64,000 nt of DNA from positions 29,429 through 93,428 of the forward strand of contig CALIKQ010000005.1 of the NCBI GenBank assembly GCA_938017975.1, in the 5' to 3' direction. Made by a program: the position numbers and the translations under genes. Positions 1-64,000 of the stretch are shown one piece after another. Source of the DNA: an uncultured Pseudomonadales bacterium (GTDB lineage: Bacteria; Pseudomonadota; Gammaproteobacteria; Pseudomonadales; Azotimanducaceae). Position 1 is the stretch's first letter, and every line of letters begins with the position of its first letter. The notes under the pieces were generated by a model. That model was not told the origin of the DNA and searched no databases. It saw nothing but the letters and a program-made list of their open reading frames with translations.

Positions 1-1
1 G

Positions 2-601
2 CTGTCGAGCTATGAGATGGAGCGCGTCGATTTCAGCGCACAGTCCATCACTGTGAATCAGGCGGTCAAAACTGAAGGCACAGAGTTTGAGTTGCGTTGG
101 GTTGTCAACGATAACTTCCTCATGACCTTGGGATACAGCAATGTGGAAGCATTGATGCTTGCGACCATCGCTGCAGGCAGTGAATTCTCTTTCTTGGGTG
201 CTGAAGATCTTCCGCTGATTGATCCGGCGCTGTTATGGGGTGGCCAAGTTGGGGGGTTGATTTCAGTGGGACCGAGCAAAGGTGTTCGAGCAGGTATGCC
301 AGAGACGATTATGTCAGTAACCGGTACTTACGACTTTGGAAATGGGATGGCTATGAGTGCCAGCGTTGTCGATGTTGACTCGGTTGCATCAGGACAGTCG
401 TTTGCTGTGACATTGCCGGCCTATACGCTAGTGAATCTGAGCGTGAGCTATGAAGCCGAAGATTGGGGCCTCATTGTTGCCGCAAAGAACGTCACCGATG
501 AGCGGTATTTCAGAGCGAATTTCCCAGACTTGTTTGGAACAACAGTTGTTTTGCCTGAGTTACCACGGCATTACCAAGCGAAGCTGACCTATCGGTTTTG
601 A
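2..601 (+). CDS. TonB-dependent receptor, C-terminal fragment (5' end lies outside the window)
   Basis: The frame is open from the window edge. The translation has beta-barrel-like alternating hydrophobic repeats and ends in ...AKLTYRF with a terminal aromatic residue typical of TBDR/OMP barrels. A strong terminator follows. Confidence 0.75.
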   Translation: MSSYEMERVDFSAQSITVNQAVKTEGTEFELRWVVNDNFLMTLGYSNVEALMLATIAAGSEFSFLGAEDLPLIDPALLWGGQVGGLISVGPSKGVRAGMPETIMSVTGTYDFGNGMAMSASVVDVDSVASGQSFAVTLPAYTLVNLSVSYEAEDWGLIVAAKNVTDERYFRANFPDLFGTTVVLPELPRHYQAKLTYRF

Positions 602-615
602 TGGTCTAAGGTCGC

Positions 616-650
616 AAAAAGAAAAAGGGCGCGGTGCGCCCTTTTTTTTG
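616..650 (+). terminator. Rho-independent terminator
   Basis: GC stem GGGCGC-GGTG-CGCCC (627..641) is followed by T8 (642..649) and preceded by an A-rich tract. It lies 15 nt after the TBDR stop codon. Confidence 0.85.
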
Positions 651-1029
651 TCCAAAGATTACCGGCTCTGGGATTGTCCGCTAAGTGGTTCCGCATTTAA
701 GGTACGTATAATGTTAGGAGCAGCGACACAAAATATGGGCAACATTGGCGCATTGAAATTCGATGAACAGAGCTTTAGGTTGAGGATGATTGGCCTCTCT
801 CCGTGACCAGACCTATTTGCATCGCTGATTGGAGGCAGTTGATAGGGACTGTTTGTCAAAGCGGTTGATTGAAATTAACAAAGCATTTCATGAGATTTGT
901 TTGATCGTGCTTTTCGATTGCATTCGTTGATAGAAGCAGACGTTGATGAATGTTCAAACCAGTAAACCATATGGCCATGTAAGTATCATAATAAAACCAA
1001 ACGACAGAGGGGCTATAGTGAGGATAAAG

Positions 1030-2112
1030 ATGTTTAAACGGTGTTGGCAGGTCGCGTTTACATTTGCGGCCCTTGTGTATGCAGGATCAGTGTACGCCGA
1101 ACCGCTTCCAGTGAAAGTGGTTGTTGTCACGATGTTTGAAGTTGGGGAGGACCAGGGTGATCGAGCTGGTGAATTTCAGCTTTGGAAGGAGCGCCGTAAC
1201 CTCACCGAGATTTACCCTTTTCTAGGTTACCGAGATCTTCACTACGATCCTAAAACCGGACTTCTTGTCCTGGTCACCGGCATCGGTACCGCACGCTCCT
1301 CAGCCGCGGTGATGGCGCTGGGGATGGATCCGAGATTCGATCTCACGAGGAGCTATTGGGTTGTGGCGGGAATCGCAGGGTTTGATCCGGAGGATGCCTC
1401 AATTGGTTCGGCAGCCTGGGCTGAGTATCTTGTCGATGGCGACCTCTCCCATGAAATTGATGCGAGAGAAATTCCCAAGGATTGGCCGTTTGGTTACTTT
1501 GCACGCTATACCCAGCGTCCGTTTGATGCCCAAAAGCCCTCGCCAACAGGAGAGATGTACCAACTCAATGAGGCTTTGGTGGATTGGGCGTTTGATCAGA
1601 CTAAAGATCTTGTGCTGTCCGATGATGATCCTTATGCCAAGGCGCATCGTGCGCTGTACACAGAGCATGCGATGGCCCAAAAGCCTCCTTTTGTGCTCAA
1701 GGGTGACCATATTGCAGCGCTGACGTTTTGGCATGGCAAGCTTTTGAATGACTGGGCCAATCAATGGGTTGCTTATTGGACGGAGAATCAAGGGGAGTTT
1801 GTGTCCTCGGCGATGGAAGACACCGGAACTTATTTGTCTCTGAGCTGGCTCGACCGTATCGGTCGTGTGGATGTGAGCCGACTCTTGGTGTTGCGAACAG
1901 CCAGTAACTACACAATGCCGCCGCCGGGCGTCTCCGCCGCAGAGAACCTGCTTGCGGAGAATAAGGGCTACTCCGGACTTCACTTGGCCGTAGAATCTGC
2001 TTATCTAGTGGCCTCAACCGTCGTTGATGCGTTGATTGAAGGCTGGGAAATCTACGAAGATAGAAAACCTGGCGAGCCAGTCATAGAGGGCATTCATGAA
2101 AGCATTGATTGA
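1030..2112 (+). CDS. Purine nucleoside permease (NUP family), secreted/periplasmic
   Basis: I chose the internal ATG at 1030, which is preceded by GAGGA. The N-terminal signal peptide is MFKRCWQVAFTFAALVYAGSVYA. The remainder resembles NUP-family proteins as I recall them (VVVVTMFE..GE..W, VTGIG, WVVAGIAG). It overlaps the deaminase gene by 17 nt. Confidence 0.6.
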   Translation: MFKRCWQVAFTFAALVYAGSVYAEPLPVKVVVVTMFEVGEDQGDRAGEFQLWKERRNLTEIYPFLGYRDLHYDPKTGLLVLVTGIGTARSSAAVMALGMDPRFDLTRSYWVVAGIAGFDPEDASIGSAAWAEYLVDGDLSHEIDAREIPKDWPFGYFARYTQRPFDAQKPSPTGEMYQLNEALVDWAFDQTKDLVLSDDDPYAKAHRALYTEHAMAQKPPFVLKGDHIAALTFWHGKLLNDWANQWVAYWTENQGEFVSSAMEDTGTYLSLSWLDRIGRVDVSRLLVLRTASNYTMPPPGVSAAENLLAENKGYSGLHLAVESAYLVASTVVDALIEGWEIYEDRKPGEPVIEGIHESID

Positions 2113-3082
2113 ACAACTCCCTAAAGTTGAGCTGCATGTTCATATTGAGGGCACCTTAGCACCTGAGCGAATGTTGATGCTGGCTGATCAAAATGAGGTT
2201 CGCTTGCCGTACGAAAACCTCAAAGCGGTACAAGAAGCTTACAATTTCGACAGCCTCCAGAGTTTCCTCGATCTGTATTATCTTGGCGCCAGCGTGCTGA
2301 TTACAGAGTTAGATTTTTATCATCTGATGCGGGACTATTTGAACGACGCAATTGAGCAAAATATTGTTCATTGTGAGGTGATGTTTGATCCTCAAACCCA
2401 CCTCGCTCGAGGTATTGGCTTTGATGTATTCATGCCAGGTTTTATCCGCGCCATGCGAGAAGTTTATGATGAATCTGGATTAACGGTTCAGCTGATTCTC
2501 TGCTTTTTGAGAGATTTGCCTGAGGCGGATGCGTTGAAGACGCTTGATTTGGCGTTGCCCTACCTATCTGATGTGACGGGGGTTGGACTCGACAGCGCAG
2601 AGGTGGGGCATCCTCCGCTGAAGTTTGAGCGGGCGTTTCTAGCGGCTCGCAAGCTTGGATTGAGGCCGGTTGCGCATGCAGGGGAGGAAGGCTCCTCCGA
2701 TATGATCGCGCAGGCGCTGGATGTGCTGCGAGTTGAGCGTATTGATCATGGCGTTGCCTGTGTTGAGGATGAGGCGTTGAGACGTCGTTTGATCGATGAG
2801 CGTATACCGCTGACGATGTGCCCCTTGTCGAATATAAAACTCTGTGTATTTGAGCAGATGGCGCAGCACCCGATTCTTGATCTGTTGGATCAAGGACTCT
2901 GCGTTACCGTCAATTCCGATGACCCTGCCTACTTTGGCGGTAATTTGGTGCAGAACTTTCTAGCGTTGTATGAGACCTTTGATGTCTCAGAACGTCAGCT
3001 GAGGCAGCTCGTGGTTAATTCCGTCAATGGCGCCTTCTTGGCCAATGAGCGTAAGCAGGCGCTACTCGATCAGTTGCTTTGA
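2096..3082 (+). CDS. add: Adenosine/adenine deaminase (amidohydrolase; closest in my memory to the Pseudomonas PA0148-type adenine deaminase subfamily)
   Basis: Metal-binding signature LPKVELHVHIEGTL is present, along with AHAGEEG, RIDHGV and VTVNSDDPAYFGG motifs. Length is 328 aa. Confidence 0.85.
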   Translation: MKALIEQLPKVELHVHIEGTLAPERMLMLADQNEVRLPYENLKAVQEAYNFDSLQSFLDLYYLGASVLITELDFYHLMRDYLNDAIEQNIVHCEVMFDPQTHLARGIGFDVFMPGFIRAMREVYDESGLTVQLILCFLRDLPEADALKTLDLALPYLSDVTGVGLDSAEVGHPPLKFERAFLAARKLGLRPVAHAGEEGSSDMIAQALDVLRVERIDHGVACVEDEALRRRLIDERIPLTMCPLSNIKLCVFEQMAQHPILDLLDQGLCVTVNSDDPAYFGGNLVQNFLALYETFDVSERQLRQLVVNSVNGAFLANERKQALLDQLL

Positions 3083-3178
3083 AAAACTGGTTGTACTGAC
3101 AGAGGCCTAGTGCGCGTCATTGTTTGGCGGTGTGGGGTTTTAACGCCTGATCAGTTGCACAAAACTCGGACAAAATTA

Positions 3179-4249
3179 TTAGAGATAATGGCCAAAGGCT
3201 TTGAGCCCATGAATACCGCCATTGGGGTAGTGCATAAAAAGCAGGTGGGCAATTGGCCCTAGATAATCAAGCTCGGTGAAAGTGTGGTAGGTATCAGGCC
3301 GCAGAGCTTTAAAGGGGAGCAGGGGCTTCCAGATTGGACTTCCAGCTTGCAACCGGATCACAAGCGCCTTTGATTGCTCATGATGATCAGTCCCTTCGCG
3401 ATGTAATTGCATGTATTTCTGAAAGTTATCGGGCACTAGGGTCTCGCCATCAGGCTTTGTAACCGCCCATCTGGGTGGCGTCGACATGGCTCGTTCTAAA
3501 TTTGCTTCGGGTGGCAATGCAAAAACATGGCATGACAGGGGAGCATTGAGTCGGTGTAGATACGTGTCCACTACAAATGCTCGTAGAGCAACCGGGCTCT
3601 TAAAACTGAAAACGGCTTGCTCGCCAAAGCCTGTCCTGGCTGATTCCCAGCCTTTCATATAATCAACCTCTCGGTTGCCCCAAATGGCGTCTTTGGGGTG
3701 GCCGTAGTGATCATTTGAAACCGAAGATATCTCCGCTTCCTCTAAAAGATTTTTTGAGTTGCTGTCATCCCCTTGCGGCAGGGGCTCACCAAAAAGTCTG
3801 ACATTAGCGATACCGCCCTCTTGATGACACAGGACAAGACAGGTATCGCTGACGGTCGGAGGAATATCAAAGCTGTGATCTTGATTAGGTTTGAGGGTTT
3901 GTCGCTCGATCACGTTGTTTTGCATATCCCCTTGTCCCAACACAATGGAGACCGCCGGTACCTGATTACCGGTGAACCAAGCGGTACTTACAGTAACCCG
4001 GCTAACCCGGCTGGTTTGGCTGAGGCCGATTTTAAAGAAGTGGTGAGCACTCGGATCAAAGACGAATCCCTGGCCATCTTCCAGAATTGCCGTTCCCATA
4101 TGTCTTGAGGTTTCGAAGCCCCAGTATTGAGCGCCCATATGGGTGAACCTTCCTGCTCGATCTTCTGGTTCAGAATGTCTGACGACTTCGTGGGGGTTGG
4201 TGAACGAGGAGTCGCTGTATTCCAGGAGCTGGCAATCCAAGGCTTTCAT
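3179..4249 (-). CDS. Allantoicase-like protein (divergent, two-repeat architecture)
   Basis: Two repeats each contain allantoicase-like blocks. These are GFETSRH / KGWESAR (compare DGWESRR / DGWETARR), WFTGNQVPAVSI / DTYLHRLNAPLSCHV (compare FFTGNFPPSASL / DTLHFKGNYPDTCSI) and EGGIANVRLFG / PNGGIHGLKAFG (compare PDGGVARLRVYG). It overlaps allA by 4 nt. Confidence 0.55.
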   Translation of the reverse strand: MKALDCQLLEYSDSSFTNPHEVVRHSEPEDRAGRFTHMGAQYWGFETSRHMGTAILEDGQGFVFDPSAHHFFKIGLSQTSRVSRVTVSTAWFTGNQVPAVSIVLGQGDMQNNVIERQTLKPNQDHSFDIPPTVSDTCLVLCHQEGGIANVRLFGEPLPQGDDSNSKNLLEEAEISSVSNDHYGHPKDAIWGNREVDYMKGWESARTGFGEQAVFSFKSPVALRAFVVDTYLHRLNAPLSCHVFALPPEANLERAMSTPPRWAVTKPDGETLVPDNFQKYMQLHREGTDHHEQSKALVIRLQAGSPIWKPLLPFKALRPDTYHTFTELDYLGPIAHLLFMHYPNGGIHGLKAFGHYL

Positions 4250-4740
4250 AAATTGATTTCGATGGGTTGTATCAGGCTTTGCTCGTCACAATTTTCGGTA
4301 CTGCCATCGGCGTCGATGACCAAAAAATCTGCCGCGGCATTCAAGGCAAGGTTGCGATGATGCCAAACACCAGGATGATAGTTAACCCCCTGGAATGGGC
4401 TAGCCACAAAAGCCTGGATTGCTTCTTCTTTTAACGGTCCCTTTGGAGCAACAATGACCAAATAAGAAGCTTCGCCGAGGGGAATAAAAGCCTGGCTGGT
4501 GAGCGGATGGCGCTCGAGTTCGGTCACAGTTCCAGGTACCGCCCAAGCTTCTGTTTGAAAGATACTCAGACAGGGTTCTAGTCCTGGGCCGTTGAGGGTC
4601 AGGGCAGCAAGATTGTTGAATCTTGCAGTTTGCCCTCGATTAATCGATCGAATATCTCGGCATGCCTCTTTAGAAATGACTTCTCCAAAAGGTTTGAAAC
4701 TATCGTTTGTAAGCGCCACTGCTTTGATCGAACGAGGCAT
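4246..4740 (-). CDS. allA: Ureidoglycolate lyase (ureidoglycolate hydrolase family)
   Basis: The 164-aa product from the internal ATG at 4740 (MPRSIKAVALTNDSFKPFGEVI...) matches AllA-family length and motifs (FKPFG, ERHPLTSQAFIPL, NYHPGVWHH). The 89 upstream codons of the tracked ORF have no family similarity. Confidence 0.75.
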   Translation of the reverse strand: MPRSIKAVALTNDSFKPFGEVISKEACRDIRSINRGQTARFNNLAALTLNGPGLEPCLSIFQTEAWAVPGTVTELERHPLTSQAFIPLGEASYLVIVAPKGPLKEEAIQAFVASPFQGVNYHPGVWHHRNLALNAAADFLVIDADGSTENCDEQSLIQPIEINL

Positions 4741-5069
4741 TCTTATCACGCTCTCTGTTTGGGTCTGCAACCTTTGGAACTCGACAGCATTGCGATCATC
4801 ATTATCGAGGCACCACTGGCGAATGAGAATACCATAAGCTGTCGTTGGAATGGCTTGCACCTTTGAGCAAAAATCAAAGATGCGACTCAAAGCAATTCCC
4901 AGAAATCGACCACAGACTGCCTGGTGTCGAAAGCGCGGGTATGCGGACCTGACGATAATCGCCGTGAAGGCTTGCTCATTTGAGGATGAAGTAACGCTCA
5001 GCAGCACACGAGCAGCGCGGTCCCGCTGAGCAGCGCGTCGGTCAAGTTTGTTGTTGGACTTGGTAGACC

Positions 5070-5450
5070 TTAATGAGAATGCCTGTCGTCGTGATCATGG
5101 CTGTCATCTTGGCCGTGATCGTGGCCGTGAGGCCGATCCGAAAAAGCTTGGCTACGCGCCTGAATGTCACTCTGAGCCAGGATCGACTTATCGTTGAGCA
5201 AGCGGGTCAGGCTCTCTAAAAACAGATCAAAATAGGGATAATCTAGGGACTCAACTGAGTGTTGCTGCTCCCAATGCCTGATGTCTTCAATGAGATAAGC
5301 TCGAAACTCATCCCAATGGTAGTGCCCTGATTGACATAGCGCTTGAGCCATACCAAAAACGCGGCTCTGCCAGGGCGCGTCAAAGATGATCTCCCCGTTG
5401 GCGATGGGGGGCGCAGCGCTGCCCTCAAGTTTGAACAATGTCTCGCTCAT
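5070..5450 (-). CDS. Nitrile hydratase accessory protein (beta-subunit homolog / activator) with His/Asp-rich C-terminal tail
   Basis: It overlaps the alpha subunit by 4 nt. The N-terminus ...FDAPWQSRVFGMAQAL... resembles the NHase beta N-terminal region. The C-terminus is HGHDHGQDDSHDHDDRHSH. Confidence 0.7.
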   Translation of the reverse strand: MSETLFKLEGSAAPPIANGEIIFDAPWQSRVFGMAQALCQSGHYHWDEFRAYLIEDIRHWEQQHSVESLDYPYFDLFLESLTRLLNDKSILAQSDIQARSQAFSDRPHGHDHGQDDSHDHDDRHSH

Positions 5451-6031
5451 GGCAGGTTGACCTGGGCCACCCCGATCATGGCATCGCGGGTCACCAGTTT
5501 GGCGAGCTGGGATTCAGACAGTGTTTCAGTGCCTTTTGGCCTTTGTGGCAAGACTAGATATCGAATTTCAGCGCTCGAATCCCACACATTAATGTGGGTT
5601 GATTCAGAGAGACTTAGCCCCATTTCGCTCAGCACCTTGCGCGGTTCGGCAACGATGCGGGATCGGTAGGCCGGGTCTTTGTACCAGCTTGGTGGAAGCC
5701 CAAGGACAGCCCAAGGGTAGCAAGAGCATAGGGTACAAACGACCACGTGATGCTGGAAAGGGTCGCACTCTTTGACGACAAGCTTCTCCACTTGGCCGCC
5801 CTCGAACTGATATTCCTCGACCACCGCCGTCGCATCAACCAGTAATCGGGCTTTAAAATCAGGATCTGTCCAAGCTCGGGCAACAAGCTTGGCACCATTC
5901 ATGGGGCCGACCCGCTCTGTGTAGGTTGTAATAACGGCATCGACAGCATTTGCCGAAAGCAGCGCTTTTTCAATCAGCAGAGACTCGATCGCTTCGGTCC
6001 GAATACTCTGTGGTGAGGTGTCGTCGGTCAT
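5447..6031 (-). CDS. nthA: Nitrile hydratase alpha subunit, cobalt type
   Basis: Metal-binding motif V-C-T-L-C-S-C-Y-P-W is encoded at 5720..5737. The Thr in CTLCSC is the Co-type signature; the Fe type has CSLCSC. Length is 194 aa. Confidence 0.85.
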   Translation of the reverse strand: MTDDTSPQSIRTEAIESLLIEKALLSANAVDAVITTYTERVGPMNGAKLVARAWTDPDFKARLLVDATAVVEEYQFEGGQVEKLVVKECDPFQHHVVVCTLCSCYPWAVLGLPPSWYKDPAYRSRIVAEPRKVLSEMGLSLSESTHINVWDSSAEIRYLVLPQRPKGTETLSESQLAKLVTRDAMIGVAQVNLP

Positions 6032-6283
6032 GAGGATGGCTCAATAGTGGATGCTAGCGTTTAAGGAGATCGAATTGAGGCTTTGGTACAAAGCTAGGAT
6101 AGCACTGGCAACAGGTTGGATGTAAAGAAATTGAACGGCGGTAGGATGTTGGGAGCGTGATCGCTGGCGCTATTTTAATTTTGCAGTCGTTTGTAGTCAG
6201 TGCAGTGTTGATTTGAAACACTGGCTTTTTTGGAAGGTCGCAATGTTCAAGGGCAGGGTTGCTTATTTCTCGATGGTTCGTGT

Positions 6284-6841
6284 TTAGTCGCTCGATGTGA
6301 GGACGGCCGTCCCACTGACAGAAACACTGAGCTTTGATGTGCCGACACCAGTTATTTCAAAACGCACGCCGACGACCGCATCAGAACAAAGGGCCTGAGC
6401 TTTGAGCTTCATCATTAGGATGACTTCAGCCTTCATGGTTTTAATGCGCTTGGAAAGCGCCACATCTTGGCTGACGACTTTTGCACGAGCACCTTGCGTA
6501 GACCCAGCGGAATTTAGATTGTAGACGCTGGTACTATCGACAATCCCCAAAGAACATTCGGTCTTTCGCCCAGGTACATAATCTGTGGTAGCTAAGGCGA
6601 TTTTGTCAGTCGCCTCTATTTCTTGCTGGCTCAGCGCTGCGCCAGAGATTTTAAGGTGTCTTTGAGATTGTTGATCAACGGCAGTGGTATCGATCTTGAG
6701 CCGCCCATCGGTCAGCAATGAGGTCTCTACTACGGAGTCACGACACAAGACGGAGCAGTATTCGATTAATTCTCCGTCGACATGTCCTGTCTCGCGGCCG
6801 ACTAAAGGGAGAACAGCATTACAAATTGCACAGATTGCCAT
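6284..6841 (-). CDS. YbjQ/UPF0145-family domain protein with N-terminal Cys-rich (zinc-ribbon-like) segment
   Basis: The C-terminal block ALCSDAVVGVRFEITGVGTSKLSVSVSGTAV parallels E. coli YbjQ ALGADAVVGIDIDYETVG..MLMVSVSGTAV. The N-terminus has CAIC...CSVLC. Confidence 0.55.
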   Translation of the reverse strand: MAICAICNAVLPLVGRETGHVDGELIEYCSVLCRDSVVETSLLTDGRLKIDTTAVDQQSQRHLKISGAALSQQEIEATDKIALATTDYVPGRKTECSLGIVDSTSVYNLNSAGSTQGARAKVVSQDVALSKRIKTMKAEVILMMKLKAQALCSDAVVGVRFEITGVGTSKLSVSVSGTAVLTSSD

Positions 6842-7022
6842 AGGATTAAGTTATGAGCGTGTCTCATTGATCCAAATGTGGACGAAAAGAATGCTACTAC
6901 TTTTGGATGAACTTAAGAGCGCAGCTTTTTTTAAATACACGCGCTTTTGCGCGGTGATGAACTATTGGATCGCCTAGCATTGAGAAAGATGTAAGGTCGC
7001 ATTGCCCACAAGGTAAAAGGAT

Positions 7023-7523
7023 ATGGAGCCGAACTTTGAAGCGTTGAGCTTAATCGCCGAGGTTGCTTTAGGGATTGTTGGGTTCTCTGCCGTTTTAATA
7101 GGCTTGAGTAGGTCTGCTGAGGGGTTCGATGAGCCGGATAAGTTTCGTATTCAGTTATTGAGTTATTCAGGTTTCGGTGCTTTGTTTGCCGCGCTTTTGC
7201 CTTTTGCAGTTTTTGATCTTGGGGACAAGAATTGTGCATGGCAGGTCGTTAGCTGGAGTTTGGCAAGCTACGCCTTTATTGGGATTTCCGTGTTTCCTCG
7301 GAGGATGTTGCGGTTGAGGATGAGCGGTCACGCTGCTTTGTTTCCGCTTCATATTTTTGCTTTCCAAACTGGAATTTTTACGCTTGTTTTTATTCTTTCT
7401 TTTTTAATGTCTGCGGGTTGGATCGAGTCACTGGCGACTTGCTACACCGTATGTCTGCTTTTGTTTTTAGTGCAAAGCTCGGTAGCTTTTTTTAGAACAA
7501 TGTTTATTAGATCGATCAATTAA
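7023..7523 (+). CDS. Hypothetical integral membrane protein (4-5 predicted TM helices)
   Basis: Hydrophobic stretches are spaced about 20 aa apart. The composition is AT-rich and Phe/Leu-rich. It is the only plus-strand gene in the 3.2-10.2 kb interval. I recognise no family. Confidence 0.4.
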   Translation: MEPNFEALSLIAEVALGIVGFSAVLIGLSRSAEGFDEPDKFRIQLLSYSGFGALFAALLPFAVFDLGDKNCAWQVVSWSLASYAFIGISVFPRRMLRLRMSGHAALFPLHIFAFQTGIFTLVFILSFLMSAGWIESLATCYTVCLLLFLVQSSVAFFRTMFIRSIN

Positions 7524-7710
7524 CCAGCAAGTCGAACTTCGTTGGACGAAAGCTATGGCTTGAGCTTAGGTGCGAGATGCGGTTTGTGATCGCTTGCCTA
7601 TTGAGTGGGTGCCAAGCTTGGAAGACCGTCTTCCGTTGGTGGTTGAAAGTTTGCTGACTGGACCAAAGGCTGCATGCTTCAAAATATCATGCTTTTGTGA
7701 ACCTTGATGG

Positions 7711-8376
7711 CTAGGCTGTTGGTTCGCTTAAGGTCAGGTAGGGTTCGAATAGATCAAGATTGAGAAGGAAGCGCTCTTCGAAGCCAAGATCCGCGCTGTC
7801 GAAAGAGACCGTGTAGAGGAATTGCTGTGGACATTCAATCGCATGTGCCGAGGCATCCGGATAAATCCATGTGCCGTGACAGGCTGTGATCAAACCTGGT
7901 TTACCTCTGGCATAGCTAGGTAACCGAGTATGCCCTTTGGGGCTCAATTCAGACGAACGAACTTGGTCGTTAAGCGCGTACAACGGTGCCTTTGGCGCCG
8001 AAGCAGTGCATGGAATACCGCCATCATTTGGAGCAGCAGCTTGTGGTCGTGCGGCAATTAGGTCCCCGGGGCGCTCTCCTAAAATGCGTGCCCTGGCGGT
8101 AATAGTCTCAGTTGACAAAATTCCCGCTTCTACCAGAAGCGTTTCAAGACCGCCCAGCCAACGGCCGTAGTAGCCGTGTTTTAGGTAGGCTTCAGGATCA
8201 ATTCTCTCTACGGCATGTCGAAATTGATCGACACTTTGATAGGCCCCTGCACGCGCTGCGGCGTTGACCAGGGTGAAGACCTTGGCCTCCCATCGCGCTT
8301 TAAAGACAGGCTCTCCCTCATTATGGTCAACCCTCCCGAAACCAGGTTGTCCTCCTAAATCGTGGATGCCATCCAT
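7711..8376 (-). CDS. nthB: Nitrile hydratase beta subunit
   Basis: It has the canonical N-terminus MDGIHDLGG followed by FKARWEAKVF. Length is 221 aa. GGAGGG lies 5 nt upstream of the ATG. Confidence 0.85.
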   Translation of the reverse strand: MDGIHDLGGQPGFGRVDHNEGEPVFKARWEAKVFTLVNAAARAGAYQSVDQFRHAVERIDPEAYLKHGYYGRWLGGLETLLVEAGILSTETITARARILGERPGDLIAARPQAAAPNDGGIPCTASAPKAPLYALNDQVRSSELSPKGHTRLPSYARGKPGLITACHGTWIYPDASAHAIECPQQFLYTVSFDSADLGFEERFLLNLDLFEPYLTLSEPTA

Positions 8377-8593
8377 GGTTTCCCTCCAAAAGTGTGGGTG
8401 CGACTAAGTGATGTCATGATGCGGTTATTCGGACAGCGTCGCAACTCGGTAAAATCGTTGGCTCTCAGAGGATTGCAAACAAGACGATCATATTCGGGAC
8501 AGGGATCAATCGACAGAATGACGGCTGCGACTCGGGGCGGCCCGATATAGGCCCCGTATCTGGGGCACCGGCCCGTGAGTCTTCAAACTGTAT

Positions 8594-10162
8594 CTAAGAG
8601 CTTGCGGATTGGCCGAACATTTCATTGAGATGCTGCTCTGGTAAGGGGCGAGTCAGTTTTGAGACGATGAAGGTGGTCGCCACCGAGGCAATTTCTCCCA
8701 TGACCGCACAGGAATAGGGATTAGGACCCTCTCCGTACAACCACAGCGCCGAAGTTTCTAACGCTGATCCCGTAAACCACGAGGGATCGATCAACTGTGC
8801 GTGCGCGATGATGAATACGCCAAAGCCGCTGATTAATCCTGCGAAGGCACCCGCGCGGGTCACGCCGCGCCATAAAGCGCCAACAACCAATGGTCCGGCA
8901 AAGGCGGCCATCATGCCGCCGACTCCAATCCAAACAATGAGAGCGACATTAACATCCATGAGGGACCACGCCATGAGCATGCAAATGATGAGAACGACGA
9001 CAGTGGATACTCTTGAAATGAGTAAGATTCGCTGATCGAGCAGCTCTGGGTCTAGATTCGGGTGGAGTTTGGGCGCCAACGTTCGTCGATAAAGGTCGTT
9101 GGCAATAATTTGCGATGAAGAAACAACCAAACCATCAGCGGTGCTCATGACGGCTGACAGTACCCCAACGCCCACAAGGGCCGCGAGCCAGGTGGGAAAG
9201 ATTTCTATAAACAATAGCGGCAATGATTGATTGGGATTTGCACCCTCGGCGTACAACGCGTCACCGAAGTAAGCGCGCGCCAGAAGACCTCCGAGGCCCA
9301 GCATTCCGAGCGTCAAGCCGAAGAGCGCAGCGAGCCGCACAAAAGCGAAGCGATCTTTGGTTGAATCTAGCGCCCATAGTTTATTGCCTAGGTGCGGTAG
9401 CAATCCTAGCGGCATGTGTGCAAAGGCAATGACAAAAATTGACCACCAAGAGTGATAGAGCGGTGTATTAGGATTCAGCGGCGCCGCAAGGTCCGCATCT
9501 TGGGCTTTTAGATTATCGATCAGACCACCAAAGCCGCCATCGACGCCGTAGCCGATCAATGTAAGGACGATCACCAGCACAGCGAGTACAAGCATTAAGG
9601 CGCCCTGCGCGCCGTCGGTCAAAATATCTGCATGAGCACCACCGAGTACGACGTACACAAGTAAAACAATCGTCGTAATCACCAAGGCCCACTCCGCATC
9701 GAGCCCCAGCATGATTTCGAACATGACGACCCCGGATACGAGCTGGCCAGCAAGATAGAAAAACAACACTAATGACAGAATTGAAACCGCGATTCGAAGG
9801 GCATCGGACTGATATCGGTCGCCAAGATATTCTGGAATAGAGCGGTTGCCAAAGCGATTACCTGATGTTGCGATCAGGCGCATGGAGATCAAAATTCCCA
9901 CATAAACGCCGATTGGGTATAGAAAATTGCCCCAGTTTGCGGCTAACCCCCACTCGTAACTGAGTGCGGGAGTCCCTAAAAAAGTAGCGCCACTGGCGGT
10001 TGAGGCAGCAAATGCCAATGCTAGAAAAAATGGACCGTAAGCCCCACGTGCTGTTGCAAAATCATCGGCGTGCTGAATTTTTCGCTGGGCATATAGGCCG
10101 ATGCCAATCATTGCACTGATGTAGAAAAATAAGAATATCCAAGACCAAGTTACTAAGCTCAT
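8594..10162 (-). CDS. Sodium:solute symporter family (SSF) transporter
   Basis: It is a polytopic membrane protein of about 520 aa with an SSF-like N-terminus (..YISAMIGIGLYAQRKIQHADDFATARG). I chose the start at 10162, preceded by GGAGG with a 5-nt spacer. Confidence 0.7.
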   Translation of the reverse strand: MSLVTWSWIFLFFYISAMIGIGLYAQRKIQHADDFATARGAYGPFFLALAFAASTASGATFLGTPALSYEWGLAANWGNFLYPIGVYVGILISMRLIATSGNRFGNRSIPEYLGDRYQSDALRIAVSILSLVLFFYLAGQLVSGVVMFEIMLGLDAEWALVITTIVLLVYVVLGGAHADILTDGAQGALMLVLAVLVIVLTLIGYGVDGGFGGLIDNLKAQDADLAAPLNPNTPLYHSWWSIFVIAFAHMPLGLLPHLGNKLWALDSTKDRFAFVRLAALFGLTLGMLGLGGLLARAYFGDALYAEGANPNQSLPLLFIEIFPTWLAALVGVGVLSAVMSTADGLVVSSSQIIANDLYRRTLAPKLHPNLDPELLDQRILLISRVSTVVVLIICMLMAWSLMDVNVALIVWIGVGGMMAAFAGPLVVGALWRGVTRAGAFAGLISGFGVFIIAHAQLIDPSWFTGSALETSALWLYGEGPNPYSCAVMGEIASVATTFIVSKLTRPLPEQHLNEMFGQSASS

Positions 10163-10409
10163 TGGCACCTCCGGGAACGATTCAAGCACGATCGAGCTTT
10201 TAGGGAAAGGACTGTTAGGCTCTTTTTTGGCGCTAAGCCAGGGCGCGAAAGGTCAGGGTTTCCAATCGGAGCAGATTTAAAACGCAAAAACCATGAGCGC
10301 AGAGCCCTGGGACGTGCAAAGGCAGGTGAGACTCTCAAGGTAATCATTTCTGGTGATGACTCGTTATCCGGAGCTGGACTGCGACCTTTGAAAGGCAGAA
10401 TATCTGGAT

Positions 10410-12926
10410 ATGAAAAAAAATCCGTTCCCAAAGATTCTGGCGCAAAGTTGTTGCTGGTTGCTGCTAATTTGTAGCAATCAACTCATTGACGTTCAGGCAG
10501 CGTCAGCCCCGGGTGCCCAGCAGATTAAGGGTGAGCTAGAGGGCATCCCGATGCATCAAATTGAGGTGTCGACTCGCCCGCATGCCGAGGTCAAGATCGC
10601 TCTTGATGGACGAGTTGACGAAGCGATTTGGCAGGAGATTCCTGCGTTTGACAATATGATTGTGGCGGTGCCTGGCACAGGTGCTAAAGGTGAGTATGCG
10701 ACGCAAATTCGTTGGTTAGCGACCGATAAAGGAATGTATGTATCCGCTGTGATGATGCAGCCCGTTGACACATTGGTCCGCCGTCTGACGCCTCGCGATC
10801 AATTTATCGATCGTGACACCTTTGGTGTGACTTTAGATACATCCGGCGAAGGCCAATTTGCCTATTGGTTCATCGTCGCGTTGGGAGACCCGGTCATGGA
10901 TGGGAAAGTATTGCCCGAGCGCCGGTATACCAACGATTGGGACGGTCCATGGATAGGGAAATCAGCAGAATTTAGCGATGGCTGGAGTGTTGAGATGTAC
11001 CTTCCTTGGGCAATGATGAACCTGCCCGAATCGGATGCAGTTCGTAGCATTGGCTTTGCGGCAAGCCGCCAAGTATCAGGTCAGAATCAGCGCTATCAAT
11101 GGCCTGGACATTCCTATTCCTCTTCAAGATTCGTCACCGCACTCAATACCATGACCTTAGAGGGTGTGGAGCCGCGACAAAGATGGAGTGTCATTCCTTT
11201 TGCCTCGGGTACCCTCGATTCAGCGAGGGACGAAAACGATCTTCGGGTTGGCATGGATGTCAGCTGGCAACCCTTACCGCTTTTGGGGGTTAATGCAACG
11301 CTCAACCCTGATTTTGGGGCTGTGGAGGCAGATGATGTTGTTTTAAACCTGACCGCCCTCGAAACATTTTTTCCAGAGAAACGCTTGTTTTTTCTAGAGG
11401 GTAGCGAAGTTTTTGAAACAACACCGAGGGCCAATTCAGGCAATAGCTTTCGAGAGGTCACGAACGAGAACTTCGCAACCACTTCCCGACGGGTTTTTGT
11501 CAGAGATTTCCTGCCAGCACCCATCAGCTTGCTCAACACCCGAAGAATTGGCGGTACTGCCAACCAAGTTGCGGTCCCGGCGGGTCAGTCTGTTAATCGC
11601 GGCGAGCGAGATCAGCCCACAAATCTGCTGGGCGCAGTGAAGTTGACCGGTGGCCAAGGCGGGTTCCGATATGGTGCTTTGTCTGCGTTCGAGGATGATG
11701 TCGCGTGGTTCGGTTCAGACACTGACGGTGCGTCCGCAGTCATCACGGATTCGGGCAGAGACTTTAGCGTGCTCAGGCTGCTGTACGAGCAGTCTGAGAA
11801 TGATCGATTTGGGGTAGGGTATTTGGGTACCCGCGTCGCTGGTTCGCAATATGACGCTGAGGTCCATGGGATTGACCTTCATTATGGAAAAAAAAGCGGT
11901 GCCTTCGGTGCGGATCTGCAATTGCTTGAAAGCGAGGTCAGAGGCGTGTCGGGAAGAGGGGCCGTACTAGATGTACGATTTGCACCCAGTGCTGCGCTAC
12001 AGCATAAATTCGAGTACGAGTATTTTGACGGCAACGTGGATATTAATGATCTCGGATTTCTTCTGCGCAACAATTATCGCGGCGGACAATACATCTTAGG
12101 GTATGCGAACCCTAAACCAGGTCGTTGGTTTCGATCTACCCGGGGCACTGTTGTTGTTCGTCACCAAGAGAATCTTTCAGATGGTCAGGTTGTTGATCAA
12201 GGGGTGTATTGGCGTAATACGTTGGTATTGAGTGGTCGTAATACGGTTCGTACCGGTCTCGGCTATCTACCGGAGCGGTTTGATGATCGAAATTCTCGAG
12301 GAAATGGCGCTTACAAAACGGTCGATCGTATTTGGTGGGATATGCTTTGGGCGACAGATGCGAGCCGACCGATCAGCCTGTCGTTTGGGTTCGGAGGTCT
12401 GCAAGAAGATTTAGGAGAATGGACTCGGAAATTCCTGATCGGCATGACTGCGCGTCTCTCAGATAGCCTGTATTTTGATCTTGACGTGAGTTACAAACGA
12501 CGGCGAGGTTGGATCGTTTATCAAGGTGGACGTTCCTTCGGCGCTTTTGATGCGGTTGATCTGCAGCCGAGTTTTGACCTGAATTGGTTGATCGCTGCCA
12601 ATCATCAAATCAAATTAAGTTTTCAGTGGGCAGGAGTCAAAGCCTACGAGCAGACCCGTTTTTCAGTACCTTTGAACGATGGTGCATTGCAGTCGGTGGT
12701 TCAAGAGCAAGTACAAGGCAATGATTTTACGGTGAGCCTTCTGACAACCCAATTACGGTATCGCTGGGAAATTGCACCGCTCACAGATTTTTACGTTGTC
12801 TACAATCGAGGCAATCAGTTGCCCCCGACTGAAAGCGATCACTTTTCAGACCTGTTGGGTGATGCGTTCAAAGACCCGATCATTAATTCTTTGGTTGTGA
12901 AACTACGCTATCGTTTTGGTAGCTAG
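10410..12926 (+). CDS. Large secreted/outer-membrane protein, CBM9-like N-terminal domain plus DUF5916-like beta-rich region
   Basis: It has a signal peptide. The motif IALDGRVDEAIWQEIP is typical of CBM9/DOMON-like modules. The long C-terminal region has alternating beta-strand patterns and ends ...VVKLRYRFGS. Confidence 0.45.
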   Translation: MKKNPFPKILAQSCCWLLLICSNQLIDVQAASAPGAQQIKGELEGIPMHQIEVSTRPHAEVKIALDGRVDEAIWQEIPAFDNMIVAVPGTGAKGEYATQIRWLATDKGMYVSAVMMQPVDTLVRRLTPRDQFIDRDTFGVTLDTSGEGQFAYWFIVALGDPVMDGKVLPERRYTNDWDGPWIGKSAEFSDGWSVEMYLPWAMMNLPESDAVRSIGFAASRQVSGQNQRYQWPGHSYSSSRFVTALNTMTLEGVEPRQRWSVIPFASGTLDSARDENDLRVGMDVSWQPLPLLGVNATLNPDFGAVEADDVVLNLTALETFFPEKRLFFLEGSEVFETTPRANSGNSFREVTNENFATTSRRVFVRDFLPAPISLLNTRRIGGTANQVAVPAGQSVNRGERDQPTNLLGAVKLTGGQGGFRYGALSAFEDDVAWFGSDTDGASAVITDSGRDFSVLRLLYEQSENDRFGVGYLGTRVAGSQYDAEVHGIDLHYGKKSGAFGADLQLLESEVRGVSGRGAVLDVRFAPSAALQHKFEYEYFDGNVDINDLGFLLRNNYRGGQYILGYANPKPGRWFRSTRGTVVVRHQENLSDGQVVDQGVYWRNTLVLSGRNTVRTGLGYLPERFDDRNSRGNGAYKTVDRIWWDMLWATDASRPISLSFGFGGLQEDLGEWTRKFLIGMTARLSDSLYFDLDVSYKRRRGWIVYQGGRSFGAFDAVDLQPSFDLNWLIAANHQIKLSFQWAGVKAYEQTRFSVPLNDGALQSVVQEQVQGNDFTVSLLTTQLRYRWEIAPLTDFYVVYNRGNQLPPTESDHFSDLLGDAFKDPIINSLVVKLRYRFGS

Positions 12927-12958
12927 GGTGACGTGCTGGGGTTAGGGTGCAGAAGGGA

Positions 12959-13402
12959 TCAGCCGCTATCGTTGCCGAACAGTAATAGGAAATCGTTGAT
13001 TGGGAATCGAGCGGCTGAACGGTTGGCGGTCTCGTAAATGGCGTCGATTGAGTGTGCGTCGGCGTCTTCGGAAACGCGAAATCCCATAGACCAATCTGGA
13101 AAGAAGCGCGCGCTGATTTCATCCTCGAATAAAACGCTAATGATCTCGTGCCTGGGATCTGAGGTGATGCGCGCGTAGGTGCGTTCAACGGCGTCATCAT
13201 AGCCCTCAATCAGTTGCATAAAGTAGCCGCCGTGATAGAGCAAAGCACCTGTGACCTGTTCTAAACCGTTGGAATGCCGGCAAGCAGCCAAAAGTGTATT
13301 GAGGGCATCAGTGCCGAATGGCTCTGTCGCTCGGCTCAGATAGGTCTTGCTGATCAACTTGTCTCGTGATGGGCCCATTGCGATATTCTTGGATTCAGCC
13401 AT
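12959..13402 (-). CDS. BLUF domain blue-light FAD photoreceptor (stand-alone short form)
   Basis: The BLUF pattern is present: YLSRA....L..LL..C...N....VTGALLYHGGYFMQLIEG......TYARI..DPRH. Confidence 0.75.
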   Translation of the reverse strand: MAESKNIAMGPSRDKLISKTYLSRATEPFGTDALNTLLAACRHSNGLEQVTGALLYHGGYFMQLIEGYDDAVERTYARITSDPRHEIISVLFEDEISARFFPDWSMGFRVSEDADAHSIDAIYETANRSAARFPINDFLLLFGNDSG

Positions 13403-13653
13403 TTCAGGTAGGTTCCTCGATCACGAATCAATACGGCCAGGCCGTCGCTGTTAATCTAATGCTGGGGTTTGGAAGAACAGATTCTACCAAAGATTCGCTA
13501 TTTTCGAAGCCCCAAGTCCCAGTTGGCTGGTAAGGCTTATTGCAGTGCTAAGCCAAGCTTCGGCGACCTGTGGTATTGTCTAAAAAGTCTTGGGCGTCAG
13601 CGCTCGGCGTGCCTAACAGTATGCGTCATCAAATCAATGGAGAGGAATCCTCA

Positions 13654-14865
13654 ATGAAGGCTAACCCAGAAACTGCGGGGTTTTCCCGGGATCGATTAAG
13701 CCGACTCAGCGCACATCTTGAGAAAAATTATCTGGAGACCGGGAAGATAAAAGGCTGCCAGACGTTGGTTGCCCGGCGCGGGGTTGTTGCCCACTTTAGT
13801 TCATTGGGCTTTGCCGATGAAGAACGCGCGCTAAAGGTTGCCGAGGACACAATTTTTAGAATCTATTCAATGACGAAACCGGTCACATCAGTGGCCCTGA
13901 TGCAGCTCTATGAACGGGGAATGTTTCAGCTGAATGACCCGATCTCACGGGTCCTGCCCGAATGGAAGGATCCAGAGGTCTATATCGGAGGTCAAGGTGA
14001 TCAAGTTCTGACGGAGCCGAGTCGCGGACCTATCACTTTCCGGCATGTGCTTAGTCACACTGCGGGTCTTAGTTACGGAAATGGCGAGCATGCTGTTGAC
14101 GATTGTTACCGCGCAGCGGGCCTTGGCCGAAGGTCGGACTTTACCTTGCGAGAATTCGTCAAGGTGCTGGCGGGGATGCCGCTCCGATTTCATCCGGGGC
14201 AGGCTTGGCTTTACTCTTATGCGACCGACGTGTGTGGACATCTCGTCGAGGCGCTCTCAGGACAATCTCTTGACGAGTATTTGCAGTCGAATATCTTCGA
14301 ACCGCTTGAAATGGTGGATTCTGGATTTCATGTTCCTGAATCGAAACTCGAGCGATTTGCCGCGAACTATACTCGGCGTCCCGATCGCTCACTCGCTCTG
14401 ATCGATGATCCAATGAAAAGTACATATGGCGAACCACCAGCATTTCTTTCCGGGGGTGGAGGGCTTGTCAGTACCACTACGGATTACTTCAATTTTTGCG
14501 AAATGCTCCGCCAGGATGGTCAATTTCGAGGCCAAAGAATAGTCAGTCCGAGAACGCTTGAGATGATGACGCTGAATCATTTGGGGGCAGGTCAGGACCT
14601 GAGTAGCATGGCGCTGGGTAGTTTTTCTGAAACAGCGTACGAGGGAATCGGTTTTGGTTTGGGATTTGCGATGAATCTTGGAGAAGTTGCGTCTGGGCAG
14701 ATTGGGGATGGAGATTTTTACTGGGGCGGTGCTGCTTCCACGATTTTCTCCATTGATCCTCGAGAGGAGTTGGTCATTATATTTATGACGCAGTTAATGC
14801 CTTCATCGACCTTTAACTTTAGAGGTCAATTGAAGAACATTGTGTATGGCGCGCTAGACAACTAG
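13654..14865 (+). CDS. Serine hydrolase, beta-lactamase/esterase (class C-like) family
   Basis: The S-x-x-K nucleophile motif appears as YSMTKPVTS. Length is about 400 aa. I chose the start at 13654 with GGAGAGGA upstream. Confidence 0.7.
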   Translation: MKANPETAGFSRDRLSRLSAHLEKNYLETGKIKGCQTLVARRGVVAHFSSLGFADEERALKVAEDTIFRIYSMTKPVTSVALMQLYERGMFQLNDPISRVLPEWKDPEVYIGGQGDQVLTEPSRGPITFRHVLSHTAGLSYGNGEHAVDDCYRAAGLGRRSDFTLREFVKVLAGMPLRFHPGQAWLYSYATDVCGHLVEALSGQSLDEYLQSNIFEPLEMVDSGFHVPESKLERFAANYTRRPDRSLALIDDPMKSTYGEPPAFLSGGGGLVSTTTDYFNFCEMLRQDGQFRGQRIVSPRTLEMMTLNHLGAGQDLSSMALGSFSETAYEGIGFGLGFAMNLGEVASGQIGDGDFYWGGAASTIFSIDPREELVIIFMTQLMPSSTFNFRGQLKNIVYGALDN

Positions 14866-14994
14866 GATAACTGGGGATGCGCTGGGTCGGTTTGCAGTTT
14901 TCAGACTGCGCGGCCTTGAGCTGGGTTGGACGAGAAAAGCTGGCTAGCGAATTGCGTGAATCAGCCAAATCAATTTGAGATGAAAAGGACGATT

Positions 14995-15840
14995 ATGAGC
15001 GAAGAATTTAAAACGATACGATACGAGGCCGAAAAAAATGGCGTTGCCCGCATTGTGATAAGCCGTGACGAGGCTCGCAACGCGCAGAATCGTGAGATGA
15101 CGTATGAGTTGAATACCGCATTTGATCGGGCTGCGCAGGATAATGATGTAAACGTCATTGTGCTGGCGGCGGACGGGAAGCATTTTTCATCAGGCCATGA
15201 CCTTCGAGATCGTGCCAAATTGTCTGAGTTTGAAACCGTTGGCACTTGGGGTGGGTTTGAATTGCCCGGGTCTGAGGGATCGATGGCGGTGGAAGAAGAG
15301 ATTTACCTTGGCATGTGCTGGCGTTGGCGGAACCTTCCAAAACCAATCATCGCTGAAGTTCAGGGGAAAGTCATTGCCGGCGGCCTCATGCTAATTTGGG
15401 TGTGCGACATGATCATCGCCAGCGACGATGCAACCTTTTCTGATCCGGTGGTCGCTTTTGGAGTCAATGGCGTTGAGTATTTCGCGCACCCTTGGGAGGT
15501 TGGTGTCCGAAAAGCCAAGGAGATGCTGTTCACGGGTGAGCCGATTTCGGCTGAAGAAGCCAAAGCATTCGGAATGGTAAACCATGTGGTTGCCCGTGAC
15601 GATTTGACCCATTTTACAACCGAGATGGCCGAACATATCGCCCAGCGTCCCAGTTTTGGGTTAAAGCTCGCCAAACAATCCGTGAATCAAATGCAGGACA
15701 GCCAAGGGCTTTGGACAGCGCTGCAGTCGGCAATGTCGCTTCAGCAGCTTGGGCACGCCAATAACCAGCAAGTGCATGGCATGGCGGTTGATCCGCGTGG
15801 GGCTGAGATCATAAGAGCTCAGGCGAAACAGAAAAGCTGA
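14995..15840 (+). CDS. Enoyl-CoA hydratase/isomerase (crotonase) family protein
   Basis: The crotonase fold pattern is present (NGVARIVISRDEARNAQN..., FSSGHDL). The start at 14995 has AAAGGA upstream. Confidence 0.75.
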   Translation: MSEEFKTIRYEAEKNGVARIVISRDEARNAQNREMTYELNTAFDRAAQDNDVNVIVLAADGKHFSSGHDLRDRAKLSEFETVGTWGGFELPGSEGSMAVEEEIYLGMCWRWRNLPKPIIAEVQGKVIAGGLMLIWVCDMIIASDDATFSDPVVAFGVNGVEYFAHPWEVGVRKAKEMLFTGEPISAEEAKAFGMVNHVVARDDLTHFTTEMAEHIAQRPSFGLKLAKQSVNQMQDSQGLWTALQSAMSLQQLGHANNQQVHGMAVDPRGAEIIRAQAKQKS

Positions 15841-16044
15841 TCCTTCGTCTATCAGACGTTGATGGTTTTCCTTGGATGCCTTGCCGTCAAAGGCTAGTGA
15901 GGGTTAGCCATAGCCGATCCTAAGGCGCTCTGATCGTGTAAGTAATAGCGGCAACGGGGCAGGGAAGTTGTTGACGGGGGCATTGGCCCTGCCTTGGTTA
16001 GGGTGGGCCTCTCCCGTATGACAAAATATCAGTTGGAATCGCCC

Positions 16045-16881
16045 TTAATCGTGCTTTTTTTCTGTACGGTAGTCTCCGAACTTTTCATCGCGCGAGCTCA
16101 GTGCGTCGGTCAGCCCAGCCGCCAGCTCTTTAAAGTGGGCTTGCGTAGACTCGGTGTGAAAAGCCAGGGCCTGAATCTCCGTCCCGGACCGGATTGCGGC
16201 TCGGACGCCCATGAGTTCCATTTGACGGTGCACGGCGCGTTTGTTCATCTGTTGAAGATCGGTCGGCACTTTGGCAACTCGTGAAGCGATATCCAGCACC
16301 TCGACCTCAAGGTCATTAGAGGGAAATGCTCGGTTGGCAAAACCCTGCTCTGCGGCCTCGATGCCCGAAATCGCATCGCCAGTGAGCATCATTTCCATAG
16401 CGTTTCTTAACCCTAGTAGATGCGGGAAAAACTGATTATCAGGGGGACTCATCGAACGTACAACGGGATAGCCAATCTTGGCGTCTTCGGCAACGTAGAC
16501 CAAGTCGCAGGAAGTCGCAAGCTCGGTGCCGCCCGCCAGGCAGTAGCCGTGGACCTGTGCGATGACTGGTTTGGCGAGATCCCATACCCTAAAAAAACCA
16601 TCGACCACGTGTCGCGCCCAATTACCGTCGCCAGGAGCGGTGTGAAACGGTTGGTCTTGCCGATTGTTTGCTTTTAAATCATAGCCCGCACAAAAAGCCT
16701 TGCCGGCGCCTCGAATGATGGTCACTTTGACATCCGGGTCGTAGTCGTTTGACTCCAGCGTGCTGTAAATTTCTGTCCGCAATTGATTGTTCAAGGCGTT
16801 GCGCGAATCAGGACGATTCAACGTAATACGGCTGACGCCAGGTCTAGGTGTATCTTTGATAATGTGCTGGAAATCAGTCAT
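16045..16881 (-). CDS. Enoyl-CoA hydratase/isomerase family protein
   Basis: Family blocks are VSRITLNRPDSRNALN, GAGKAFCAGYDL and LAGGTELA. I chose the internal ATG at 16881, which gives an 8-nt overlap with the upstream gene. Confidence 0.75.
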   Translation of the reverse strand: MTDFQHIIKDTPRPGVSRITLNRPDSRNALNNQLRTEIYSTLESNDYDPDVKVTIIRGAGKAFCAGYDLKANNRQDQPFHTAPGDGNWARHVVDGFFRVWDLAKPVIAQVHGYCLAGGTELATSCDLVYVAEDAKIGYPVVRSMSPPDNQFFPHLLGLRNAMEMMLTGDAISGIEAAEQGFANRAFPSNDLEVEVLDIASRVAKVPTDLQQMNKRAVHRQMELMGVRAAIRSGTEIQALAFHTESTQAHFKELAAGLTDALSSRDEKFGDYRTEKKHD

Positions 16882-17449
16882 TGGAAATACTCCGCCTCGC
16901 TTTTTCTTTGGCCAGCCTGATGGTGTCTGATTCAAGGGGCTTGGAAACCCGGCTGGGGTCGAGGGTGCCTTGAGCGTGTTCGCGCATTTTTGCACCGTCG
17001 TAAGTGATCCATTTAACAGGTGTAATTTCGAGTACGATTCGAAGCGGTGAATCGAGCATGGTCTCAAAAGCTTTCACTTCTTCGGGTGTGCCACGAATCG
17101 CGTTAGCTAGCTCAGGATAAAACCAATCTTTGATTTCTCTGCTGTCGTGGATTTGACAGGTGCCTTTAATCGTAATGGACTTTCCGGGCCCCATCGAAGT
17201 TCCCTTCGAGGTAATAACTACTGATGCTTTAGGATTTCTTCGAAGGGCTGATACCCGGTGTCTGTGTGCACCAGCAGTGATCCAGATTTTACCCTTACGG
17301 AAAATATAGGAATGAACAACGCCCATGGGCCAACTGTCCTTTGTGGACCAGTTGAGAACGCATTCTTTTTGCTCGAGTAGCAAGGCATCTCGATCTTCGG
17401 GGTCAAGATAATAGATCGATACCATTTCATGATCTTCTGCTTTTTCCAT
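16874..17449 (-). CDS. Pyridoxamine 5'-phosphate oxidase-like FMN-binding split-barrel family protein
   Basis: The size (191 aa) and pattern (...ECVLNWSTKDSWPMGVVHSYIFRKGKIWITAG..RHRVSALRRNPKASVVI) fit general PNPOx-like proteins. This is a family-level call only. Confidence 0.45.
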   Translation of the reverse strand: MEKAEDHEMVSIYYLDPEDRDALLLEQKECVLNWSTKDSWPMGVVHSYIFRKGKIWITAGAHRHRVSALRRNPKASVVITSKGTSMGPGKSITIKGTCQIHDSREIKDWFYPELANAIRGTPEEVKAFETMLDSPLRIVLEITPVKWITYDGAKMREHAQGTLDPSRVSKPLESDTIRLAKEKARRSISND

Positions 17450-17599
17450 GTTGTTCCTCTACTCCAGTGCTTTTTACAAAATAGTGTGGGTCATTGCGCA
17501 TTCAGCGTTCGGTGAGCTGCATGCTCGAGCAAGGGATTGAAAACGCCCAAACATCTCGCCGCGGAAAATCAACCGCGTGCCTGCAAGCAAACACAATCT

Positions 17600-18802
17600 C
17601 TAGTGCGCGGTAAAAAAAGTTTTTTGATGCGTTTCAAAGAGTGCTTTGAGGTCTTCATCCTTTGCGTTGAGTAACAGATCTACCCAATGGTGAAAGTGAT
17701 GCCCGCCGCCCTCGTTTTTACCAAATAGGACAAAATCCTTACCGCCTGACTCGAGCGCCCGTTGCTGCTTCAATCCAGTGGCATAGTCCTCTTGTTCGAC
17801 AACGTATTTGAGGAATTCAAACTGGGTCTTTGCTTCAGCTGCTCGTGCTTCATCGGGCTCGTTTTCCATGAGATAGTGCTGAATGGTGATCGAGGAACCA
17901 GGCGTTTCGCCGGGAAACAATTGCGAGAGCATGATGCTTCTGCCGCCGCCGTCAAAGCTCGCGATAGAGATGTGCGGAAAAATCGTCCAGACACCTGCTG
18001 TCAGTGCATCATCGGGCCAGTCCTCGACGGGACGATTTTTGAATTCCGCGAGCCTTGGATCAGGGCCTGCCACGCGCTGATGAGGTCCCCAGTTGTAATA
18101 GTTTGCTCGATTGGGGTAATCGGGGCCAAAGGTGTCCTTGTGCAAAATCGGAAGATGGTAGAGATCCATGTAGCCGTCGTACGCGATTTTCCAATTTGGT
18201 CCTTCCACCGCTTGGCTCGCAAAATAATGCCAGTTTTCAAAACCAAACTGTGCCAGTAGCGCATCATATCCTGACAGGAAGGTCTCGATGGGTAAGCTGC
18301 TGTCTCGATTTAAAGTCACCCAGATCAGTCCTGCGCGCTCTAGACACGGCAATGGGGTGAGGTTGTAACAGCTTTTATCTAAGTCACCGAAGTCCTTGTT
18401 GGCGTATATCGCGGTTAAGTCACCCTCAAGACTGTAGGTCCAAGCATGGTAAGGGCAGGTAAAACGGTGCGTGTTACCTCGTCCTACTGGCATGATTTGG
18501 GCGCCTCGATGGCTGCACATGTTGAAGAATGCTTGAATAGTGCCATCGCTCGATCGACTGATCAGCACCGGGGTGCCCGCAGCGTCGAGTGCTTTATAAT
18601 CTCCTGGATTCGGAAGCTCTGCGGTTGTTGCCAGTAGTAAGGGGACCCGTTTAAAGATTTTATCCATCTCTTGACCCCAACGGTCAGGGTCGAAATAGTG
18701 CGACGCAGGGACCTTATGAAAATTATCCGTCTGCTGAATGGTTCCCGCCTCGGCATGCTCAAGGTTGCTCTTCGCGATGGTCACGAGTTGTTCCTTTGAC
18801 AT
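17600..18802 (-). CDS. Rieske [2Fe-2S] non-heme iron oxygenase, alpha (catalytic) subunit
   Basis: The Rieske motif is C-S-H-R-G...C-P-Y-H-A-W. The mononuclear iron motif is D..YH....H (YMDLYHLPILH). The start at 18802 has GGAG 6 nt upstream. Confidence 0.8.
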   Translation of the reverse strand: MSKEQLVTIAKSNLEHAEAGTIQQTDNFHKVPASHYFDPDRWGQEMDKIFKRVPLLLATTAELPNPGDYKALDAAGTPVLISRSSDGTIQAFFNMCSHRGAQIMPVGRGNTHRFTCPYHAWTYSLEGDLTAIYANKDFGDLDKSCYNLTPLPCLERAGLIWVTLNRDSSLPIETFLSGYDALLAQFGFENWHYFASQAVEGPNWKIAYDGYMDLYHLPILHKDTFGPDYPNRANYYNWGPHQRVAGPDPRLAEFKNRPVEDWPDDALTAGVWTIFPHISIASFDGGGRSIMLSQLFPGETPGSSITIQHYLMENEPDEARAAEAKTQFEFLKYVVEQEDYATGLKQQRALESGGKDFVLFGKNEGGGHHFHHWVDLLLNAKDEDLKALFETHQKTFFTAH

Positions 18803-18917
18803 AGCGAACTCCATAGGTTGAAAAAGTTTAAAAGTCTGTTGTGACTTGACCTTCTCCTCATTAAACCGGCAAGCTTGACGGTTTTCAAGCATTCAAAATT
18901 AAGCAGGTGGAACGAAT

Positions 18918-19673
18918 ATGATCGAAGAACTGTTCAGTCTTGAGGGTGAGACCGCGGTAGTCACGGGCGCTGGTCGAGGTATCGGTGAGGGCATTGCGAA
19001 AGTGCTTGCCAGTGCCGGGGCTCGGGTTGTTTGCGCTGCTAGGCGTGCTGATGAAATAAAACGTGTCGCAGAAGACATTAATGCAGCTGGTGGTCGTGCA
19101 GCTGCTTGTGTCACCGATGTAACGGATGCACAAGCGGTTCAGGATCTTGCAGACTTTGCAGTCTCTGAGTTTGGTGGTCTTCATATGTGGGTCAATAACG
19201 CGGGAGGTTCGAGTGTTCAGCGAGCGCTTCATAAGCTCGACCGGGAGGAGTGGGATCGCACTTTGCTTCTAAATTTAACCGCGGTTTGGGAGTGTACCCG
19301 AATAGCCGCTGCTACGATGGAAACCGGACGTATTTTAAATATTTCCTCCCTCGCGGCGGAGGATGTGATTCCTGGCAGCGGGCATTACTCGGCCGCTAAG
19401 GCCGGTGTGAATATGTTGACCAAAACGTTTGCGCAGGAGCTTGGTCCAAGAATTCGGGTGAACTGTATTATGCCAGGTGCTGTACCCACTGAAATTATGA
19501 TGAAGGCGCTGCGGCTGGAGGAGGATGATTTGCCAGACTTGGAACAAATGCTGAAGCTGCCTGCAGGCCGGTTGGGAACGCCTACTGATTTGGGTGCGGC
19601 TGCCTTATATCTACTGTCTCCTGGCGCAGCTTGGGTGACGGGTCAAAATATTCGAGTCTCAGGGGGACCTTAA
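18918..19673 (+). CDS. Short-chain dehydrogenase/reductase (SDR)
   Basis: It has the TGAGRGIG cofactor motif, NNAG, and the YSAAK catalytic Y-x3-K. Confidence 0.8.
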   Translation: MIEELFSLEGETAVVTGAGRGIGEGIAKVLASAGARVVCAARRADEIKRVAEDINAAGGRAAACVTDVTDAQAVQDLADFAVSEFGGLHMWVNNAGGSSVQRALHKLDREEWDRTLLLNLTAVWECTRIAAATMETGRILNISSLAAEDVIPGSGHYSAAKAGVNMLTKTFAQELGPRIRVNCIMPGAVPTEIMMKALRLEEDDLPDLEQMLKLPAGRLGTPTDLGAAALYLLSPGAAWVTGQNIRVSGGP

Positions 19674-20668
19674 TGAAAACCACGAAAGTAGTCTTAACGA
19701 GCCGGCCTGAAGGGTCAGTTCAAGAGTCGGATATGAGTTTAATCGATGAGGAACTTGCACCACTCGAGCCAGGAGAGGTTCTGCTAGAAATCGAACATCT
19801 TTCAGTTGACGCCTTTATTCGAACGACCTTCGATGAGGGCGCCTTTCACGGGACCGCAGGAATTGGTCAGCCGATTATGGCACTTGGAACAGCAAGGGTG
19901 CTCTCCAGCAAGTTCGAAGGGCTCAACCAAGGGGATGCCGTATTTGGACCGATGGGGGCTCAAACCCACGCGAAGTTGCCAGGCGCGATGCTCCAGAAAC
20001 TCGAAGAAGAAGCCCTGCCGGCTAGGAGCTACCTGGGTGTTCTGGGCTTAGCGACTGGAATGACGGCATACGCGGGAATGACCAGAGTCGCACAAGTTTT
20101 GGAAGGAGAGACAGTGGTAGTCTCGGCTGCAGCCGGGGCAGTGGGCTCGTGTGCCTGTCAGGTTGCCAAGAATCTTGGTGCTCGAGTGATTGGAATCGCA
20201 GGCGGCGCGAGTAAGGTTGACTATCTACTCAATGAAATTGGTTGCGATGCCGCAGTAGACTACAAAGCGCCTGATCTCGAGGGGCAACTCCTCGCCGCGG
20301 CGCCTGACGGTATTGATGTGTTTTTTGATAATGTTGGCGGAGAGATTTTGGATTCGGTATTGCTGCAAATTAATGAGCGTGCCCGGGTCGTGATCTGTGG
20401 TGCTGTCTCCCAGTACGAGCGGACGGGTTCAGTTTATGGTCCAACGAATTACCTCAAAATTCCTGAGCGTAATGCCAGTATGCTTGGGTTTACGGTCATG
20501 CGATTTCAAGATGAATACGCTGAGATCCAAGAGTCGATTACAGAATGGGTACTGGCAGGGAAGTTTAAACTACCCGAGCAGATTGAATCAGGAATCGATC
20601 AGTTCCCCCGCGCGCTGACACTGCTGTTTTCGGGCGGGCATATGGGCAAGCTCATGGTCGCGCCCTAG
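19673..20668 (+). CDS. NADP-dependent oxidoreductase, zinc-independent MDR (alkenal/enone reductase, PTGR/YncB-like)
   Basis: The SDR stop and this start form a TAATG overlap, with AGGGGGA upstream. The nucleotide-binding block is AAAGAVGSCACQVAKNLGARVIGIAGG. Confidence 0.7.
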   Translation: MKTTKVVLTSRPEGSVQESDMSLIDEELAPLEPGEVLLEIEHLSVDAFIRTTFDEGAFHGTAGIGQPIMALGTARVLSSKFEGLNQGDAVFGPMGAQTHAKLPGAMLQKLEEEALPARSYLGVLGLATGMTAYAGMTRVAQVLEGETVVVSAAAGAVGSCACQVAKNLGARVIGIAGGASKVDYLLNEIGCDAAVDYKAPDLEGQLLAAAPDGIDVFFDNVGGEILDSVLLQINERARVVICGAVSQYERTGSVYGPTNYLKIPERNASMLGFTVMRFQDEYAEIQESITEWVLAGKFKLPEQIESGIDQFPRALTLLFSGGHMGKLMVAP

Positions 20669-20784
20669 TCCGGCATGGATACGTGTTTGAAATGGAAGCC
20701 AGTTAAAGAATAGCCTGTGGCAGCGCGGCATGCCTGATTGACTGGCACGACCACGCTGCGGCTATGCGGTGACCAGAGGCCTTT

Positions 20785-21765
20785 TTAATCGAGCGCGAGG
20801 TCGATCAAAACCTTGCATTGGTGGCTCGGCGATTTGAGCGCCTCAAAGGCCTCTGGCACTGCGTTCAGAGAGATAACATCAGTGACCATCGCGCTGGCAT
20901 CGATGCGACCCTGCAGCATCATTGCGATCGTAAATTCAAAGTCTTCTTTGTCGTAACCTACCGCCCATTGAATGGTGAGTTCCTTACCAAAAGCCACGAG
21001 GGGTGTGATGGTGTCGGGGTGATCGCAAACACCAATGCCCATAATCAATCCACGTTTGGGAGCCCGTAAAATACAAGCTTGCATCAGACCGGGTGCACCT
21101 ACACATTCAAACTGGACTTCGGGTGCGCCCCCTGTGAGGGCAATGAATTCGGCGTCAACATCTCCACTCGGGTCAACGAAATCGCTAAAACCAAAGTCTC
21201 GAGCCATCTTGAGCCTGGCCTCTGCCATTTCACTGATAACGATCCGGGCAGCGCCAAAAAATCGCGCCCAGATTGCACAAGTCAACCCGATGGGGCCAGC
21301 ACCGATGATGAGCACCGTTTTTCCAGCAATGTTGCCGGCCATTTTGACGGAATGAAGCCCGACTGCGAGGGGCTCGACCAATGCGCCTTCCCGATTGGAA
21401 AGCGATTCTGGTAGTTTAACGACCAAGTCATAACCAACCTTGACGTATTCACTGTAAGCGCCGGAAATTTTGCCGAGACCGATGGTCTTGTCGTCAATAA
21501 AAGGTAACGAGGTTACGCGATCACCCAGAGTAAATTCGCCATCCTGAAGTGCCGTCCCGATTTGCACAATTTCCCCGGTAAATTCATGCCCAAAAATTGT
21601 CTCAGGGGGTGCCATAAAGGGCCCTTCCTTTGAAGCATGAATATCGGTGCCACAGATCCCGCAGTGGCTGACTTTGACCAGCATTTCTCTCTCAGAGATG
21701 ATCGGCTCGGGGACCGTCTCGATTGTCAGTTGTTCCCCGGGACGGTGAAATACAGCAGCTCTCAT
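20785..21765 (-). CDS. Zinc-dependent alcohol dehydrogenase (MDR family)
   Basis: It has CGICGTDIH, GHEFTGEIV and the GAGPIGL Rossmann motif. Confidence 0.8.
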   Translation of the reverse strand: MRAAVFHRPGEQLTIETVPEPIISEREMLVKVSHCGICGTDIHASKEGPFMAPPETIFGHEFTGEIVQIGTALQDGEFTLGDRVTSLPFIDDKTIGLGKISGAYSEYVKVGYDLVVKLPESLSNREGALVEPLAVGLHSVKMAGNIAGKTVLIIGAGPIGLTCAIWARFFGAARIVISEMAEARLKMARDFGFSDFVDPSGDVDAEFIALTGGAPEVQFECVGAPGLMQACILRAPKRGLIMGIGVCDHPDTITPLVAFGKELTIQWAVGYDKEDFEFTIAMMLQGRIDASAMVTDVISLNAVPEAFEALKSPSHQCKVLIDLALD

Positions 21766-22074
21766 AATGAATCCTCCAAAATTATCAGTACCAACCCCAA
21801 GAAGCTCAACTGAGACTGGGACAAGAATGGACCCAGCATAGAGTTCTTCGCCATGAATGTTAAGGGCTTATGCAGCGGCTGTACCAGGTCATCAAAGATC
21901 AACATTGCGCTTAAGATGATCAACGAGGACGTCTCTGTGTGAACGCGCTAGCCTTGAGTCTTAAAATAACATCACCGCTCAGCCCTGAGTCAATCGCCCA
22001 TCCAAAGTCGTTCCTTGTGCCTGGTCGATTGTGACCCCAGGCCTAGGATTCTACTCGGTGTCTTTGCCCTACGG

Positions 22075-23322
22075 TCACGCCAATCGGTCAAACTCAATGT
22101 TGAGATCGGTTGGTGGATGGAGCAGCAAACTGGGCATAAACTCTAGGGTCTCTTGCCCCTTTGGGACTCTAAACCCGGTCATGCGCTGCAGGATAACCCG
22201 AAATCCAACAATCAATTCTTGTCGTGCCAATGGTGCGCCAAGGCAATGGTGAACGCCCTGGCCAAACGCGATTTGGGTTTTGAGATTGTCTCTTGTTACG
22301 TCAAAGGCATCGGGCTCGGGAAACTGCCCTGCATCTCGGTTCGCTGATCCAAACTTAATCATCATTGTCGCACCAGCTGGAATTTTCACGCCGCTTACCT
22401 CGGTGTCTTCCCTGCAAATGCGCCACATCTGTGCTGTAGGTGTCGAAAGACGCAACATTTCTTCCACCATATTTGGAATTAAGCGAGGGTCCTTTTGAAC
22501 CAAATCGACTTGCTCCGGATGGGTTGCTAAAAGATGCATGCCTTCTGCAAAGGTGCTGGTGGTGGTCTCGTTGCCAGCGACCAGCAGCTGAGAAATTACC
22601 GATAGGCACTCCTCAGTATTCATTGGATGTTCTCCATCTGCCGATGAGTTGACGATATCTGATAATACATCGTCTGTTGGGTTCTTTTTCCTGCTCTCGA
22701 TTTTCTCTGCGAAATAATGTTGAAAGTCGACGACCAGTTCCGCTGCACGGAGCGCACCTTCACGGGTTTGGCCTGCTGAAAATGAGTAGACGTTGGCGTC
22801 GGACCATTCCTTAAATAAGGCCATATCTGTCAAGGGTACGCCGAGAATGTAAGCGATCATTCGAACTGGCATTGGGACGGCAAAGGCTTCCATCCAGTTG
22901 CACTGCCCACGGTCGATGATTTCATCAATGAGTTCGTGCGCTAAAGTCTCAATATAGGGCTGAAGCTTGGCGACGCTGCTGGCAGAAAATGGCTTTTGAC
23001 ACAGCGAGCGATAACGTCGTTGCCGGGGTGGGTCAGCCGTAAGCATGGTGTCCACCCTGCGGTATCCTTTCTTTAAGATCGCTTCCATTTCTGGATCTCG
23101 GGGAGGAGTTGATCCGGCTTGAATCATTGAAAATTCGTTTGAAAAACGTTTTTCATTCTTTGCTACGTCGACTACGTTGGCGTAGTCGGATACAAAATAG
23201 ACGCCAGTCACCGGACAATGATAGACCGGCGCCTCTTCTCGCAGTCTCTGATTAAACGCGTAGGGACACGCTAAAATTTCTGGGTCAAGCGGGTTAACCT
23301 CGTGGAGGGATTGTTCAGTCAT
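22075..23322 (-). CDS. Cytochrome P450
   Basis: The heme-thiolate loop is FGQGVHHCLGAPLARQE. The I-helix is AGNETT and the ExxR motif is EEMLR. Length is 415 aa. Confidence 0.9.
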   Translation of the reverse strand: MTEQSLHEVNPLDPEILACPYAFNQRLREEAPVYHCPVTGVYFVSDYANVVDVAKNEKRFSNEFSMIQAGSTPPRDPEMEAILKKGYRRVDTMLTADPPRQRRYRSLCQKPFSASSVAKLQPYIETLAHELIDEIIDRGQCNWMEAFAVPMPVRMIAYILGVPLTDMALFKEWSDANVYSFSAGQTREGALRAAELVVDFQHYFAEKIESRKKNPTDDVLSDIVNSSADGEHPMNTEECLSVISQLLVAGNETTTSTFAEGMHLLATHPEQVDLVQKDPRLIPNMVEEMLRLSTPTAQMWRICREDTEVSGVKIPAGATMMIKFGSANRDAGQFPEPDAFDVTRDNLKTQIAFGQGVHHCLGAPLARQELIVGFRVILQRMTGFRVPKGQETLEFMPSLLLHPPTDLNIEFDRLA

Positions 23323-23329
23323 AGTGTTC

Positions 23330-24478
23330 TCAATTAAATGTTGTTTTTAACCAATTGCCGAGCTTCATGAACGGAATCATGTAGGGCAGTATTTTTAAAG
23401 TTTTTTCGACGTTCCAATCGATCAAGGCAGCATCTAGCCTTGAATACATGGCATGAAATAAAGGTGCCGCGCGGTCAGAGGTTTGCTCGATTTCGTCCAT
23501 GCTCATAGAAAACATCAGCAGGGTCACGACCAGGTTGATTTCATATTCTTGAAGCATTTTTTGGTAACTGTAATTTTCTACACCGTTAGCGATAAGACGC
23601 TCATGGTAAAGCTTCAGTAAGTCAGTTTCATGTTGGCGCCTGAGGTCGATATCGATGCTCTGGGTCAGCCAGCGTGCGATATCAGTCATTGGCTGGCCAA
23701 TACCCGCTGTTTGCCAGTCTATGATTGTGGGCTCGTCAGAGGGACTTTCCGGAGAAAAGAAAATATTGTCGGACCTGAGGTCTCCATGAACCAGGGTGTA
23801 AGGTTCAGGTTGTGGTGGCTCCATGGCAAATAGAGGTGGCAGCCTAGGTTGCAGTCGTTTCATGTTTGGATAGGCATCAAAGCGGCCGGTCCGTTCGGCA
23901 TCTTGAATGCTTGCCTCGAGTTGGATAAGGCTCTCTTTTATTGGGGTGACATGTGTAATCGGCGCGGTCCAAGCCATTTGTTTGAGATCGGGGCTATTCC
24001 ACCATTTGCCATGAAGGTCAGCGAAGGCGAGCATGACTTGCTCGGATTGCTCGAGCGTGTTCCCAACCACCTGATCCGTTGGAACCGCCGGCGCGAGGTC
24101 CTCCATCACCATGACAAAGTGCTGATTTTGAGCATCAAAATGCTGACAATAGATGGTTGGCGTCTTGACGCCTGCGGTCTTGGCGCAATCCTCGTAGAAG
24201 CCCAACTCACGACCATAGTAGTTCATTCTTCCAGCGAGGATCCGCGTGGCCTCAAAGTGCGATGAAAATTTAACCACAACGGTCTTCGGGTGATTTGCGT
24301 TAGAGGCGCTTGTCAATGAAACGCGTTCTAGATCACCCATGAAACCAGACCCTACACCGATGGTGGTGTTCTCGAAATGTTCAACCGCGATGTTCGGGAA
24401 GCTGGGTTTCAAGGCTTTGGTGAGCCAATCGGCGGTGAGTGCCGCGGGTGATGTTGGAAAATCAGGCTTGCTGGACAT
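23330..24478 (-). CDS. Phosphotransferase-family kinase (APH/ecdysteroid-kinase-like fold)
   Basis: The catalytic loop is HGDLRSDNIFF, followed by IIDWQ. The start at 24478 overlaps the upstream gene by 17 nt; ATG 24517 is an alternative start. Confidence 0.7.
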   Translation of the reverse strand: MSSKPDFPTSPAALTADWLTKALKPSFPNIAVEHFENTTIGVGSGFMGDLERVSLTSASNANHPKTVVVKFSSHFEATRILAGRMNYYGRELGFYEDCAKTAGVKTPTIYCQHFDAQNQHFVMVMEDLAPAVPTDQVVGNTLEQSEQVMLAFADLHGKWWNSPDLKQMAWTAPITHVTPIKESLIQLEASIQDAERTGRFDAYPNMKRLQPRLPPLFAMEPPQPEPYTLVHGDLRSDNIFFSPESPSDEPTIIDWQTAGIGQPMTDIARWLTQSIDIDLRRQHETDLLKLYHERLIANGVENYSYQKMLQEYEINLVVTLLMFSMSMDEIEQTSDRAAPLFHAMYSRLDAALIDWNVEKTLKILPYMIPFMKLGNWLKTTFN

Positions 24479-25115
24479 TAGCGGGTTGTCCCTGCGGCGC
24501 TTGAAGCTCTTCGCCAAGGTGTTGGAAATCGTTCAAGGTCAGCACTTTGGGTTCTGGATCAAGTAGCACCTCCGTGATAGCCCCATTGTGCATCAGGTAC
24601 TGATAGCCGAATTTAGGTTGTGTTTTCATAAGCCCAGCCATGCCGTGTGCGATCGCGCTGCCGTGGCTGACGCAGATGATGTTTTCATTGCGATAGCTGC
24701 TGAGAGCCTTTGTCAGTGCTGCTTTGACTCGGGCGTAAACGGTATTGGGGCTCTCGCCGCCGTGACCTTCAAAATTATCATCTTTAATCGATTTTACTGC
24801 GTAGCCATTGTCCAGCATTTGCTGGTAAGTGATTCCCTCCCAGTCGCCCAGATCGCATTCGATGAGGCCGGGTTCTATCTCGATTGGAAGGTTTAAGCCT
24901 GCATTAATCAAGCGCGCAGTCTCCAAGGCGCGCGAAAGCGGACTGACCAAAATACGATGATAGGGTGTTGCCCAAGTGGTTAAGCGTTCCCCTGTCGCTT
25001 GGGCTTGGGAGATGCCTTTTGCGTTCAGAGGAGACTCAGTGACGCCGTATGCTAGCTGTTGCTGATTGGCCTGGGTTTCTCCGTGGCGGATGAACATCAT
25101 ATGTCGGTTCATCAA
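24462..25115 (-). CDS. Histidine phosphatase family protein (phosphoglycerate mutase-like)
   Basis: The N-terminal RHGE motif appears as FIRHGETQAN. A downstream SHG also fits the family. It has a 4-nt ATGA overlap with the upstream ligase. Confidence 0.75.
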   Translation of the reverse strand: MMNRHMMFIRHGETQANQQQLAYGVTESPLNAKGISQAQATGERLTTWATPYHRILVSPLSRALETARLINAGLNLPIEIEPGLIECDLGDWEGITYQQMLDNGYAVKSIKDDNFEGHGGESPNTVYARVKAALTKALSSYRNENIICVSHGSAIAHGMAGLMKTQPKFGYQYLMHNGAITEVLLDPEPKVLTLNDFQHLGEELQAPQGQPANVQQA

Positions 25116-26644
25116 TCTGAGTGACCCTCCCAGAATGGCGCTCGTAGCTTTCTTTTGTTAATTTTGCCCATCGTATTGCGGCCCAAGTCGTCGACAAAGT
25201 CTACAGTTCTAGGGCATTTGTAGTGGGAAAGCTTGGATCGACAAAATGTGATGATTTCTGCGGCTTCGGTGTTCTGGCTAACATCTTTGAGAATAACCAT
25301 CGCCTTGAGCTCCTCACCCATTTCTGGATGAGGGATTCCAATACAAGCGACATCCAGAATATCTGGATGTTCGATGAGTACCTGCTCGGCTTCAGCGGGA
25401 TAAATATTGACACCCCCCGAGACGATCATGTCGCTGAAACGGTCGGTGATATAGACGTAACCGTCTTCGTCCATGTAGGCGATTTCTCCCAAAGTAAAGA
25501 CGCCGGGGGCAATGTGCGCCGCCGCGGATTTTTCTGGGTCATTATGATAGACGACGCCCCGTCCGGTCGCGTCCTCAAAATAGAGCTGCCCCTCGGTGTT
25601 GGCGGGCAAGGGTTGACCTGTTTCGTCCAAAATCTTCGCGGTAAAAGGAGGGATGCTTCGACCCACTGAACCAGGGTGCTCCAGCCATTCCTCTGATGTG
25701 ATCATGCAAGTCGTTCCAACTTCGCTGGCGCCGTAGGCATCCGTAAAAATCGGTCCCCACCATTCGATCATGCCGCGCTTGATGTCAACGGGGCACTTCG
25801 AGCCTGTGTGGCTGACCCGGATCATGCTGGACACGTCGTATTGTGCCTTGATGTCGTCATCGAGCGCGAGCAGTCGGACAAAATGTGTGGGTACCATAAT
25901 TGTGGATGTGGTTTTAAATTCTGAAATGGCTTTCAGTGTATTTTCAGCATCGAATTTTGTCAGAATGACCGAAGGCGCGCCTGCCGCGAGTAACCGTGCA
26001 CCGCTTAAAGGTCCCGTATGGTACATGGGTCCGACCACAAGGTGGGGCCCAAGGGTTGCCAGTGGATTGAGTTTTAAGTTTTCTAGATGAGCCTCAACCG
26101 TGTCACCACCTGCAAACATTGTCGGCGGCAAGTGAGTGCCTTTCGGGCGACCGGTGGTCCCGGACGTGTAGAGTAAATTGGGGCGAGGTTCGATGCTGGT
26201 GTCTGGCTCTTCTCCCGAGCTAGTTGCCAGCCAGGCGTCCCAGTCCAATAAATGGGTTTCTTCGCAGCGCCATCCAATGACGGTGTTGATCTCCGCTAGT
26301 TTTGCAGCAGCCAGACCTCGCTCTGCGGTTTCGGGCCCCACAAAAAGCATCTTGCTGTTTGAGTCGCTGAGTATGTAGGCGACTTCTTCCGCCGTGAGGT
26401 GAAAGTTCACCGGTACAACGGATGCGCCTCCAATCAGTCCACCCAGATTGGCGATCGCAGTCTCTACGCCATTCTCTGCAAAAACGGCAATTCTCCTTTC
26501 GGTGCCAAGGTCAGCAGCCCGGATCGCGTTTGCAGCTCGATTCAGACAGTCATCGACCTCGAGCCAAGTCAGCGCCTGCCTCGGATCTCTGAGTGCAATT
26601 TCTGAGGGCCGCTCCGCGGCAATTGTTTTGGCAAATGTTGTCAT
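25112..26644 (-). CDS. Acyl-CoA synthetase (AMP-forming, ANL superfamily)
   Basis: The AMP-binding motif is LLYTSGTTGRPKG. The C-terminal region contains GKINKRKL. Length is 510 aa. Confidence 0.85.
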   Translation of the reverse strand: MTTFAKTIAAERPSEIALRDPRQALTWLEVDDCLNRAANAIRAADLGTERRIAVFAENGVETAIANLGGLIGGASVVPVNFHLTAEEVAYILSDSNSKMLFVGPETAERGLAAAKLAEINTVIGWRCEETHLLDWDAWLATSSGEEPDTSIEPRPNLLYTSGTTGRPKGTHLPPTMFAGGDTVEAHLENLKLNPLATLGPHLVVGPMYHTGPLSGARLLAAGAPSVILTKFDAENTLKAISEFKTTSTIMVPTHFVRLLALDDDIKAQYDVSSMIRVSHTGSKCPVDIKRGMIEWWGPIFTDAYGASEVGTTCMITSEEWLEHPGSVGRSIPPFTAKILDETGQPLPANTEGQLYFEDATGRGVVYHNDPEKSAAAHIAPGVFTLGEIAYMDEDGYVYITDRFSDMIVSGGVNIYPAEAEQVLIEHPDILDVACIGIPHPEMGEELKAMVILKDVSQNTEAAEIITFCRSKLSHYKCPRTVDFVDDLGRNTMGKINKRKLRAPFWEGHSD

Positions 26645-26646
26645 GA

Positions 26647-28809
26647 TTAAGCTACCGCCTCTGCTACGGCTCGAAGGTTAACAGGTATTGCACTCATTCT
26701 TGGCATGCCTGTGATTGGATTGAAAGTTCGGTCATCGTCAACCAGACGGTTGGTGCTTGAGCCTTGGGTTCTGACTTCACCGCCGTTGTCAGGTAGATCC
26801 CCCCAAGCATGGGCCATGGAGATGACGCCTGGTTTGATGTCCTCGGCTGCCTCCACAATGCCTAGCAGCGTACCAGCAGCGGACGCAATCTCCACGAGAT
26901 CGCCTGATTTAAGATTCAGTGTTGTTAGATCATCGGGGTGCATATAGGCGGGATTGGTGGTTCCCTTTTTTCGCAAGCCTTCAAGCTGCTGCCCCGACGA
27001 GTTAAAGACGTGTTTCAGTCTGCGGCTGATCAATAGGTGCGAATAGGTGGCACCATCGTCCATGTTCGTTGTCTGTTGCCAATAGGTTTCGCCAGCGACT
27101 TCTTGGAGCTGCTCAGAAATATCTGCTGGCAACAATTGGAAGCGGTGCTTATCTTTATGCGGGTGGCGCTGGGGCGGCGTCACGGTTACTTGAACATCGC
27201 TGAAGATATGGCCTTGTCCCTTCTCAGCAATCTCGCTAAGTGGCACGCTCGCGTTCGGCGTCAGTAGCGACAACACATCAAATTTGCTGGGTCTTACCTC
27301 GGTGTTCAGACGTCCGCCAGGTAGCTCGAGCGCCAGGCCAGACCGATGGGAAAGCTCCCAGTAAATCTCCCATTCCTCGCGGCTTTGAGGGTTTCTAGGC
27401 AATACAGCTTTCGTGTAATGACAATAAGGTTGATCGTACCAAGTATCGGTTAGCATTGTGACGTCGTCACGCTCGAGGCTTAAAGTCGGCGCGACAATAT
27501 AGTCGGCGAGTTTGGCTGTTGCCGATTGATACAGATCAACACACACCAATAAATCGAGTGCTTTCATCGCGCGAATCGTTTTGTCCTGATCGGGAAATGC
27601 GACTACTGGATTACCGCCAAGGCAGATCAGTGCCTTAATCTGTCCCTCGCCCTCGAGCAAGATTTCGTCATTCAGTGCGGCCGTTGGCATCTCTCCGATA
27701 ATTTCTCCGAGGCCCCTAACCCGAGACCATGGACCCTTGCCGTAGGCTGGATTGGCGGCAATCACTTCAGCCTCGCGCGCTCTTTGAGGTTGAAGCACGC
27801 CGGGATTGGGTACCCGCTCGCCCACCTTATTGATTCGCCCGCACAGGGTATTCAGGCAACAAATCAGATGTTCTGTGAGGATTCCTCGGGGCGACATGTT
27901 GGGTCCCGTGCCGGTTACCGCAACGCCACGCTTCGCCTCACCAAATATTTGGGCGGCTGCAATAAGATCGTCCTCCGGAATTCCGCATCGAGTGGCCGCA
28001 TAGTCCGTTGTAAAGGGCTCTACCAAGGCGCGGAGGGCATCAAGGTCCTCAACGTGCTCTGCACAAAATTCAGCGTCGTAAAGGTTTTCTGTGAGCACGT
28101 ATCGAATCAGTGCCGATAACAGGGTTGGATCTTCTGCAGGGTTGACCTGCAAATGTAGGGTTGCTCGGTTGGCAACCTCGGTTCTGCGTGGGTCGGCCAC
28201 AATGACTTTCATTCCGCGCTTCATCTCATCTCGAATTCTTGCGTAGGGACTAAATGGCGGGGGGCCGCCAAAGGGCGTGTATTGAGAGACGACCGGGTTG
28301 TTCCCGATCATCATGCAAACATCCGCTCCTGTAAATGCGTGCGTGCCTCCGGCCCAAGTCCCAAATTGTGATTGCGCGATCCTCCGGTGAGGTTGATCAA
28401 TTGTGACCGATGTATAGTAGGACGGAGAACCAACGCTCTTGTGCCAGGCTTTGGCAATATGCAGCGCAGCTGAATTTTGATAGCCATAGGAGCCGACGTA
28501 GGTGGCCACACTTCGCGGGCCGTGCTCGGCAATGATGCGCTGTATTTTGTCTGAGATTTCGTCCATGGCTTGGTCGACATCGACAGGTTCGAAATCTCCC
28601 GTCGTGCCGCGCTTTAGGGTCTCTCGCAATCGCTTGGGTGTCGAAAATTGTTCAGGTAGCTGTCGGCCCTTGATACAGGTGTAGCCGCCGTAAATGGGGT
28701 CGGAGGTGTCGCCCCGAACGGCGACTGGCTTGCCATCCTCAACGTCGACTTCAATTGCGCAATAGGCATGACAAAAGCGGCAAAATGTTTTGTGTGTCGT
28801 TTGCGTCAT
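26647..28809 (-). CDS. Molybdopterin (bis-MGD) oxidoreductase, MopB superfamily, cytoplasmic single-subunit type
   Basis: The N-terminal Fe-S motif is C-R-F-C-H-A-Y-C...C-I-K-G. No twin-arginine signal is visible. Length is about 720 aa. The start at 28809 has GGAG 7 nt upstream. Confidence 0.75.
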   Translation of the reverse strand: MTQTTHKTFCRFCHAYCAIEVDVEDGKPVAVRGDTSDPIYGGYTCIKGRQLPEQFSTPKRLRETLKRGTTGDFEPVDVDQAMDEISDKIQRIIAEHGPRSVATYVGSYGYQNSAALHIAKAWHKSVGSPSYYTSVTIDQPHRRIAQSQFGTWAGGTHAFTGADVCMMIGNNPVVSQYTPFGGPPPFSPYARIRDEMKRGMKVIVADPRRTEVANRATLHLQVNPAEDPTLLSALIRYVLTENLYDAEFCAEHVEDLDALRALVEPFTTDYAATRCGIPEDDLIAAAQIFGEAKRGVAVTGTGPNMSPRGILTEHLICCLNTLCGRINKVGERVPNPGVLQPQRAREAEVIAANPAYGKGPWSRVRGLGEIIGEMPTAALNDEILLEGEGQIKALICLGGNPVVAFPDQDKTIRAMKALDLLVCVDLYQSATAKLADYIVAPTLSLERDDVTMLTDTWYDQPYCHYTKAVLPRNPQSREEWEIYWELSHRSGLALELPGGRLNTEVRPSKFDVLSLLTPNASVPLSEIAEKGQGHIFSDVQVTVTPPQRHPHKDKHRFQLLPADISEQLQEVAGETYWQQTTNMDDGATYSHLLISRRLKHVFNSSGQQLEGLRKKGTTNPAYMHPDDLTTLNLKSGDLVEIASAAGTLLGIVEAAEDIKPGVISMAHAWGDLPDNGGEVRTQGSSTNRLVDDDRTFNPITGMPRMSAIPVNLRAVAEAVA

Positions 28810-29034
28810 GAAGGTGCTCCGAGCTTTCAATGTATGCGATGTCCTGATCATGCCCGAATAATGGCATCAGCGCATTGTGGAATCTGTTGTACAGCAGTAA
28901 GAGTATCGAAAAACATAAAAAACAGTCAATGATGACTTTTTTGCCTGAGATGCAGGTCTCTAAAGCGCGCGTTTTTCTGAGACTGGCTGGTACTGGGAAG
29001 CCTAAGAGGTTTCTAAAACTGTTGGATTTTGGGC

Positions 29035-29064
29035 AAAAAAAAGCAGGCGTTTGCCTGCTTTTTT
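29035..29064 (-). terminator. Bidirectional rho-independent terminator downstream of the TonB-dependent receptor
   Basis: The sequence is A8-AGCAGGC-GTTT-GCCTGCT-T5, a perfect 7-bp stem flanked by an A-run and a T-run. It lies 22 nt beyond the receptor stop codon. Confidence 0.85.
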
Positions 29065-29085
29065 AAACTCTGGGCCGATCAGGAA

Positions 29086-31452
29086 CTACATCTCCCAAAC
29101 AAGCTCAACGGCGTAGGTTCGCGGCGCTCCCCAACCCTGAAACCCAGTCGTCGGGCCGCCGAGGAACAACGCATGTTCCTTGAATTCCTCATCGGTCAGA
29201 TTCTTACCGAATGCGGTGATAGCAACTTGGTTGCCATTGGACATCTCCCAGCTGTAAGCCACTCGTGCATCCAGTTGAGAGTAACCACCTTCATAGAGAC
29301 GCTGATCAGCACCGCCGCCGGTATTCACCAGTAAGAAGTCTCCTACGGTCTTGTAACCGATGTTAGCGCCAAAGAAACCAGCGCCCATTTCTTGATCAAA
29401 GGCCAGACTGACCGAGAGGCTATCCTCGGGTTGACGTGAATCTGAGCCACCACCAAGGTTGCGCAGCGTACCAGCTGGGTCCAGTACGCCGACAGTGGCG
29501 GTTACGCAGCCGTCAACGACATCGCAAGGCAATGTAAATGCGCTGTTGGTGACATCGATGGTTCCGTAATTGAAGATTAGGCGAAGATTGTCGGTGAAGA
29601 ACCATTGCCCCTCTAGTTCCCAGCCCTTGGATTCGCTTTCGCCGCCATTATTGATCAAAGTCGTCGTCCCCGGGATGGACCCTGGGGGCAATGTGATGAT
29701 CGATGAGAACTGAGCAGAATCGCGATTCAGGACATAGTAGGCAAGATTTAATCTCAGCTTAGAATCGAGTAGATCGTTCTTGATACCAATTTCTATTTGA
29801 TCGGCTGATTCGGGGTCGTAGCCTGCGGTGGCAGCACCCGATGCGTTTCGGATACTAAAGCCCCCACTTCGAAAACCTTCGGAGTAGTTGAGATAAGCCA
29901 AAGAGAGATCACTGATGCGGTAACTTGCCGAGGCCGTTACGATCGTATCAGACCATGATTTTCCAGGAGTCACGTAAGCCGATCCTGGTCTCATGGGGTA
30001 GGCTCTAAAATCGTGCTCGTTGTATCCGACCGCGGTGCGATCATCATAGGTTCCCGTTGAGTAATCAAAGTAGCTGTTGAAAGCTTGTTTTGATTCATCG
30101 ATGGCACGCGCTCCCAGGGTCATCTCCAAATCATCGGTTGGCGCAAAAGTGATTGACGCAAACCAAGCATTTGAGTCTACGGTCTCTCCTGCAAGCTGCG
30201 TACTGCGTGCATTCGGGAATTGACAAAAACTTTCTAGACCGGGCGTTGCGTTTGATCTAAAGCCTGCCGCTGCGCAGGGAACATCAGCGCCAAATATTGC
30301 AAAATTGGGCAACTGCAATATGTTGTTGGTATCTTGTCTGAATTCGAGCTCAGAGCCAAAGTCGTAGTAGCCGACCATCGCAGAGAGCTGATCATTGATC
30401 TCGATATCGAGCCGCAATTCGTGGGTCCTGATCTCGTACATTTGGTCTCGAAGCGTGTGCAACTGTGCAAAAGGAATCGCTGCACCATTGATATCACCAC
30501 CATCGAAATCTTGGTTGACGATGTCATGTCCATCGGACTTTCCGCCCGCATAATGAAGGCTCAACGAGTCGGAAATATCCCAATCCAATCTGAGGCTCAT
30601 CTGGTCGACGTCGTAGCGCGTCGGTTCGACCTTGTCTGCACGGTTAACAAACCGGTTGTCGCCGTCAAAGCGCGGATCTTGCGGTAGGGTCTGCGAACGA
30701 TCTCCGATGTGATCGTAGGTCAAAACCATTTCGAGAGTATCGCTGGGTGCCCATGCGATCGCTGCCGTCTGAGACGAAAAATCAACGTCTCCGGCAGTTC
30801 TGTTGAGATTAACATTGTCATAAAAACCGTCCCGCTCGCGATCAATGGCGCCAAATTTGAGCGCGAGGGTATCGTCAATAAGCGGAATGTTGACCCGAGC
30901 CTTCATGGTTTGAGAGTTGTAGTTCCCACTCTCAATACTGAACTTTGCGCCGAATTCATTGAACTGGGGCTTTACTCGGTTTACCACGATATTGCCACCG
31001 ATGGTGTTCTTTCCAAAGAGCACGCCTTGAGGACCTCGGTTAACTTCAATGGATTCGACGTCAAAGACGTCAATCAACTGGCCGGTGCTTGAACCCATCT
31101 GAATGCCATCAACGATGACGCCGACCTGGGGACTTTGGGTCTTTTCGATATCAGCATAACCGACACCACGGATATACAGAGCACTGGCTCCCGGGCCTGC
31201 GGTGTTCATCCCGATATAGACATTGGGTACCAGACCATCAAAGTCGCGTAAGGTTGTCGGCTTAATTTGATCGATTGCTTCTTGCCCGAACGCAGTTACA
31301 GAAAGCGGAACATCTTGAACAGATTCGTCTTTGCGGCGGGAAGTGACGACCACTTCTTCCATAGCCCGATTTGACTCCTCCGCTAGGACGACGGGCGCCG
31401 TAATCGGCGCGCTGATGACAGCGATGATCGCTGCGATTCGACTCATGTTCAT
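29086..31452 (-). CDS. TonB-dependent receptor
   Basis: It has a signal peptide and a plug-domain start EEVVVTSRRKDESVQDVPLSVTAF. The 788-aa product has a beta-barrel-like C-terminal region. Confidence 0.85.
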   Translation of the reverse strand: MNMSRIAAIIAVISAPITAPVVLAEESNRAMEEVVVTSRRKDESVQDVPLSVTAFGQEAIDQIKPTTLRDFDGLVPNVYIGMNTAGPGASALYIRGVGYADIEKTQSPQVGVIVDGIQMGSSTGQLIDVFDVESIEVNRGPQGVLFGKNTIGGNIVVNRVKPQFNEFGAKFSIESGNYNSQTMKARVNIPLIDDTLALKFGAIDRERDGFYDNVNLNRTAGDVDFSSQTAAIAWAPSDTLEMVLTYDHIGDRSQTLPQDPRFDGDNRFVNRADKVEPTRYDVDQMSLRLDWDISDSLSLHYAGGKSDGHDIVNQDFDGGDINGAAIPFAQLHTLRDQMYEIRTHELRLDIEINDQLSAMVGYYDFGSELEFRQDTNNILQLPNFAIFGADVPCAAAGFRSNATPGLESFCQFPNARSTQLAGETVDSNAWFASITFAPTDDLEMTLGARAIDESKQAFNSYFDYSTGTYDDRTAVGYNEHDFRAYPMRPGSAYVTPGKSWSDTIVTASASYRISDLSLAYLNYSEGFRSGGFSIRNASGAATAGYDPESADQIEIGIKNDLLDSKLRLNLAYYVLNRDSAQFSSIITLPPGSIPGTTTLINNGGESESKGWELEGQWFFTDNLRLIFNYGTIDVTNSAFTLPCDVVDGCVTATVGVLDPAGTLRNLGGGSDSRQPEDSLSVSLAFDQEMGAGFFGANIGYKTVGDFLLVNTGGGADQRLYEGGYSQLDARVAYSWEMSNGNQVAITAFGKNLTDEEFKEHALFLGGPTTGFQGWGAPRTYAVELVWEM

Positions 31453-31593
31453 TGACTACTCCCCCAAGTTGTTTGTTGTTCGATTGTCGATGATATCTTT
31501 GGGTTTCGTCAAGCCAAGAATGGGGGCTTACTTCGCTTAAAACCCTTCTAAAATAGGTCAAGGCGAAGTCACAATGCGTTGTGAAAATTGTGG

Positions 31594-31956
31594 TTAGCTC
31601 ATCTGCGATACGAACGTGTTCAGATCAAAGTAGTCTCGCCAAGCGACGATTTTTTCATCTTTGATTTCAAAAGTTCCCATGACCGGGAGTGAGACCTTGT
31701 TGCCCGATTTCATGTCAAAATTATCGATGCGCTCGGTCAGCACAATATTGCCAGAGGCCGCAATGTTGAGGGTAATCCAATCTACGGCATTGGCCTGCAT
31801 ACCGCGAATAAACGATTCTGCCGCTGCTCTTCCCTCGAGTTTTTCCATCGGGATATTGTGATAAACCACTGCCTCATCGAGTAAGCCGATGACCTTGTCC
31901 CAGTCCATTTGATTCCAAGCTTCTATGAACGTTTCAACAGTTTCTGTAGGGGTCAT
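31594..31956 (-). CDS. Limonene-1,2-epoxide hydrolase-like / SnoaL-like NTF2-fold protein
   Basis: Length is 120 aa. Blocks VETFIEAWNQMDWDKV, VVYHNIPME, IVLTERIDNF, LPVMGTFEI.D.KI.AWRDYFDL fit the LEH family as I recall it. Confidence 0.6.
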   Translation of the reverse strand: MTPTETVETFIEAWNQMDWDKVIGLLDEAVVYHNIPMEKLEGRAAAESFIRGMQANAVDWITLNIAASGNIVLTERIDNFDMKSGNKVSLPVMGTFEIKDEKIVAWRDYFDLNTFVSQMS

Positions 31957-31997
31957 GGTGAGTCCTTTGTGCGTCCTTGAAAGTTAAATTGGGTTGG

Positions 31998-32396
31998 CTA
32001 TTGTCTTGCGGCCCACCAGTCTGCGATGGTCAGGGGATACAAACGCGCAGCGCGGTGAAGGCTCTCATCGTGATGGGGCTCTAGGGGCGCATCAACGGTT
32101 TTGGGTAGGGGATTTGCCTTTGATACCGGGTCAACATATTCCAGTCGAATGTGCTCGATCACGGCGCCAAAGTCGTGGCCCTCATGATGGTCCGAGTTTT
32201 GATGGTCATAAAAGGCCCATTTATCCTTGAAGGACAGTAAGCAATAATAAAAGTTGGGCGCTTGACCTTTAAAATATTCATAGCGTAATACGCCGGTTTC
32301 CTCGGTCAGCGTTCGCGCTACCATGTCCTCCATGATCGACTCGAATTGTTTTTCTGAACCTTCTTTAATGGTGATGTGCGCGATGATCGTTGTCAT
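31998..32396 (-). CDS. Antibiotic biosynthesis monooxygenase (ABM) domain protein
   Basis: The N-terminal ferredoxin-like pattern is IIAHITIKEGSEKQFE......T..E.G.L.YE. This is a family-level call only. Confidence 0.5.
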   Translation of the reverse strand: MTTIIAHITIKEGSEKQFESIMEDMVARTLTEETGVLRYEYFKGQAPNFYYCLLSFKDKWAFYDHQNSDHHEGHDFGAVIEHIRLEYVDPVSKANPLPKTVDAPLEPHHDESLHRAARLYPLTIADWWAARQ

Positions 32397-32447
32397 ATGC
32401 AGCCCTCTGTTCTGGATTTGGACCCCGCGGCGTTACCAACGCCAGAT

Positions 32448-33194
32448 CTAGGGAAGTTTGCCATTTTGTTGTCCACCGGAGACGTCGATAAGTTGGCCAT
32501 TAATAAATCCTGATGTCTCACAGTCGGCAAGCCAAAGCGCGGTCTCGGCAATATCATCGGTGGTTCCCATCCTGCCAAGCGGGATGTGTGGTAGAAAACG
32601 CGTTTCTGGATCTCCACCCGTGAACATCGCGTCGGTCATATCGGTTTGAATTAACCCCGCTGCGATGCTGTTGAATCGAATTTTTTGCGGACCATATTCA
32701 AGCGCAGCCACCTTGATGGCGTAATCAATACCGGCTCGCGCTGCGGCGTAGACCGCAAGACCGGGGCCAGGGAGTCGCGCGGTCAAAGATGAGATGGTGA
32801 TGACCGAGCCGCCCTCTGTCATCGCGTCAGCCGCATATCGGAAGAAGAGGAGAGCGCCTATAAAACTCACATCGAGGGTTGGTTGAATCTGATCTCGCGT
32901 GAGCGAGGCAATAGGACCGCCCGCCAAGCCCCCAGCACTGTTGATGGCGACATCGACGCGGCCTGTTTGCGCTTTGGCGCTCGCGAACAGCGCTTCGATC
33001 GACGCTTCGTCGTTCATATCGCAACTGATCCCAATTCCGCCGATTTCCTCTGCCAGTTCATCGAGTAGATGCTGACGGCGTCCGGATATCACTACCTTGG
33101 CGCCGTTTTTTGCTAACAATCGTGCTGTTGAAACACCAAAATTATGCTTGCCTGAGGCGCCTATGATGACTGCGGTTTTGCCCTCTAGACTCAT
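32448..33194 (-). CDS. Short-chain dehydrogenase/reductase (SDR)
   Basis: It has a Rossmann N-terminus (AVIIGASG...) and YAAARAG, the Y-x3-(R/K) catalytic region. Length is 248 aa. Confidence 0.7.
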   Translation of the reverse strand: MSLEGKTAVIIGASGKHNFGVSTARLLAKNGAKVVISGRRQHLLDELAEEIGGIGISCDMNDEASIEALFASAKAQTGRVDVAINSAGGLAGGPIASLTRDQIQPTLDVSFIGALLFFRYAADAMTEGGSVITISSLTARLPGPGLAVYAAARAGIDYAIKVAALEYGPQKIRFNSIAAGLIQTDMTDAMFTGGDPETRFLPHIPLGRMGTTDDIAETALWLADCETSGFINGQLIDVSGGQQNGKLP

Positions 33195-33304
33195 TGATTA
33201 CTCCTGTCATGATGCCGCAGCGTGCTTGTCACACTGCGCGGTTGGTCTGCCTGCATGCGCACGCAGAGGGGGTTGTCGTATCTTTGCATCCACTTAACGA
33301 CGCA

Positions 33305-34276
33305 TCACCGACCTGCAAGCTTTGCCACGACCGGCGCAAAATCCGTCATGGTTTGATCATTAACGGTAATGTAAGAAATGCCATATCGCGCTCGCCGGCG
33401 CTCGAGTTCTTCGCAGATTTCATCGACTGTTCCAAACAGCGCATGCGGGTGGGACCGCATGGTCTCAGCAGTTGTGCCAAAATTCTCAGCGAAGCTCGCA
33501 GCGACAGCATCGGCATGATCAGTCACAAACGTAAAATAAGCGCCGATTTCAAGCTCAATCTCATCGAACCGGCTTCCAGCGCCTTCTTTGATCCAATTGA
33601 GTTTCTTCTCAGTCTCTTCTGCGGTTGAGGTAGCGATACCGTCAGGGCCGATAATCCCTTGGCGGTTATTGAAGTTGAAGCTGACGATGTTTGCTTCTCT
33701 GCCGGCAAGCCTCAGCACCCTGGGCGAGCCGCCCCCGATCATAATCGGTGGATGCGGCTTTGTGATAGATTTCGGCAAACCATCGAATTCTTGCCAGGCA
33801 ATGCTTGAATTATTAATCTCAAGTGGCGCATCAGATGTGTAGGCTTTGGCTGCTTGCACCACATGCTCAAGCCGATCAATGCGTTCCCGCGGTGAGTCCA
33901 TTGTCAGGCCGATGGCCGCGTATTCCTCTGCAAGCCAGCCGGCGCCAAAACCAAGTTCAAGGCGGCCGTCGGACAGCAGATCAATGGTCATCGCTTCTTT
34001 AATGAGCACCACAGGAAGGTGGTAGTCGATACAAAATACCCTGCAACCAATTTTGATGGTGGAGGTTTTTGCTGCGGCATAAGCCATTGCGGGTACAGCG
34101 GCAAGATTTTGAATGGGATGATTCGTGCGAGCGAGTGCCGGCCCTGGACCGATAATATGATCAGCAAGATGAAGGGCGCTATAGCCAAAGTCTTCAGCCA
34201 TTTGGGCTCGCTCTGCCCACTGTTTCCCAGATTCAGCGTTGAAGCTTTGAACGGCAAAACGAAAAGGATGGGTCAT
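33305..34276 (-). CDS. Luciferase-like monooxygenase (LLM) class flavin/deazaflavin-dependent oxidoreductase
   Basis: The TIM-barrel LLM pattern is present (FRFAVQS....AE..GYSALHLADH, RLELGFGAGW). Length is 323 aa. Confidence 0.65.
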   Translation of the reverse strand: MTHPFRFAVQSFNAESGKQWAERAQMAEDFGYSALHLADHIIGPGPALARTNHPIQNLAAVPAMAYAAAKTSTIKIGCRVFCIDYHLPVVLIKEAMTIDLLSDGRLELGFGAGWLAEEYAAIGLTMDSPRERIDRLEHVVQAAKAYTSDAPLEINNSSIAWQEFDGLPKSITKPHPPIMIGGGSPRVLRLAGREANIVSFNFNNRQGIIGPDGIATSTAEETEKKLNWIKEGAGSRFDEIELEIGAYFTFVTDHADAVAASFAENFGTTAETMRSHPHALFGTVDEICEELERRRARYGISYITVNDQTMTDFAPVVAKLAGR

Positions 34277-34277
34277 A

Positions 34278-35018
34278 TCAGAGGCCCGCGCAGTACTTGA
34301 TTCCTCTTCGAAGCAATTCGTAATACTCCGGTTTGTCCCATGAGCCCATTTCTATATTTGGGTAATAGGGCACCATGGGCTGCATGTCGTAATGTCCTCG
34401 GCAATGCCCAAGGTTCAAATAAAGTACCTCACCGGTCCCGAGAGTTCTGATGTAATAAATGGGTCGAGGTTCATCGTCTGGCCAGTCTTCGTGTAAGAAT
34501 CCGGAGGCTTTGCCAGTAAAATCGGTGTGGAGCAACATTTCATGCGGCGCAAGTTGCTTACAAATGTACAGCTCATCATCGGTCTCGAACTCGTTGATCC
34601 CGCTCACCAAAGGATGCTCGGGGTTCGAAATTTTTACGGTGAAGGGCTGTATCGGTGGATGAGCCATAAACTGAGAGCCGAGTGTTTCCATAAAAATCGG
34701 TGCACGTTCAGGACAAGCGACGCCATTATCAGTGAATTCAAGAATAGAATTGGTGCCATGTAGGGCGAACCATTTTCCACCTTGCTCAACAAAGGTTTTT
34801 AACGCTTCTTGTTCGATTTCGCTGGGTACCAAATTACAGGTGTAAGAGATCAAAAGGTCCGAATTTTGGATGCCTTCGATATCGCTGTAGTTGCTGGCCA
34901 CGGTTGTTCTGATTCGGCTGTGCTCCGAGAGGAGCTTGAGCAGCTCCAATCGGGCATAGTCGATGTCGTGAAAATCGCCCGCTGCAACCAAATGAACTTT
35001 TATTGCAGGTTCAGACAT
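34278..35018 (-). CDS. ThuA-like domain protein (class I glutamine-amidotransferase-like fold)
   Basis: It has ...LLISYTCNLVPSEIEQEALKTFVEQGGKWFALHGT..., the ThuA-type layout. One nt separates it from the LLM gene. Confidence 0.55.
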   Translation of the reverse strand: MSEPAIKVHLVAAGDFHDIDYARLELLKLLSEHSRIRTTVASNYSDIEGIQNSDLLISYTCNLVPSEIEQEALKTFVEQGGKWFALHGTNSILEFTDNGVACPERAPIFMETLGSQFMAHPPIQPFTVKISNPEHPLVSGINEFETDDELYICKQLAPHEMLLHTDFTGKASGFLHEDWPDDEPRPIYYIRTLGTGEVLYLNLGHCRGHYDMQPMVPYYPNIEMGSWDKPEYYELLRRGIKYCAGL

Positions 35019-35033
35019 ATTTAGGTCTCCGGA

Positions 35034-35792
35034 TTAGTACTGAATGCGCTTTGTCATACCACCATCGATTACAACATTGGTCCCGGTGGTGAAGCCGCCG
35101 AGTGGGCTGATTAAAAGTGCTGCTTGAGCGGCAACTTCTTCGGCTGATCCCATACGGCCAAGGGGAATCGTTGCCAGGGTTGAATCATAAAATGCAGTCA
35201 TGCCTTGTTTGATCTTGTCCCATGAACCGCCCTCGATGAAGATAGGTCCAGGACTGATTGCGTTGACTCGTACACCTTTAACACCCAGCTCTTGGGCGAG
35301 CGCACCAGAATAGTTCAGCAAGCCTGCTTTCATCGCGTTGTAAGGGCCTGCATTCATGAAGTGTTCAAGCGCTGCGGTGGTTGAAATCATAACAACACTT
35401 GGATTGCTAGATTCCTTGAAGAAAGGTTTGCAGGCTTCAACGCCATGAACGGCTGACAAGATGTTGTAGTTAAATTGAGAAATCCAGCCTTCATCACCGG
35501 GGGCATTGCTGCCCGCAACGTTTGAGACAAAGGCATCGATCCCACCGAGGGCTGCGCCAGCCTCTGCAATCCAAGCTTTGAAAGCATCTCCATCGGCGAC
35601 ATCGAGGGCCTGGCCAACGACCTTAACGCCCTTAGCGGACAAAGCGTCGACAGCAGCAGCAACATCATCGGCATTGCGGGCACACAGCCCAATGTTGCAG
35701 CCCTCATCTGAGAGTGTTTCGGCAATGGCTCGACCGATACCTTTGGTGCCACCAGTAATAATGACGCTGTGTCCTTTAAGTTTGAGATCCAT
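35034..35792 (-). CDS. Short-chain dehydrogenase/reductase (SDR)
   Basis: It has ITGGTKGIGRAIA and YNAMKAG (Y-x3-K). Length is 252 aa. Confidence 0.8.
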   Translation of the reverse strand: MDLKLKGHSVIITGGTKGIGRAIAETLSDEGCNIGLCARNADDVAAAVDALSAKGVKVVGQALDVADGDAFKAWIAEAGAALGGIDAFVSNVAGSNAPGDEGWISQFNYNILSAVHGVEACKPFFKESSNPSVVMISTTAALEHFMNAGPYNAMKAGLLNYSGALAQELGVKGVRVNAISPGPIFIEGGSWDKIKQGMTAFYDSTLATIPLGRMGSAEEVAAQAALLISPLGGFTTGTNVVIDGGMTKRIQY

Positions 35793-35836
35793 GCTTTGCT
35801 CCTAAGTGGTAATCATTGTGGTTATTGAAATTGTTA

Positions 35837-36574
35837 TTACGGATTCACCATAACGCCGCCATCGACGGATAGCCCATGCGCGGTAATAAAATCTGCATCA
35901 TCAGTAAGCAGGAAATTAATGGCGTTGGCAATATCTTTGGGTTGTCCGAGTCGACCCAACGCGGATTTTCCCTCCCAGAAGGTGGTAAAGGTCGGGTCTT
36001 GGTTGATGGCTGGTGCCGTAATACCCGTGACAATGGCACCAGGCTGGATATAGTTGGCTGTAACGTTGTGCGGTCCGAGTTCAAGAGCCAAGGTTTTGGT
36101 GAGACCGGCAATGGCATGTTTAGAGGCGGTATAGGCGGCCATACCCACTCCTGCAAGCTGCGACATAATCGATCCGATGTTTACGATTCGACCACGGGGG
36201 CTCATTTTCAGATGGGGTATCGCGGATTTGGATAACCGAAAAACCGCGTTTAAATTGACATCAATGATGCGTTGCCAAGTCTCGAACTCCATGGTTTCCA
36301 CCGGCGCGCCACCCACCATACCCGCATTATTGATGAGGTAGTCAAGGCGCCCAGTATTTTTAATCATTTGCTGGACTATCAGGTCTGCGCTAGATGCATC
36401 GGCAACATCTGCCTGTATATAGCCAAGGGCAGGATGCGTCCATGTTCGCTCAGCGTGTTGATCGACGATCAACACTTGAGCACCTTCATTGAGCAGTCGC
36501 TCGGCAGTGGCTTTACCGATACCACTGTTTCCTCCTGTCACGATAGCGGAAAATCCGGTATGTACGTTGGACAT
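35837..36574 (-). CDS. Short-chain dehydrogenase/reductase (SDR)
   Basis: It has VTGGNSGIGKATA, NNAG and YTASKHA (Y-x3-K). Length is 245 aa. Confidence 0.8.
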   Translation of the reverse strand: MSNVHTGFSAIVTGGNSGIGKATAERLLNEGAQVLIVDQHAERTWTHPALGYIQADVADASSADLIVQQMIKNTGRLDYLINNAGMVGGAPVETMEFETWQRIIDVNLNAVFRLSKSAIPHLKMSPRGRIVNIGSIMSQLAGVGMAAYTASKHAIAGLTKTLALELGPHNVTANYIQPGAIVTGITAPAINQDPTFTTFWEGKSALGRLGQPKDIANAINFLLTDDADFITAHGLSVDGGVMVNP

Positions 36575-36748
36575 GTTGTGCCTCGAGCAAAGGAATGGCT
36601 TGGGTTTCCTGGACGCATTAGACTATGAGAGCCAAAAGAGTCAGTCAAGACTGTTTTTTTGACAAAGAAGCAGTAGGAACCCAGCTGACCTCCGACCTGT
36701 TCTGCAGCACAGTTTAATGGTCTGATTTGAAATCGACCTGGGTTCGTC

Positions 36749-37552
36749 TTAGTTTTCAGCGAAATCCGAGCGTGCACGATCAGCACTGGCCCATTTGATC
36801 GCATTCACAAGCAGTTGCTGATAGTGCTGATTCGACCATGCCACTGGATCATCGCCGCCTTGCAGGTAACAAATGGGGCTATTGCGGTAGCGCTTTACCC
36901 AACCGACTCGATCGCTACCGTTGGGCGGGAACCAATCCTTGTTAGAATTCATCTCTCCCCGCTGGACGACCGCCGCTGCTGAATAAAACTGATCGGGGGT
37001 AAAAGCAAAATCGCTTGAGAGCAACGGCTCGATCTCGTCTTCGAAGACTTCGAACAAGTAAAGCTCATCAGTCATGGAAAATTGCTCGGGCAGTCCTTGA
37101 GTCACCGGATGTTGGTCGTCTACAACGCGAACAGTGTGTGTCACATGGTGTCGATAACCGCTATCGGACACGGGTTTACCGTTTATTACTGTGCTGGTGT
37201 AGCGGAATCGCCCACCGATAATGCGCCCATATTCAGGCCAGGCCGGCCAGCCGGCGATGGCATGATGGAGAAACACCATCCCCTTGCCGGCTTCAAGCAG
37301 TTTCAGGAAGTTGGCCTTAAAGGCGGGTGAAGGTTGTCTGTAGTGGGGGCCACCCGCCTTAAAGTCGATGCCGGGCATATCGTAGAAAACGAGACAATCA
37401 TATTCGGCAGTCAGCTCGGGGGTAAGCACTTCGGTGGCAAGCGGTTGCTCGACGTGGGTGTAATTGATGGACAGAGAGTCGAAAAGGTCAAAGAAAGGGC
37501 CTTTTTCAAAGGGATGCCCTTTGGTGACCAGCAGGATGTTAAGAGGCGTCAT
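36749..37552 (-). CDS. ThuA-like domain protein (second paralog)
   Basis: It has NILLVTKGHPFE...YDCLVFYDMPG...LLEAGKGMVFLHHAIAGWPAWPEYGRIIGGRF. I chose the internal ATG at 37552, but no clear SD supports it, so the start is uncertain. Confidence 0.55.
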   Translation of the reverse strand: MTPLNILLVTKGHPFEKGPFFDLFDSLSINYTHVEQPLATEVLTPELTAEYDCLVFYDMPGIDFKAGGPHYRQPSPAFKANFLKLLEAGKGMVFLHHAIAGWPAWPEYGRIIGGRFRYTSTVINGKPVSDSGYRHHVTHTVRVVDDQHPVTQGLPEQFSMTDELYLFEVFEDEIEPLLSSDFAFTPDQFYSAAAVVQRGEMNSNKDWFPPNGSDRVGWVKRYRNSPICYLQGGDDPVAWSNQHYQQLLVNAIKWASADRARSDFAEN

Positions 37553-37560
37553 AGCTCGAG

Positions 37561-37572
37561 TGACTGCAGTCA
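37561..37572. promoter_or_regulatory. Perfect 12-bp palindrome TGACTGCAGTCA in the TetR/ThuA divergent intergenic region (candidate TetR operator)
   Basis: The sequence is its own reverse complement. It lies 9 nt upstream of the ThuA-like ATG and 54 nt upstream of the TetR start. Confidence 0.35.
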
Positions 37573-37625
37573 GCGTTTGAAGTAGTATCAACGGCATTAG
37601 GAGTCGAGTAAAGAAGAGAAAAGGC

Positions 37626-38300
37626 TTGGATGCGAGACGAGAGGGGCCTGATCCTCAAAAAAGCTGGCAAAAAACGAAAAGTGAGCAAACCAAGATGCTC
37701 ATTCTTGATGCGGCGCTCGATAGTTTTTTTGATTTAGGATTCAATCGAACAACCACAGAAAAGATTGCTCGACGGGCGAAGGTCTCTAGAGGCGCAATGC
37801 TCCATCACTTTCCCCAGCGAACTGATCTCGTTCAGGCGGCTGTCGGTCATTTAAACTCAAAACGGCTAGAATTATTCGAACAATCGTTGTCCAAACTCAA
37901 TGAAGGCAGTGAGTACACGCTGCTTGAAGAAGGCATCGATGCTTTTTGGGAGCAACTGCAGTCCCCTTACTTTGCGGTGTACTGTGAACTCCTCAGCGCG
38001 TCGAGAACTGATGCAGAACTTCGTGCAACTTTGGAGCCTGCTATTCGGGAGTTTACTCAGGCTTGGCGCCAAAAATCTGAGCAAATTTTTCCTGACTTAG
38101 CTTTGTCCAATCAGTACGGACTCGCCACTGCGCTCACCCGGTTTTTATTGGAGGGAATCGCTTTCAATGCGCAGTCGATGGAGGCGCCGCCCTCATCGAT
38201 GGCGGCCGAGGAGTTGATCGGCTGGCTGAAATCGTCGTTGCGAGAGCTTTTTAAGGATGTTGCTTTGAATAAGGCGGAGGTCGAAGATTCAAAGCAATAG
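37626..38300 (+). CDS. TetR/AcrR family transcriptional regulator
   Basis: The N-terminal HTH is ILDAALDSFFDLGFNRTTTEKIARRAKVSRGAMLHHF. It is divergent from the ThuA/SDR operon. The start is uncertain: TTG 37626 is used here, and the next in-frame ATG at 37695 would truncate helix 1. Confidence 0.8.
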   Translation: MDARREGPDPQKSWQKTKSEQTKMLILDAALDSFFDLGFNRTTTEKIARRAKVSRGAMLHHFPQRTDLVQAAVGHLNSKRLELFEQSLSKLNEGSEYTLLEEGIDAFWEQLQSPYFAVYCELLSASRTDAELRATLEPAIREFTQAWRQKSEQIFPDLALSNQYGLATALTRFLLEGIAFNAQSMEAPPSSMAAEELIGWLKSSLRELFKDVALNKAEVEDSKQ

Positions 38301-38525
38301 TTCCTGGATCGATGTTTGGCTTGTTGCTGTCCTGGGAGCGGATGCGAGACTGGGGCCACAATGGTCAAGACCCGGGGCGCGGTTGACCGGTTTGGGGCAG
38401 GTGTGGGGCAGGTTTGGGTCCAGATCAATGTAAGCAGGTGTGACCTAGCGAATTCGCCGAAAGCGACCTGAAATCCATCCTTTAAAGACGTAGAGTCGAT
38501 GAATCAAAACAATAGGAGACCTAAC

Positions 38526-38879
38526 ATGAAAATCATCATTTCAGGCACCGTAGATTTAGATCCAGAGCAAATGGATGCAGCAATGGTCGCAGCCAAGCCA
38601 TTGATCGAGGGTGCATTGACGCAGGACGGCATACTTGATTACGACTGGTGCCCGGATCCATTGACCCCCGGACGCGTGCGAGTGTTTGAGCGATGGGAAT
38701 CTGAGGCAGCGCTTCAGAATCATTTTAATAACCATTGGTACAACGATATGCGGATGGCTCTGGCCCAGTTTGGTATTCGAGGTGCTGATGTTTTGAAATA
38801 TCGCATCGAGCTTGCGGAGCCGGTTTATGACGAAACAGGGACTGCTCGGGCCGACTTTTTCACTGAGACGTCTGCCTAA
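38526..38879 (+). CDS. ABM-domain (putative quinol/antibiotic-biosynthesis monooxygenase-like) protein
   Basis: The start has AGGAG upstream. The protein has MKIIISGTVDL....FERWESEAALQNHF, the typical ABM C-terminal block. Confidence 0.5.
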   Translation: MKIIISGTVDLDPEQMDAAMVAAKPLIEGALTQDGILDYDWCPDPLTPGRVRVFERWESEAALQNHFNNHWYNDMRMALAQFGIRGADVLKYRIELAEPVYDETGTARADFFTETSA

Positions 38880-39261
38880 AGGATCCCAATAAGGGCCTTT
38901 ACCTTTTGGAACAGACCAACAAACCGTCAGCCTTGACTGTTTAGAGGCCCTCCCGCATGATTTGGCTCCGCAAGGGTCGGTGACTTGCTTGCTTGGAGAG
39001 CGTTGGTTTTAGGGGCTAAGAGCGAAGGTGTTTCGTCTATTCAGGATGGAAACGGTTGCGCTTTTGAAAAGTGAGATGTGTTAACTGATTTTGAGCGGTG
39101 TGTTTCAGAGATCTGTGCATCGATCAGAAGGCTAAGAAACGCGGACGAACAATAAAGCGGTACAGGCCTGTGTTAGGAAAGCACCTAAGCTGCGCAGGGT
39201 TGAGAATGGGAGTCGTTTTGAGCGACTCGAAAGCAAATTTTAGATAGGGCGGGATGACATC

Positions 39262-40248
39262 GTGGCCAAAAAAATAACCAACAAAACATTGACCGATTTG
39301 CACCTGAAGATGGTGCGTATCAGACGCTTTGAGGAAGAAGCAGGAAAGCTGATGGAGGACGGGAAAATTCCAGGGGCTTTACACCTTTATGTCGGTCAAG
39401 AGGCTGTTGCCGTTGGCGTTATGGCGCACCTTTCCAACGCAGATCAGATCACCAGTACGCATCGTGGCCATGGCCATGTGATTGCTAAAGGCGGCGAGTT
39501 TTCACCGATGTTTGCCGAGCTTTATGGAAAAGCCACGGGCTATTGCAAAGGCAAAGGGGGAAGCATGCATATTTCGAATATGGCGCTCGGGATCTTGGGC
39601 GCAAACGGAATTGTTGGTGGCGGTCCGCCGATCGCTATGGGCGCTGCATTCTCTAATAAGTTCCGAAAAACAAAGCAGGTTTCTGTCACATTCTTCGGCG
39701 ATGGCGCGTCTAATGAAGGTAGTTTCCATGAAGCTGCAAATATGGCGGCGCTGTACCAACTGCCCTGTGTATTCGTCTGTGAAAATAATGGTTTTGGGGA
39801 GTATACGGCCCAGACGAACCACCAGGCGGTAACAGACGTTGCTGATCGTGCGGCGGGATACGGAATGCCTGGCGTGGTTGTCGACGGCATGGATGTGATG
39901 GCCGTTTATGAAGCTGCCGAGGCTGCAGTTGAGCGGGCACGGTCGGGTCAAGGTCCGACGCTCTTAGAGTGTAAGACCTATCGATATTATGATCATGTCG
40001 GTGTTCGGGGAATGGGGCTGACCTATCGGACTGATGAAGAAGTCGAGGCTTGGAAGGCTCGAGATGCCATCGAAAGTTTCGAAGCTTTATTGATCAAGCA
40101 AGGCGTATCAACAAAAAAGAAAATTGAAAATGTCTACGCACGGGTCAACGAAGAAATTCTAGAGGGCGTTGCATTTGCAGAGTCCTCACCGTTCCCGACC
40201 GAGGAAGACTTGTTGCAAGATGTTTACTTTGTAGGAGCTGCGTCATGA
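39262..40248 (+). CDS. Thiamine-diphosphate-dependent 2-oxoacid/acetoin dehydrogenase E1 alpha subunit
   Basis: It has a GTG start. The TPP-binding region is GDGASNEGSFHEAANMAA..LP..FVCENNG, and HRGHGH is upstream. Confidence 0.85.
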   Translation: MAKKITNKTLTDLHLKMVRIRRFEEEAGKLMEDGKIPGALHLYVGQEAVAVGVMAHLSNADQITSTHRGHGHVIAKGGEFSPMFAELYGKATGYCKGKGGSMHISNMALGILGANGIVGGGPPIAMGAAFSNKFRKTKQVSVTFFGDGASNEGSFHEAANMAALYQLPCVFVCENNGFGEYTAQTNHQAVTDVADRAAGYGMPGVVVDGMDVMAVYEAAEAAVERARSGQGPTLLECKTYRYYDHVGVRGMGLTYRTDEEVEAWKARDAIESFEALLIKQGVSTKKKIENVYARVNEEILEGVAFAESSPFPTEEDLLQDVYFVGAAS

Positions 40249-41246
40249 GCGAAGCAATAAAAGATCAACCCAGAGTTTTGCCCTATGTCTCCGCAATTAC
40301 TGAAGCTGTTCAACAAGTGCTCAAGGAGCAGGATAATGCTTTTGTCGCTGGCGAAGATGTTGGCCAGGCGGGCAGTGTTTTCGGTTACTACCAAGGCTTA
40401 CTCGCAGAATTTGGTGATCGGAGAATTGTGGATACTCCAATCAGTGAGAAAGGCATCATTGGACTGGGCGTAGGAGCTGCTGCAACAGGCTGTCGTCCTA
40501 TTCTGGATGTGATGTTCATGGACTTTTTAGGTGAGTGCATGGATGAAGTCGCCAACCAAATGGCGAAAATGCGATTTATGTTCGGCGGTGGCGCTACGTT
40601 ACCGATTACTGTGTTAACGATGGCAGGAGCTGGGATGAACCTTGCCGCTCAGCATTCCCAGAGTTGGGAGGCGTGGCTAGCACACTTGCCCGGTGTCAAG
40701 GTCGTGATGCCCTCTAACGCTTACGATGCGAAGGGTCTCATTATTGCGGCTGCGAGGGATGATAATCCTGTTTTTGTTGTGCTCAATAAGATGAGCCTCG
40801 CAATGCCCGCAGAGGTGCCAGAGCATATGTACGAGGTTCCGATTGGCACCTCAGCCATCGTTAGGCCAGGAACGAATTTTACAATTCTTGCAATTGGACG
40901 AATGGTGCACGAAGCGCTTGCCGCAGCGAAAACTTTGGAAGCACTGGGCGTCGACTGTGAAGTGATCGATGTAAGAAGTATTCAGCCTTTCGACAGCGCG
41001 ACAGCGGTGACATCGATTGAGAAAACACATCGCGCGCTGATTGTTCATGAAGCGGTCCGGTTCGGCGGTTTTGGCGGCGAGATTGTGGCGCAGCTCCAAG
41101 AAGAAGCGTTCGATTATCTAGATGCCCCGATTGCGCGGGTTGGTGCTCCTTTCTCTCCTGTGCCTTATAGTCCGGCGCTTGAAAAAGTGTATATACCGAA
41201 CGCCGACAATATTGTTGCGGAAGTTAAAAAGGTTCTGGGACTCTAA
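40245..41246 (+). CDS. 2-oxoacid/acetoin dehydrogenase E1 beta subunit
   Basis: It has a 4-nt overlap with E1 alpha. Transketolase-like pyrimidine-binding and C-terminal domains are present (VDTPISEKGIIGLGVGAA...). Confidence 0.85.
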   Translation: MSEAIKDQPRVLPYVSAITEAVQQVLKEQDNAFVAGEDVGQAGSVFGYYQGLLAEFGDRRIVDTPISEKGIIGLGVGAAATGCRPILDVMFMDFLGECMDEVANQMAKMRFMFGGGATLPITVLTMAGAGMNLAAQHSQSWEAWLAHLPGVKVVMPSNAYDAKGLIIAAARDDNPVFVVLNKMSLAMPAEVPEHMYEVPIGTSAIVRPGTNFTILAIGRMVHEALAAAKTLEALGVDCEVIDVRSIQPFDSATAVTSIEKTHRALIVHEAVRFGGFGGEIVAQLQEEAFDYLDAPIARVGAPFSPVPYSPALEKVYIPNADNIVAEVKKVLGL

Positions 41247-41249
41247 GGA

Positions 41250-42239
41250 ATGCACGCCATTGGGTTGGTGGCCAACCCTGCATCGGGAAAAGACATTCGT
41301 CGTCTGGCTGGCAAGGCTTCGGTTTTTGACAATCGCGAAAAATTAGCGATCGTCAAGCGTGCAGTTGCTGGAGCAATCGCGACTGGCGCAGAGCGATTTG
41401 TCTATATGAATGACTCTCATGGCATCGTCTCCGAGGCGATCAAGGCGATTCGAGTGCCGAGGGGTGTTCGCTTTGAGGCGCTACCGAGTCCTAAGACGTC
41501 TTCTGCGATGGACACAACCGCAGCAGCTGAACAAATGGCCTCGAGAGACTGCGCTGTGGTTCTAGTCTTAGGCGGCGACGGGACGAATCGCGCTTTCGTC
41601 AAAGGCTGGCGAGGAGCAACGTTGGTGTCTTTGTCCACGGGAACGAACAATGTATTCCCGGTGATGGCTGAGGCAACGGTGGCAGGGATGGTCCTGGGCT
41701 TGATGGCGACAGGAGGCCTAAAAGCGCGGTCGGTGGCGCGGCGGGTTAAGATTATTGACGTATCGATCGATGGGGAGGCGGACGATTTAGCCTTGATCGA
41801 TGCAGTCGCAACGAGTGACACGTTTATCGGTGCTCGGGCCTTACTTGATCCTGATCGATTAAAGGAAGCACTACTGTGTCGAGCCGAGCCTGCAGCGGTA
41901 GGTATGACCAGTCTTGGAGGTTTGATCCGGCCGGTGGCCGATGAGGATGATTTTGGCCTACACCTCGTTTTCTCAAAAGACGGTCGTTGCTTAAAGGCGC
42001 CTATCGGACCAGGCCTTTTCGCGACGCTGAAGGTGGGTTCGACTCGGAAAGTCAGATTTGACCACGCCATTGCCCTGAAGGGGCCTCTGGTGTTGGCTTT
42101 TGACGGAGAGCGAGAGCGGATGGTTGGTATGGGTCAGAATGTGAGGATGACGATCTCAAGGACGGGTCCTTGGGTTGTTGACCTCAATCAAGCCATGCAG
42201 CTTTGCGCGAAGAAAAAATTGCTGTTGGAATCTAACTAG
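41250..42239 (+). CDS. ATP-NAD kinase/diacylglycerol-kinase-fold protein, AcoX-like
   Basis: It has GLVANPASGKD and the GGDGT signature (VLVLGGDGTNRAF). It is embedded between E1 beta and E2, like the acoX genes of acetoin operons. Confidence 0.6.
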   Translation: MHAIGLVANPASGKDIRRLAGKASVFDNREKLAIVKRAVAGAIATGAERFVYMNDSHGIVSEAIKAIRVPRGVRFEALPSPKTSSAMDTTAAAEQMASRDCAVVLVLGGDGTNRAFVKGWRGATLVSLSTGTNNVFPVMAEATVAGMVLGLMATGGLKARSVARRVKIIDVSIDGEADDLALIDAVATSDTFIGARALLDPDRLKEALLCRAEPAAVGMTSLGGLIRPVADEDDFGLHLVFSKDGRCLKAPIGPGLFATLKVGSTRKVRFDHAIALKGPLVLAFDGERERMVGMGQNVRMTISRTGPWVVDLNQAMQLCAKKKLLLESN

Positions 42240-42249
42240 GGGAGTCTGA

Positions 42250-43650
42250 ATGCCCAGAGAAATTTATTTGGTGAAAGTGGGTATGACCATGACCGAGGGA
42301 ATGGTTTCGGAATGGTTTATTGCCGACGGTGCACCCGTCAAGAAAGGCGAGATGTTGTACTCGTTGGAGACTGAAAAGGTTAATTTAGACGTTGATGCCG
42401 AGATGGATGGCATCGTTAAGCATACCGTGGCAGCGGGTGAAATGATGGCGCCAGGAGACATCGTCGGTTATATCTTCGCCGCCGACGAACCTATTCCAGC
42501 GGACTTTATTGGGGCGGCCCCGGGCGCCGGTGTGGTCGAAAGTTCTGAGGTGCCTGTTGTTCAAGACACCGCAATCGTGGCAGCTGCCGAGCCACCTGCA
42601 AGTGATACCACTTCGATGGCAGGGGGGCGTCTCCGCGCATCACCAGCTGCGCGCCGATTGGCTGGGGAGCTGGGTGTCGTGATCAGTGCGCTGACTGGTT
42701 CGGGACCAGGCGGAAGGATTGTTGAAGCCGACGTTCGCGCATCGAGCGCATCAGGATCGGTGGGCACCGGATCGGTAGCGAATCTGCAAACAACGCCTGA
42801 GGTCAGCGTTCTAGCATCGCCCCTTGCCAAGCGAATTGCTGCTGAGCGGGGGATCGACCTCTCGACCGTTCGCGGCTCTGGACCGGGGGGGAGAATTTTA
42901 CAGGCGGATCTCGATCGGCCCGAAATTGCCACGCCCGCGAGTCTACCAGCGAAGCCTGGCCCCAGCGCTGGAACGAGCATTCCGATTAAGGGCATGCGGA
43001 AGACCATTGCGCAGCGTATGCATCAGAGTCTGCAGGAGACAGCGCAGCTTTCAATGGATATGGCGGCTCAAATGGATGATGCGGTCAAGTTGCGTAGTCA
43101 ATTGATCAAAGAATGGGAAGGTCAGGCTAAGCCAACTTTTACTGACCTCGTGATCAAAGCAGCGGCCAAAGCTTTGGCAGATCATCCCATGATGAACAGT
43201 GTGTTCGGCGAACGAGAAATTACTCTGATCGAGGAGATCAATATCGGACTTGCCGTTGCAGTCCCAGAGGGTTTGTTGGTTCCGGTGATTCGAAATGTCC
43301 AAAACCTCGGTTTAAGAGATATCGCAATCGAGAGTGCCCGGCTTGCCAGTGCGGCGCGTGCGGGGACGTTGGGCCTTGATGACTACGCGGGCGGAACTTT
43401 CACGGTTTCAGCTCTAGGGATGTTTGGGGTCAACTCCTTTACGCCAATCATTAATCAACCGCAGGTTGGTATTCTTGGTGTTAACCAGCTTTTCGATGGG
43501 CTTGCTTGGGAGGGGGATAAGCCAGTGAAAGCCAAGCAGATGAATTTATCACTGACCTGGGATCACCGAGTGGTTGATGGAGCCCCAGCTGCAGAATTTC
43601 TAGCCAGTGTTGTGGAATACCTGAATGAGCCTTATAGGTTGCTGCTATGA
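42250..43650 (+). CDS. Dihydrolipoamide acyltransferase (E2) with one lipoyl domain and two peripheral-subunit-binding domains
   Basis: The lipoyl-Lys context is SLETEKVNLDV. Two PSBD repeats are present (ASPAARRLAGELGV..GSGPGGRIVEADV and ASPLAKRIAAERGI..GSGPGGRILQADL). The catalytic motif is DHRVVDGA. Confidence 0.85.
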   Translation: MPREIYLVKVGMTMTEGMVSEWFIADGAPVKKGEMLYSLETEKVNLDVDAEMDGIVKHTVAAGEMMAPGDIVGYIFAADEPIPADFIGAAPGAGVVESSEVPVVQDTAIVAAAEPPASDTTSMAGGRLRASPAARRLAGELGVVISALTGSGPGGRIVEADVRASSASGSVGTGSVANLQTTPEVSVLASPLAKRIAAERGIDLSTVRGSGPGGRILQADLDRPEIATPASLPAKPGPSAGTSIPIKGMRKTIAQRMHQSLQETAQLSMDMAAQMDDAVKLRSQLIKEWEGQAKPTFTDLVIKAAAKALADHPMMNSVFGEREITLIEEINIGLAVAVPEGLLVPVIRNVQNLGLRDIAIESARLASAARAGTLGLDDYAGGTFTVSALGMFGVNSFTPIINQPQVGILGVNQLFDGLAWEGDKPVKAKQMNLSLTWDHRVVDGAPAAEFLASVVEYLNEPYRLLL

Positions 43651-45005
43651 ACGAATTTGATGTGGTGGTCATTGGGGGAGGCCCGGGCGGTTATGCTGCT
43701 GCAATTCGGTGTTCTCAGCTGGGACTATCGGTAGCGCTGGCTGAGCAAGAGGCGCTCGGCGGCACTTGCCTGAATTGGGGGTGCATCCCTACAAAGTCGT
43801 TACTCCAATCGGCCGATCTTTATCAGCAGATTTTGGGTGCTGATTCCTATGGGATCAGTGTCGGCAATGTCACGTTTGATCTGGAAAAAATGGTGGATCA
43901 GTCAAGGCAAGCTGCGCATCAGTTAAGCCAAGGTGTCGCGCAATTGATGAAGAAAAACAAGGTTAAGATTTTCAATGGCGAGGCATCGATTCAGAGTGTG
44001 GGCACAGTCGGTATTAATGGGGAAACCTTGATGACCGACAGCATCATCGTAGCTTCTGGCGCTGAGCAAAAAAACTTGGGCGCAATCGCCATTGATGGTC
44101 AAAACATTTGGGGCGCCCGCGAAGCCATGACGCCGTCAAAGCTACCCAAGGAGTTGCTGATTATTGGTGCTGGCGCAATCGGGGTCGAGTTCGCAAGCTT
44201 CTATCGGTCTCTGGGTTCAGCTGTCACGCTTTTAGAGGTTGCGCCGGAGATTTTGCCTGCGGAGGATCAAGAAATTTCTCGTTTAGCCCGTGAGGCGTTG
44301 GTGAGCCGTGGGATTGAGGTGCTTGTCGGACAAGGTGTTGATGGTCTTGAATCTGCTGATCACGGTGTTGCTGCAGTCATCGAGGGCGAAGTGCGGAGGT
44401 TTGATGCCGCAATTCTCTCAGTAGGCGTAAAAGCGCGCATCGCCTCATTGGGCCTCGAAGCGCTTGGTGTTGAGATGGAGGGATCTTTTATAAAGGTTGG
44501 TGATCGTCAGCAAACCTCAGTTCCTGGGATCTATGCCATCGGCGATGTGGCGGGAGCCCCCTGTCTGGCGCACAAAGCAACGCATGAAGCGATGATCGTG
44601 TCCGAAGTTATTGCGGGTCAATTGCCGGAGCCTCTGCGTCGAGAACGTATCCCCGGATGCACCTATAGCGCGCCGCAAGTTGCCAGTATTGGGCTGCGCG
44701 AGCAAGATGCTGGCGATCGTGCGCTCAAAATTGGAAGGTTTCCACTGTATGCGAACGGCAAGTCGGTGGTCGCAGGTCATCCCGAAGGCATGATTAAAAC
44801 AGTTTTTGATGCACAAACCGGCGCGCTACTCGGAGCGCACATGATTGGTGAAGGCGTGACTGAATTGATTCAAGGCTTTGCTGTGGCGATTGGTCTCGAA
44901 ACGACAGAACACGAGTTGATTGAAACGATCTTTCCGCACCCAACTGTCTCTGAAGCTATGCAGGAGTCAGTGTTGATGGCGTTTGATCGTCCCCTACATC
45001 TTTAA
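43647..45005 (+). CDS. lpdA: Dihydrolipoyl dehydrogenase (E3)
   Basis: It has GGGPGGYAAA and the redox disulfide GGTCLNWGCIPTK. The C-terminus has HPTVSE. It has a 4-nt overlap with E2. Confidence 0.9.
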   Translation: MNEFDVVVIGGGPGGYAAAIRCSQLGLSVALAEQEALGGTCLNWGCIPTKSLLQSADLYQQILGADSYGISVGNVTFDLEKMVDQSRQAAHQLSQGVAQLMKKNKVKIFNGEASIQSVGTVGINGETLMTDSIIVASGAEQKNLGAIAIDGQNIWGAREAMTPSKLPKELLIIGAGAIGVEFASFYRSLGSAVTLLEVAPEILPAEDQEISRLAREALVSRGIEVLVGQGVDGLESADHGVAAVIEGEVRRFDAAILSVGVKARIASLGLEALGVEMEGSFIKVGDRQQTSVPGIYAIGDVAGAPCLAHKATHEAMIVSEVIAGQLPEPLRRERIPGCTYSAPQVASIGLREQDAGDRALKIGRFPLYANGKSVVAGHPEGMIKTVFDAQTGALLGAHMIGEGVTELIQGFAVAIGLETTEHELIETIFPHPTVSEAMQESVLMAFDRPLHL

Positions 45006-45298
45006 TTCGTCTTCAGACGGAATGCTTACTGCTTGATTGTTCCAGTTTTGGCGCCTCATAGTCGGCGGCGAACGCGGGGCGGTGTCCTTAAGGGGCTGAG
45101 CACCGGGTCGCGCGTGATGTGAACGAAAGGTCAGTTTGTGCGCCCGAAGGTGGGGTGATCTCTTTAGGTGTTCAGAAATCTGCGGAGAAAGCTTTTCGCG
45201 CGGACTGTTAGTGCGAAAGTCTTTGAATAACGGTCACCCTGCCGCAGCCACTTTTGGTGCTCGCGGCTGGGCAGGATGACACGACACTTATGAGGGTT

Positions 45299-45601
45299 TT
45301 AACCCGCGTGCATGCTTTGTGAAATGACCGAGAACCCACTGGTCGCGGCAAGACGTTTGCCAACCACAGCTTGGTAATCATCAGAGTTGTACCACGCTTT
45401 TGCTGCTTCTGTAGATTCGAATTTAATGATGACGGTTTGACCTCCAGGGGGCTCGCCTTCGATGGTCTCTGCTGCAACGTCAAAAGCAACCAATTCTGCT
45501 CCATATTTAGCAAGCGTGGGTCCAGCGCCTGCGCTGTATTCGGCGTAGAGGGCTGGGTCGTTAACACTGTATTGGGCAATAAAAAAGGCTGCCATAATCA
45601 T
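45299..45601 (-). CDS. DUF1330 domain protein
   Basis: Length is 100 aa. It has IAQYSVNDPALYAEY......L.KYG......D.....EG......VIIKFES.EAAKAWYNS.DYQ, typical of DUF1330. Confidence 0.65.
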   Translation of the reverse strand: MIMAAFFIAQYSVNDPALYAEYSAGAGPTLAKYGAELVAFDVAAETIEGEPPGGQTVIIKFESTEAAKAWYNSDDYQAVVGKRLAATSGFSVISQSMHAG

Positions 45602-45616
45602 CTCCTTGGGTTGGGG

Positions 45617-46447
45617 TTAAGCTGTTTCTCTTGGGGTGTTTCGGGCGCGATAGCCTGGGGCCAAACCGCCGCGCTCATCGCGAATATCAAATTCATGACT
45701 CAAGTCTTCGACCCACTGAATGCTTCCAGACCGCGCCATTAAATCGTCGCATAAAGCAAGGGCTGGAACCGTTCGGCCAACGCCCAGGGGTGTTTGAGAC
45801 TCTGATAAATCGGTGCCGTTTTGCTCGGCATGAGCCGCTATAAATTCTGTCGCAACTGAACCAGGGTATAGCGAGATCGCAGCAACCCCCTTCGGCTCGA
45901 GTTCGATGGCCATGTCTGCGGTCAGACGGTCTAAACCGGCCTTGCCTGCCCCATAGGAGGATGAAAAATGGTAAGACAGGCCACCCGGCGATGAAACGTT
46001 CACGATGAGGCTGCCTGGACCCGCAGCAAACAGAAGCGGTGCTGCGTGCCAACTCGCAACGTAGTGTGCTCGAAGGCCGATGCCTACTTGGTCATCCCAG
46101 ACTTGGATGGGATGGTCCCAAAAGCCGCCGCCCCAAGCGGGGGGACTTGGAATTTTGTAGACGTTGTTGACCAGAATATCGATATGGCCGGCTTCGTCTG
46201 CGACCTTTTTAAAGAAGGCCTCTATTTCATGGTCATTGGCGTGATCGACCTGGGTGCCTATCCCAATCCCGCCGGCTTCTTCGATTGCTGCAACGCTGCC
46301 ATTTAGGGTCAGTGCCCCGTCGCCATTGGAGCGACCAGTGATATAAACGGTTGCCCCTTCTTCAGCGAGGGCGATGGCGCAGCCTCTGCCAATGCCGCGA
46401 GTAGCGCCGGTCACTACGCAAATTTTTCCTTCCAGTCGACCCGTCAT
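45617..46447 (-). CDS. Short-chain dehydrogenase/reductase (SDR)
   Basis: I chose the internal ATG at 46447, preceded by GAGGAG. It has VVTGATRGIGRG and YGAGKAG (Y-x3-K). The long N-terminal extension in the ORF track overlaps the upstream ACAD gene. Confidence 0.75.
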   Translation of the reverse strand: MTGRLEGKICVVTGATRGIGRGCAIALAEEGATVYITGRSNGDGALTLNGSVAAIEEAGGIGIGTQVDHANDHEIEAFFKKVADEAGHIDILVNNVYKIPSPPAWGGGFWDHPIQVWDDQVGIGLRAHYVASWHAAPLLFAAGPGSLIVNVSSPGGLSYHFSSSYGAGKAGLDRLTADMAIELEPKGVAAISLYPGSVATEFIAAHAEQNGTDLSESQTPLGVGRTVPALALCDDLMARSGSIQWVEDLSHEFDIRDERGGLAPGYRARNTPRETA

Positions 46448-46508
46448 TGAATTCTCCTCGTTAATCAAAATTGAATCTGCAGCCTTGGCAGTCTCGTTTG
46501 TTGTCGCG

Positions 46509-47636
46509 TTATAACAGCTCACCAAGCTTAGCGCGCTGCCAAACGCCATCGCCAAATAGAAATTGGCTGTGCATTTGACGTTTGTGGTAGATCTGAACGT
46601 CGGCTTCCCAGGTGAACCCGATACCGCCATGAAGTTGCGTTGACCGATTGGCACAAAATTCAGCTGTATCAGAGGCACTTGATTTAGCGAGATGCGCGCA
46701 TCGTGCGGCATCTTCTGGCTCAAAATCGTAAGCAGCAGCGGCCTGATACACCAAGGAGCGTGTCTCATCCGCGGTGATCATCATATCGACAATCGGGTGT
46801 TTAACGGCCTGAAAAAAACCGATCGGACGATCAAATTGTGAACGCACCTTTGCATATTCTGCCGTTGTTTGAAGTTGCCACTCAGCTGCGCCAGCAATGT
46901 CAGCGGCGGTGAGGGTTAAAAGCGCTGGCAGCGCTTTTTGAATACTCATGAGGCCCTGCCCAGCGGTCGTGAGCGCTTGGGCTTCTGTATGATCGAACTG
47001 AATCCGTGCCTGGTCACGGGTTAGGTCAACGATACGGTCATCGAACAGATGAACGTTGTCCCCTTGGCGGTTGACCTTGTATAAATCAATGCCGTCCGCG
47101 CTGTGAGCGGCAACAATCAGTACCTCTGATTTCTGCGCATCGGTGACATACCAAGATTGGCCCAGAAGTTTTCCATCTTCGACGCGCACGTCGGTAGAAT
47201 CTCCCTCAAGAGAGCCATCCTCTCCGTAGAGCGCAAGGCCAACTCGTGTACCTCCTGCCATTGCCTCAAGAAGTGCGTTGCCCTCGCTGGTGTCGATGGC
47301 GCGCAACAAAAATGTCGCAAGCAGGGTGTTGGTCAGTGGCGTGGCCAAGGCATAACGTCCGATTTCCTCGGCAATCGCCGTTGCGGCCACAAGACCCATG
47401 CCAATGCCGCCTTGCTCCTCAGGAATCGATACCGCGTGAATGCCCAGATCAACCGTCTGTTGCCAATTTTGGGCATCATAGAAAGCTGGGCGCTGATCGC
47501 CGTGGTAAGGGTCCTCGGTACCCTTGAGTGAGGGACGTAAATTCTCTACAGTTTTTTGCTCTGATAAGAATTTAGCATACGTGTCTTTGAGCATGCTGAT
47601 GTCTTCTGTGAAGCCAAAATCTTTAGGCGTTGTCAT
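46509..47636 (-). CDS. Acyl-CoA dehydrogenase family protein (lacks Glu at the MCAD catalytic-base position)
   Basis: It has ACAD C-terminal helices (QLHGGIGFTWE). The position aligned to MCAD YEGT reads LFGDG. Confidence 0.7.
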   Translation of the reverse strand: MTTPKDFGFTEDISMLKDTYAKFLSEQKTVENLRPSLKGTEDPYHGDQRPAFYDAQNWQQTVDLGIHAVSIPEEQGGIGMGLVAATAIAEEIGRYALATPLTNTLLATFLLRAIDTSEGNALLEAMAGGTRVGLALYGEDGSLEGDSTDVRVEDGKLLGQSWYVTDAQKSEVLIVAAHSADGIDLYKVNRQGDNVHLFDDRIVDLTRDQARIQFDHTEAQALTTAGQGLMSIQKALPALLTLTAADIAGAAEWQLQTTAEYAKVRSQFDRPIGFFQAVKHPIVDMMITADETRSLVYQAAAAYDFEPEDAARCAHLAKSSASDTAEFCANRSTQLHGGIGFTWEADVQIYHKRQMHSQFLFGDGVWQRAKLGELL

Positions 47637-47659
47637 GGTGTCTCCATTGCCGATGGCTG

Positions 47660-48865
47660 TTATTTTGTTTTAGGAAGTCCGAGTACGCGCTCGCCAAGAA
47701 TATTGCGCTGAATTTCACTGCTGCCTCCGGAAATGGTCCCCGTATAGGTATTCATGTAACCCAGTGGCCATTTACCGTTGGCCGGTGCGTGCTCGTCTCC
47801 AACGTAAAGGCTAGATTTAAGGCCTAAGATGCCTAGGGCAATTTGATGTAATGACTGGGAGATTTCACTACCAGCGACCTTACCTTGCAGGGGTATTCGC
47901 ATGGCGCCGCCATTAAGGGCCTTGATGCGTGATCGGCGGGCATTTTGAAGACTGGCTTCTGTTCTTTCGTACACTTTCAGAATACGGTCTCTCCAAACTG
48001 GATCATCCCAAACGCGTTGACCCCCTCGACGGGTGTCTTTGGCCAATTGAATTACCTGCTGCATAACGAGGGTTGGGGATTCGCTGGCAACCGCGCCTAC
48101 GCCAACACCCGCGCCGCGCTCGCTGGTCAAGGTGGCCATCGCCACCTTCCAGCCGTCACCAACGGCACCGACGCGCAGGTGATCACCAACAATGGCATCT
48201 TCGAGGAACACCTCATTGAACCCAGACTCCCCTGTCATCTTATGAATGGGTTTGACGGTGATACCGGGTTGGTCCATGGGTGCAAGGAAATAGGTTATGC
48301 CGCCGTACTTGTCTGTTTTGTCCTGTCGTGCCAGCAATAGCATGTATTGGGCAAAATGTCCGAGGCTCGTCCAGACTTTAGAACCATTAATCCGCCACTG
48401 ATCGCCTTCTTTGACAGCACTGGCCTGAAGTGACGCAAGATCGGAACCGGCACCAGGTTCACTGAAGCCTTGGCACCAGATGTGTTCGGCAGAAAAAATC
48501 GGCGGAAGAAATGTTCTTTTCTGATCTTCGGTGCCGCACTCAAGCAGCGTTGGTACCGCCATGCCTAGACCGATCCAATTGATGAAGTAGGGTACAGCCG
48601 CTTTTCGAACTTCGTTGCTAGCGATCTGCTGACAGCCAGTCATGCCGTGTCCACCATATTCTTTAGGAAGATCTGAGGCGATGAGTCCGGCCTCATAGCA
48701 TTTCGCTTGCCATTCCGACAAATAAGTCAGATGGCCCGGATTGGTGACCTCGTAGGCCGCCTGGGGCAGAGCAACGGGGTGCGGCTCTGGCTTGTTTTCC
48801 TGCAGCCATGCTTGGCAAAAAGTCTGGAACTCAGCTTGTTCCTGGGTCATTGTCTTCTCGCTCAT
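47660..48865 (-). CDS. Acyl-CoA dehydrogenase family protein
   Basis: It has ACAD middle and C-terminal motifs (GFSEPGAGSDLA, ISGGSSEIQRNILGE). Confidence 0.75.
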   Translation of the reverse strand: MSEKTMTQEQAEFQTFCQAWLQENKPEPHPVALPQAAYEVTNPGHLTYLSEWQAKCYEAGLIASDLPKEYGGHGMTGCQQIASNEVRKAAVPYFINWIGLGMAVPTLLECGTEDQKRTFLPPIFSAEHIWCQGFSEPGAGSDLASLQASAVKEGDQWRINGSKVWTSLGHFAQYMLLLARQDKTDKYGGITYFLAPMDQPGITVKPIHKMTGESGFNEVFLEDAIVGDHLRVGAVGDGWKVAMATLTSERGAGVGVGAVASESPTLVMQQVIQLAKDTRRGGQRVWDDPVWRDRILKVYERTEASLQNARRSRIKALNGGAMRIPLQGKVAGSEISQSLHQIALGILGLKSSLYVGDEHAPANGKWPLGYMNTYTGTISGGSSEIQRNILGERVLGLPKTK

Positions 48866-48936
48866 AACTTATATCCTTAATGTCTGGTCGAGGTTTAAAC
48901 GGAGGAGCAGATGATGGTCTGGCGTCCCTCGAGGGA

Positions 48937-49830
48937 TTATTTAGGTGATCGCTGATACATCTTTTGGATGCTTGAGAAATCAATTTGTCCGTGGCCCTGA
49001 TCACCATGGGCAACATAGAGACTTCTAGCCAGTGCGCCCATCGGGGTGCTGGTTGAGGTATCTAAAGCTGAGGCTAGTGCTAATCCTAGGTCTTTAATCA
49101 TTAGATCAACAAGAAAACCGCCTTCATACTCGTTGCTAGCGGGCACGCCCGGCATTACTCCAGGATACGGATTATAAACTTCAAGGGCCCAATTGCCGCC
49201 AGAACTTTTGCGCATGATTTCAGAAAGAACGGCGGGGTCCAGACCATTATTGACGCCGAGCTGAAGCGCTTCTGCGGTCCCGGTCATGAGCACTGACAGC
49301 AACATGTTGTTACAGACTTTGGCGACTTGGCCTGCGCCTGCTTGGCCGGCGTGAAAAATATTCTTGCCCATTGCCTCGAGTAATGGTCTGGCCCGATCAA
49401 GGGCTTCAGTCTCGCCTCCGACCATAAAAGTGAGCGTTCCTCCGACGGCGCCGCCAACACCTCCAGAAACTGGCGCATCAATCATCATAAGCCCCTTCTC
49501 GGAGGCGGCCGCCGCAACTTGACGAGCCGTCACAGGCGCAATAGTGCTTGAATCAATGATAAGGGTTGATGACCCAATATGCTCTAGAAGGCCGTCATGA
49601 CCTAGATAGACTGCCTCGACGTGACGCGAGGCAGGAAGCATTGAAATAACGACGTCGGCGTTGGCCACAGCGGCGGCTGCTGTCTCGGCGGGTCGACCGC
49701 CCTCTGCTTTCACTTTGTCAACCGAGTCAGCAACGAGATCAAAAATTTGGACCGTATGACCGGCCTTGACTAGGTTGATCGCCATGGGTCCACCCATATT
49801 ACCCAGTCCAATAAATCCGATGGTGCTCAT
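48937..49830 (-). CDS. mmsB: 3-hydroxyisobutyrate dehydrogenase
   Basis: It has IGFIGLGNMGGPMAINL and the beta-hydroxyacid dehydrogenase blocks (DAPVSGG, GAGQVAKVCNN). It sits in the context of HIBCH, crotonase and ACAD genes. Confidence 0.75.
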   Translation of the reverse strand: MSTIGFIGLGNMGGPMAINLVKAGHTVQIFDLVADSVDKVKAEGGRPAETAAAAVANADVVISMLPASRHVEAVYLGHDGLLEHIGSSTLIIDSSTIAPVTARQVAAAASEKGLMMIDAPVSGGVGGAVGGTLTFMVGGETEALDRARPLLEAMGKNIFHAGQAGAGQVAKVCNNMLLSVLMTGTAEALQLGVNNGLDPAVLSEIMRKSSGGNWALEVYNPYPGVMPGVPASNEYEGGFLVDLMIKDLGLALASALDTSTSTPMGALARSLYVAHGDQGHGQIDFSSIQKMYQRSPK

Positions 49831-49872
49831 ATCAACTCCTTAAAAGTTCGATCTTTAGAAAAAAAGGACATC

Positions 49873-50985
49873 TCATGCGAGATCAGCCAAAGGATGCTGC
49901 TGCCAGTGATCGGCGAAATGAGATTCGACCACCGCGTCGGGAACTGCGCCCAGTGTGTGCTGCCATTTGGGGTTCCCGTCCTTCTCGATGAGCAGCGCCC
50001 GAACCCCCTCGCTGAATTCCCCTTGTCGACTGCAGGCGACGGCAATATTGAGTTCCATTTGGAACATGGATTTGAGATCCATCGTTTTGGCGCGCTCGAA
50101 TTGCTCGATGATAATGGCCGCTGTGGTTGGCGAGCCTCCTAAAAAGCTTTTACTGGCCCGATTAAGCCAAGGTTCGTCAGGCCAGAGAGCGGTTTGCTCG
50201 CTGAAGGTTAAAATGGGGTTGCTGCTTTTAAGGGTCATCTCAAGCGCTTCCCGAAGCAGATCTTCGTTTGCTCGAATTTGAGAGGCGGGAAATGCATCCT
50301 CAGGCGACTGGAAGTCCTCTGCCAGTCCTGCAAGGTCAGACGGGGCCGATGCGTGCGAAGGAAGGTTCGAGAGACCCTTGATGAAGCAGTCTTTCTGACT
50401 GTGGAGAATTAGTGTGTCAAGAAGACCAATATACTTCGCGTCCTCCCCATTAATATTTGCGCCAGTCAGTGCCAAAAAGTGGGCCCAAACGGGATCAATC
50501 TTGCTGAAGGAGTAGGTGGCGCCAGCATCAGGGAACAGGCCGATTGTGATTTCAGGCATTGCCATTCGAGTGGTTTCGGTGCCAATTCTAAGTTGGCAGG
50601 CTGAAAAAATGCCGAGGCCACCGCCCATGATGATGCCGTGCCCCCAGGCAATCGTGGGCTTAGGATACCGGCGAAGGTCATAGTCCAGCCGATATTCTCG
50701 CTCGAAAAAGTGCTCGCAATAGGTGCATGGCCCTCCTGGCGTCTTGACCATATCATGATAAAGATTTTGGATGTCGCCGCCAGCCGAAAAAGCTTTCTCG
50801 CCTGCAGCGTCAAAAAATATAGCGGTGATGCTCGAGTCATTGCGCCATTGGTCGAGCGCGATTTGAATCTGGTCGATCATCTCAAGACTCAAGCTATTCA
50901 GCGTTGCCTCGGAATTGAGGGTGATGCGTCCAAGTTTGACGCCGTTATCGATCTCCTCAACACGTGCAAGGACTGCCTCTGCCAT
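49873..50985 (-). CDS. 3-hydroxyisobutyryl-CoA hydrolase-type crotonase
   Basis: It has ITLNSEATLNSLSLEMI, AGEKAFSAGGDI and a long HIBCH-type C-terminal extension. The start at 50985 forms a TGATG overlap with the upstream crotonase stop. Confidence 0.7.
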   Translation of the reverse strand: MAEAVLARVEEIDNGVKLGRITLNSEATLNSLSLEMIDQIQIALDQWRNDSSITAIFFDAAGEKAFSAGGDIQNLYHDMVKTPGGPCTYCEHFFEREYRLDYDLRRYPKPTIAWGHGIIMGGGLGIFSACQLRIGTETTRMAMPEITIGLFPDAGATYSFSKIDPVWAHFLALTGANINGEDAKYIGLLDTLILHSQKDCFIKGLSNLPSHASAPSDLAGLAEDFQSPEDAFPASQIRANEDLLREALEMTLKSSNPILTFSEQTALWPDEPWLNRASKSFLGGSPTTAAIIIEQFERAKTMDLKSMFQMELNIAVACSRQGEFSEGVRALLIEKDGNPKWQHTLGAVPDAVVESHFADHWQQHPLADLA

Positions 50986-51761
50986 CAGGCGTTGCTCCAC
51001 TCAGGCGACCTCTTTTCAAGAAAGGCATTGACGCCTTCTTTTTGGTCTTTCGTTGAGAACAAATTCACAAAAGCTGTGCGCTCGTCATCGAAGGCGTCGG
51101 GCATGGATTTATGGCGGGCCGACATGATGAGTTTTTTACAGGCGGTGACGCTGGTTGGGCTCTGGTTGGACGTCATTGCAGCCAGCTGCATCGCCCGCTC
51201 TAGGCTTTCTCCTTGAGCAACCACTTCCTCGACCAGCCCGATCCTCTCGGCGGTTTTTGCATCGACCCGCTCGCCACACAAAATCATGCGCTTTGCCCAG
51301 CCTTCTCCCACGAGCCAGGGCAGGTGTTGGGTGCCCAAACCGCTGGGGAGTAGTCCAACTGTCGCTTCAGGGAGCGCCATGACCGCTTGTGCCTCAGCAA
51401 TTCTGATGTCGCATGACATTGCACATTCGAGGCCGCCACCCATGGCATAACCATTGATCGCGGCAACGGAAACCCCTCTAAAGTTTGTCAGCGCTTGAAA
51501 CGCTGCGTGGAAATGCCTTCCGATGATATCTGCATTCTGAGGGTCACCATCGGCAAACATTTTAAGGTCGGCGCCGGCAGAGAAAAACTTTTCTCCTGCG
51601 CCTGTAATGACCAGGCTGTAACAATCGGGATTGGCATTGAGTTCACCGATCAGCTGCTCTAGCGCTTGTAGATTGTCGCTGTCCCAAGTGTTTGCAGCCG
51701 GATTGTCGATGGTGATCAACGCGGTGTTGTCGTGCATTTCGAATTTTAGTTTGTCGGTCAT
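50985..51761 (-). CDS. Enoyl-CoA hydratase (crotonase)
   Basis: It has ALITIDNPAANTW, GAGEKFFSAGADL and AMGGGLECAM. Length is 258 aa. Confidence 0.8.
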   Translation of the reverse strand: MTDKLKFEMHDNTALITIDNPAANTWDSDNLQALEQLIGELNANPDCYSLVITGAGEKFFSAGADLKMFADGDPQNADIIGRHFHAAFQALTNFRGVSVAAINGYAMGGGLECAMSCDIRIAEAQAVMALPEATVGLLPSGLGTQHLPWLVGEGWAKRMILCGERVDAKTAERIGLVEEVVAQGESLERAMQLAAMTSNQSPTSVTACKKLIMSARHKSMPDAFDDERTAFVNLFSTKDQKEGVNAFLEKRSPEWSNA

Positions 51762-51770
51762 TCTGACTCC

Positions 51771-52931
51771 TTAAGTGATGGCTTCGAGGTCAGCCAGGGC
51801 TAATAATCTTCTTGCAACAATAACGCGCATGATTTCATTGGTCCCCTCGAGAATTTGATGGACACGATTGTCTCGAATATAACGTTCAAGGGGATACTCT
51901 CGCATGTAGCCATATCCGCCATGGAGTTGCAGGGCCTCATTGCAAATATGAAAGCCTGCATCGGTCGCAAAGCGTTTCGCCATGGCCGCATAAACGGTCG
52001 CCTCGGGATCGAGGGAATCCACCTTGAACGCTGCGAGTCGAATCATTTGCCTGGCAGCAACGAGTTCGGTTGCCATGTCGGCTAACTTAAACTGAAGCGC
52101 TTGAAAGTTAGCCAAGGCCTCGCCAAATTGTTCACGCTCCTGCAAATAGGTTTTTGATCGATTCAGTGCCGCTTGGGCGGTCCCAACAGAGCAAGTCGCA
52201 ATATTGATGCGGCCTCCGTCTAAACCCTTCATGGCGATCTTAAAACCGTCGCCTTCCTGACCGACCCGGTTCGACACGGGTACTCTAACGTCCTCGAAGG
52301 TAATCTCTCGAGTAGGCTGGCTGTTCCATCCCATTTTTTCTAGGTTACTGCCGTATTCAATGCCCGGTAAATCTGCCGGAATGGCAAGGCACGTGATGCC
52401 TTTAGGGCCTGCACCACCGGTTCTAACCATGGTGACAAGCGTGTCGGTCCCGCCAGCGCCAGAAATAAACATTTTGCCGCCGTTGACGACATAGTGATCC
52501 TCTTGGCGAACTGCTTGGGTTCTGATCGAGGCCGCATCAGAGCCAGCCCCGGGCTCTGTCAAACAGTAGCTGGCCAACTTTCGTCCTGCAATTAAGTCGG
52601 GGCAGAGCGCCTCTGAGAGCGCGGGGTCTCCAAACGTCGCGATCATCCAGGTGGCCATATTATGAATGGAAATGTAGGCGGTTGTAGAGGTACAGCCCAT
52701 GGCCAATTGCTCGAGAATGATGCTCGCATCGAGACGGGAAAGCCCCATTCCGCCGACATGTTCTGGGCAATACAGGCCGCAGAAACCCAGTTCTCCAGCG
52801 CGTGCAATCACGTCTTTGGGAAAAGTCTTGTGGCGGTCCCACTCTGATGCATTGGGTGCGAGCTCTCGATCAGAGAACTGGCGTGCAACCGCTTGAAAGG
52901 CGGCTTGGTCTTCGCTGAGATTATAGTCCAT
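51771..52931 (-). CDS. Acyl-CoA dehydrogenase, short/branched-chain (isobutyryl-CoA dehydrogenase-like)
   Basis: It has LTEPGAGSDA, QLHGGYGY and the catalytic-base context ILEGTNEIMR. Confidence 0.8.
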   Translation of the reverse strand: MDYNLSEDQAAFQAVARQFSDRELAPNASEWDRHKTFPKDVIARAGELGFCGLYCPEHVGGMGLSRLDASIILEQLAMGCTSTTAYISIHNMATWMIATFGDPALSEALCPDLIAGRKLASYCLTEPGAGSDAASIRTQAVRQEDHYVVNGGKMFISGAGGTDTLVTMVRTGGAGPKGITCLAIPADLPGIEYGSNLEKMGWNSQPTREITFEDVRVPVSNRVGQEGDGFKIAMKGLDGGRINIATCSVGTAQAALNRSKTYLQEREQFGEALANFQALQFKLADMATELVAARQMIRLAAFKVDSLDPEATVYAAMAKRFATDAGFHICNEALQLHGGYGYMREYPLERYIRDNRVHQILEGTNEIMRVIVARRLLALADLEAIT

Positions 52932-53198
52932 AAGGTGTTATCAAGTCGTTTATTTGGGCCTGATTCGAGACGTTAGAACGCCGACTCAAGCGATCGTTAG
53001 TTAAAAATCTGGTTAGTACATGAATAGGTTAAAGGAACGATGCGCGCGGCGGTTTGAGCCGCCCCCGAACCGGCGCGTCAGCGCTCAAGGCCATCAGTCG
53101 TGCCGCATTGCGCCCAGGGTTCATGATAGTCAAACCCATCCAAGATCGAAAGCGAGTGTGCCCAGCATGGTTTTTATTTTAAGTCGCATACAAGTCCC

Positions 53199-53909
53199 TC
53201 AGTGGTGCGCATTCTTTAGCAGATGCGCGGCTCCATGAACTTGCTGTATCGAAGCGTTTTCCCCAAAGAGACGTTGTTTCATCGTGCCATAGACCTTGCG
53301 GTTCTTGCCGAGATGCGCGAGAGCGCCTGCTTTTTCCATGGCTCGGTCCAGTAGATCGGGAAGATCGCAAGCAGCGCTGACGATGCCCGCCTGCTCGGCC
53401 TCCGGCCCTGTCCAGCGGCGGGCCAATTGCACAGTTTCAAAAAACACATTGGCAGGTAATTTGTGCTTGAAAAGCGCCAGTTCGGCATCCGGAATGATCA
53501 TGCCGATTTCCACCTCGTTCGCACATGCAAATCCCCGGTCAGAGCGCATCAGGCGTATATCGTGGCACAAAGCCATCATAAAACCTGCGCCAAAAGCATG
53601 ACCGTTGATGGCACAAATTGTTGGGACAGGGAGGGTGATTATCCTGCCCATCAAGGTCATAAATTCGGCGCCGAAGGCATCCCGGTCTCCGCCGCGGTGC
53701 GGGCCCTCGGATGCGCGCCATTCAAGGTCAAGGCCATTGGAGAAAAACTTTGGGTGGCTGCCCGTTGTAACCAGTGCGGCGGGTCCATCTGAGGCTTCGA
53801 CCTCATCGAGAGCATCGGCAACAGCGCGAACGAAAGATGTATTCCATCGATTCTCACCATCATCCAAGGTCAATACAAAAACGTCGTTTTCTCGGGTGAG
53901 TTGGATCAT
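53199..53909 (-). CDS. Enoyl-CoA hydratase/isomerase family protein
   Basis: It has the crotonase pattern (VFVLTLDDGENRWN, FFSNGLDL, INGHAFGAGFMMA). Confidence 0.7.
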   Translation of the reverse strand: MIQLTRENDVFVLTLDDGENRWNTSFVRAVADALDEVEASDGPAALVTTGSHPKFFSNGLDLEWRASEGPHRGGDRDAFGAEFMTLMGRIITLPVPTICAINGHAFGAGFMMALCHDIRLMRSDRGFACANEVEIGMIIPDAELALFKHKLPANVFFETVQLARRWTGPEAEQAGIVSAACDLPDLLDRAMEKAGALAHLGKNRKVYGTMKQRLFGENASIQQVHGAAHLLKNAHH

Positions 53910-54022
53910 TGTAAGCCTCTAGATGTCTTGGAGTCTGCAGTATGTCTGAAGTCAGAGTGGGTGCCAAGGTGCGACTCTTCGGGCAGGTTGGAATTCTAAG
54001 CGGGATGATTTATTTTTAAGCG

Positions 54023-54493
54023 ATGGAAGCGTTATTGGAATCAGATCTGCGAAATTGCTTTGGGGATGTAGAAGAGCTCGTCCTGCCCGACTTAGAAAAA
54101 GTGGTTTGGTCAAATCTAGACTTTCTGGGCTGGGTACATCCCTCGGGGCATCTCGGCTATATTGCAACGCGATCCCCAAAGGATGGTTGTCTGCGCGGTG
54201 TCGTTTTGCGCCGGCATGCGAGACCCTCTCGGCGCATTCGGCTTGAATTGTGCAGTTTGTGTCATCACGTGCACAGTGCGGGGGGCACCGCGATGTTTAC
54301 GATCACCGAGGCTGGCAGCCGTGGTCGGCGAATGATTTCAAATGTTGTGTGTGGTGATCTTTCCTGTAGTTTGAGAGTTCGTAATTTGATTAACCCCTCA
54401 AGTTTGATGCATGAAACGATGTATCTTGAGGCCAAAGTTTGGCGTATCCTGCAGCATCTGCATCGTTGGTTGACCCGAACAAAACATTTGTAA
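54023..54493 (+). CDS. FBP (FusB-like, elongation-factor-G-binding protein C-terminal treble-clef) domain protein
   Basis: It has LDFLGW, then C-S-L-C and later C-G-D-L-S-C-S-L-R-V-R. This matches the FBP_C zinc-finger pattern as I recall it from actinobacterial FBP-domain proteins of about 160 aa. Confidence 0.55.
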   Translation: MEALLESDLRNCFGDVEELVLPDLEKVVWSNLDFLGWVHPSGHLGYIATRSPKDGCLRGVVLRRHARPSRRIRLELCSLCHHVHSAGGTAMFTITEAGSRGRRMISNVVCGDLSCSLRVRNLINPSSLMHETMYLEAKVWRILQHLHRWLTRTKHL

Positions 54494-54596
54494 GTAGAAG
54501 CATTCGTTGAGCGTGCCTGCGCAGCTATAGGGCACCTCGGCTGATTTTAATCCCCTAGCCCGTGGGCGTAGATGGCGCTAGAAGCGGACACCGCAA

Positions 54597-55850
54597 TTGA
54601 TTTCTCATGTCTTAGTCAATTTGAAAGAGACGTTCAAGCCTGCCGGGCAGCTGTTTTATGGCTGGTATATCGTGGCGGCAGCGGGAGGTTTGCAAATGCT
54701 AGCAAGCCTTCTTTGGATGCAGTCCTATGGGGCTTATGTCGTCTTTCTCCAACAGGAATTCGGTTGGAGTAAAACCATTGTGGCAGGTGCTTTCGCGCTG
54801 ACTCGGATAGAAAGTGGAATACTGGGCCCGCTTCAAGGTTGGCTTGTTGATCGGTATGGACCACGAGTAATCCTTCGGATTGGGGTGGTCCTTTTTGGGC
54901 TTGGATTTATTGGATTTAGTCGAGTCGAAACGCTGCTTGAGTTTTATCTGTGTTTCGCTGTGATTGCTTTGGGCTCCAGTCTAGGCGGTTTCGCTACAGT
55001 TATGGTCTCGATTGTGAGTTGGTTTAATCGTCACAGAGCTAAGGCAGTTGCTTTTTCACAGATTGGTTATGCTCTAGGCGGTATGTGTGTGCCGTTGGTG
55101 GTGTTGGCGTTAGAGGCTTTTGGATGGCGTGTCACCGCGTTTTATTCCGGCGTTCTTGTAATATTGCTAGGGCTCCCGATGTCCCAAGCGGTTCGGCACC
55201 GTCCCGAGACTTATGGGGATGTCCCTGATGGGCGGATGCTGCCAAATCACAATTCGAGCGAGCCGATGCGTGCCGATATGACAGCGCAACAGGCGATGAA
55301 AACCCCCGCGTTTTGGTTAATCAGTTTTGGGCACGCAGCGGCCTTGTTGACCGTGTCGGCAGTCATGGTGCACTTGGTGCCACATTTAACAGAGGGCCTG
55401 AATTTTTCATTGGGTCATGCTGCGTTGATGGTCACCTTGGTGACCGCCTGTCAGCTGGTGGGCCAACTGCTCGGAGGTGTGCTGGGCGATCGATTTGATA
55501 AACGTTTGATTTGTGTGCTTTGTATGATTGCCCATACTGGAGCATTGTTGCTGCTGGCCTTCGCATCGAGTCAAGTGGATGTGGTGATGTTTGCGGTGCT
55601 TCATGGTTTGGCGTGGGGCATCCGTGGCCCTTTGATGGTGGCGCTTCGAGCAGATTATTTCGGCGCTGCCTCGTTCGGCACAATCATGGGCTTTTCATCG
55701 CTTATCGTGATGCTCGGCATGTCTTTCGGTCCTTTGGTGGCAGGCTTGTTTGCCGATTATTATGGAAACTATCAGCTCGGGTTGACGGTTCTAGCGTTAA
55801 CGGCGTTTTTGGGCTGTTTTTGCTTCATGGGAGCGCGCCGGCCAGCGTAG
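54597..55850 (+). CDS. MFS transporter
   Basis: It has about 12 hydrophobic segments. The N-terminus FYGWYIV and loop motif G.L.DR.G.R are MFS-like. The start is uncertain: TTG 54597 is used here, and a later TTG at 54621 is possible. Confidence 0.7.
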   Translation: MISHVLVNLKETFKPAGQLFYGWYIVAAAGGLQMLASLLWMQSYGAYVVFLQQEFGWSKTIVAGAFALTRIESGILGPLQGWLVDRYGPRVILRIGVVLFGLGFIGFSRVETLLEFYLCFAVIALGSSLGGFATVMVSIVSWFNRHRAKAVAFSQIGYALGGMCVPLVVLALEAFGWRVTAFYSGVLVILLGLPMSQAVRHRPETYGDVPDGRMLPNHNSSEPMRADMTAQQAMKTPAFWLISFGHAAALLTVSAVMVHLVPHLTEGLNFSLGHAALMVTLVTACQLVGQLLGGVLGDRFDKRLICVLCMIAHTGALLLLAFASSQVDVVMFAVLHGLAWGIRGPLMVALRADYFGAASFGTIMGFSSLIVMLGMSFGPLVAGLFADYYGNYQLGLTVLALTAFLGCFCFMGARRPA

Positions 55851-55902
55851 TGATCGAACAATCGCTTCGATCATAGATTTGCGGCATGTCGTCGCAAAAA
55901 TT

Positions 55903-57066
55903 TTAGTGCGAGGCGCTCGGTGAATTTTTTGCGCTCTCAAAGGCGGTAATGCCCAAGGCTTCACGAATCGCGATTCCCGCTGGGGACGTCATGTCATCGA
56001 CGGGGATGCCTGTCGCATCGGCGATTCTCACCATGCGTTGAAAGTTAGCGGCAACGCCCGCTGCCTCGATAACAAGCTCAGGTGATGTCGCGTTTAACAG
56101 GTCAGTTCTTGCTGAGGCCAGGCGTTGCTGGTCGTCTGACATGAAAGCTTCAGAAAAAGATAGCAGGAGTTGGCCATGAACAATGCCCCGATGGGCAGCC
56201 GTTTTATCGCCCAGCAAAGCATCTAGATCGATCTCTGTCTCTGTGACGTGGGCGCTCGCACGGAGCATCCCTGCATGGGCATTCGTTCAGTAAAAGCAAC
56301 GATTAATTGCAGACACGCGCCCTGCAATCAGTTCCATTTGCAGTCTGTTTAAGACCCTGGAATTGGCTTGGACCAGATTGCCCATTTCTTCCAGGTGTAA
56401 ATAAAAGGCGCCTGCGATCCGTTTCCATTGTCTTACCAGATCCGGTGTGGCAGATAGCGCGCGAACGACATTGGCGCCAAATCCCGTTGGCCACAAATCT
56501 TCATTAGCCACCGTCAAACCTAATTTAGGAATCATCGGAACAAATCCAGTGCTTTGCTCAAGCGAGGGTGGCTGGCTTTGCGAGGGGACGCCTGGTTTTG
56601 GCTGGGGCAGCGGAGGCGGTGCTAGATCCAGTGCTCGGTGGAATTCGTCGATGCTAAAAATACAGACCACAAGGCCGACGAGCTCAACGTAGGCCAGTTT
56701 GGATAGTCCATCCTTTTCAAGTGCATCCACCTGAGCTCGTGTAATACGCCCTTGATCGGTAATGATTTGATGAATCATGTCGATGATTTTTTCGTCAAGG
56801 ATCAATGAGGGTGCGTGCTGGGCTTGAACAGACCTCCGAGATAACGCAGCCTTTTTTTCGTCGCATAGCCTACAATGCTTGGCCAAGCGACTTTCAGCGG
56901 CGATGGCAATTTTTTCGGAGGCTGTCCACCAATAGCCAGGCTCGCTGAGGTAATCGAGGTGCGCCTCGATAGCGCTTTGAATATCAGCGCGATTGTCTAA
57001 GGCGGACAGCAATAAGGGTGCATCGGCGGTCAAGAGCGTTACTCTGAGACGGGATGTTAGAAACAA
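55903..57066 (-). CDS. Two-domain carboxymuconolactone-decarboxylase/AhpD-like redox protein, predicted selenoprotein (in-frame TGA at 56287..56289 read as Sec260)
   Basis: Tracked ORFs 56287..57066 and 55903..56268 share one frame and are separated only by a TGA plus 6 sense codons. Read-through gives ...ELIAGRVSAINRCFY-U-TNAH..., the AhpD-core C-x-x-C-x-x-x-H motif with the TGA at the second Cys. The N-terminal domain carries an ordinary C65-R-L-C68. Confidence 0.6.
56250..56271 (-). other. Candidate bacterial SECIS-like hairpin downstream of the in-frame TGA
   Basis: The minus-strand sequence is GGG(A)UGCUC-CGUGC-GAGCGCCC. This gives an 8-bp stem including one G-U pair, with a 1-nt bulge and a 5-nt loop. 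It begins 15 nt after the TGA, and the loop starts 24 nt after the TGA. Confidence 0.35.
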
Positions 57067-57411
57067 TACTGATTCAAAGTTGGTTCTACAACTCTAACCT
57101 CTGAATGCTGAGCGACAACGCACAAAATGCTATCGCACGGGATCGATGATACGTTAACTGTTTGCCGACCTGAATCTGAACTCCGTGATGGTGCATTAGG
57201 CCGATTGACGAGATTTGTGGCATTTGCTCGATTGATCGATCATAAAGTCGCTCTTTGTTGTTTCGAGCAGGCTATAATTTGTAAACCAGCGTGTTCACAT
57301 CCCAGGCTACGGTAGCTCAGGATTGGATAGTAATGTCGGTCGGCCGAACTGGATGTGAAGGTGAGCAGGTCGGCAGAAGGGTGGTTTACATGAGAAAAAC
57401 GAGGGGTCGAT

Positions 57412-57975
57412 GTGATTAATACGCCGCAGGCCTGGTTAGCTGAGGTTGGTATTGAACGGTTTCGTCTCAGGCGGCAGCCAGAGCGGCAGAGGTCAGTGCT
57501 GCAGACACAGCAGGTTTCCGTGGCCGCAGAGACAGCTGTTCTCGAACCGCCGCGCGGTGATCTTGATACCGTTGTTGAGTGGACTGCGCGAATTCGAAAC
57601 TATCGGACGGTGGCGACATTAACTTGCTTTGATGAAACGCTGTCGGCATCGGACTTCAAGATGCTTGAACGCCTATCAAATGATATAGGAACCGCCGTTA
57701 ATGGCATGGCGATCCAGCCGTTGGTGCAAGAACAACGATTCAGCACTCTGGGCACTGACTTGATCGATGCGGAGCGTGTCCAGCGCTGGCTACAAGACCT
57801 GCCCGGATCTGTTGTGTTGCTTGCCGGTAATTGCACCGCATTTTCAAATCTCTTGATTCGCGCCGGTCAGATTCGAGAACCTGCTCCGATCTTGATCAGC
57901 GGAATTTTAAGTGCGTCTGAAATGCTCGAGAAAAAGCGGGAATTGTGGCGAGCACTGAGCGCTCAGATTCATTAG
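57412..57975 (+). CDS. holD: DNA polymerase III psi subunit-like protein (divergent, extended)
   Basis: It lies immediately upstream of rimI, as in the enterobacterial holD-rimI arrangement. The N-terminus QAWLAEVGIERFRLRR parallels E. coli HolD DWQLQQLGITQWSLRR. It has a GTG start. Confidence 0.5.
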   Translation: MINTPQAWLAEVGIERFRLRRQPERQRSVLQTQQVSVAAETAVLEPPRGDLDTVVEWTARIRNYRTVATLTCFDETLSASDFKMLERLSNDIGTAVNGMAIQPLVQEQRFSTLGTDLIDAERVQRWLQDLPGSVVLLAGNCTAFSNLLIRAGQIREPAPILISGILSASEMLEKKRELWRALSAQIH

Positions 57976-57988
57976 TGGAAAACTAGTA

Positions 57989-58444
57989 GTGGAAGGTCAG
58001 TGTGTGAACATCAGGGTCATGAAGCATATTGATATGCCCTATGTTTTGAGAAATGAGCTTGCCGCGTATCCCCATCCTTGGCGAGAAGGGCATTTTAGAA
58101 CCAGCTTAAACGGCGGAGACGACTGCTTCGTCATGGAGAGTGACTCGCGCTTGGTCGGGCATGGAATCTTGAGTACTGGCGCCGGCGAAGCGCATGTGCT
58201 CAATCTTTGTGTGCACCCGGAGGCTCAGGGGTGCGGTTTCGGACGTAAAATGCTGGATCATCTCTTGGATACGGCGTCTCAAAAAGCGGTGAACGTTGTC
58301 TTTTTGGAGGTGCGTGCTTCTAACCGAAGCGCACGAGCGCTATACGAATCGGCAGGGTTTAACGAAATGGGGCTTCGGCCGAATTATTATCCTGATGTCC
58401 ATGGAAGAGAGGATGCAGTTTTAATGGGTAAGGAATTGGTGTAG
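57989..58444 (+). CDS. rimI: Ribosomal-protein-alanine N-acetyltransferase (GNAT)
   Basis: It resembles E. coli RimI closely. The blocks are [50 protein letters not shown] and RPNYYP...GREDAVLM. Confidence 0.85.
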
Positions 58445-58496
58445 TTCAATCGCATCAAACGGCTATAATGCGCGCCTTATTGGACGAGGTAAGCTC

Positions 58497-60074
58497 ATGA
58501 CCCGCTCTGAAGTCGATCGACGAAGAACGTTCGCGATAATCTCTCACCCCGACGCGGGTAAAACTACGATCACAGAGAAATTATTGTTGCTGGGAAAAGC
58601 CATACAAATGGCTGGAACCGTCAAGTCCAAAAAGTCAGACCGCTACGCGACATCAGACTGGATGGCGATGGAAAAAGAGCGGGGTATCTCGGTGACTACC
58701 TCAGTGATGCAGTTCCCTTACCGTGACTGTGTCGTCAATTTGCTGGACACGCCGGGTCACGAAGATTTTTCTGAAGATACCTATCGGACGCTGACCGCGG
58801 TTGATTCTGTGCTCATGGTTATCGACGGCGCCAAAGGTGTTGAAGACCGAACCATTAAGCTGATGGAGGTCTGTCGGCTTCGAGACACGCCAATTTTAAC
58901 TTTCATCAACAAATTAGATAGGGAGATCAAAGAACCTATCGAACTGCTGGATGAAGTTGAGGCGGTGTTGAATATTGACTGTGCCCCGATGACCTGGCCC
59001 ATCAGTATGGGGCAGCGCTTTCAAGGGGTTTATCACCTCTATGAAGACTGTATTTACCCCTATCGAGGAGAAGTACTGGCGCCTCTGTCCGAACCCGAGC
59101 GGATTGAAGGCCTTGATAGTCCGGCTGCGCGAGATCTTTTGGGCGATCGCTGGGACGACTTCAAAGATGAAATTGAGTTGGTGCGGGGTGCTTCACACGA
59201 ATTTGATCAAGCAGCTTATTTGGCGGGCACTCTGTCTCCGGTCTACTTTGGTACGGCTCTGCGCAATTTCGGGGTGATGGAGATGCTTGATGGGTTCGTC
59301 GCCATGTCACCGTCACCGCTGCCAAGAGAAACCACGGGTCAGCGGGTTGATCCCAATAACCCAGAATTTTCAGGGTTTGTTTTTAAGATCCAAGCGAACA
59401 TGGACCCAAAGCACCGGGACCGTATTGCTTTTTTGAGGGTTTGCTCGGGGACTTATGAGCAAGGGATGCGGATGCATCATGTCCGCTTGGGCAAGGATGT
59501 CAAAATCAGCGATGCGGTGACCTTTCTGGCTGGCGAGCGAGCGGCCATTGGACATGCCTTTGCTGGCGATATTATTGGCCTGCATAATCACGGGACTATT
59601 CAGATTGGTGATACTTTCAGTGGCGGCCGGAAAGATCGCTTCATTGGAGTGCCGCATTTTGCCCCAGAGTTGTTTCGCCGAGTTCGACTGAAAGATCCGC
59701 TGAAGAGTAAGCAATTGCGCCAAGGCTTGACTCAGCTCTCAGAGGAGGGCGCAACTCAAGTTTTTATGCCGCTCACCAATAACGATCTTATCTTGGGTGC
59801 GGTGGGGGTCTTGCAGTTCGATGTCGTGGCCTATCGCTTGAAAGATGAGTACAAGGTCGATTGTGGTTACGAGTCTGTCGCTGTGAACACAGCACGCTGG
59901 GTGGTCTCATCCGACCTTAAACAACTAGAAGAATTCAAACGTAAGGCTGAAGGCCATCTGGCTTTAGATGGTGGTGGTCATCTGACCTATTTGGCGCCAT
60001 CGCGTGTAAATTTATCGTTGATGGAAGAGCGTTGGCCTTCAATTGAGTTTAGAGCCACTCGAGAGATTGCTTGA
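58497..60074 (+). CDS. prfC: Peptide chain release factor 3 (translational GTPase)
   Basis: It has [23 protein letters not shown] (G1), DTPGHEDF (G3) and NKLD (G4). Length is 525 aa. Confidence 0.92.
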
Positions 60075-60250
60075 TTGAAAGCATAATGGTGGAGCTGTTC
60101 TTCACAGCCTACTAGGTGGTGGCGCTCTACTGAGATTTTTTAGAGCGGCGCGTGGATGGGCGTGCTGGGAGTCGCGTTGGCGGATGCCTCAGAGGCAAAT
60201 GGGTCTGCAGTCATCAGCTCCGCGCGGTCTCTTGCTGCATCATTACCAAC

Positions 60251-62095
60251 TCAGACCATGTCTTCATAAGGATTGTCGACCTGCAAAGAGATCGGTTTGG
60301 CATGCCCCGGGATCGTGATGGTGGCATCGGTTAGATTCAGCGCTGAGCCCTCAACAACACCTTGTCCAAATTGATAGATCGGTGCAGTCTCATTTTTTAG
60401 GCAGGCCTCGTCATAGGCATAGCTGCTTGCAATGGTCTCAGTCTGGCGGTCTTGGAATTTTATCATTGCTGCTTTGCCGTGACGTTTGGCGAGCATGGAA
60501 TTCGTCACCTCTGGGGACAATATCGCGGCAGTCGCGTTATTGCCGCCAAAACCTTTTGAATTGATGAACGCGGCCTGCAAATGATTGGGATCAACCGCGC
60601 GGTGTTTGAGTAAAAAATCTAGATTGGACCGGTGCACGTCCTCGGCAATGGCGGCAGTGGTTTGGATGCCCGGAATAATATGGTCATGCCAGACCCCCAA
60701 AGAGGCGATGATCTGATCCCCAGACGCGCAGGCCAAGGAATGACCAACAAATGCCTTGATCGCCGTTACCGGCCAATCCTGAATACCAAATGCCTCAGCA
60801 AGTTTGTCAAAAATATGAGATTCGGTGACCCGATTTTGAGGCGTCCCAGTGCCATGAGCTTGAATATAGGTATGGTGTTTGAGCGCAGCCTCACCGAGTA
60901 TCGCTCGCACCGAGCCCATGGCTTTACCCAGGGTTAAATAGTTGCCAATGCCCGGACCCGGAATCGACTTCTTAAAGCCATCGGCATTGACGAAGACATC
61001 AGCGACGGATCCATAAACGTGTGCTCCGAGTTCTACTGCGAGCGCGTCGTCAAATAAAACCACAAATTGAGACGCTTCAGCCAAAGTAAAGCCACAATTT
61101 TCTCCGAAGGGACGGCAGGCTCGGGTGTGGTCTGGGGTTTCAAGGGTACCACCGTCGAGTTTTAAGAGAGCCTCGTCTTCGGCCAATGCGCCCATCGTCC
61201 GATAGCCCTCGATGACCTCGGGTGTAATGGGTGCTTCACTCGAACCGATCACGGCGACCCGGCAGTTGCCGGCTCTGATATCCGACATACCCTGGCGAAG
61301 GTTGTACAAGAAGGTTGCGCAGGCACCGACATTCGCGCCGGTAGCGCCAACGCTGCCAATCACATAGGCATTGACAAAGTCAGCGGTCATTTCAGCGAGG
61401 CCCAGGGGGCAATTCTTCGCGCTGACTCTTTTACCCATGAGTGCAGACTGCAACATGCCCGCTGAACCATTAAAGTCCAGCTGCCCCATCGCGCTGCTGG
61501 CATAGACCGCGATTTGGTCCCCAGCCACATGGTCAGTGATGGTTTGCCAGGGAATTCCGAGGGACTGGATGGCATCGGAAGCACCAAATACAGTCAGTTG
61601 CAGGCCCCTTGGGTGGCTACGGGATTGATATAATGCTTCTGGATCAAAACCAGAGGGCAGTTGACCCGCGGAATTGACTCTAGACGCCCGACCATCGGGA
61701 AACAAAACTTCCAGTGCTTTGCTTGTTGTGACTCTGACTTCTTGTTCGTTGTGGTTTTCGATCAGCCAGTCGGCGGGCAGCTGCTCTGGTAGGTGACTTT
61801 TTTTGATTAAAAATGTCAGTGGATCTTCTGTTTGCGGATTAAGCATTGCCTGCTTATTTGAACGATAGAGATCGGGATCAAATAAGTTGTTAGAAAGCTT
61901 TCGGATGAGCGTGTTGCTGAGAATGTGGCCTTGATCTAAGTCACAGTTCATTAATGCTGCGAGTGATTGTAGGGTCCTTTGCTGTTGCTCTAAAGCGAGT
62001 TCATCAAAGACCAGGCGCCGGTAACCGTGGTGTCCTGAACTACGTCCTGCCGGATTTATGCCGCCGAAGCCGACGATTACAGGCAGTCTTGTCAC
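60251..62095 (-). CDS. fabY: FabY-type beta-ketoacyl-ACP synthase (long KAS I/II-like initiating condensing enzyme, PA5174 family)
   Basis: Length is 614 aa. It has MTRLPVIVGFGGINPAGRSS.HHG.RR, HPRGLQ, the active-site context GACATFLYNL, RPFGENCGFTLAE and FVNADGFKKSIPGPG. These closely follow P. aeruginosa FabY as I recall it. Confidence 0.7.
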   Translation of the reverse strand: MTRLPVIVGFGGINPAGRSSGHHGYRRLVFDELALEQQQRTLQSLAALMNCDLDQGHILSNTLIRKLSNNLFDPDLYRSNKQAMLNPQTEDPLTFLIKKSHLPEQLPADWLIENHNEQEVRVTTSKALEVLFPDGRASRVNSAGQLPSGFDPEALYQSRSHPRGLQLTVFGASDAIQSLGIPWQTITDHVAGDQIAVYASSAMGQLDFNGSAGMLQSALMGKRVSAKNCPLGLAEMTADFVNAYVIGSVGATGANVGACATFLYNLRQGMSDIRAGNCRVAVIGSSEAPITPEVIEGYRTMGALAEDEALLKLDGGTLETPDHTRACRPFGENCGFTLAEASQFVVLFDDALAVELGAHVYGSVADVFVNADGFKKSIPGPGIGNYLTLGKAMGSVRAILGEAALKHHTYIQAHGTGTPQNRVTESHIFDKLAEAFGIQDWPVTAIKAFVGHSLACASGDQIIASLGVWHDHIIPGIQTTAAIAEDVHRSNLDFLLKHRAVDPNHLQAAFINSKGFGGNNATAAILSPEVTNSMLAKRHGKAAMIKFQDRQTETIASSYAYDEACLKNETAPIYQFGQGVVEGSALNLTDATITIPGHAKPISLQVDNPYEDMV

Positions 62096-62188
62096 GTTCC
62101 GGATCCTTGCAGCAGCTGAGACAATTGTAAGCCGTAAAAGTCGATAAAAGCCAGAGCCTGGGTCAGATCATTTCCGACCCTTTGGCGG

Positions 62189-63367
62189 CTAAACCAGTTC
62201 GACGGCGATTGCAGTGGCTTCACCGCCGCCGATGCACAATGAAGCGATACCTTTTCGTTTGTTGGCTCGTTTCAAGGCATGAATGAGCGTTACGATCAGC
62301 CTCGAACCCGTTGAGCCTATGGGATGACCTTGAGCACAAGCACCCCCGTAAACGTTCACTTTATCGGGATTGATGCCCACCTCTTTAATCGCCAGCATGG
62401 TCACCATTGCAAATGCCTCGTTGATTTCAAACAGGTCAACCTCCTCCAGCGACCATTCAACTTTTGCGAGTAATTTTTTGATCGCATCGATGGGCGCCAG
62501 TGTGAATTCGGCGGGGTGCCTGGAATGGGTGCTGTGTCCCAAGATCTTCGCGATCGGGGTCAAGCCCTCTGCATGGACAGCAGTCTCGCTTGCCAAAACG
62601 AGCGCAGAGGCGCCATCGGAGATGGAGCTGGAATTGGCCGCGGTTACTGTACCATCGGTTTTAAAAGCCGGTTTGAGCGCTCTGATTTTTTCTAAATTAG
62701 CGTTGCCGGGCTGTTCATCAACGGTAATGGTGCGCTCGCCTTTTCGGTCACGGACTGTGATGGGTACAATTTCATCCTGTGACGCACCGGACTCGATCGC
62801 GGCTATGGCCTTTTGTAGACTCCCGATGGCGTAATCATCCATTTGCTCACGAGAAAGTTGAAATTGGTCAGCAACATCTTGGGCGAAGGCGCCCATCAGC
62901 CTGCCAGTTTTGGCATCCTCCAGACCATCTGTGAACATACAGTCTTGCAATTGACCGTGTCCCATTCGCAGTCCCGACCTTGCTTTAGGAACGATATAGG
63001 GTGCATTGCTCATGCTCTCCATACCGCCAGCGATCATGATGTCGTTGGTTCCAGCTTTGATCAGATCATGAGCGAGCATAGTGGCTTTCATTCCCGAGCC
63101 GCATAGCTTGTTGATGGTCGTGGCACCTACGCTATCAGGGATGCCCGCGTCGATTGCTGCCTGGCGGGCTGGACCTTGCCTGAGTCCCGTCGGTAAAACG
63201 CACCCCATAATCACTTCATCGATTTTGGACCCATCGATTTCTGCGCGAGTCAGCGCGCCTCGAATGGCCGCTTCACCGAGCTCAACGGCCGAAAGCGCCG
63301 CAAGGTCGCCCTGGAGGCCTCCCATGGGTGTCCGCGCACCCGCGGCGATATAGACATCTTGACTCAT
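62189..63367 (-). CDS. Acetyl-CoA C-acetyltransferase (thiolase II-type)
   Basis: It has the active-site Cys context NKLCGSGMKA, NEAFA, and the C-terminal GGACAQGHPIGSTG and CIGGGEA. Confidence 0.88.
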   Translation of the reverse strand: MSQDVYIAAGARTPMGGLQGDLAALSAVELGEAAIRGALTRAEIDGSKIDEVIMGCVLPTGLRQGPARQAAIDAGIPDSVGATTINKLCGSGMKATMLAHDLIKAGTNDIMIAGGMESMSNAPYIVPKARSGLRMGHGQLQDCMFTDGLEDAKTGRLMGAFAQDVADQFQLSREQMDDYAIGSLQKAIAAIESGASQDEIVPITVRDRKGERTITVDEQPGNANLEKIRALKPAFKTDGTVTAANSSSISDGASALVLASETAVHAEGLTPIAKILGHSTHSRHPAEFTLAPIDAIKKLLAKVEWSLEEVDLFEINEAFAMVTMLAIKEVGINPDKVNVYGGACAQGHPIGSTGSRLIVTLIHALKRANKRKGIASLCIGGGEATAIAVELV

Positions 63368-63523
63368 AGATTGATCCTAACAATATTTAAAATGGTGGTT
63401 ATGGGCTCATTTAAGAGCCGATAAAGCTTAAACTAAGGTGCTATTGATAACTACCCCGACGAATCTCCATGTGCGGGATGTGCTATCATTTTTGACAATG
63501 AATTGAGAAGTGAGGAGAGCGGT

Positions 63524-64000
63524 ATGTCGAGTCAAGCAGCAGCAGCGCTGACGATTTTTAAGTCGCTTGAAGGGCAAGAAGAAGGGGTCGGATCTTGGTT
63601 CGAAGTTGATCAGGATCGTATTAATCTTTTCGCTGATGCAACGATGGACCATCAATTTATACACATTGACCCCGAAAAGTCTGCTGAACTATCCCCGTAC
63701 AAAGTAACGATCGCGCATGGATTTTTGACACTCAGTCTGATTGTCCATTTGGGCGGTACGGTACCTGTTCCAAGGCCTGATGCGCTTGAGGGCGTTTTTA
63801 TGGGCGTAAACTACGGGCTTGATAAAGTCCGATTTCCAGCTCCTGTTCCGGTTGGGTCAAAAGTACGTGCTCGCCATACGTTAATGCTGGCCGAACTCAA
63901 GGCGCCCAACACGATCCAATTAAAGCGAGCAGTGACCATCGAACTAGAGGGTTCTAGTAAACCCGTATGCGTTGCAGAATCGCTAACGAGACTTATGTAC
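63524..64000 (+). CDS. MaoC-like (R)-specific enoyl-CoA hydratase/dehydratase (NodN-like), 3' end outside the window
   Basis: This ORF is not in the supplied track because it runs off the window. The ATG at 63524 is preceded by GAGGAG. My translation is MSSQAAAALTIFKSLEGQEEGVGSWFEVDQDRINLFADATMDHQFIHIDPEK...IAHGFLTLSL, with the hot-dog fold motif D..QFIH.D. Confidence 0.75.
   Translation, partial: MSSQAAAALTIFKSLEGQEEGVGSWFEVDQDRINLFADATMDHQFIHIDPEKSAELSPYKVTIAHGFLTLSLIVHLGGTVPVPRPDALEGVFMGVNYGLDKVRFPAPVPVGSKVRARHTLMLAELKAPNTIQLKRAVTIELEGSSKPVCVAESLTRLMY

Follow-up and report, generated by a model that had tools for sequence, protein, structure and literature searches.

A histidine phosphatase and EcKL-type kinase pair is the invariant part of a predicted five-gene operon in an uncultured marine bacterium

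Systems that resemble the locus described here are known from animals and bacteria. ACAD10 has a phosphatase and a kinase that serve separate steps in a single lipid pathway (PMC13596139). In insects, EcK and EPP carry out the reversible phosphorylation of a hydroxylated steroid, and a physical interaction between EcKL and EPP has been suggested (PMC10859841). In Sterolibacterium denitrificans, 25-HSK is an approximately 40-kDa "phosphotransferase" with little likeness to known kinases, and the gene for the lyase is still unknown (PMC8449060, PMC11061730).

We analyzed a 64,000-nt stretch of DNA (here, the window) from an uncultured marine bacterium of Candidatus Azotimanducaceae (HTCC2089/OM182). 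Reading the ORFs from the sequence, we found a minus-strand unit that encodes, from 5' to 3', the following five proteins:

26647-28809, minus strand: MopB molybdoenzyme, 720 aa from the ATG at 28809, with GGAG 9 nt upstream
25112-26644, minus strand: acyl-CoA ligase, 510 aa
24462-25112/25115, minus strand: histidine phosphatase, 216 aa with the start at 25112
23330-24478, minus strand: EcKL/APH-fold kinase, 382 aa
22075-23322, minus strand: cytochrome P450, 415 aa

All five ORFs and their families agree with the original prediction, each being confirmed by Pfam at a score well over the gathering score. That prediction also described very tight junctions, most of which we recovered by direct reading: the MopB TAA and the ligase ATG are separated by 2 nt ("TC"), the phosphatase and kinase overlap by 17 nt with the kinase start at 24478, and 7 nt lie between the kinase TGA and the P450 ATG. 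The phosphatase and kinase starts are also those chosen by independent gene calling on identical contigs. The ligase and phosphatase had been said to share a 4-nt ATGA overlap, but the actual junction is TTGATG, in which the overlap with the ligase TGA is 4 nt if the phosphatase begins at a TTG and 1 nt if it begins at the ATG at 25112. The ATG is more likely to be the start, because GGAGGG lies 12 nt upstream of it and gene callers pick the 216-aa product. Gene order and tight junctions are kept in related species that have all five genes, which argues that the five genes form a real operon and excludes chance juxtaposition; the proposed translational coupling is likewise supported.

Upstream of the operon, we identified two elements on the same strand:

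29035..29064, minus strand: intrinsic terminator of the upstream TonB-dependent receptor gene (sequence, folding, and alignment)
28902..28929, minus strand: candidate sigma-70-like promoter of the five-gene unit (TTGACT, 16 nt, GATACT; promoter scan)

The terminator hairpin, AAAAAAGCAGGC-AAAC-GCCTGCTTTTTTTT, has a folding energy of -18.6 kcal/mol (z = -4.6), which no shuffled sequence out of 200 equaled. When the window is aligned with five other species, the hairpin stem is near-invariant, with a single 5'-side G-to-A change in one species, and the loop varies. A consensus terminator scan did not pick up this hairpin, probably because A/T runs extend the stem. Fold energy and stem conservation thus bear out the terminator that had been placed between the receptor and the operon, and the hairpin is the 5' boundary of the five-gene unit. 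The promoter-like element sits downstream of it. Across the same six species, a block of approximately 45 nt (AAAAAA-TCA-CATTGACTGTTTT...TTCG-TACTCTT) is nearly invariant, with diverging intergenic DNA on its flanks. No Rfam riboswitch was found in the operon leader.

We then compared gene neighborhoods across 36 species-level loci with enough flanking sequence. The phosphatase adjoins the kinase at 34 loci, while MopB, the P450, and the ligase lie next to the kinase at 17, 13, and 11 loci, respectively, the ligase in the near clade only. Four arrangements occur: MopB-ligase-phosphatase-kinase-P450, LEH-phosphatase-kinase-P450, MopB-phosphatase-kinase, and LEH-phosphatase-kinase. The five genes had been proposed to be co-conserved as one pathway; this did not hold, since the full set is present at only 10 of the 36 loci, all of them in the near clade and with kinase identities of at least 57%. 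Relatives of MopB at 62% and 53% identity are found among SDR, OYE, PNPOx, SnoaL, and Rieske genes, away from any kinase, ligase, or P450. MopB, the ligase, and the P450 are accessory genes that have been gained and lost independently; taken with the MopB relatives that lack the partner genes, this uneven conservation makes the operon a mosaic.

Of the whole unit, only the phosphatase-kinase pair is invariant, and in other lineages the two proteins are fused into a single protein of approximately 600 aa with unrelated neighbors. At 50% identity, the kinase orthogroup resolves into a fused cluster (601 aa) and an unfused cluster (392 aa), and 21 among the 120 homologue clusters listed carry His_Phos_1 in the same protein as the kinase. 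The main puzzle at this locus is a two-enzyme kinase/phosphatase module, not a fixed five-step pathway. No source names a function for the kinase or the MopB clade, and none of the homologues of these two or of the phosphatase has a tested function, in agreement with the earlier statement that no characterized pathway has this gene set.

By its sequence, the phosphatase (His_Phos_1, 157 bits) is predicted to be a PGM-like branch-1 histidine phosphatase. R9, H10, R61, E85, and H150 are invariant across split and fused homologues, and the solved structures nearest to it belong to broad phosphatases (a PGM-family protein, CobC, PhoE, PspA, and GpgP). The kinase matches EcKL (76 bits), DUF1679 (55 bits), and APH (49 bits) in Pfam, and 19 homologues share its Gly-rich loop, K70, HGDLRSDN, and IDWQ without change; as with the phosphatase residues, split and fused forms alike keep this set. 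Its AF2 model (pLDDT 83) has a generic APH/choline-kinase fold in Foldseek, with TM of about 0.55, identity of 16% or less, and 3dxp as the top match.

The accessory enzymes could be assigned to broad families. MopB has Molybdop_Fe4S4, Molybdopterin, and Molydop_binding domains and an N-terminal 4Fe-4S motif, and we found no twin-arginine leader in it. Its NCBIfam matches are all far under cut-off, and its top PDB relatives reach only about 1e-35, split over Fdh, Nap, and acetylene hydratase. The family-invariant motif YTSVTIDQP aligns with the position of SeCys140 in FdhH, so MopB would have neither a Cys nor a SeCys ligand. These features suggest a cytoplasmic molybdo- or tungsto-enzyme from an uncharacterized clade of the MopB superfamily. 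The ligase (AMP-binding and AMP-binding_C) has core motifs TSGTTGRPKG and YGASE and a C-terminal GKINK, all of which point to a class I adenylate-forming acyl-CoA ligase; its best NCBIfam matches, FadD4-like and PRK12406, are both under cut-off, and its top PDB match is M. tuberculosis FadD5. The P450 (Pfam p450), with haem motif FGQGVHHCLG and I-helix AGNETT, is a putative class I bacterial cytochrome P450. Its closest solved structure is 6GMF, the terpene/steroid monooxygenase CYP109Q5 (E = 7.4e-65), and the steroid C26-monooxygenases CYP125 and CYP142 match it at 1e-51 to 1e-56.

The operon lies within a larger island, in which the following genes flank it upstream (29086..31956) and downstream (17600..21765):

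29086-31452, minus strand: TonB-dependent receptor, upstream (Pfam)
31594-31956, minus strand: LEH/SnoaL-fold protein, upstream (Pfam)
20785-21765, minus strand: Zn-ADH, downstream (Pfam and NCBIfam)
19631-20668, plus strand: enone-reductase-like MDR, downstream (Pfam and NCBIfam)
18918-19673, plus strand: SDR, downstream (Pfam and NCBIfam)
17600-18892, minus strand: Rieske oxygenase, downstream (Pfam and NCBIfam)

Before the operon, the island comprises genes for ThuA-like proteins, a luciferase-like monooxygenase, SDRs, an ABM protein, the LEH-fold protein, and the TonB receptor; after it come the Zn-ADH, enone reductase, SDR, Rieske oxygenase, and enoyl-CoA hydratases. Orthologues of the receptor and the LEH-fold protein keep the same order at most island-type loci, and downstream orthologues are kept at island-type loci down to 43% kinase identity. 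The 309-nt spacer between the P450 and the Zn-ADH shows no conservation. In a sister clade (loci L008, L009, and L012), the P450 is directly followed by two inserted genes, for an ACAD and a second P450. The original remark that an ACAD partner is absent is true of the window; in this clade, the ACAD is ChsE4/FadE26-like (4x28, E = 5.8e-49) and not ACAD11-like; ACAD11 is not among the 60 best PDB matches listed for it.

Our preferred reading, to which we assign a probability of roughly 0.45, is that this is a lineage-specific catabolic operon that accreted around an older, self-contained phosphatase and EcKL-type kinase module. The module would have gained three accessory enzymes inside the larger TonB-receptor/oxidoreductase island. 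The island may import a hydroxylated lipophilic compound, most probably one of isoprenoid or steroid type, via the receptor, on which the P450 would install or oxidize a hydroxyl group, with MopB as a possible oxygen-independent alternative or complement. The Zn-ADH would convert the alcohol toward an acid, from which the ligase in the near clade would form a CoA thioester, and sister species may pass the thioester to the ChsE4-like ACAD. The kinase would phosphorylate a hydroxyl group, either on the substrate itself or on an intermediate other than a CoA ester, a phosphorylation that would not be a leaving-group step tied to the ligase, and the phosphatase would serve a different step of that route or strip a misplaced phosphate. 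Such a division of labor is reminiscent of the HAD phosphatase and kinase halves of ACAD10 and of the kinase/phosphatase pair for ecdysteroids in insects.

There are weak hints that the substrate is an isoprenoid- or steroid-like hydroxy acid, because CYP109Q5 is nearest to the P450, an LEH-fold gene is conserved in the island, and the sister clade carries the ChsE4-like ACAD and a second P450. An isoprenoid is also hinted at because RPE65-family carotenoid/stilbene oxygenases lie upstream of the pair at two Myxococcota loci, an Ldi-like fragment adjoins one fused protein, and the best Pfam match of the kinase is EcKL. The lipid or terpenoid acid suggested earlier is thus the better-supported guess, in view of the CYP109Q5-like P450, ChsE4-like ACAD, and Ldi-like fragment.

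Several observations run against the preferred reading. The best NCBIfam matches of the Zn-ADH are polyol-, threonine-, and inosose-type enzymes (threonine, scyllo-inosose, idonate, and galactitol-1-phosphate dehydrogenases, all far under cut-off), and these, the conserved ThuA-like genes, and 3-keto-disaccharide-hydrolase-like and DAHP-synthase-like genes at related loci would suit polar substrates. The Rieske protein is nearest to enzymes of quaternary amines, with carnitine monooxygenase CntA as its top PDB match and Stc2 also close, and KshA is absent among its PDB matches listed. A kinase and phosphatase on one polypeptide may run a futile cycle unless they have different targets or are regulated. 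Every mechanistic step is an inference; no ferredoxin or reductase gene adjoins the P450, and MopB has no adjacent redox partner either.

Among the alternatives, the one that fares best, though we consider it unlikely, is that the pair is a salvage, detoxification, or regulatory unit, controlling the level of a phospho-metabolite as in PFK-2/FBPase-2 or acting on a protein target, and that MopB, the ligase, and the P450 perform unrelated steps. The 18 loci outside the family island have the pair alone in common, with differing neighbors and fusion at 10 of the 18; regulation is the classical role of fused kinase/phosphatase proteins, two unrelated loci have PhoD phosphatases close to the pair, and MopB moves independently. 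However, at least 30 species carry the pair, its stop and start codons overlapping, inside one and the same conserved island, and where MopB, the ligase, and the P450 occur they lie within 0 to 20 nt of the pair on the same strand, which speaks for co-expression and a shared pathway. Furthermore, EcKL/choline-kinase-fold enzymes are small-molecule kinases.

Rather improbable is a route of the lva/ACAD10-11 type, in which the hydroxyl of a hydroxyacyl-CoA formed by the ligase would be phosphorylated by the kinase and so become a leaving group for elimination. By sequence, the kinase-family profile matches no PDB entries other than ACAD11 (8v3v, E = 4.6e-5), 3dxp, and 9dk1, with 3dxp also leading the Foldseek matches; in the window clade the ligase lies two genes upstream of the kinase, and the sister clade has its ACAD after the P450. 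Against this, the sequence match covers about 65 residues around the catalytic loop, the fold match (15% identity) is equaled by human choline kinase, the motifs are HGDLR and DWQ where the ACAD10 kinase has HYDxK and DWE, and EcKL, not APH, is the top Pfam family. The window operon has no ACAD, that of the sister clade is ChsE4-like, and 25 of the 36 species have no ligase beside the kinase. With the ligase beside it at so few loci, compared with the near-constant and often fused phosphatase, the kinase cannot in general use the CoA product of the ligase. The constant partner is, moreover, a hydrolytic phosphatase that would reverse a leaving-group phosphorylation. The LvaA and ACAD10/11 analogy drawn originally is therefore weak.

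Still harder to sustain is a Sterolibacterium-type cascade of hydroxylation, phosphorylation, phosphate elimination to an alkene, hydroxylation of the allylic carbon by the Mo enzyme, and conversion to an acyl-CoA by ADH and ligase, with the histidine-phosphatase-fold protein or another neighbor as lyase. The gene set parallels S25DH, 25-HSK, 25-PSL, S26DH, ADH/ALDH, and CoA ligase (PMC8449060, PMC11061730), and the P450 and MopB, apart in different clades, are both present in the near clade. However, MopB is predicted to be single-subunit, cytoplasmic, and equidistant from Fdh, Nap, and acetylene hydratase rather than a type II DMSO-reductase heterotrimer, 19 of the 36 loci have the pair without MopB, and the phosphatase retains its full hydrolase/mutase catalytic set, in a branch with no known phosphate-eliminating activity. 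Finally, a polar substrate (a cyclitol, sugar derivative, or quaternary-amine alcohol), with the pair handling sugar-phosphate-like intermediates, would suit the Zn-ADH, ThuA-like, disaccharide-hydrolase-like, DAHP-synthase-like, and Rieske likenesses and a kinase fold that choline kinase fits as well as any, but is very doubtful given that the NCBIfam matches are all far under cut-offs and that the P450, LEH-fold protein, enone reductase, ligase, enoyl-CoA hydratases, and ChsE4-like ACAD better suit lipophilic acids.

Compared with known systems, the catabolic operon we favor shows partial likenesses to each. The P450 resembles CYP109Q5 and CYP125/CYP142, and the sister-clade ACAD is nearest ChsE4 of ChsE4-ChsE5; however, the identities involved are moderate, genes for 9,10-seco steroid ring opening were not recognized among the annotated window genes, and the Rieske protein is not KshA-like. 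Sterolibacterium denitrificans (S25DH/25-HSK/25-PSL/S26DH) likewise combines a hydroxylase, phosphotransferase-type kinase, molybdoenzyme, ADH, and CoA ligase, acting there on an isoprenoid side chain. [quoted passage not shown]

ACAD10, ACAD11, and LvaA-E of P. putida also place an APH-fold kinase in lipid catabolism, accompanied by a phosphatase domain in ACAD10 and by the acyl-CoA ligase LvaE in P. putida, and ACAD11 and 3dxp are the closest solved sequence and fold matches of the kinase. In contrast, the ACAD10 phosphatase is of the HAD type, the kinase motifs differ, similarity is confined to the catalytic loop, the window has no fused or adjacent ACAD, and the ligase is not a conserved partner. 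PFK-2/FBPase-2 fuses a kinase and a branch-1 histidine phosphatase on one polypeptide, and FBPase-2 is one of the weak PDB matches of the phosphatase; however, its kinase is of the P-loop type rather than protein-kinase-like, its domain order is reversed, and its role is regulatory, in contrast to the catabolic operon seen here. Unlike insect ecdysteroid 22-kinase and EPP, the present pair is bacterial and sits in a catabolic setting, and the phosphatase is nearer to CobC, PhoE, PspA, and GpgP than to EPP or Sts-1, neither of which is among its PDB matches at E below 1e-3; nevertheless, the insect system shares with this module the same Pfam pair, EcKL and His_Phos_1.

The five genes named in the original prediction are present as consecutive minus-strand genes, as read from the open reading frames and from the sequence.

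Genes of the operon in window coordinates, each from the ORF listing and direct reading of the sequence
26647-28809, minus strand, MopB molybdoenzyme
25112-26644, minus strand, acyl-CoA ligase
24462-25112, minus strand, histidine phosphatase
23330-24478, minus strand, kinase
22075-23322, minus strand, cytochrome P450

The Pfam assignment of each protein lies far above the gathering score (5/5), and none of the five reached an NCBIfam equivalog cut-off; therefore, we regard them as family members without a named function. Independent gene predictions for identical contigs, taken from marine metagenomes and MAGs, place the boundaries at the same positions, and contigs with an identical kinase are known from Tara Oceans and other metagenome assemblies. 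The junctions are nearly as tight as predicted: 2 nt separate the MopB stop from the ligase start, phosphatase and kinase overlap by 17 nt, and 7 nt separate the kinase stop from the P450 start. Only the ligase/phosphatase junction differs, reading TTGATG rather than the ATGA that had been reported, which gives an overlap of 1 nt with an ATG start or 4 nt with a TTG start; a GGAGGG Shine-Dalgarno sequence precedes the phosphatase start there.

Upstream of the operon and 3' of the TonB-dependent receptor gene, we recovered the predicted hairpin at 29035-29064 (-18.6 kcal/mol, z = -4.6). When the window is aligned with five other species, the stem is almost invariant and the loop differs, which is the signature of a functional terminator. 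Approximately 110 nt downstream of the hairpin, a block of about 45 nt containing TTGACT-16 nt-GATACT (28929-28902) is nearly invariant in the same six sequences, the remaining spacer having diverged, and we take this block as the candidate promoter of the operon. A scan of the leader and the rest of 20-32 kb against Rfam returned only a chance snoRNA match (E = 0.38), and we rejected a riboswitch or other known RNA in this region. Between the P450 and the Zn-dependent alcohol dehydrogenase (Zn-ADH) gene lies a 309-nt spacer that varies among relatives in both sequence and length, and no conserved terminator or promoter was found in it. In 21 related loci, a conserved protein of 179 aa that matches no Pfam family is encoded between the kinase or P450 and the Zn-ADH (for example, L089:11149-11688, where its start overlaps the kinase stop, and L019:12406-12936). 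This protein is absent from the window, and tblastn shows no remnant of it in the spacer (21766-22074); the gene has been lost in the window's own clade.

We surveyed one genome per GTDB species with a scan seeded by an alignment of kinase homologues, which yielded 79 loci, and mapped the window proteins onto these loci by tblastn. A kinase orthologue of at least 40% identity was found in 54 of the 79 loci, and 36 had enough flanking sequence to score all five genes. The phosphatase adjoins the kinase in 34/36 loci, MopB in 17/36, the P450 in 13/36, and the ligase in 11/36. All five genes occur together in 10/36 loci, and all 10 such loci have at least 57% kinase identity. The operon is real in at least ten species, but the idea that the five genes travel as one conserved set is contradicted by these counts. 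The window itself belongs to Candidatus Azotimanducaceae (HTCC2089/OM182, Pseudomonadales), a marine clade without cultured members. The arrangement MopB-ligase-phosphatase-kinase-P450 characterizes the near clade, within which two species have lost MopB. Three further arrangements are recurrent: LEH-phosphatase-kinase-P450 (LEH denoting a gene for an LEH-fold protein), MopB-phosphatase-kinase, and LEH-phosphatase-kinase. The genes surrounding these arrangements form a stable island, with a ThuA-like gene, the TonB receptor, and the LEH-fold protein upstream and the Zn-ADH, an enone-reductase-type MDR, an SDR, a Rieske oxygenase, and an enoyl-CoA hydratase downstream. As a set, the five genes form a mosaic particular to this lineage and do not constitute a conserved pathway. 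None of the titles and abstract openings listed for Azotimanducaceae, HTCC2089, and OM182 deals with the cluster.

What persists beyond this lineage is the phosphatase-kinase module (HisP-Kin), the only feature shared by 18 loci from Myxococcota, 'Deltaproteobacteria', and other Gammaproteobacteria. In 10 of these 18 loci, one ORF of about 600 aa encodes both parts, and the same polypeptide carries both the kinase and His_Phos_1 in 21 of the best 120 kinase homologue clusters. Catalytic residues of both halves are invariant across split and fused forms. The conserved, unexplained core of the operon is HisP-Kin, present as two genes here and as a fusion in other lineages. In two MAGs from Myxococcota/'Deltaproteobacteria', HisP-Kin has an RPE65-family (carotenoid/stilbene cleavage) oxygenase upstream (L024:6255-7757 and L060:4887-6464) and, immediately downstream, another kinase that is paralogous to the first (27-31% identity). 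Large proteins with a spermidine synthase domain are encoded near HisP-Kin in two unrelated lineages (L089:4699-7110, also fused to an MFS domain, and L088:15275-18124), and PhoD phosphatases occur nearby in L086 and L088.

The phosphatase scores 157 bits against His_Phos_1 and has the RHG motif, second histidine, two arginines, and acidic proton donor of the branch-1 histidine phosphatase superfamily; split and fused homologues alike retain R9, H10, R61, E85, and H150 without exception. By sequence, a branch-1 protein of this kind could be either a phosphatase or a mutase. Its best PDB matches are a PGM-family phosphatase, CobC, PhoE, PspA, and GpgP. The 50 PDB matches with E up to 1e-3 include neither EPP nor Sts-1, and we rejected both identities.

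The kinase belongs to the EcKL family (PF02958), scoring 76.3 bits against a cut-off of 22, with matched stretches mainly in the C-lobe, and it retains an intact protein-kinase-like catalytic core in which the Gly-rich loop, K70, and the HGDxxxxN and IDW motifs are all invariant. In the window kinase and 18 homologues, the latter two read H231-G-D-L-R-S-D-N238 and I253-D-W-Q256 without exception. An AF2 model (pLDDT 83) has an APH/choline-kinase fold; Foldseek placed 3dxp first (TM 0.52-0.58, 15% identity), and human choline kinase alpha scored TM 0.55-0.60, so that as fold matches to the model the two appear indistinguishable. An exhaustive profile search, clustered at 50% identity, left two representatives of the orthogroup, of which one is fused and the other is not; below these, scores drop to a very large set of paralogues of about 365 aa. 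The wider family comprises 1,492 cluster representatives at E up to 1e-30. None of these approximately 1,500 is characterised, and the paralogue clusters carry no functional names, only generic ones such as 'thiamine kinase-like', 'aminoglycoside/choline kinase family', or 'hypothetical'.

The original prediction likened this kinase to LvaA and the kinases of ACAD10/11: the ligase would make a hydroxyacyl-CoA whose hydroxyl the kinase would phosphorylate to create a leaving group. The evidence mostly opposes placing it among such hydroxyacyl-CoA (or alkylglycerol) kinases. The ACAD10 kinase family is defined by catalytic HYDxK and metal-binding DWE motifs (PMC13596139), whereas the window kinase has HGDLRSDN and IDWQ. 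Over its full length, its likeness to the ACAD10/11 kinase domain does not rise above that to other APH-fold kinases. The kinase-family profile matched four PDB sequences only (two ACAD11 entries, 3dxp, and 9dk1), and the best match, to ACAD11 (E = 4.6e-5), covers about 65 residues around the catalytic loop. The operon has no fused or adjoining phosphate-eliminating acyl-CoA dehydrogenase (ACAD), as the prediction itself had recognized, and the nearest ACADs in the window, part of another cluster, are about 22 kb distant. Nor is the ligase a conserved partner, since it is missing beside the kinase in 25/36 species, and the kinase's constant partner is instead a hydrolytic phosphatase. Because the ligase is mostly absent, an ACAD is lacking, and the phosphatase is constant, LvaA-style phosphorylation is unlikely as the general function of the kinase, although it may operate in the near clade.

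Elsewhere in the window, the ACADs form an adjacent pair (47660-48865 and 46509-47636, the second with no recorded match to the middle ACAD domain) within a cluster at 45617-52931 that also contains enoyl-CoA hydratases, an HIBADH-like gene, and an SDR. Two other Gammaproteobacteria (L025:12908-15261 and L033:3636-5953) carry orthologues of both ACADs (70% and 57% identity), which are preceded by a beta-lactamase-fold gene and begin about 3 kb past the end of fused HisP-Kin. At 39262-45005, an operon for a 2-oxoacid dehydrogenase complex (E1 alpha, E1 beta, E2, and E3) is interrupted after E1 beta and before E2 by an NAD-kinase-family gene, and a TetR regulator and an ABM-domain gene are found just upstream. 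Nitrile hydratase genes are split across 5447-8376: two unrelated small genes part the full-length beta-like gene (7711-8376) from the alpha gene (5447-6031) and a short beta-N-terminal-domain gene, and genes for allantoicase, ureidoglycolate lyase, adenosine deaminase, and purine nucleoside permease follow.

MopB has the Fe4S4, molybdopterin, and dinucleotide-binding Pfam domains of its superfamily, all three above cut-off, and a conserved CxxCxxxC...C (4Fe-4S) motif. Formate dehydrogenases, Nap, and acetylene hydratase are remote relatives of MopB, all at much the same distance (~1e-30 to 1e-35). At the position of SeCys140 in FdhH, the MopB clade has an invariant YTSVTIDQP (MopB residues 132-140) containing no Cys; therefore, we take the metal ligand to be neither Cys nor SeCys but probably Ser or Asp. 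Together with low scores (Fdh-alpha 184 bits against a cut-off of 666, NasC 153 against 1100), this led us to reject formate dehydrogenase and Nap-Nas nitrate reductase identities. Type II DMSO-reductase steroid C25/C26 dehydrogenases are heterotrimeric, with adjoining beta and gamma genes. MopB is a single gene between the candidate promoter and the ligase, scores 70 bits with the type II (Nar/Ebd-like) model TIGR03479, whose cut-off is 985, and has no twin-arginine leader, and we rejected this identity also. Relatives of MopB (62% and 53% identity) lie among SDR, OYE, PNPOx, SnoaL, ACAD, or Rieske genes in neighborhoods that lack a kinase, a ligase, and a P450, indicating that MopB is an independent module. 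Its clade is large: over 4,600 homologues match at E up to 1e-20, and every one has a generic name.

The ligase has class I features (Pfam AMP-binding 181 bits and C-terminal domain 62 bits, with TSGTTGRPKG, YGASE, and GKINK) and is a generic FadD-type enzyme. The P450 has the haem-thiolate motif FGQGVHHCLG and, for the acid-alcohol pair of the I-helix, AGNETT (Pfam 106 bits), and its nearest solved relative, over its full length, is 6GMF (E = 7.4e-65), the promiscuous terpene/steroid monooxygenase CYP109Q5, followed by the steroid C26-monooxygenases CYP125 and CYP142 (1e-51 to 1e-56). Three loci of a sister clade (L008:12829-15584, likewise L009 and L012) have two further genes ahead of the Zn-ADH and after the P450: an ACAD, seen at this place in these loci only, and a duplicate of the operon P450. 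This ACAD is closest to the sterol side-chain enzyme ChsE4/FadE26 (4x28, E = 5.8e-49), with generic ACADs at ~1e-30; ACAD11 is not among its 60 best PDB matches listed, and we rejected an ACAD11-type identity.

We favor a lipophilic, isoprenoid- or steroid-like substrate, although we would not name any one compound with confidence. The CYP109Q5-like P450, the EcKL assignment of the kinase, the LEH-fold gene conserved in the island, and the island's enone reductase are hints in this direction, as are the ChsE4-like ACAD of the sister clade, the RPE65-family oxygenases upstream of HisP-Kin at two Myxococcota loci, and an Ldi-like fragment beside fused HisP-Kin. A polar substrate is less favored, but it would agree with the Zn-ADH, which resembles polyol dehydrogenases, with the ThuA-like genes conserved in the island, and with 3-keto-disaccharide-hydrolase-like and DAHP-synthase-like genes in some related loci. 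It would also agree with the Rieske oxygenase, whose nearest relatives are CntA and Stc2 and for which we rejected a KshA-type steroid ring hydroxylase identity.

With a lipophilic substrate, HisP-Kin could be a previously undescribed bifunctional marine bacterial enzyme that ATP-activates an isoprenoid- or steroid-like hydroxyl, a reading to which we give roughly one chance in eight, counting either of two versions. In the first, HisP-Kin would be the bacterial counterpart of the insect ecdysteroid kinase/phosphatase cycle. In the second, the phosphatase-fold half would eliminate or transfer the phosphate and MopB would then re-functionalise the product, making the system an aerobic-ocean analogue of the ATP-dependent hydroxylation cascade of Sterolibacterium. 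Should HisP-Kin prove to be an ordinary kinase for salvage or detoxification whose phosphatase proofreads, annotating it would be useful but would introduce no new principle. Attention moves from a five-gene 'pathway' to a compact, testable module, whose substrate would give a function to a kinase family without a characterised member, would do the same for a large orphan clade of cytoplasmic molybdoenzymes, and could show the route by which oligotrophic bacteria handle dissolved organic matter that is hydroxylated and lipophilic.

The operon belongs to known kinds, namely bifunctional kinase/phosphatase modules and TonB-linked catabolic islands. The more speculative of three parallels is the Sterolibacterium cascade, which proceeds through a Mo hydroxylase, a 25-hydroxysteroid kinase, an unknown lyase, a second Mo hydroxylase, and a ligase (PMC8449060, PMC11061730), although its molybdoenzyme differs in type from MopB. 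Insects phosphorylate ecdysteroids with an EcKL kinase and dephosphorylate them with EPP, a member of the histidine phosphatase superfamily (PMC10859841), but the bacterial phosphatase is not close to EPP or Sts-1. ACAD10, like fused HisP-Kin, has phosphatase and kinase halves in one protein, and its two domains act at different steps of ether-lipid metabolism (PMC13596139). The ACAD10 and insect precedents fit the architecture of HisP-Kin better than an LvaA-style route does.

Follow-up and report, generated by a model that had tools for sequence, protein, structure and literature searches.

Two open reading frames (ORFs) lie one behind the other on the minus strand of the 64-kb window (the whole stretch of DNA that was analysed), at 56287..57066 (259 aa) and at 55903..56268 (121 aa, starting with MLRASAH). 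Both are in the same reading frame. The 259-aa ORF ends with ...LIAGRVSAINRCFY followed by a TGA, and only this single codon (56287..56289) and six sense codons (T-N-A-H-A-G) separate the two ORFs. Reading through the TGA gives C257-F-Y-[TGA]260-T-N-A-H264, in the numbering of a 387-aa product, and a further cysteine pair, C65-R-L-C68, is encoded at 56863..56874. An earlier note on this DNA had described the shared frame, the lone TGA, the six-codon gap, the residues C257 and H264, and the position of C65-R-L-C68, and each of these was found as it had been stated. The features of the locus are listed in Table 1.

Table 1. Features of the predicted selenoprotein gene, in window coordinates
Feature	Position	Strand	Details
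Complete gene, very probably encoding a selenoprotein	55903..57033	-	~376 aa; 387 aa from the longest-ORF start, TTG 57066
True stop codon, TAA	55903..55905	-	Sequence
C-terminal AhpD/CMD-like catalytic domain, interrupted by the UGA	55906..56487	-	~Residues 194-387; Pfam CMD, PDB profile hits
SECIS-like hairpin	56250..56271	-	Starts 15 nt past the UGA; GGG-A-UGCUC / loop CGUGC / GAGCG-CCC
Active-site helix-turn	56275..56334	-	Relay Glu245, Cys257, Tyr259, predicted Sec260, His264
UGA, very probably read as selenocysteine	56287..56289	-	U260 (387-aa numbering), U249 counted from 57033
Pro-rich interdomain linker	56551..56625	-	LAPPPLPQPKPGVPSQSQPPSLEQS; sequence
N-terminal helical domain with invariant C65-x-x-C68	56626..57033	-	AF2 model, invariant residues

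The 387-aa protein that had been proposed for the read-through gene is correct as the length counted from the TTG at 57066, but the TTG at 57033 is the likelier start, since gene callers use it on 80 contigs and the alignment with the profile of the protein family (NF041238, see below) begins at residue 26. The protein is thus more likely ~376 aa in length than 387 aa. The gene is monocistronic. It converges on a gene for an MFS transporter (54597..55850, plus strand) and is divergent from an unknown ORF (57412..57975), rimI and prfC; further neighbours in the window are genes for acyl-CoA enzymes. A promoter-like site (57239..57266) and a terminator-like site (55878..55898), both consensus matches only, flank the gene. 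The G+C content of the window is 51.6%.

Elsewhere in the window, TGA is an ordinary terminator, as had been noted before. It ends 19 other long ORFs among 52, including 17..601 and the prfC ORF (58497..60074), whose family profile is matched end to end. Because TGA is the normal stop of these other long ORFs, the genome is not recoded, and a genome that uses TGA as a sense codon can be ruled out. The other candidates for an in-frame TGA in the window were also rejected, as each of them lies at an ATGA-type junction between genes or overlaps a longer ORF of the other strand. One of these candidates, 5447..6031, encodes a complete nitrile hydratase alpha subunit.

The read-through protein was compared with protein family models, with Cys put in place of the stop. 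The NCBIfam equivalog NF041238, AhpD_rel_CFYUT, which stands for alkylhydroperoxidase-related (seleno)proteins, matched with 395 bits (E = 3.3e-118; cutoff, 175), and the match extends over residues 26-378 of the protein and positions 2-357 of the 357 in the profile. The name of this model spells the C-F-Y-U-T motif of the window protein, in which U corresponds to the in-frame TGA. Zhang, Fomenko and Gladyshev (2005) reported "hypothetical protein 1" of the Sargasso Sea selenoproteome, a selenoprotein family new at the time, for which they showed a conserved CXXU and a predicted SECIS (PMC1088965). NF041238 is tabulated as this CxxU "hypothetical protein 1" (PMC13188914), and selenoproteome reviews of today list the family. 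Given the 2005 description and the curated model named after the motif, the family was already known, and the novelty implied by the earlier note does not hold. The window protein resembles the family in its full-length match, its C-F-Y-U-T motif, its CxxU, the SECIS-like hairpin downstream and the marine gammaproteobacterial distribution, and no material difference was found. It is a typical, ordinary member of a known selenoprotein family.

Membership of the AhpD/CMD superfamily, which had been proposed from the motif, was borne out both by Pfam and by structural relatives. Pfam CMD (PF02627) matched residues 227-280 with 30.2 bits (gathering score, 23; C put for U), and profile hits in the PDB were obtained for the C-terminal half with 2pfx, 3c1l, 6k40 and 2oyo (E = 1e-8 to 3e-5). 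The score for bona fide AhpD (TIGR00777) was 14.9 bits, far under the cutoff of 191.95, and that for the peroxidase-related enzymes (TIGR01926) was 43.8 bits against a cutoff of 81.8, with residues 194-357 aligned.

The active site was examined by alignment with the structural relatives. The stretch ...LSKLEREMIAVVVSSINKCFYCLVAH... of 2pfx aligns with ...LNRLQMELIAGRVSAINRCFY[U]TNAH... of the window protein, and the residue alignment with 2pfx and 3c1l follows the pattern ...E-x11-CFYC-xxx-H. In the family, E245, C257, F258 and Y259 are invariant. A proton relay consisting of Glu118/Cys130/His132/Cys133/His137 has been described for AhpD of M. tuberculosis, and one consisting of Glu36/Cys48/Tyr50/Cys51/His55 for PA0269 (PMC3141380). 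The corresponding residues of the window protein (E245, C257, Y259, U260 and H264) have a spacing identical to that of both relays. Judged by this alignment, the predicted Sec260 is the counterpart of the second relay Cys, which is Cys133 in M. tuberculosis AhpD. From the mutagenesis literature, we take Cys133 to be the nucleophilic Cys of that enzyme.

The fold of the whole protein was read from a Cys-form homolog, P0078, and the window protein's own model is that of its N-domain. The AF2 model of P0078 (pLDDT 91.1, pTM 0.92) is all-helical. It matched AhpD folds (6k40, 2prr and 3c1l) with a TMt of 0.62-0.70 over ~200 columns, which correspond to half of the model.

Homologs were collected in two protein searches and one genome scan. 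In a word-indexed search of 5.8 billion proteins, ~120 top homologs were inspected. Almost all of them are 244-248 aa in length and end exactly with ...CFY, the gene calls having been cut short at one and the same codon. The full-length exception is P0078 (383 aa, ...ECFYCTNAHAMMLR). With the 127 residues that follow the UGA as the query, phmmer in an exhaustive search yielded 753 cluster representatives, and most of the best 150, which were inspected, start at the Met seven codons past the UGA; these entries are orphan C-terminal gene calls. Only five among the best 150 are full-length (P0078, P0150, P0205, P0269 and P0149). All five have Cys at the Sec position, within CFYC, CYYC or CVYC, and the codon is TGC in all four of the genes whose DNA was examined. 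As stated in the earlier note, the TGA falls on the second Cys of a C-x-x-C-x-x-x-H motif, where the rare full-length homologs have Cys.

The genome scan covered one genome per species of GTDB r232. Since all of its peptide patterns lie upstream of the stop, the scan did not select for TGA. At least 586 stretches encoding a relative were found, and the best 80 loci were used. They belong mostly to marine Pseudomonadales MAGs, with Ca. Azotimanducaceae/HTCC2089, OM182, Pseudohongiella and Halioglobus among the groups represented, and the closest is a Candidatus Azotimanducaceae (HTCC2089) MAG (L001, 73% identity). The 80 loci and the window together gave 85 gene copies, with four paralog pairs and one CYY-U variant counted. 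The aligned codon is TGA in 85 of the 85 copies and is followed in frame by T-x-x-H-x-x-M-L-R. Past the TGA, the next stop in frame follows only after 121-162 codons in all of the 81 complete copies (121-131 codons in 78 of them), and the majority-residue conservation amounts to 0.709 before the TGA and 0.710 after it. That the arrangement is no product of chance, and that it represents one gene and not two, had been argued from the window sequence; both points are upheld by the TGA in every copy, by the conserved open frame after it and by the equal conservation on its two sides. The expectation that most homologs would have Cys and some TGA was reversed by the data: in the NF041238 family, Sec is the dominant state and Cys is the minority state.

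A bacterial SECIS is a stable stem-loop that closely follows the UGA and has a guanosine in its small apical loop (PMC1088965). The hairpin listed in Table 1 fits this published description. Its 22-nt segment has a fold energy of -10.0 kcal/mol, and its apical loop (56258..56262) contains a G. The fold of the 68-nt stretch is not unusual by itself (z-score, -0.09). Rfam gave no SECIS family in the whole window at the gathering threshold or in 56100..56400 at E <= 10, and no Rfam family matched the hairpin; the lone hit, a sub-threshold match of the XIST A-repeat to an unrelated small hairpin, was taken as chance.

The conservation of the hairpin was assessed in 80 distinct sequences. Its core pairs are standard pairs in 75-80 of the 80. 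Covariation of the stem was not significant, with observed values not above those of shuffles, and it is uninformative here because the stem is almost invariant. In place of covariation, synonymous-site entropy was scanned in 215 sliding windows, with the expectation taken from the genes' own codon usage. At codons +8 to +11 past the UGA, Leu is encoded by CUC in 78/79, Arg by CGU in 72/76, Val by GUG in 49/50 and Ser by AGC in 77/79. These codons retain 4-13% of the expected synonymous entropy, against a gene-wide mean of 92 ± 16%, and the five informative codons that include +12 (73%) form the lowest of the 215 sliding windows. Little variation is likewise seen in the Tyr codon that precedes the UGA (TAC in 77/79). 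Since the codons of the hairpin show the least synonymous variation in the gene, the suppressed variation marks a SECIS embedded in the coding sequence.

The hairpin segment folds at -4.2 kcal/mol or lower in all 84 Sec-form copies that were scored together (mean, -6.2 kcal/mol), and at -4.7 kcal/mol in a further copy, L064. Among the four Cys-form genes that served as a control, three have no hairpin (0 to -2.7 kcal/mol), and one, L086, has a hairpin of -7.9 kcal/mol at the equivalent site; this hairpin might be a SECIS fossil or a matter of chance. The residues M-L-R-x-S are lost in the Cys forms. This loss suggests, within a small Cys-form control, that the RNA, and not the protein, is the reason why the Sec forms keep the M-L-R-x-S codons. 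The SECIS-like element anticipated after the UGA is therefore present as a conserved hairpin in every Sec-form copy.

Collectively, it is very probable that one gene at this locus encodes a member of NF041238 that contains selenocysteine, the Sec being inserted at the UGA of 56287..56289. It could also be supposed that the UGA is read through without Sec, as might happen in a lineage that lost the Sec machinery, with a near-cognate or suppressor tRNA inserting Trp, Cys or Arg. In line with such a loss, tblastn with SelA, SelB and SelD of E. coli found none of them in the 64-kb window or in the ±10-kb flanks of the 80 loci, the sole signal being the GTPase-domain similarity of SelB to prfC, and ARAGORN found no tRNA-Sec in the same regions. 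However, Sec-free read-through is at odds with a stop placed on the catalytic Cys position, where the sole alternative codon in homologs is one for Cys, with the use of TGA as the terminator of 19 other genes in the window, and with the curation of NF041238 as a selenoprotein family. In addition, a hairpin at SECIS distance, with a small G-containing loop and with synonymous sites fixed across 80 genomes, would be expected if SelB were recruited, but not from leaky read-through. We regard insertion of an amino acid other than Sec by this route as quite improbable.

A pair of independent genes, the first for a protein of 248-259 aa with ...CFY at its end and the second for a 121-aa protein that begins with the Met of MLRASA, would agree with the output of automatic gene callers and with the ATG that lies 7 codons past the TGA. 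In public collections, the 248-aa fragment of the window gene is found on 80 contigs (the longest, 204 kb) and the 121-aa fragment on 60, and the two are stored as separate, unnamed gene calls. Nevertheless, conservation extends over the six codons between the ORFs (T-x-x-H-x-x), among them that of the catalytic His, and a boundary at this place would split the AhpD domain through its active-site helix. The pieces are adjacent and in frame in 85 of the 85 copies, and the Cys-form homologs are single full-length proteins. The conserved gap codons, the cut domain and the full-length Cys forms effectively refute the division into two genes, which we consider very unlikely. A pseudogene or sequencing error, in which TGC or TGT of a plain Cys protein was altered by one base to TGA, is refuted by the comparative data and has a negligible probability: the same TGA occurs in 85/85 copies from independent assemblies, the exact product recurs on 80 contigs, and conservation downstream equals that upstream with no further stops accumulating.

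For a single gene encoding a selenoprotein, the following mechanism can be proposed. During translation, the UGA at 56287..56289 would be decoded as Sec; the conserved RNA element points to the hairpin, which lies within the coding sequence, as the site that would recruit SelB carrying Sec-tRNA(Sec). The product would be a two-domain, all-helical protein of ~376 aa, in whose C-terminal domain the predicted redox pair Cys257-x-x-Sec260 would sit in a complete AhpD relay (Glu245, Tyr259 and His264). By analogy with AhpD, Sec260 would be activated via the Glu/Tyr/His relay and act as the nucleophile on an oxidised partner, which might be a disulfide or sulfenate of the peroxiredoxin type, or on peroxide directly. 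A selenenylsulfide with Cys257 would then be formed and later reduced, again as in AhpD. More speculatively, the N-domain with its own CxxC may serve as a built-in partner or redox relay. An alkylhydroperoxidase-related redox function is suggested by analogy only, because the scores are far under the TIGR00777 and TIGR01926 cutoffs and there is no AhpC or other conserved partner among the neighbours. Across the best 80 loci, no gene neighbour, including ahpC, is conserved, and the best neighbour cluster occurs at 17 of the 80 loci, at variable distance.

The window protein shares the all-helical AhpD fold with M. tuberculosis AhpD (TIGR00777) and PA0269 (PDB 2ijc/2o4d), together with the relay Glu-x11-Cys-x-(His/Tyr)-Cys-x3-His in identical spacing; at the third relay position it has Tyr, as does PA0269. 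It differs from both in the predicted Sec that replaces the second Cys and in an additional N-terminal CxxC domain of ~140 aa with a Pro-rich linker. From bona fide AhpD it differs further in the absence of an ahpC neighbour and in the TIGR00777 score (14.9 vs 192). In both sequence and fold, the C-terminal domain is closest to the TIGR01926-like, "peroxidase-related" proteins 2pfx, 3c1l (Mlr4105), 2oyo, 2prr and 6k40. The active-site string INKCFYC of 2pfx corresponds to INRCFY[U] in the window protein; unlike the latter, 2pfx-type proteins consist of a single domain of ~190 aa and have Cys instead of Sec. The AhpD-like 1/2 and CMD-domain selenoproteins of marine metagenomes (GOS, PMC2398784) also have a CxxU in an AhpD/CMD fold and are likewise marine, but they are separate families (TIGR01926 and PF02627), and NF041238 is tabulated apart from them (PMC13188914). 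These selenoproteins are presumably single-domain, since the TIGR01926 and PF02627 models are ~85-180 positions long.

The N-terminal half of the protein (residues ~12-147) has C65, C68, W46/W47 and R60 as invariant residues and gave no Pfam match. When the N half was compared with the C half by hhalign, only 14 columns at the helix and CxxC could be aligned (E = 0.078, not significant). The AF2 model of the window's own N-domain had a pLDDT of 89.1, and its top 12 Foldseek matches in the PDB are all AhpD-like (TMq 0.58-0.62, probability 0.84-0.99), with weak E-values (0.09-1) and an rmsd of 7-9 Å. The CxxC of the N-domain is without the Glu/His relay, with Ile 12 residues before C65 and Lys 4 residues after C68. 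In the P0078 model, the counterpart of the interdomain linker (~residues 138-190) is non-helical. The "double-CMD" protein of the earlier note is therefore sustained in part: the fold of the N-domain matches AhpD-like structures (TM ~0.6), but the E-values are weak, the hhalign comparison is not significant and the relay is missing. With moderate confidence, the modelled N-terminal half is probably a divergent, degenerate second AhpD-like domain. In the literature, we found no discussion of a two-AhpD-domain architecture or of the strong dominance of Sec over Cys in the NF041238 family, and the probable cryptic second AhpD-like domain is the residual novelty of this gene.

A more far-reaching proposal is that the N-domain is a cryptic, degenerate AhpD-like domain whose CxxC, as a built-in dithiol, resolves or recycles the Cys-Sec pair, the whole protein being a fused pseudo-heterodimer with a self-contained relay. 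We think this rather unlikely; if true, it would represent a self-contained redox relay in a sestrin-like architecture. Sestrin2 (PDB 5dj4) has two AhpD-like helical halves, as proposed for the window protein, and a weak whole-length Foldseek alignment was obtained between it and the P0078 model (354-399 columns, TMq 0.42-0.45). With an rmsd of 12-15 Å and E = 0.2-0.7, and with Sestrin2 being eukaryotic and devoid of Sec, this likeness is an architectural analogy only.

The biological interest of the gene is modest, and the main practical use of the analysis is in annotation. The raw sequence alone had been enough for the earlier note to recover what is very probably a selenoprotein. The mis-annotation as two genes that had been predicted is real at the level of records (calls of 248 and 121 aa), even though the family is curated. 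Even the NCBI entry that carries the name "(seleno)protein" (MDG1114349.1) is a truncated protein, of 244 aa. For the window gene, the record could be put right by joining the two calls into one and marking U260; nearly all of its relatives are split in the same way.

The neighbourhood of the CFYUT gene, the selenoprotein gene of NCBIfam NF041238 (AhpD_rel_CFYUT), was compared among the 80 best homologous loci from reference genomes. In the window and in the flanks of its four closest relatives (loci L001, L002, L003 and L075), the selenoprotein gene was found near prfC. This proximity is local synteny confined to close relatives, and no neighbour conserved across all 80 loci was found. Neither of the two ORFs flanking the locus in the window had an NCBIfam match at E <= 1e-5. 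Four reference genomes were found to carry two CFYUT paralogs each, a short distance apart, and every one of these paralogs has its own in-frame TGA and its own hairpin.

Coordinates of features in the window and in the reference loci
Feature	Location	Strand	Detail
prfC (release factor 3)	window 58497-60074		near selenoprotein gene
ORF flanking the locus	window 57412-57975	+	187 aa
ORF flanking the locus	window 54023-54493	+	156 aa
Small GC-rich hairpin within coding region	window 56154-56198	-	UGCCCAUCGGGGCA; inverted repeat 56184-56197
Nitrile hydratase alpha subunit	window 5447-6031	-	TIGR01323, 272 bits
P0150, Cys-form (TGC) homolog gene	L086/L087 3001-4140
CFYUT pair	L028		TGA at 10702 and 12011
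CFYUT pair	L066		TGA at 10687 and 13162
CFYUT pair	L069		TGA at 9353 and 10702
CFYUT pair	L072		TGA at 10768 and 15598

The small GC-rich hairpin within the coding region gave an Rfam match to the XIST A-repeat below threshold (23.3 bits vs 33) and was also called terminator-like; both signals are most likely due to chance. In the gene for P0150, a hairpin is retained at the SECIS-equivalent position (-7.9 kcal/mol), which may be a fossil SECIS left by Sec-to-Cys conversion, or may have arisen by chance. The neighbours of this gene encode a GST, a glyoxalase, an enoyl-CoA hydratase, an alpha/beta-hydrolase, a DJ-1/PfpI-AraC regulator and a second CMD-family protein.

Elsewhere in the window, the TGA stop of the nitrile hydratase ORF is followed by 67 open codons. 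This ORF was rejected as a read-through candidate because the alpha subunit is already complete against its profile.

The metagenomic homolog P0128 (204 aa) has its N-terminal ~50 residues fused straight to ...SHAMMLRASV..., so that neither the CxxC of the N-domain nor the CFYU motif is present; this arrangement looks like the product of an internal deletion or of chimeric assembly. The homolog P0004 (NCBI MDG1114349.1) is named 'alkylhydroperoxidase-related (seleno)protein'; despite that name, the deposited protein is cut off at the UGA and comprises 244 aa. The two fragments of the window gene are likewise annotated as separate, unnamed gene calls, P0270 on 80 contigs and P0283 on 60.
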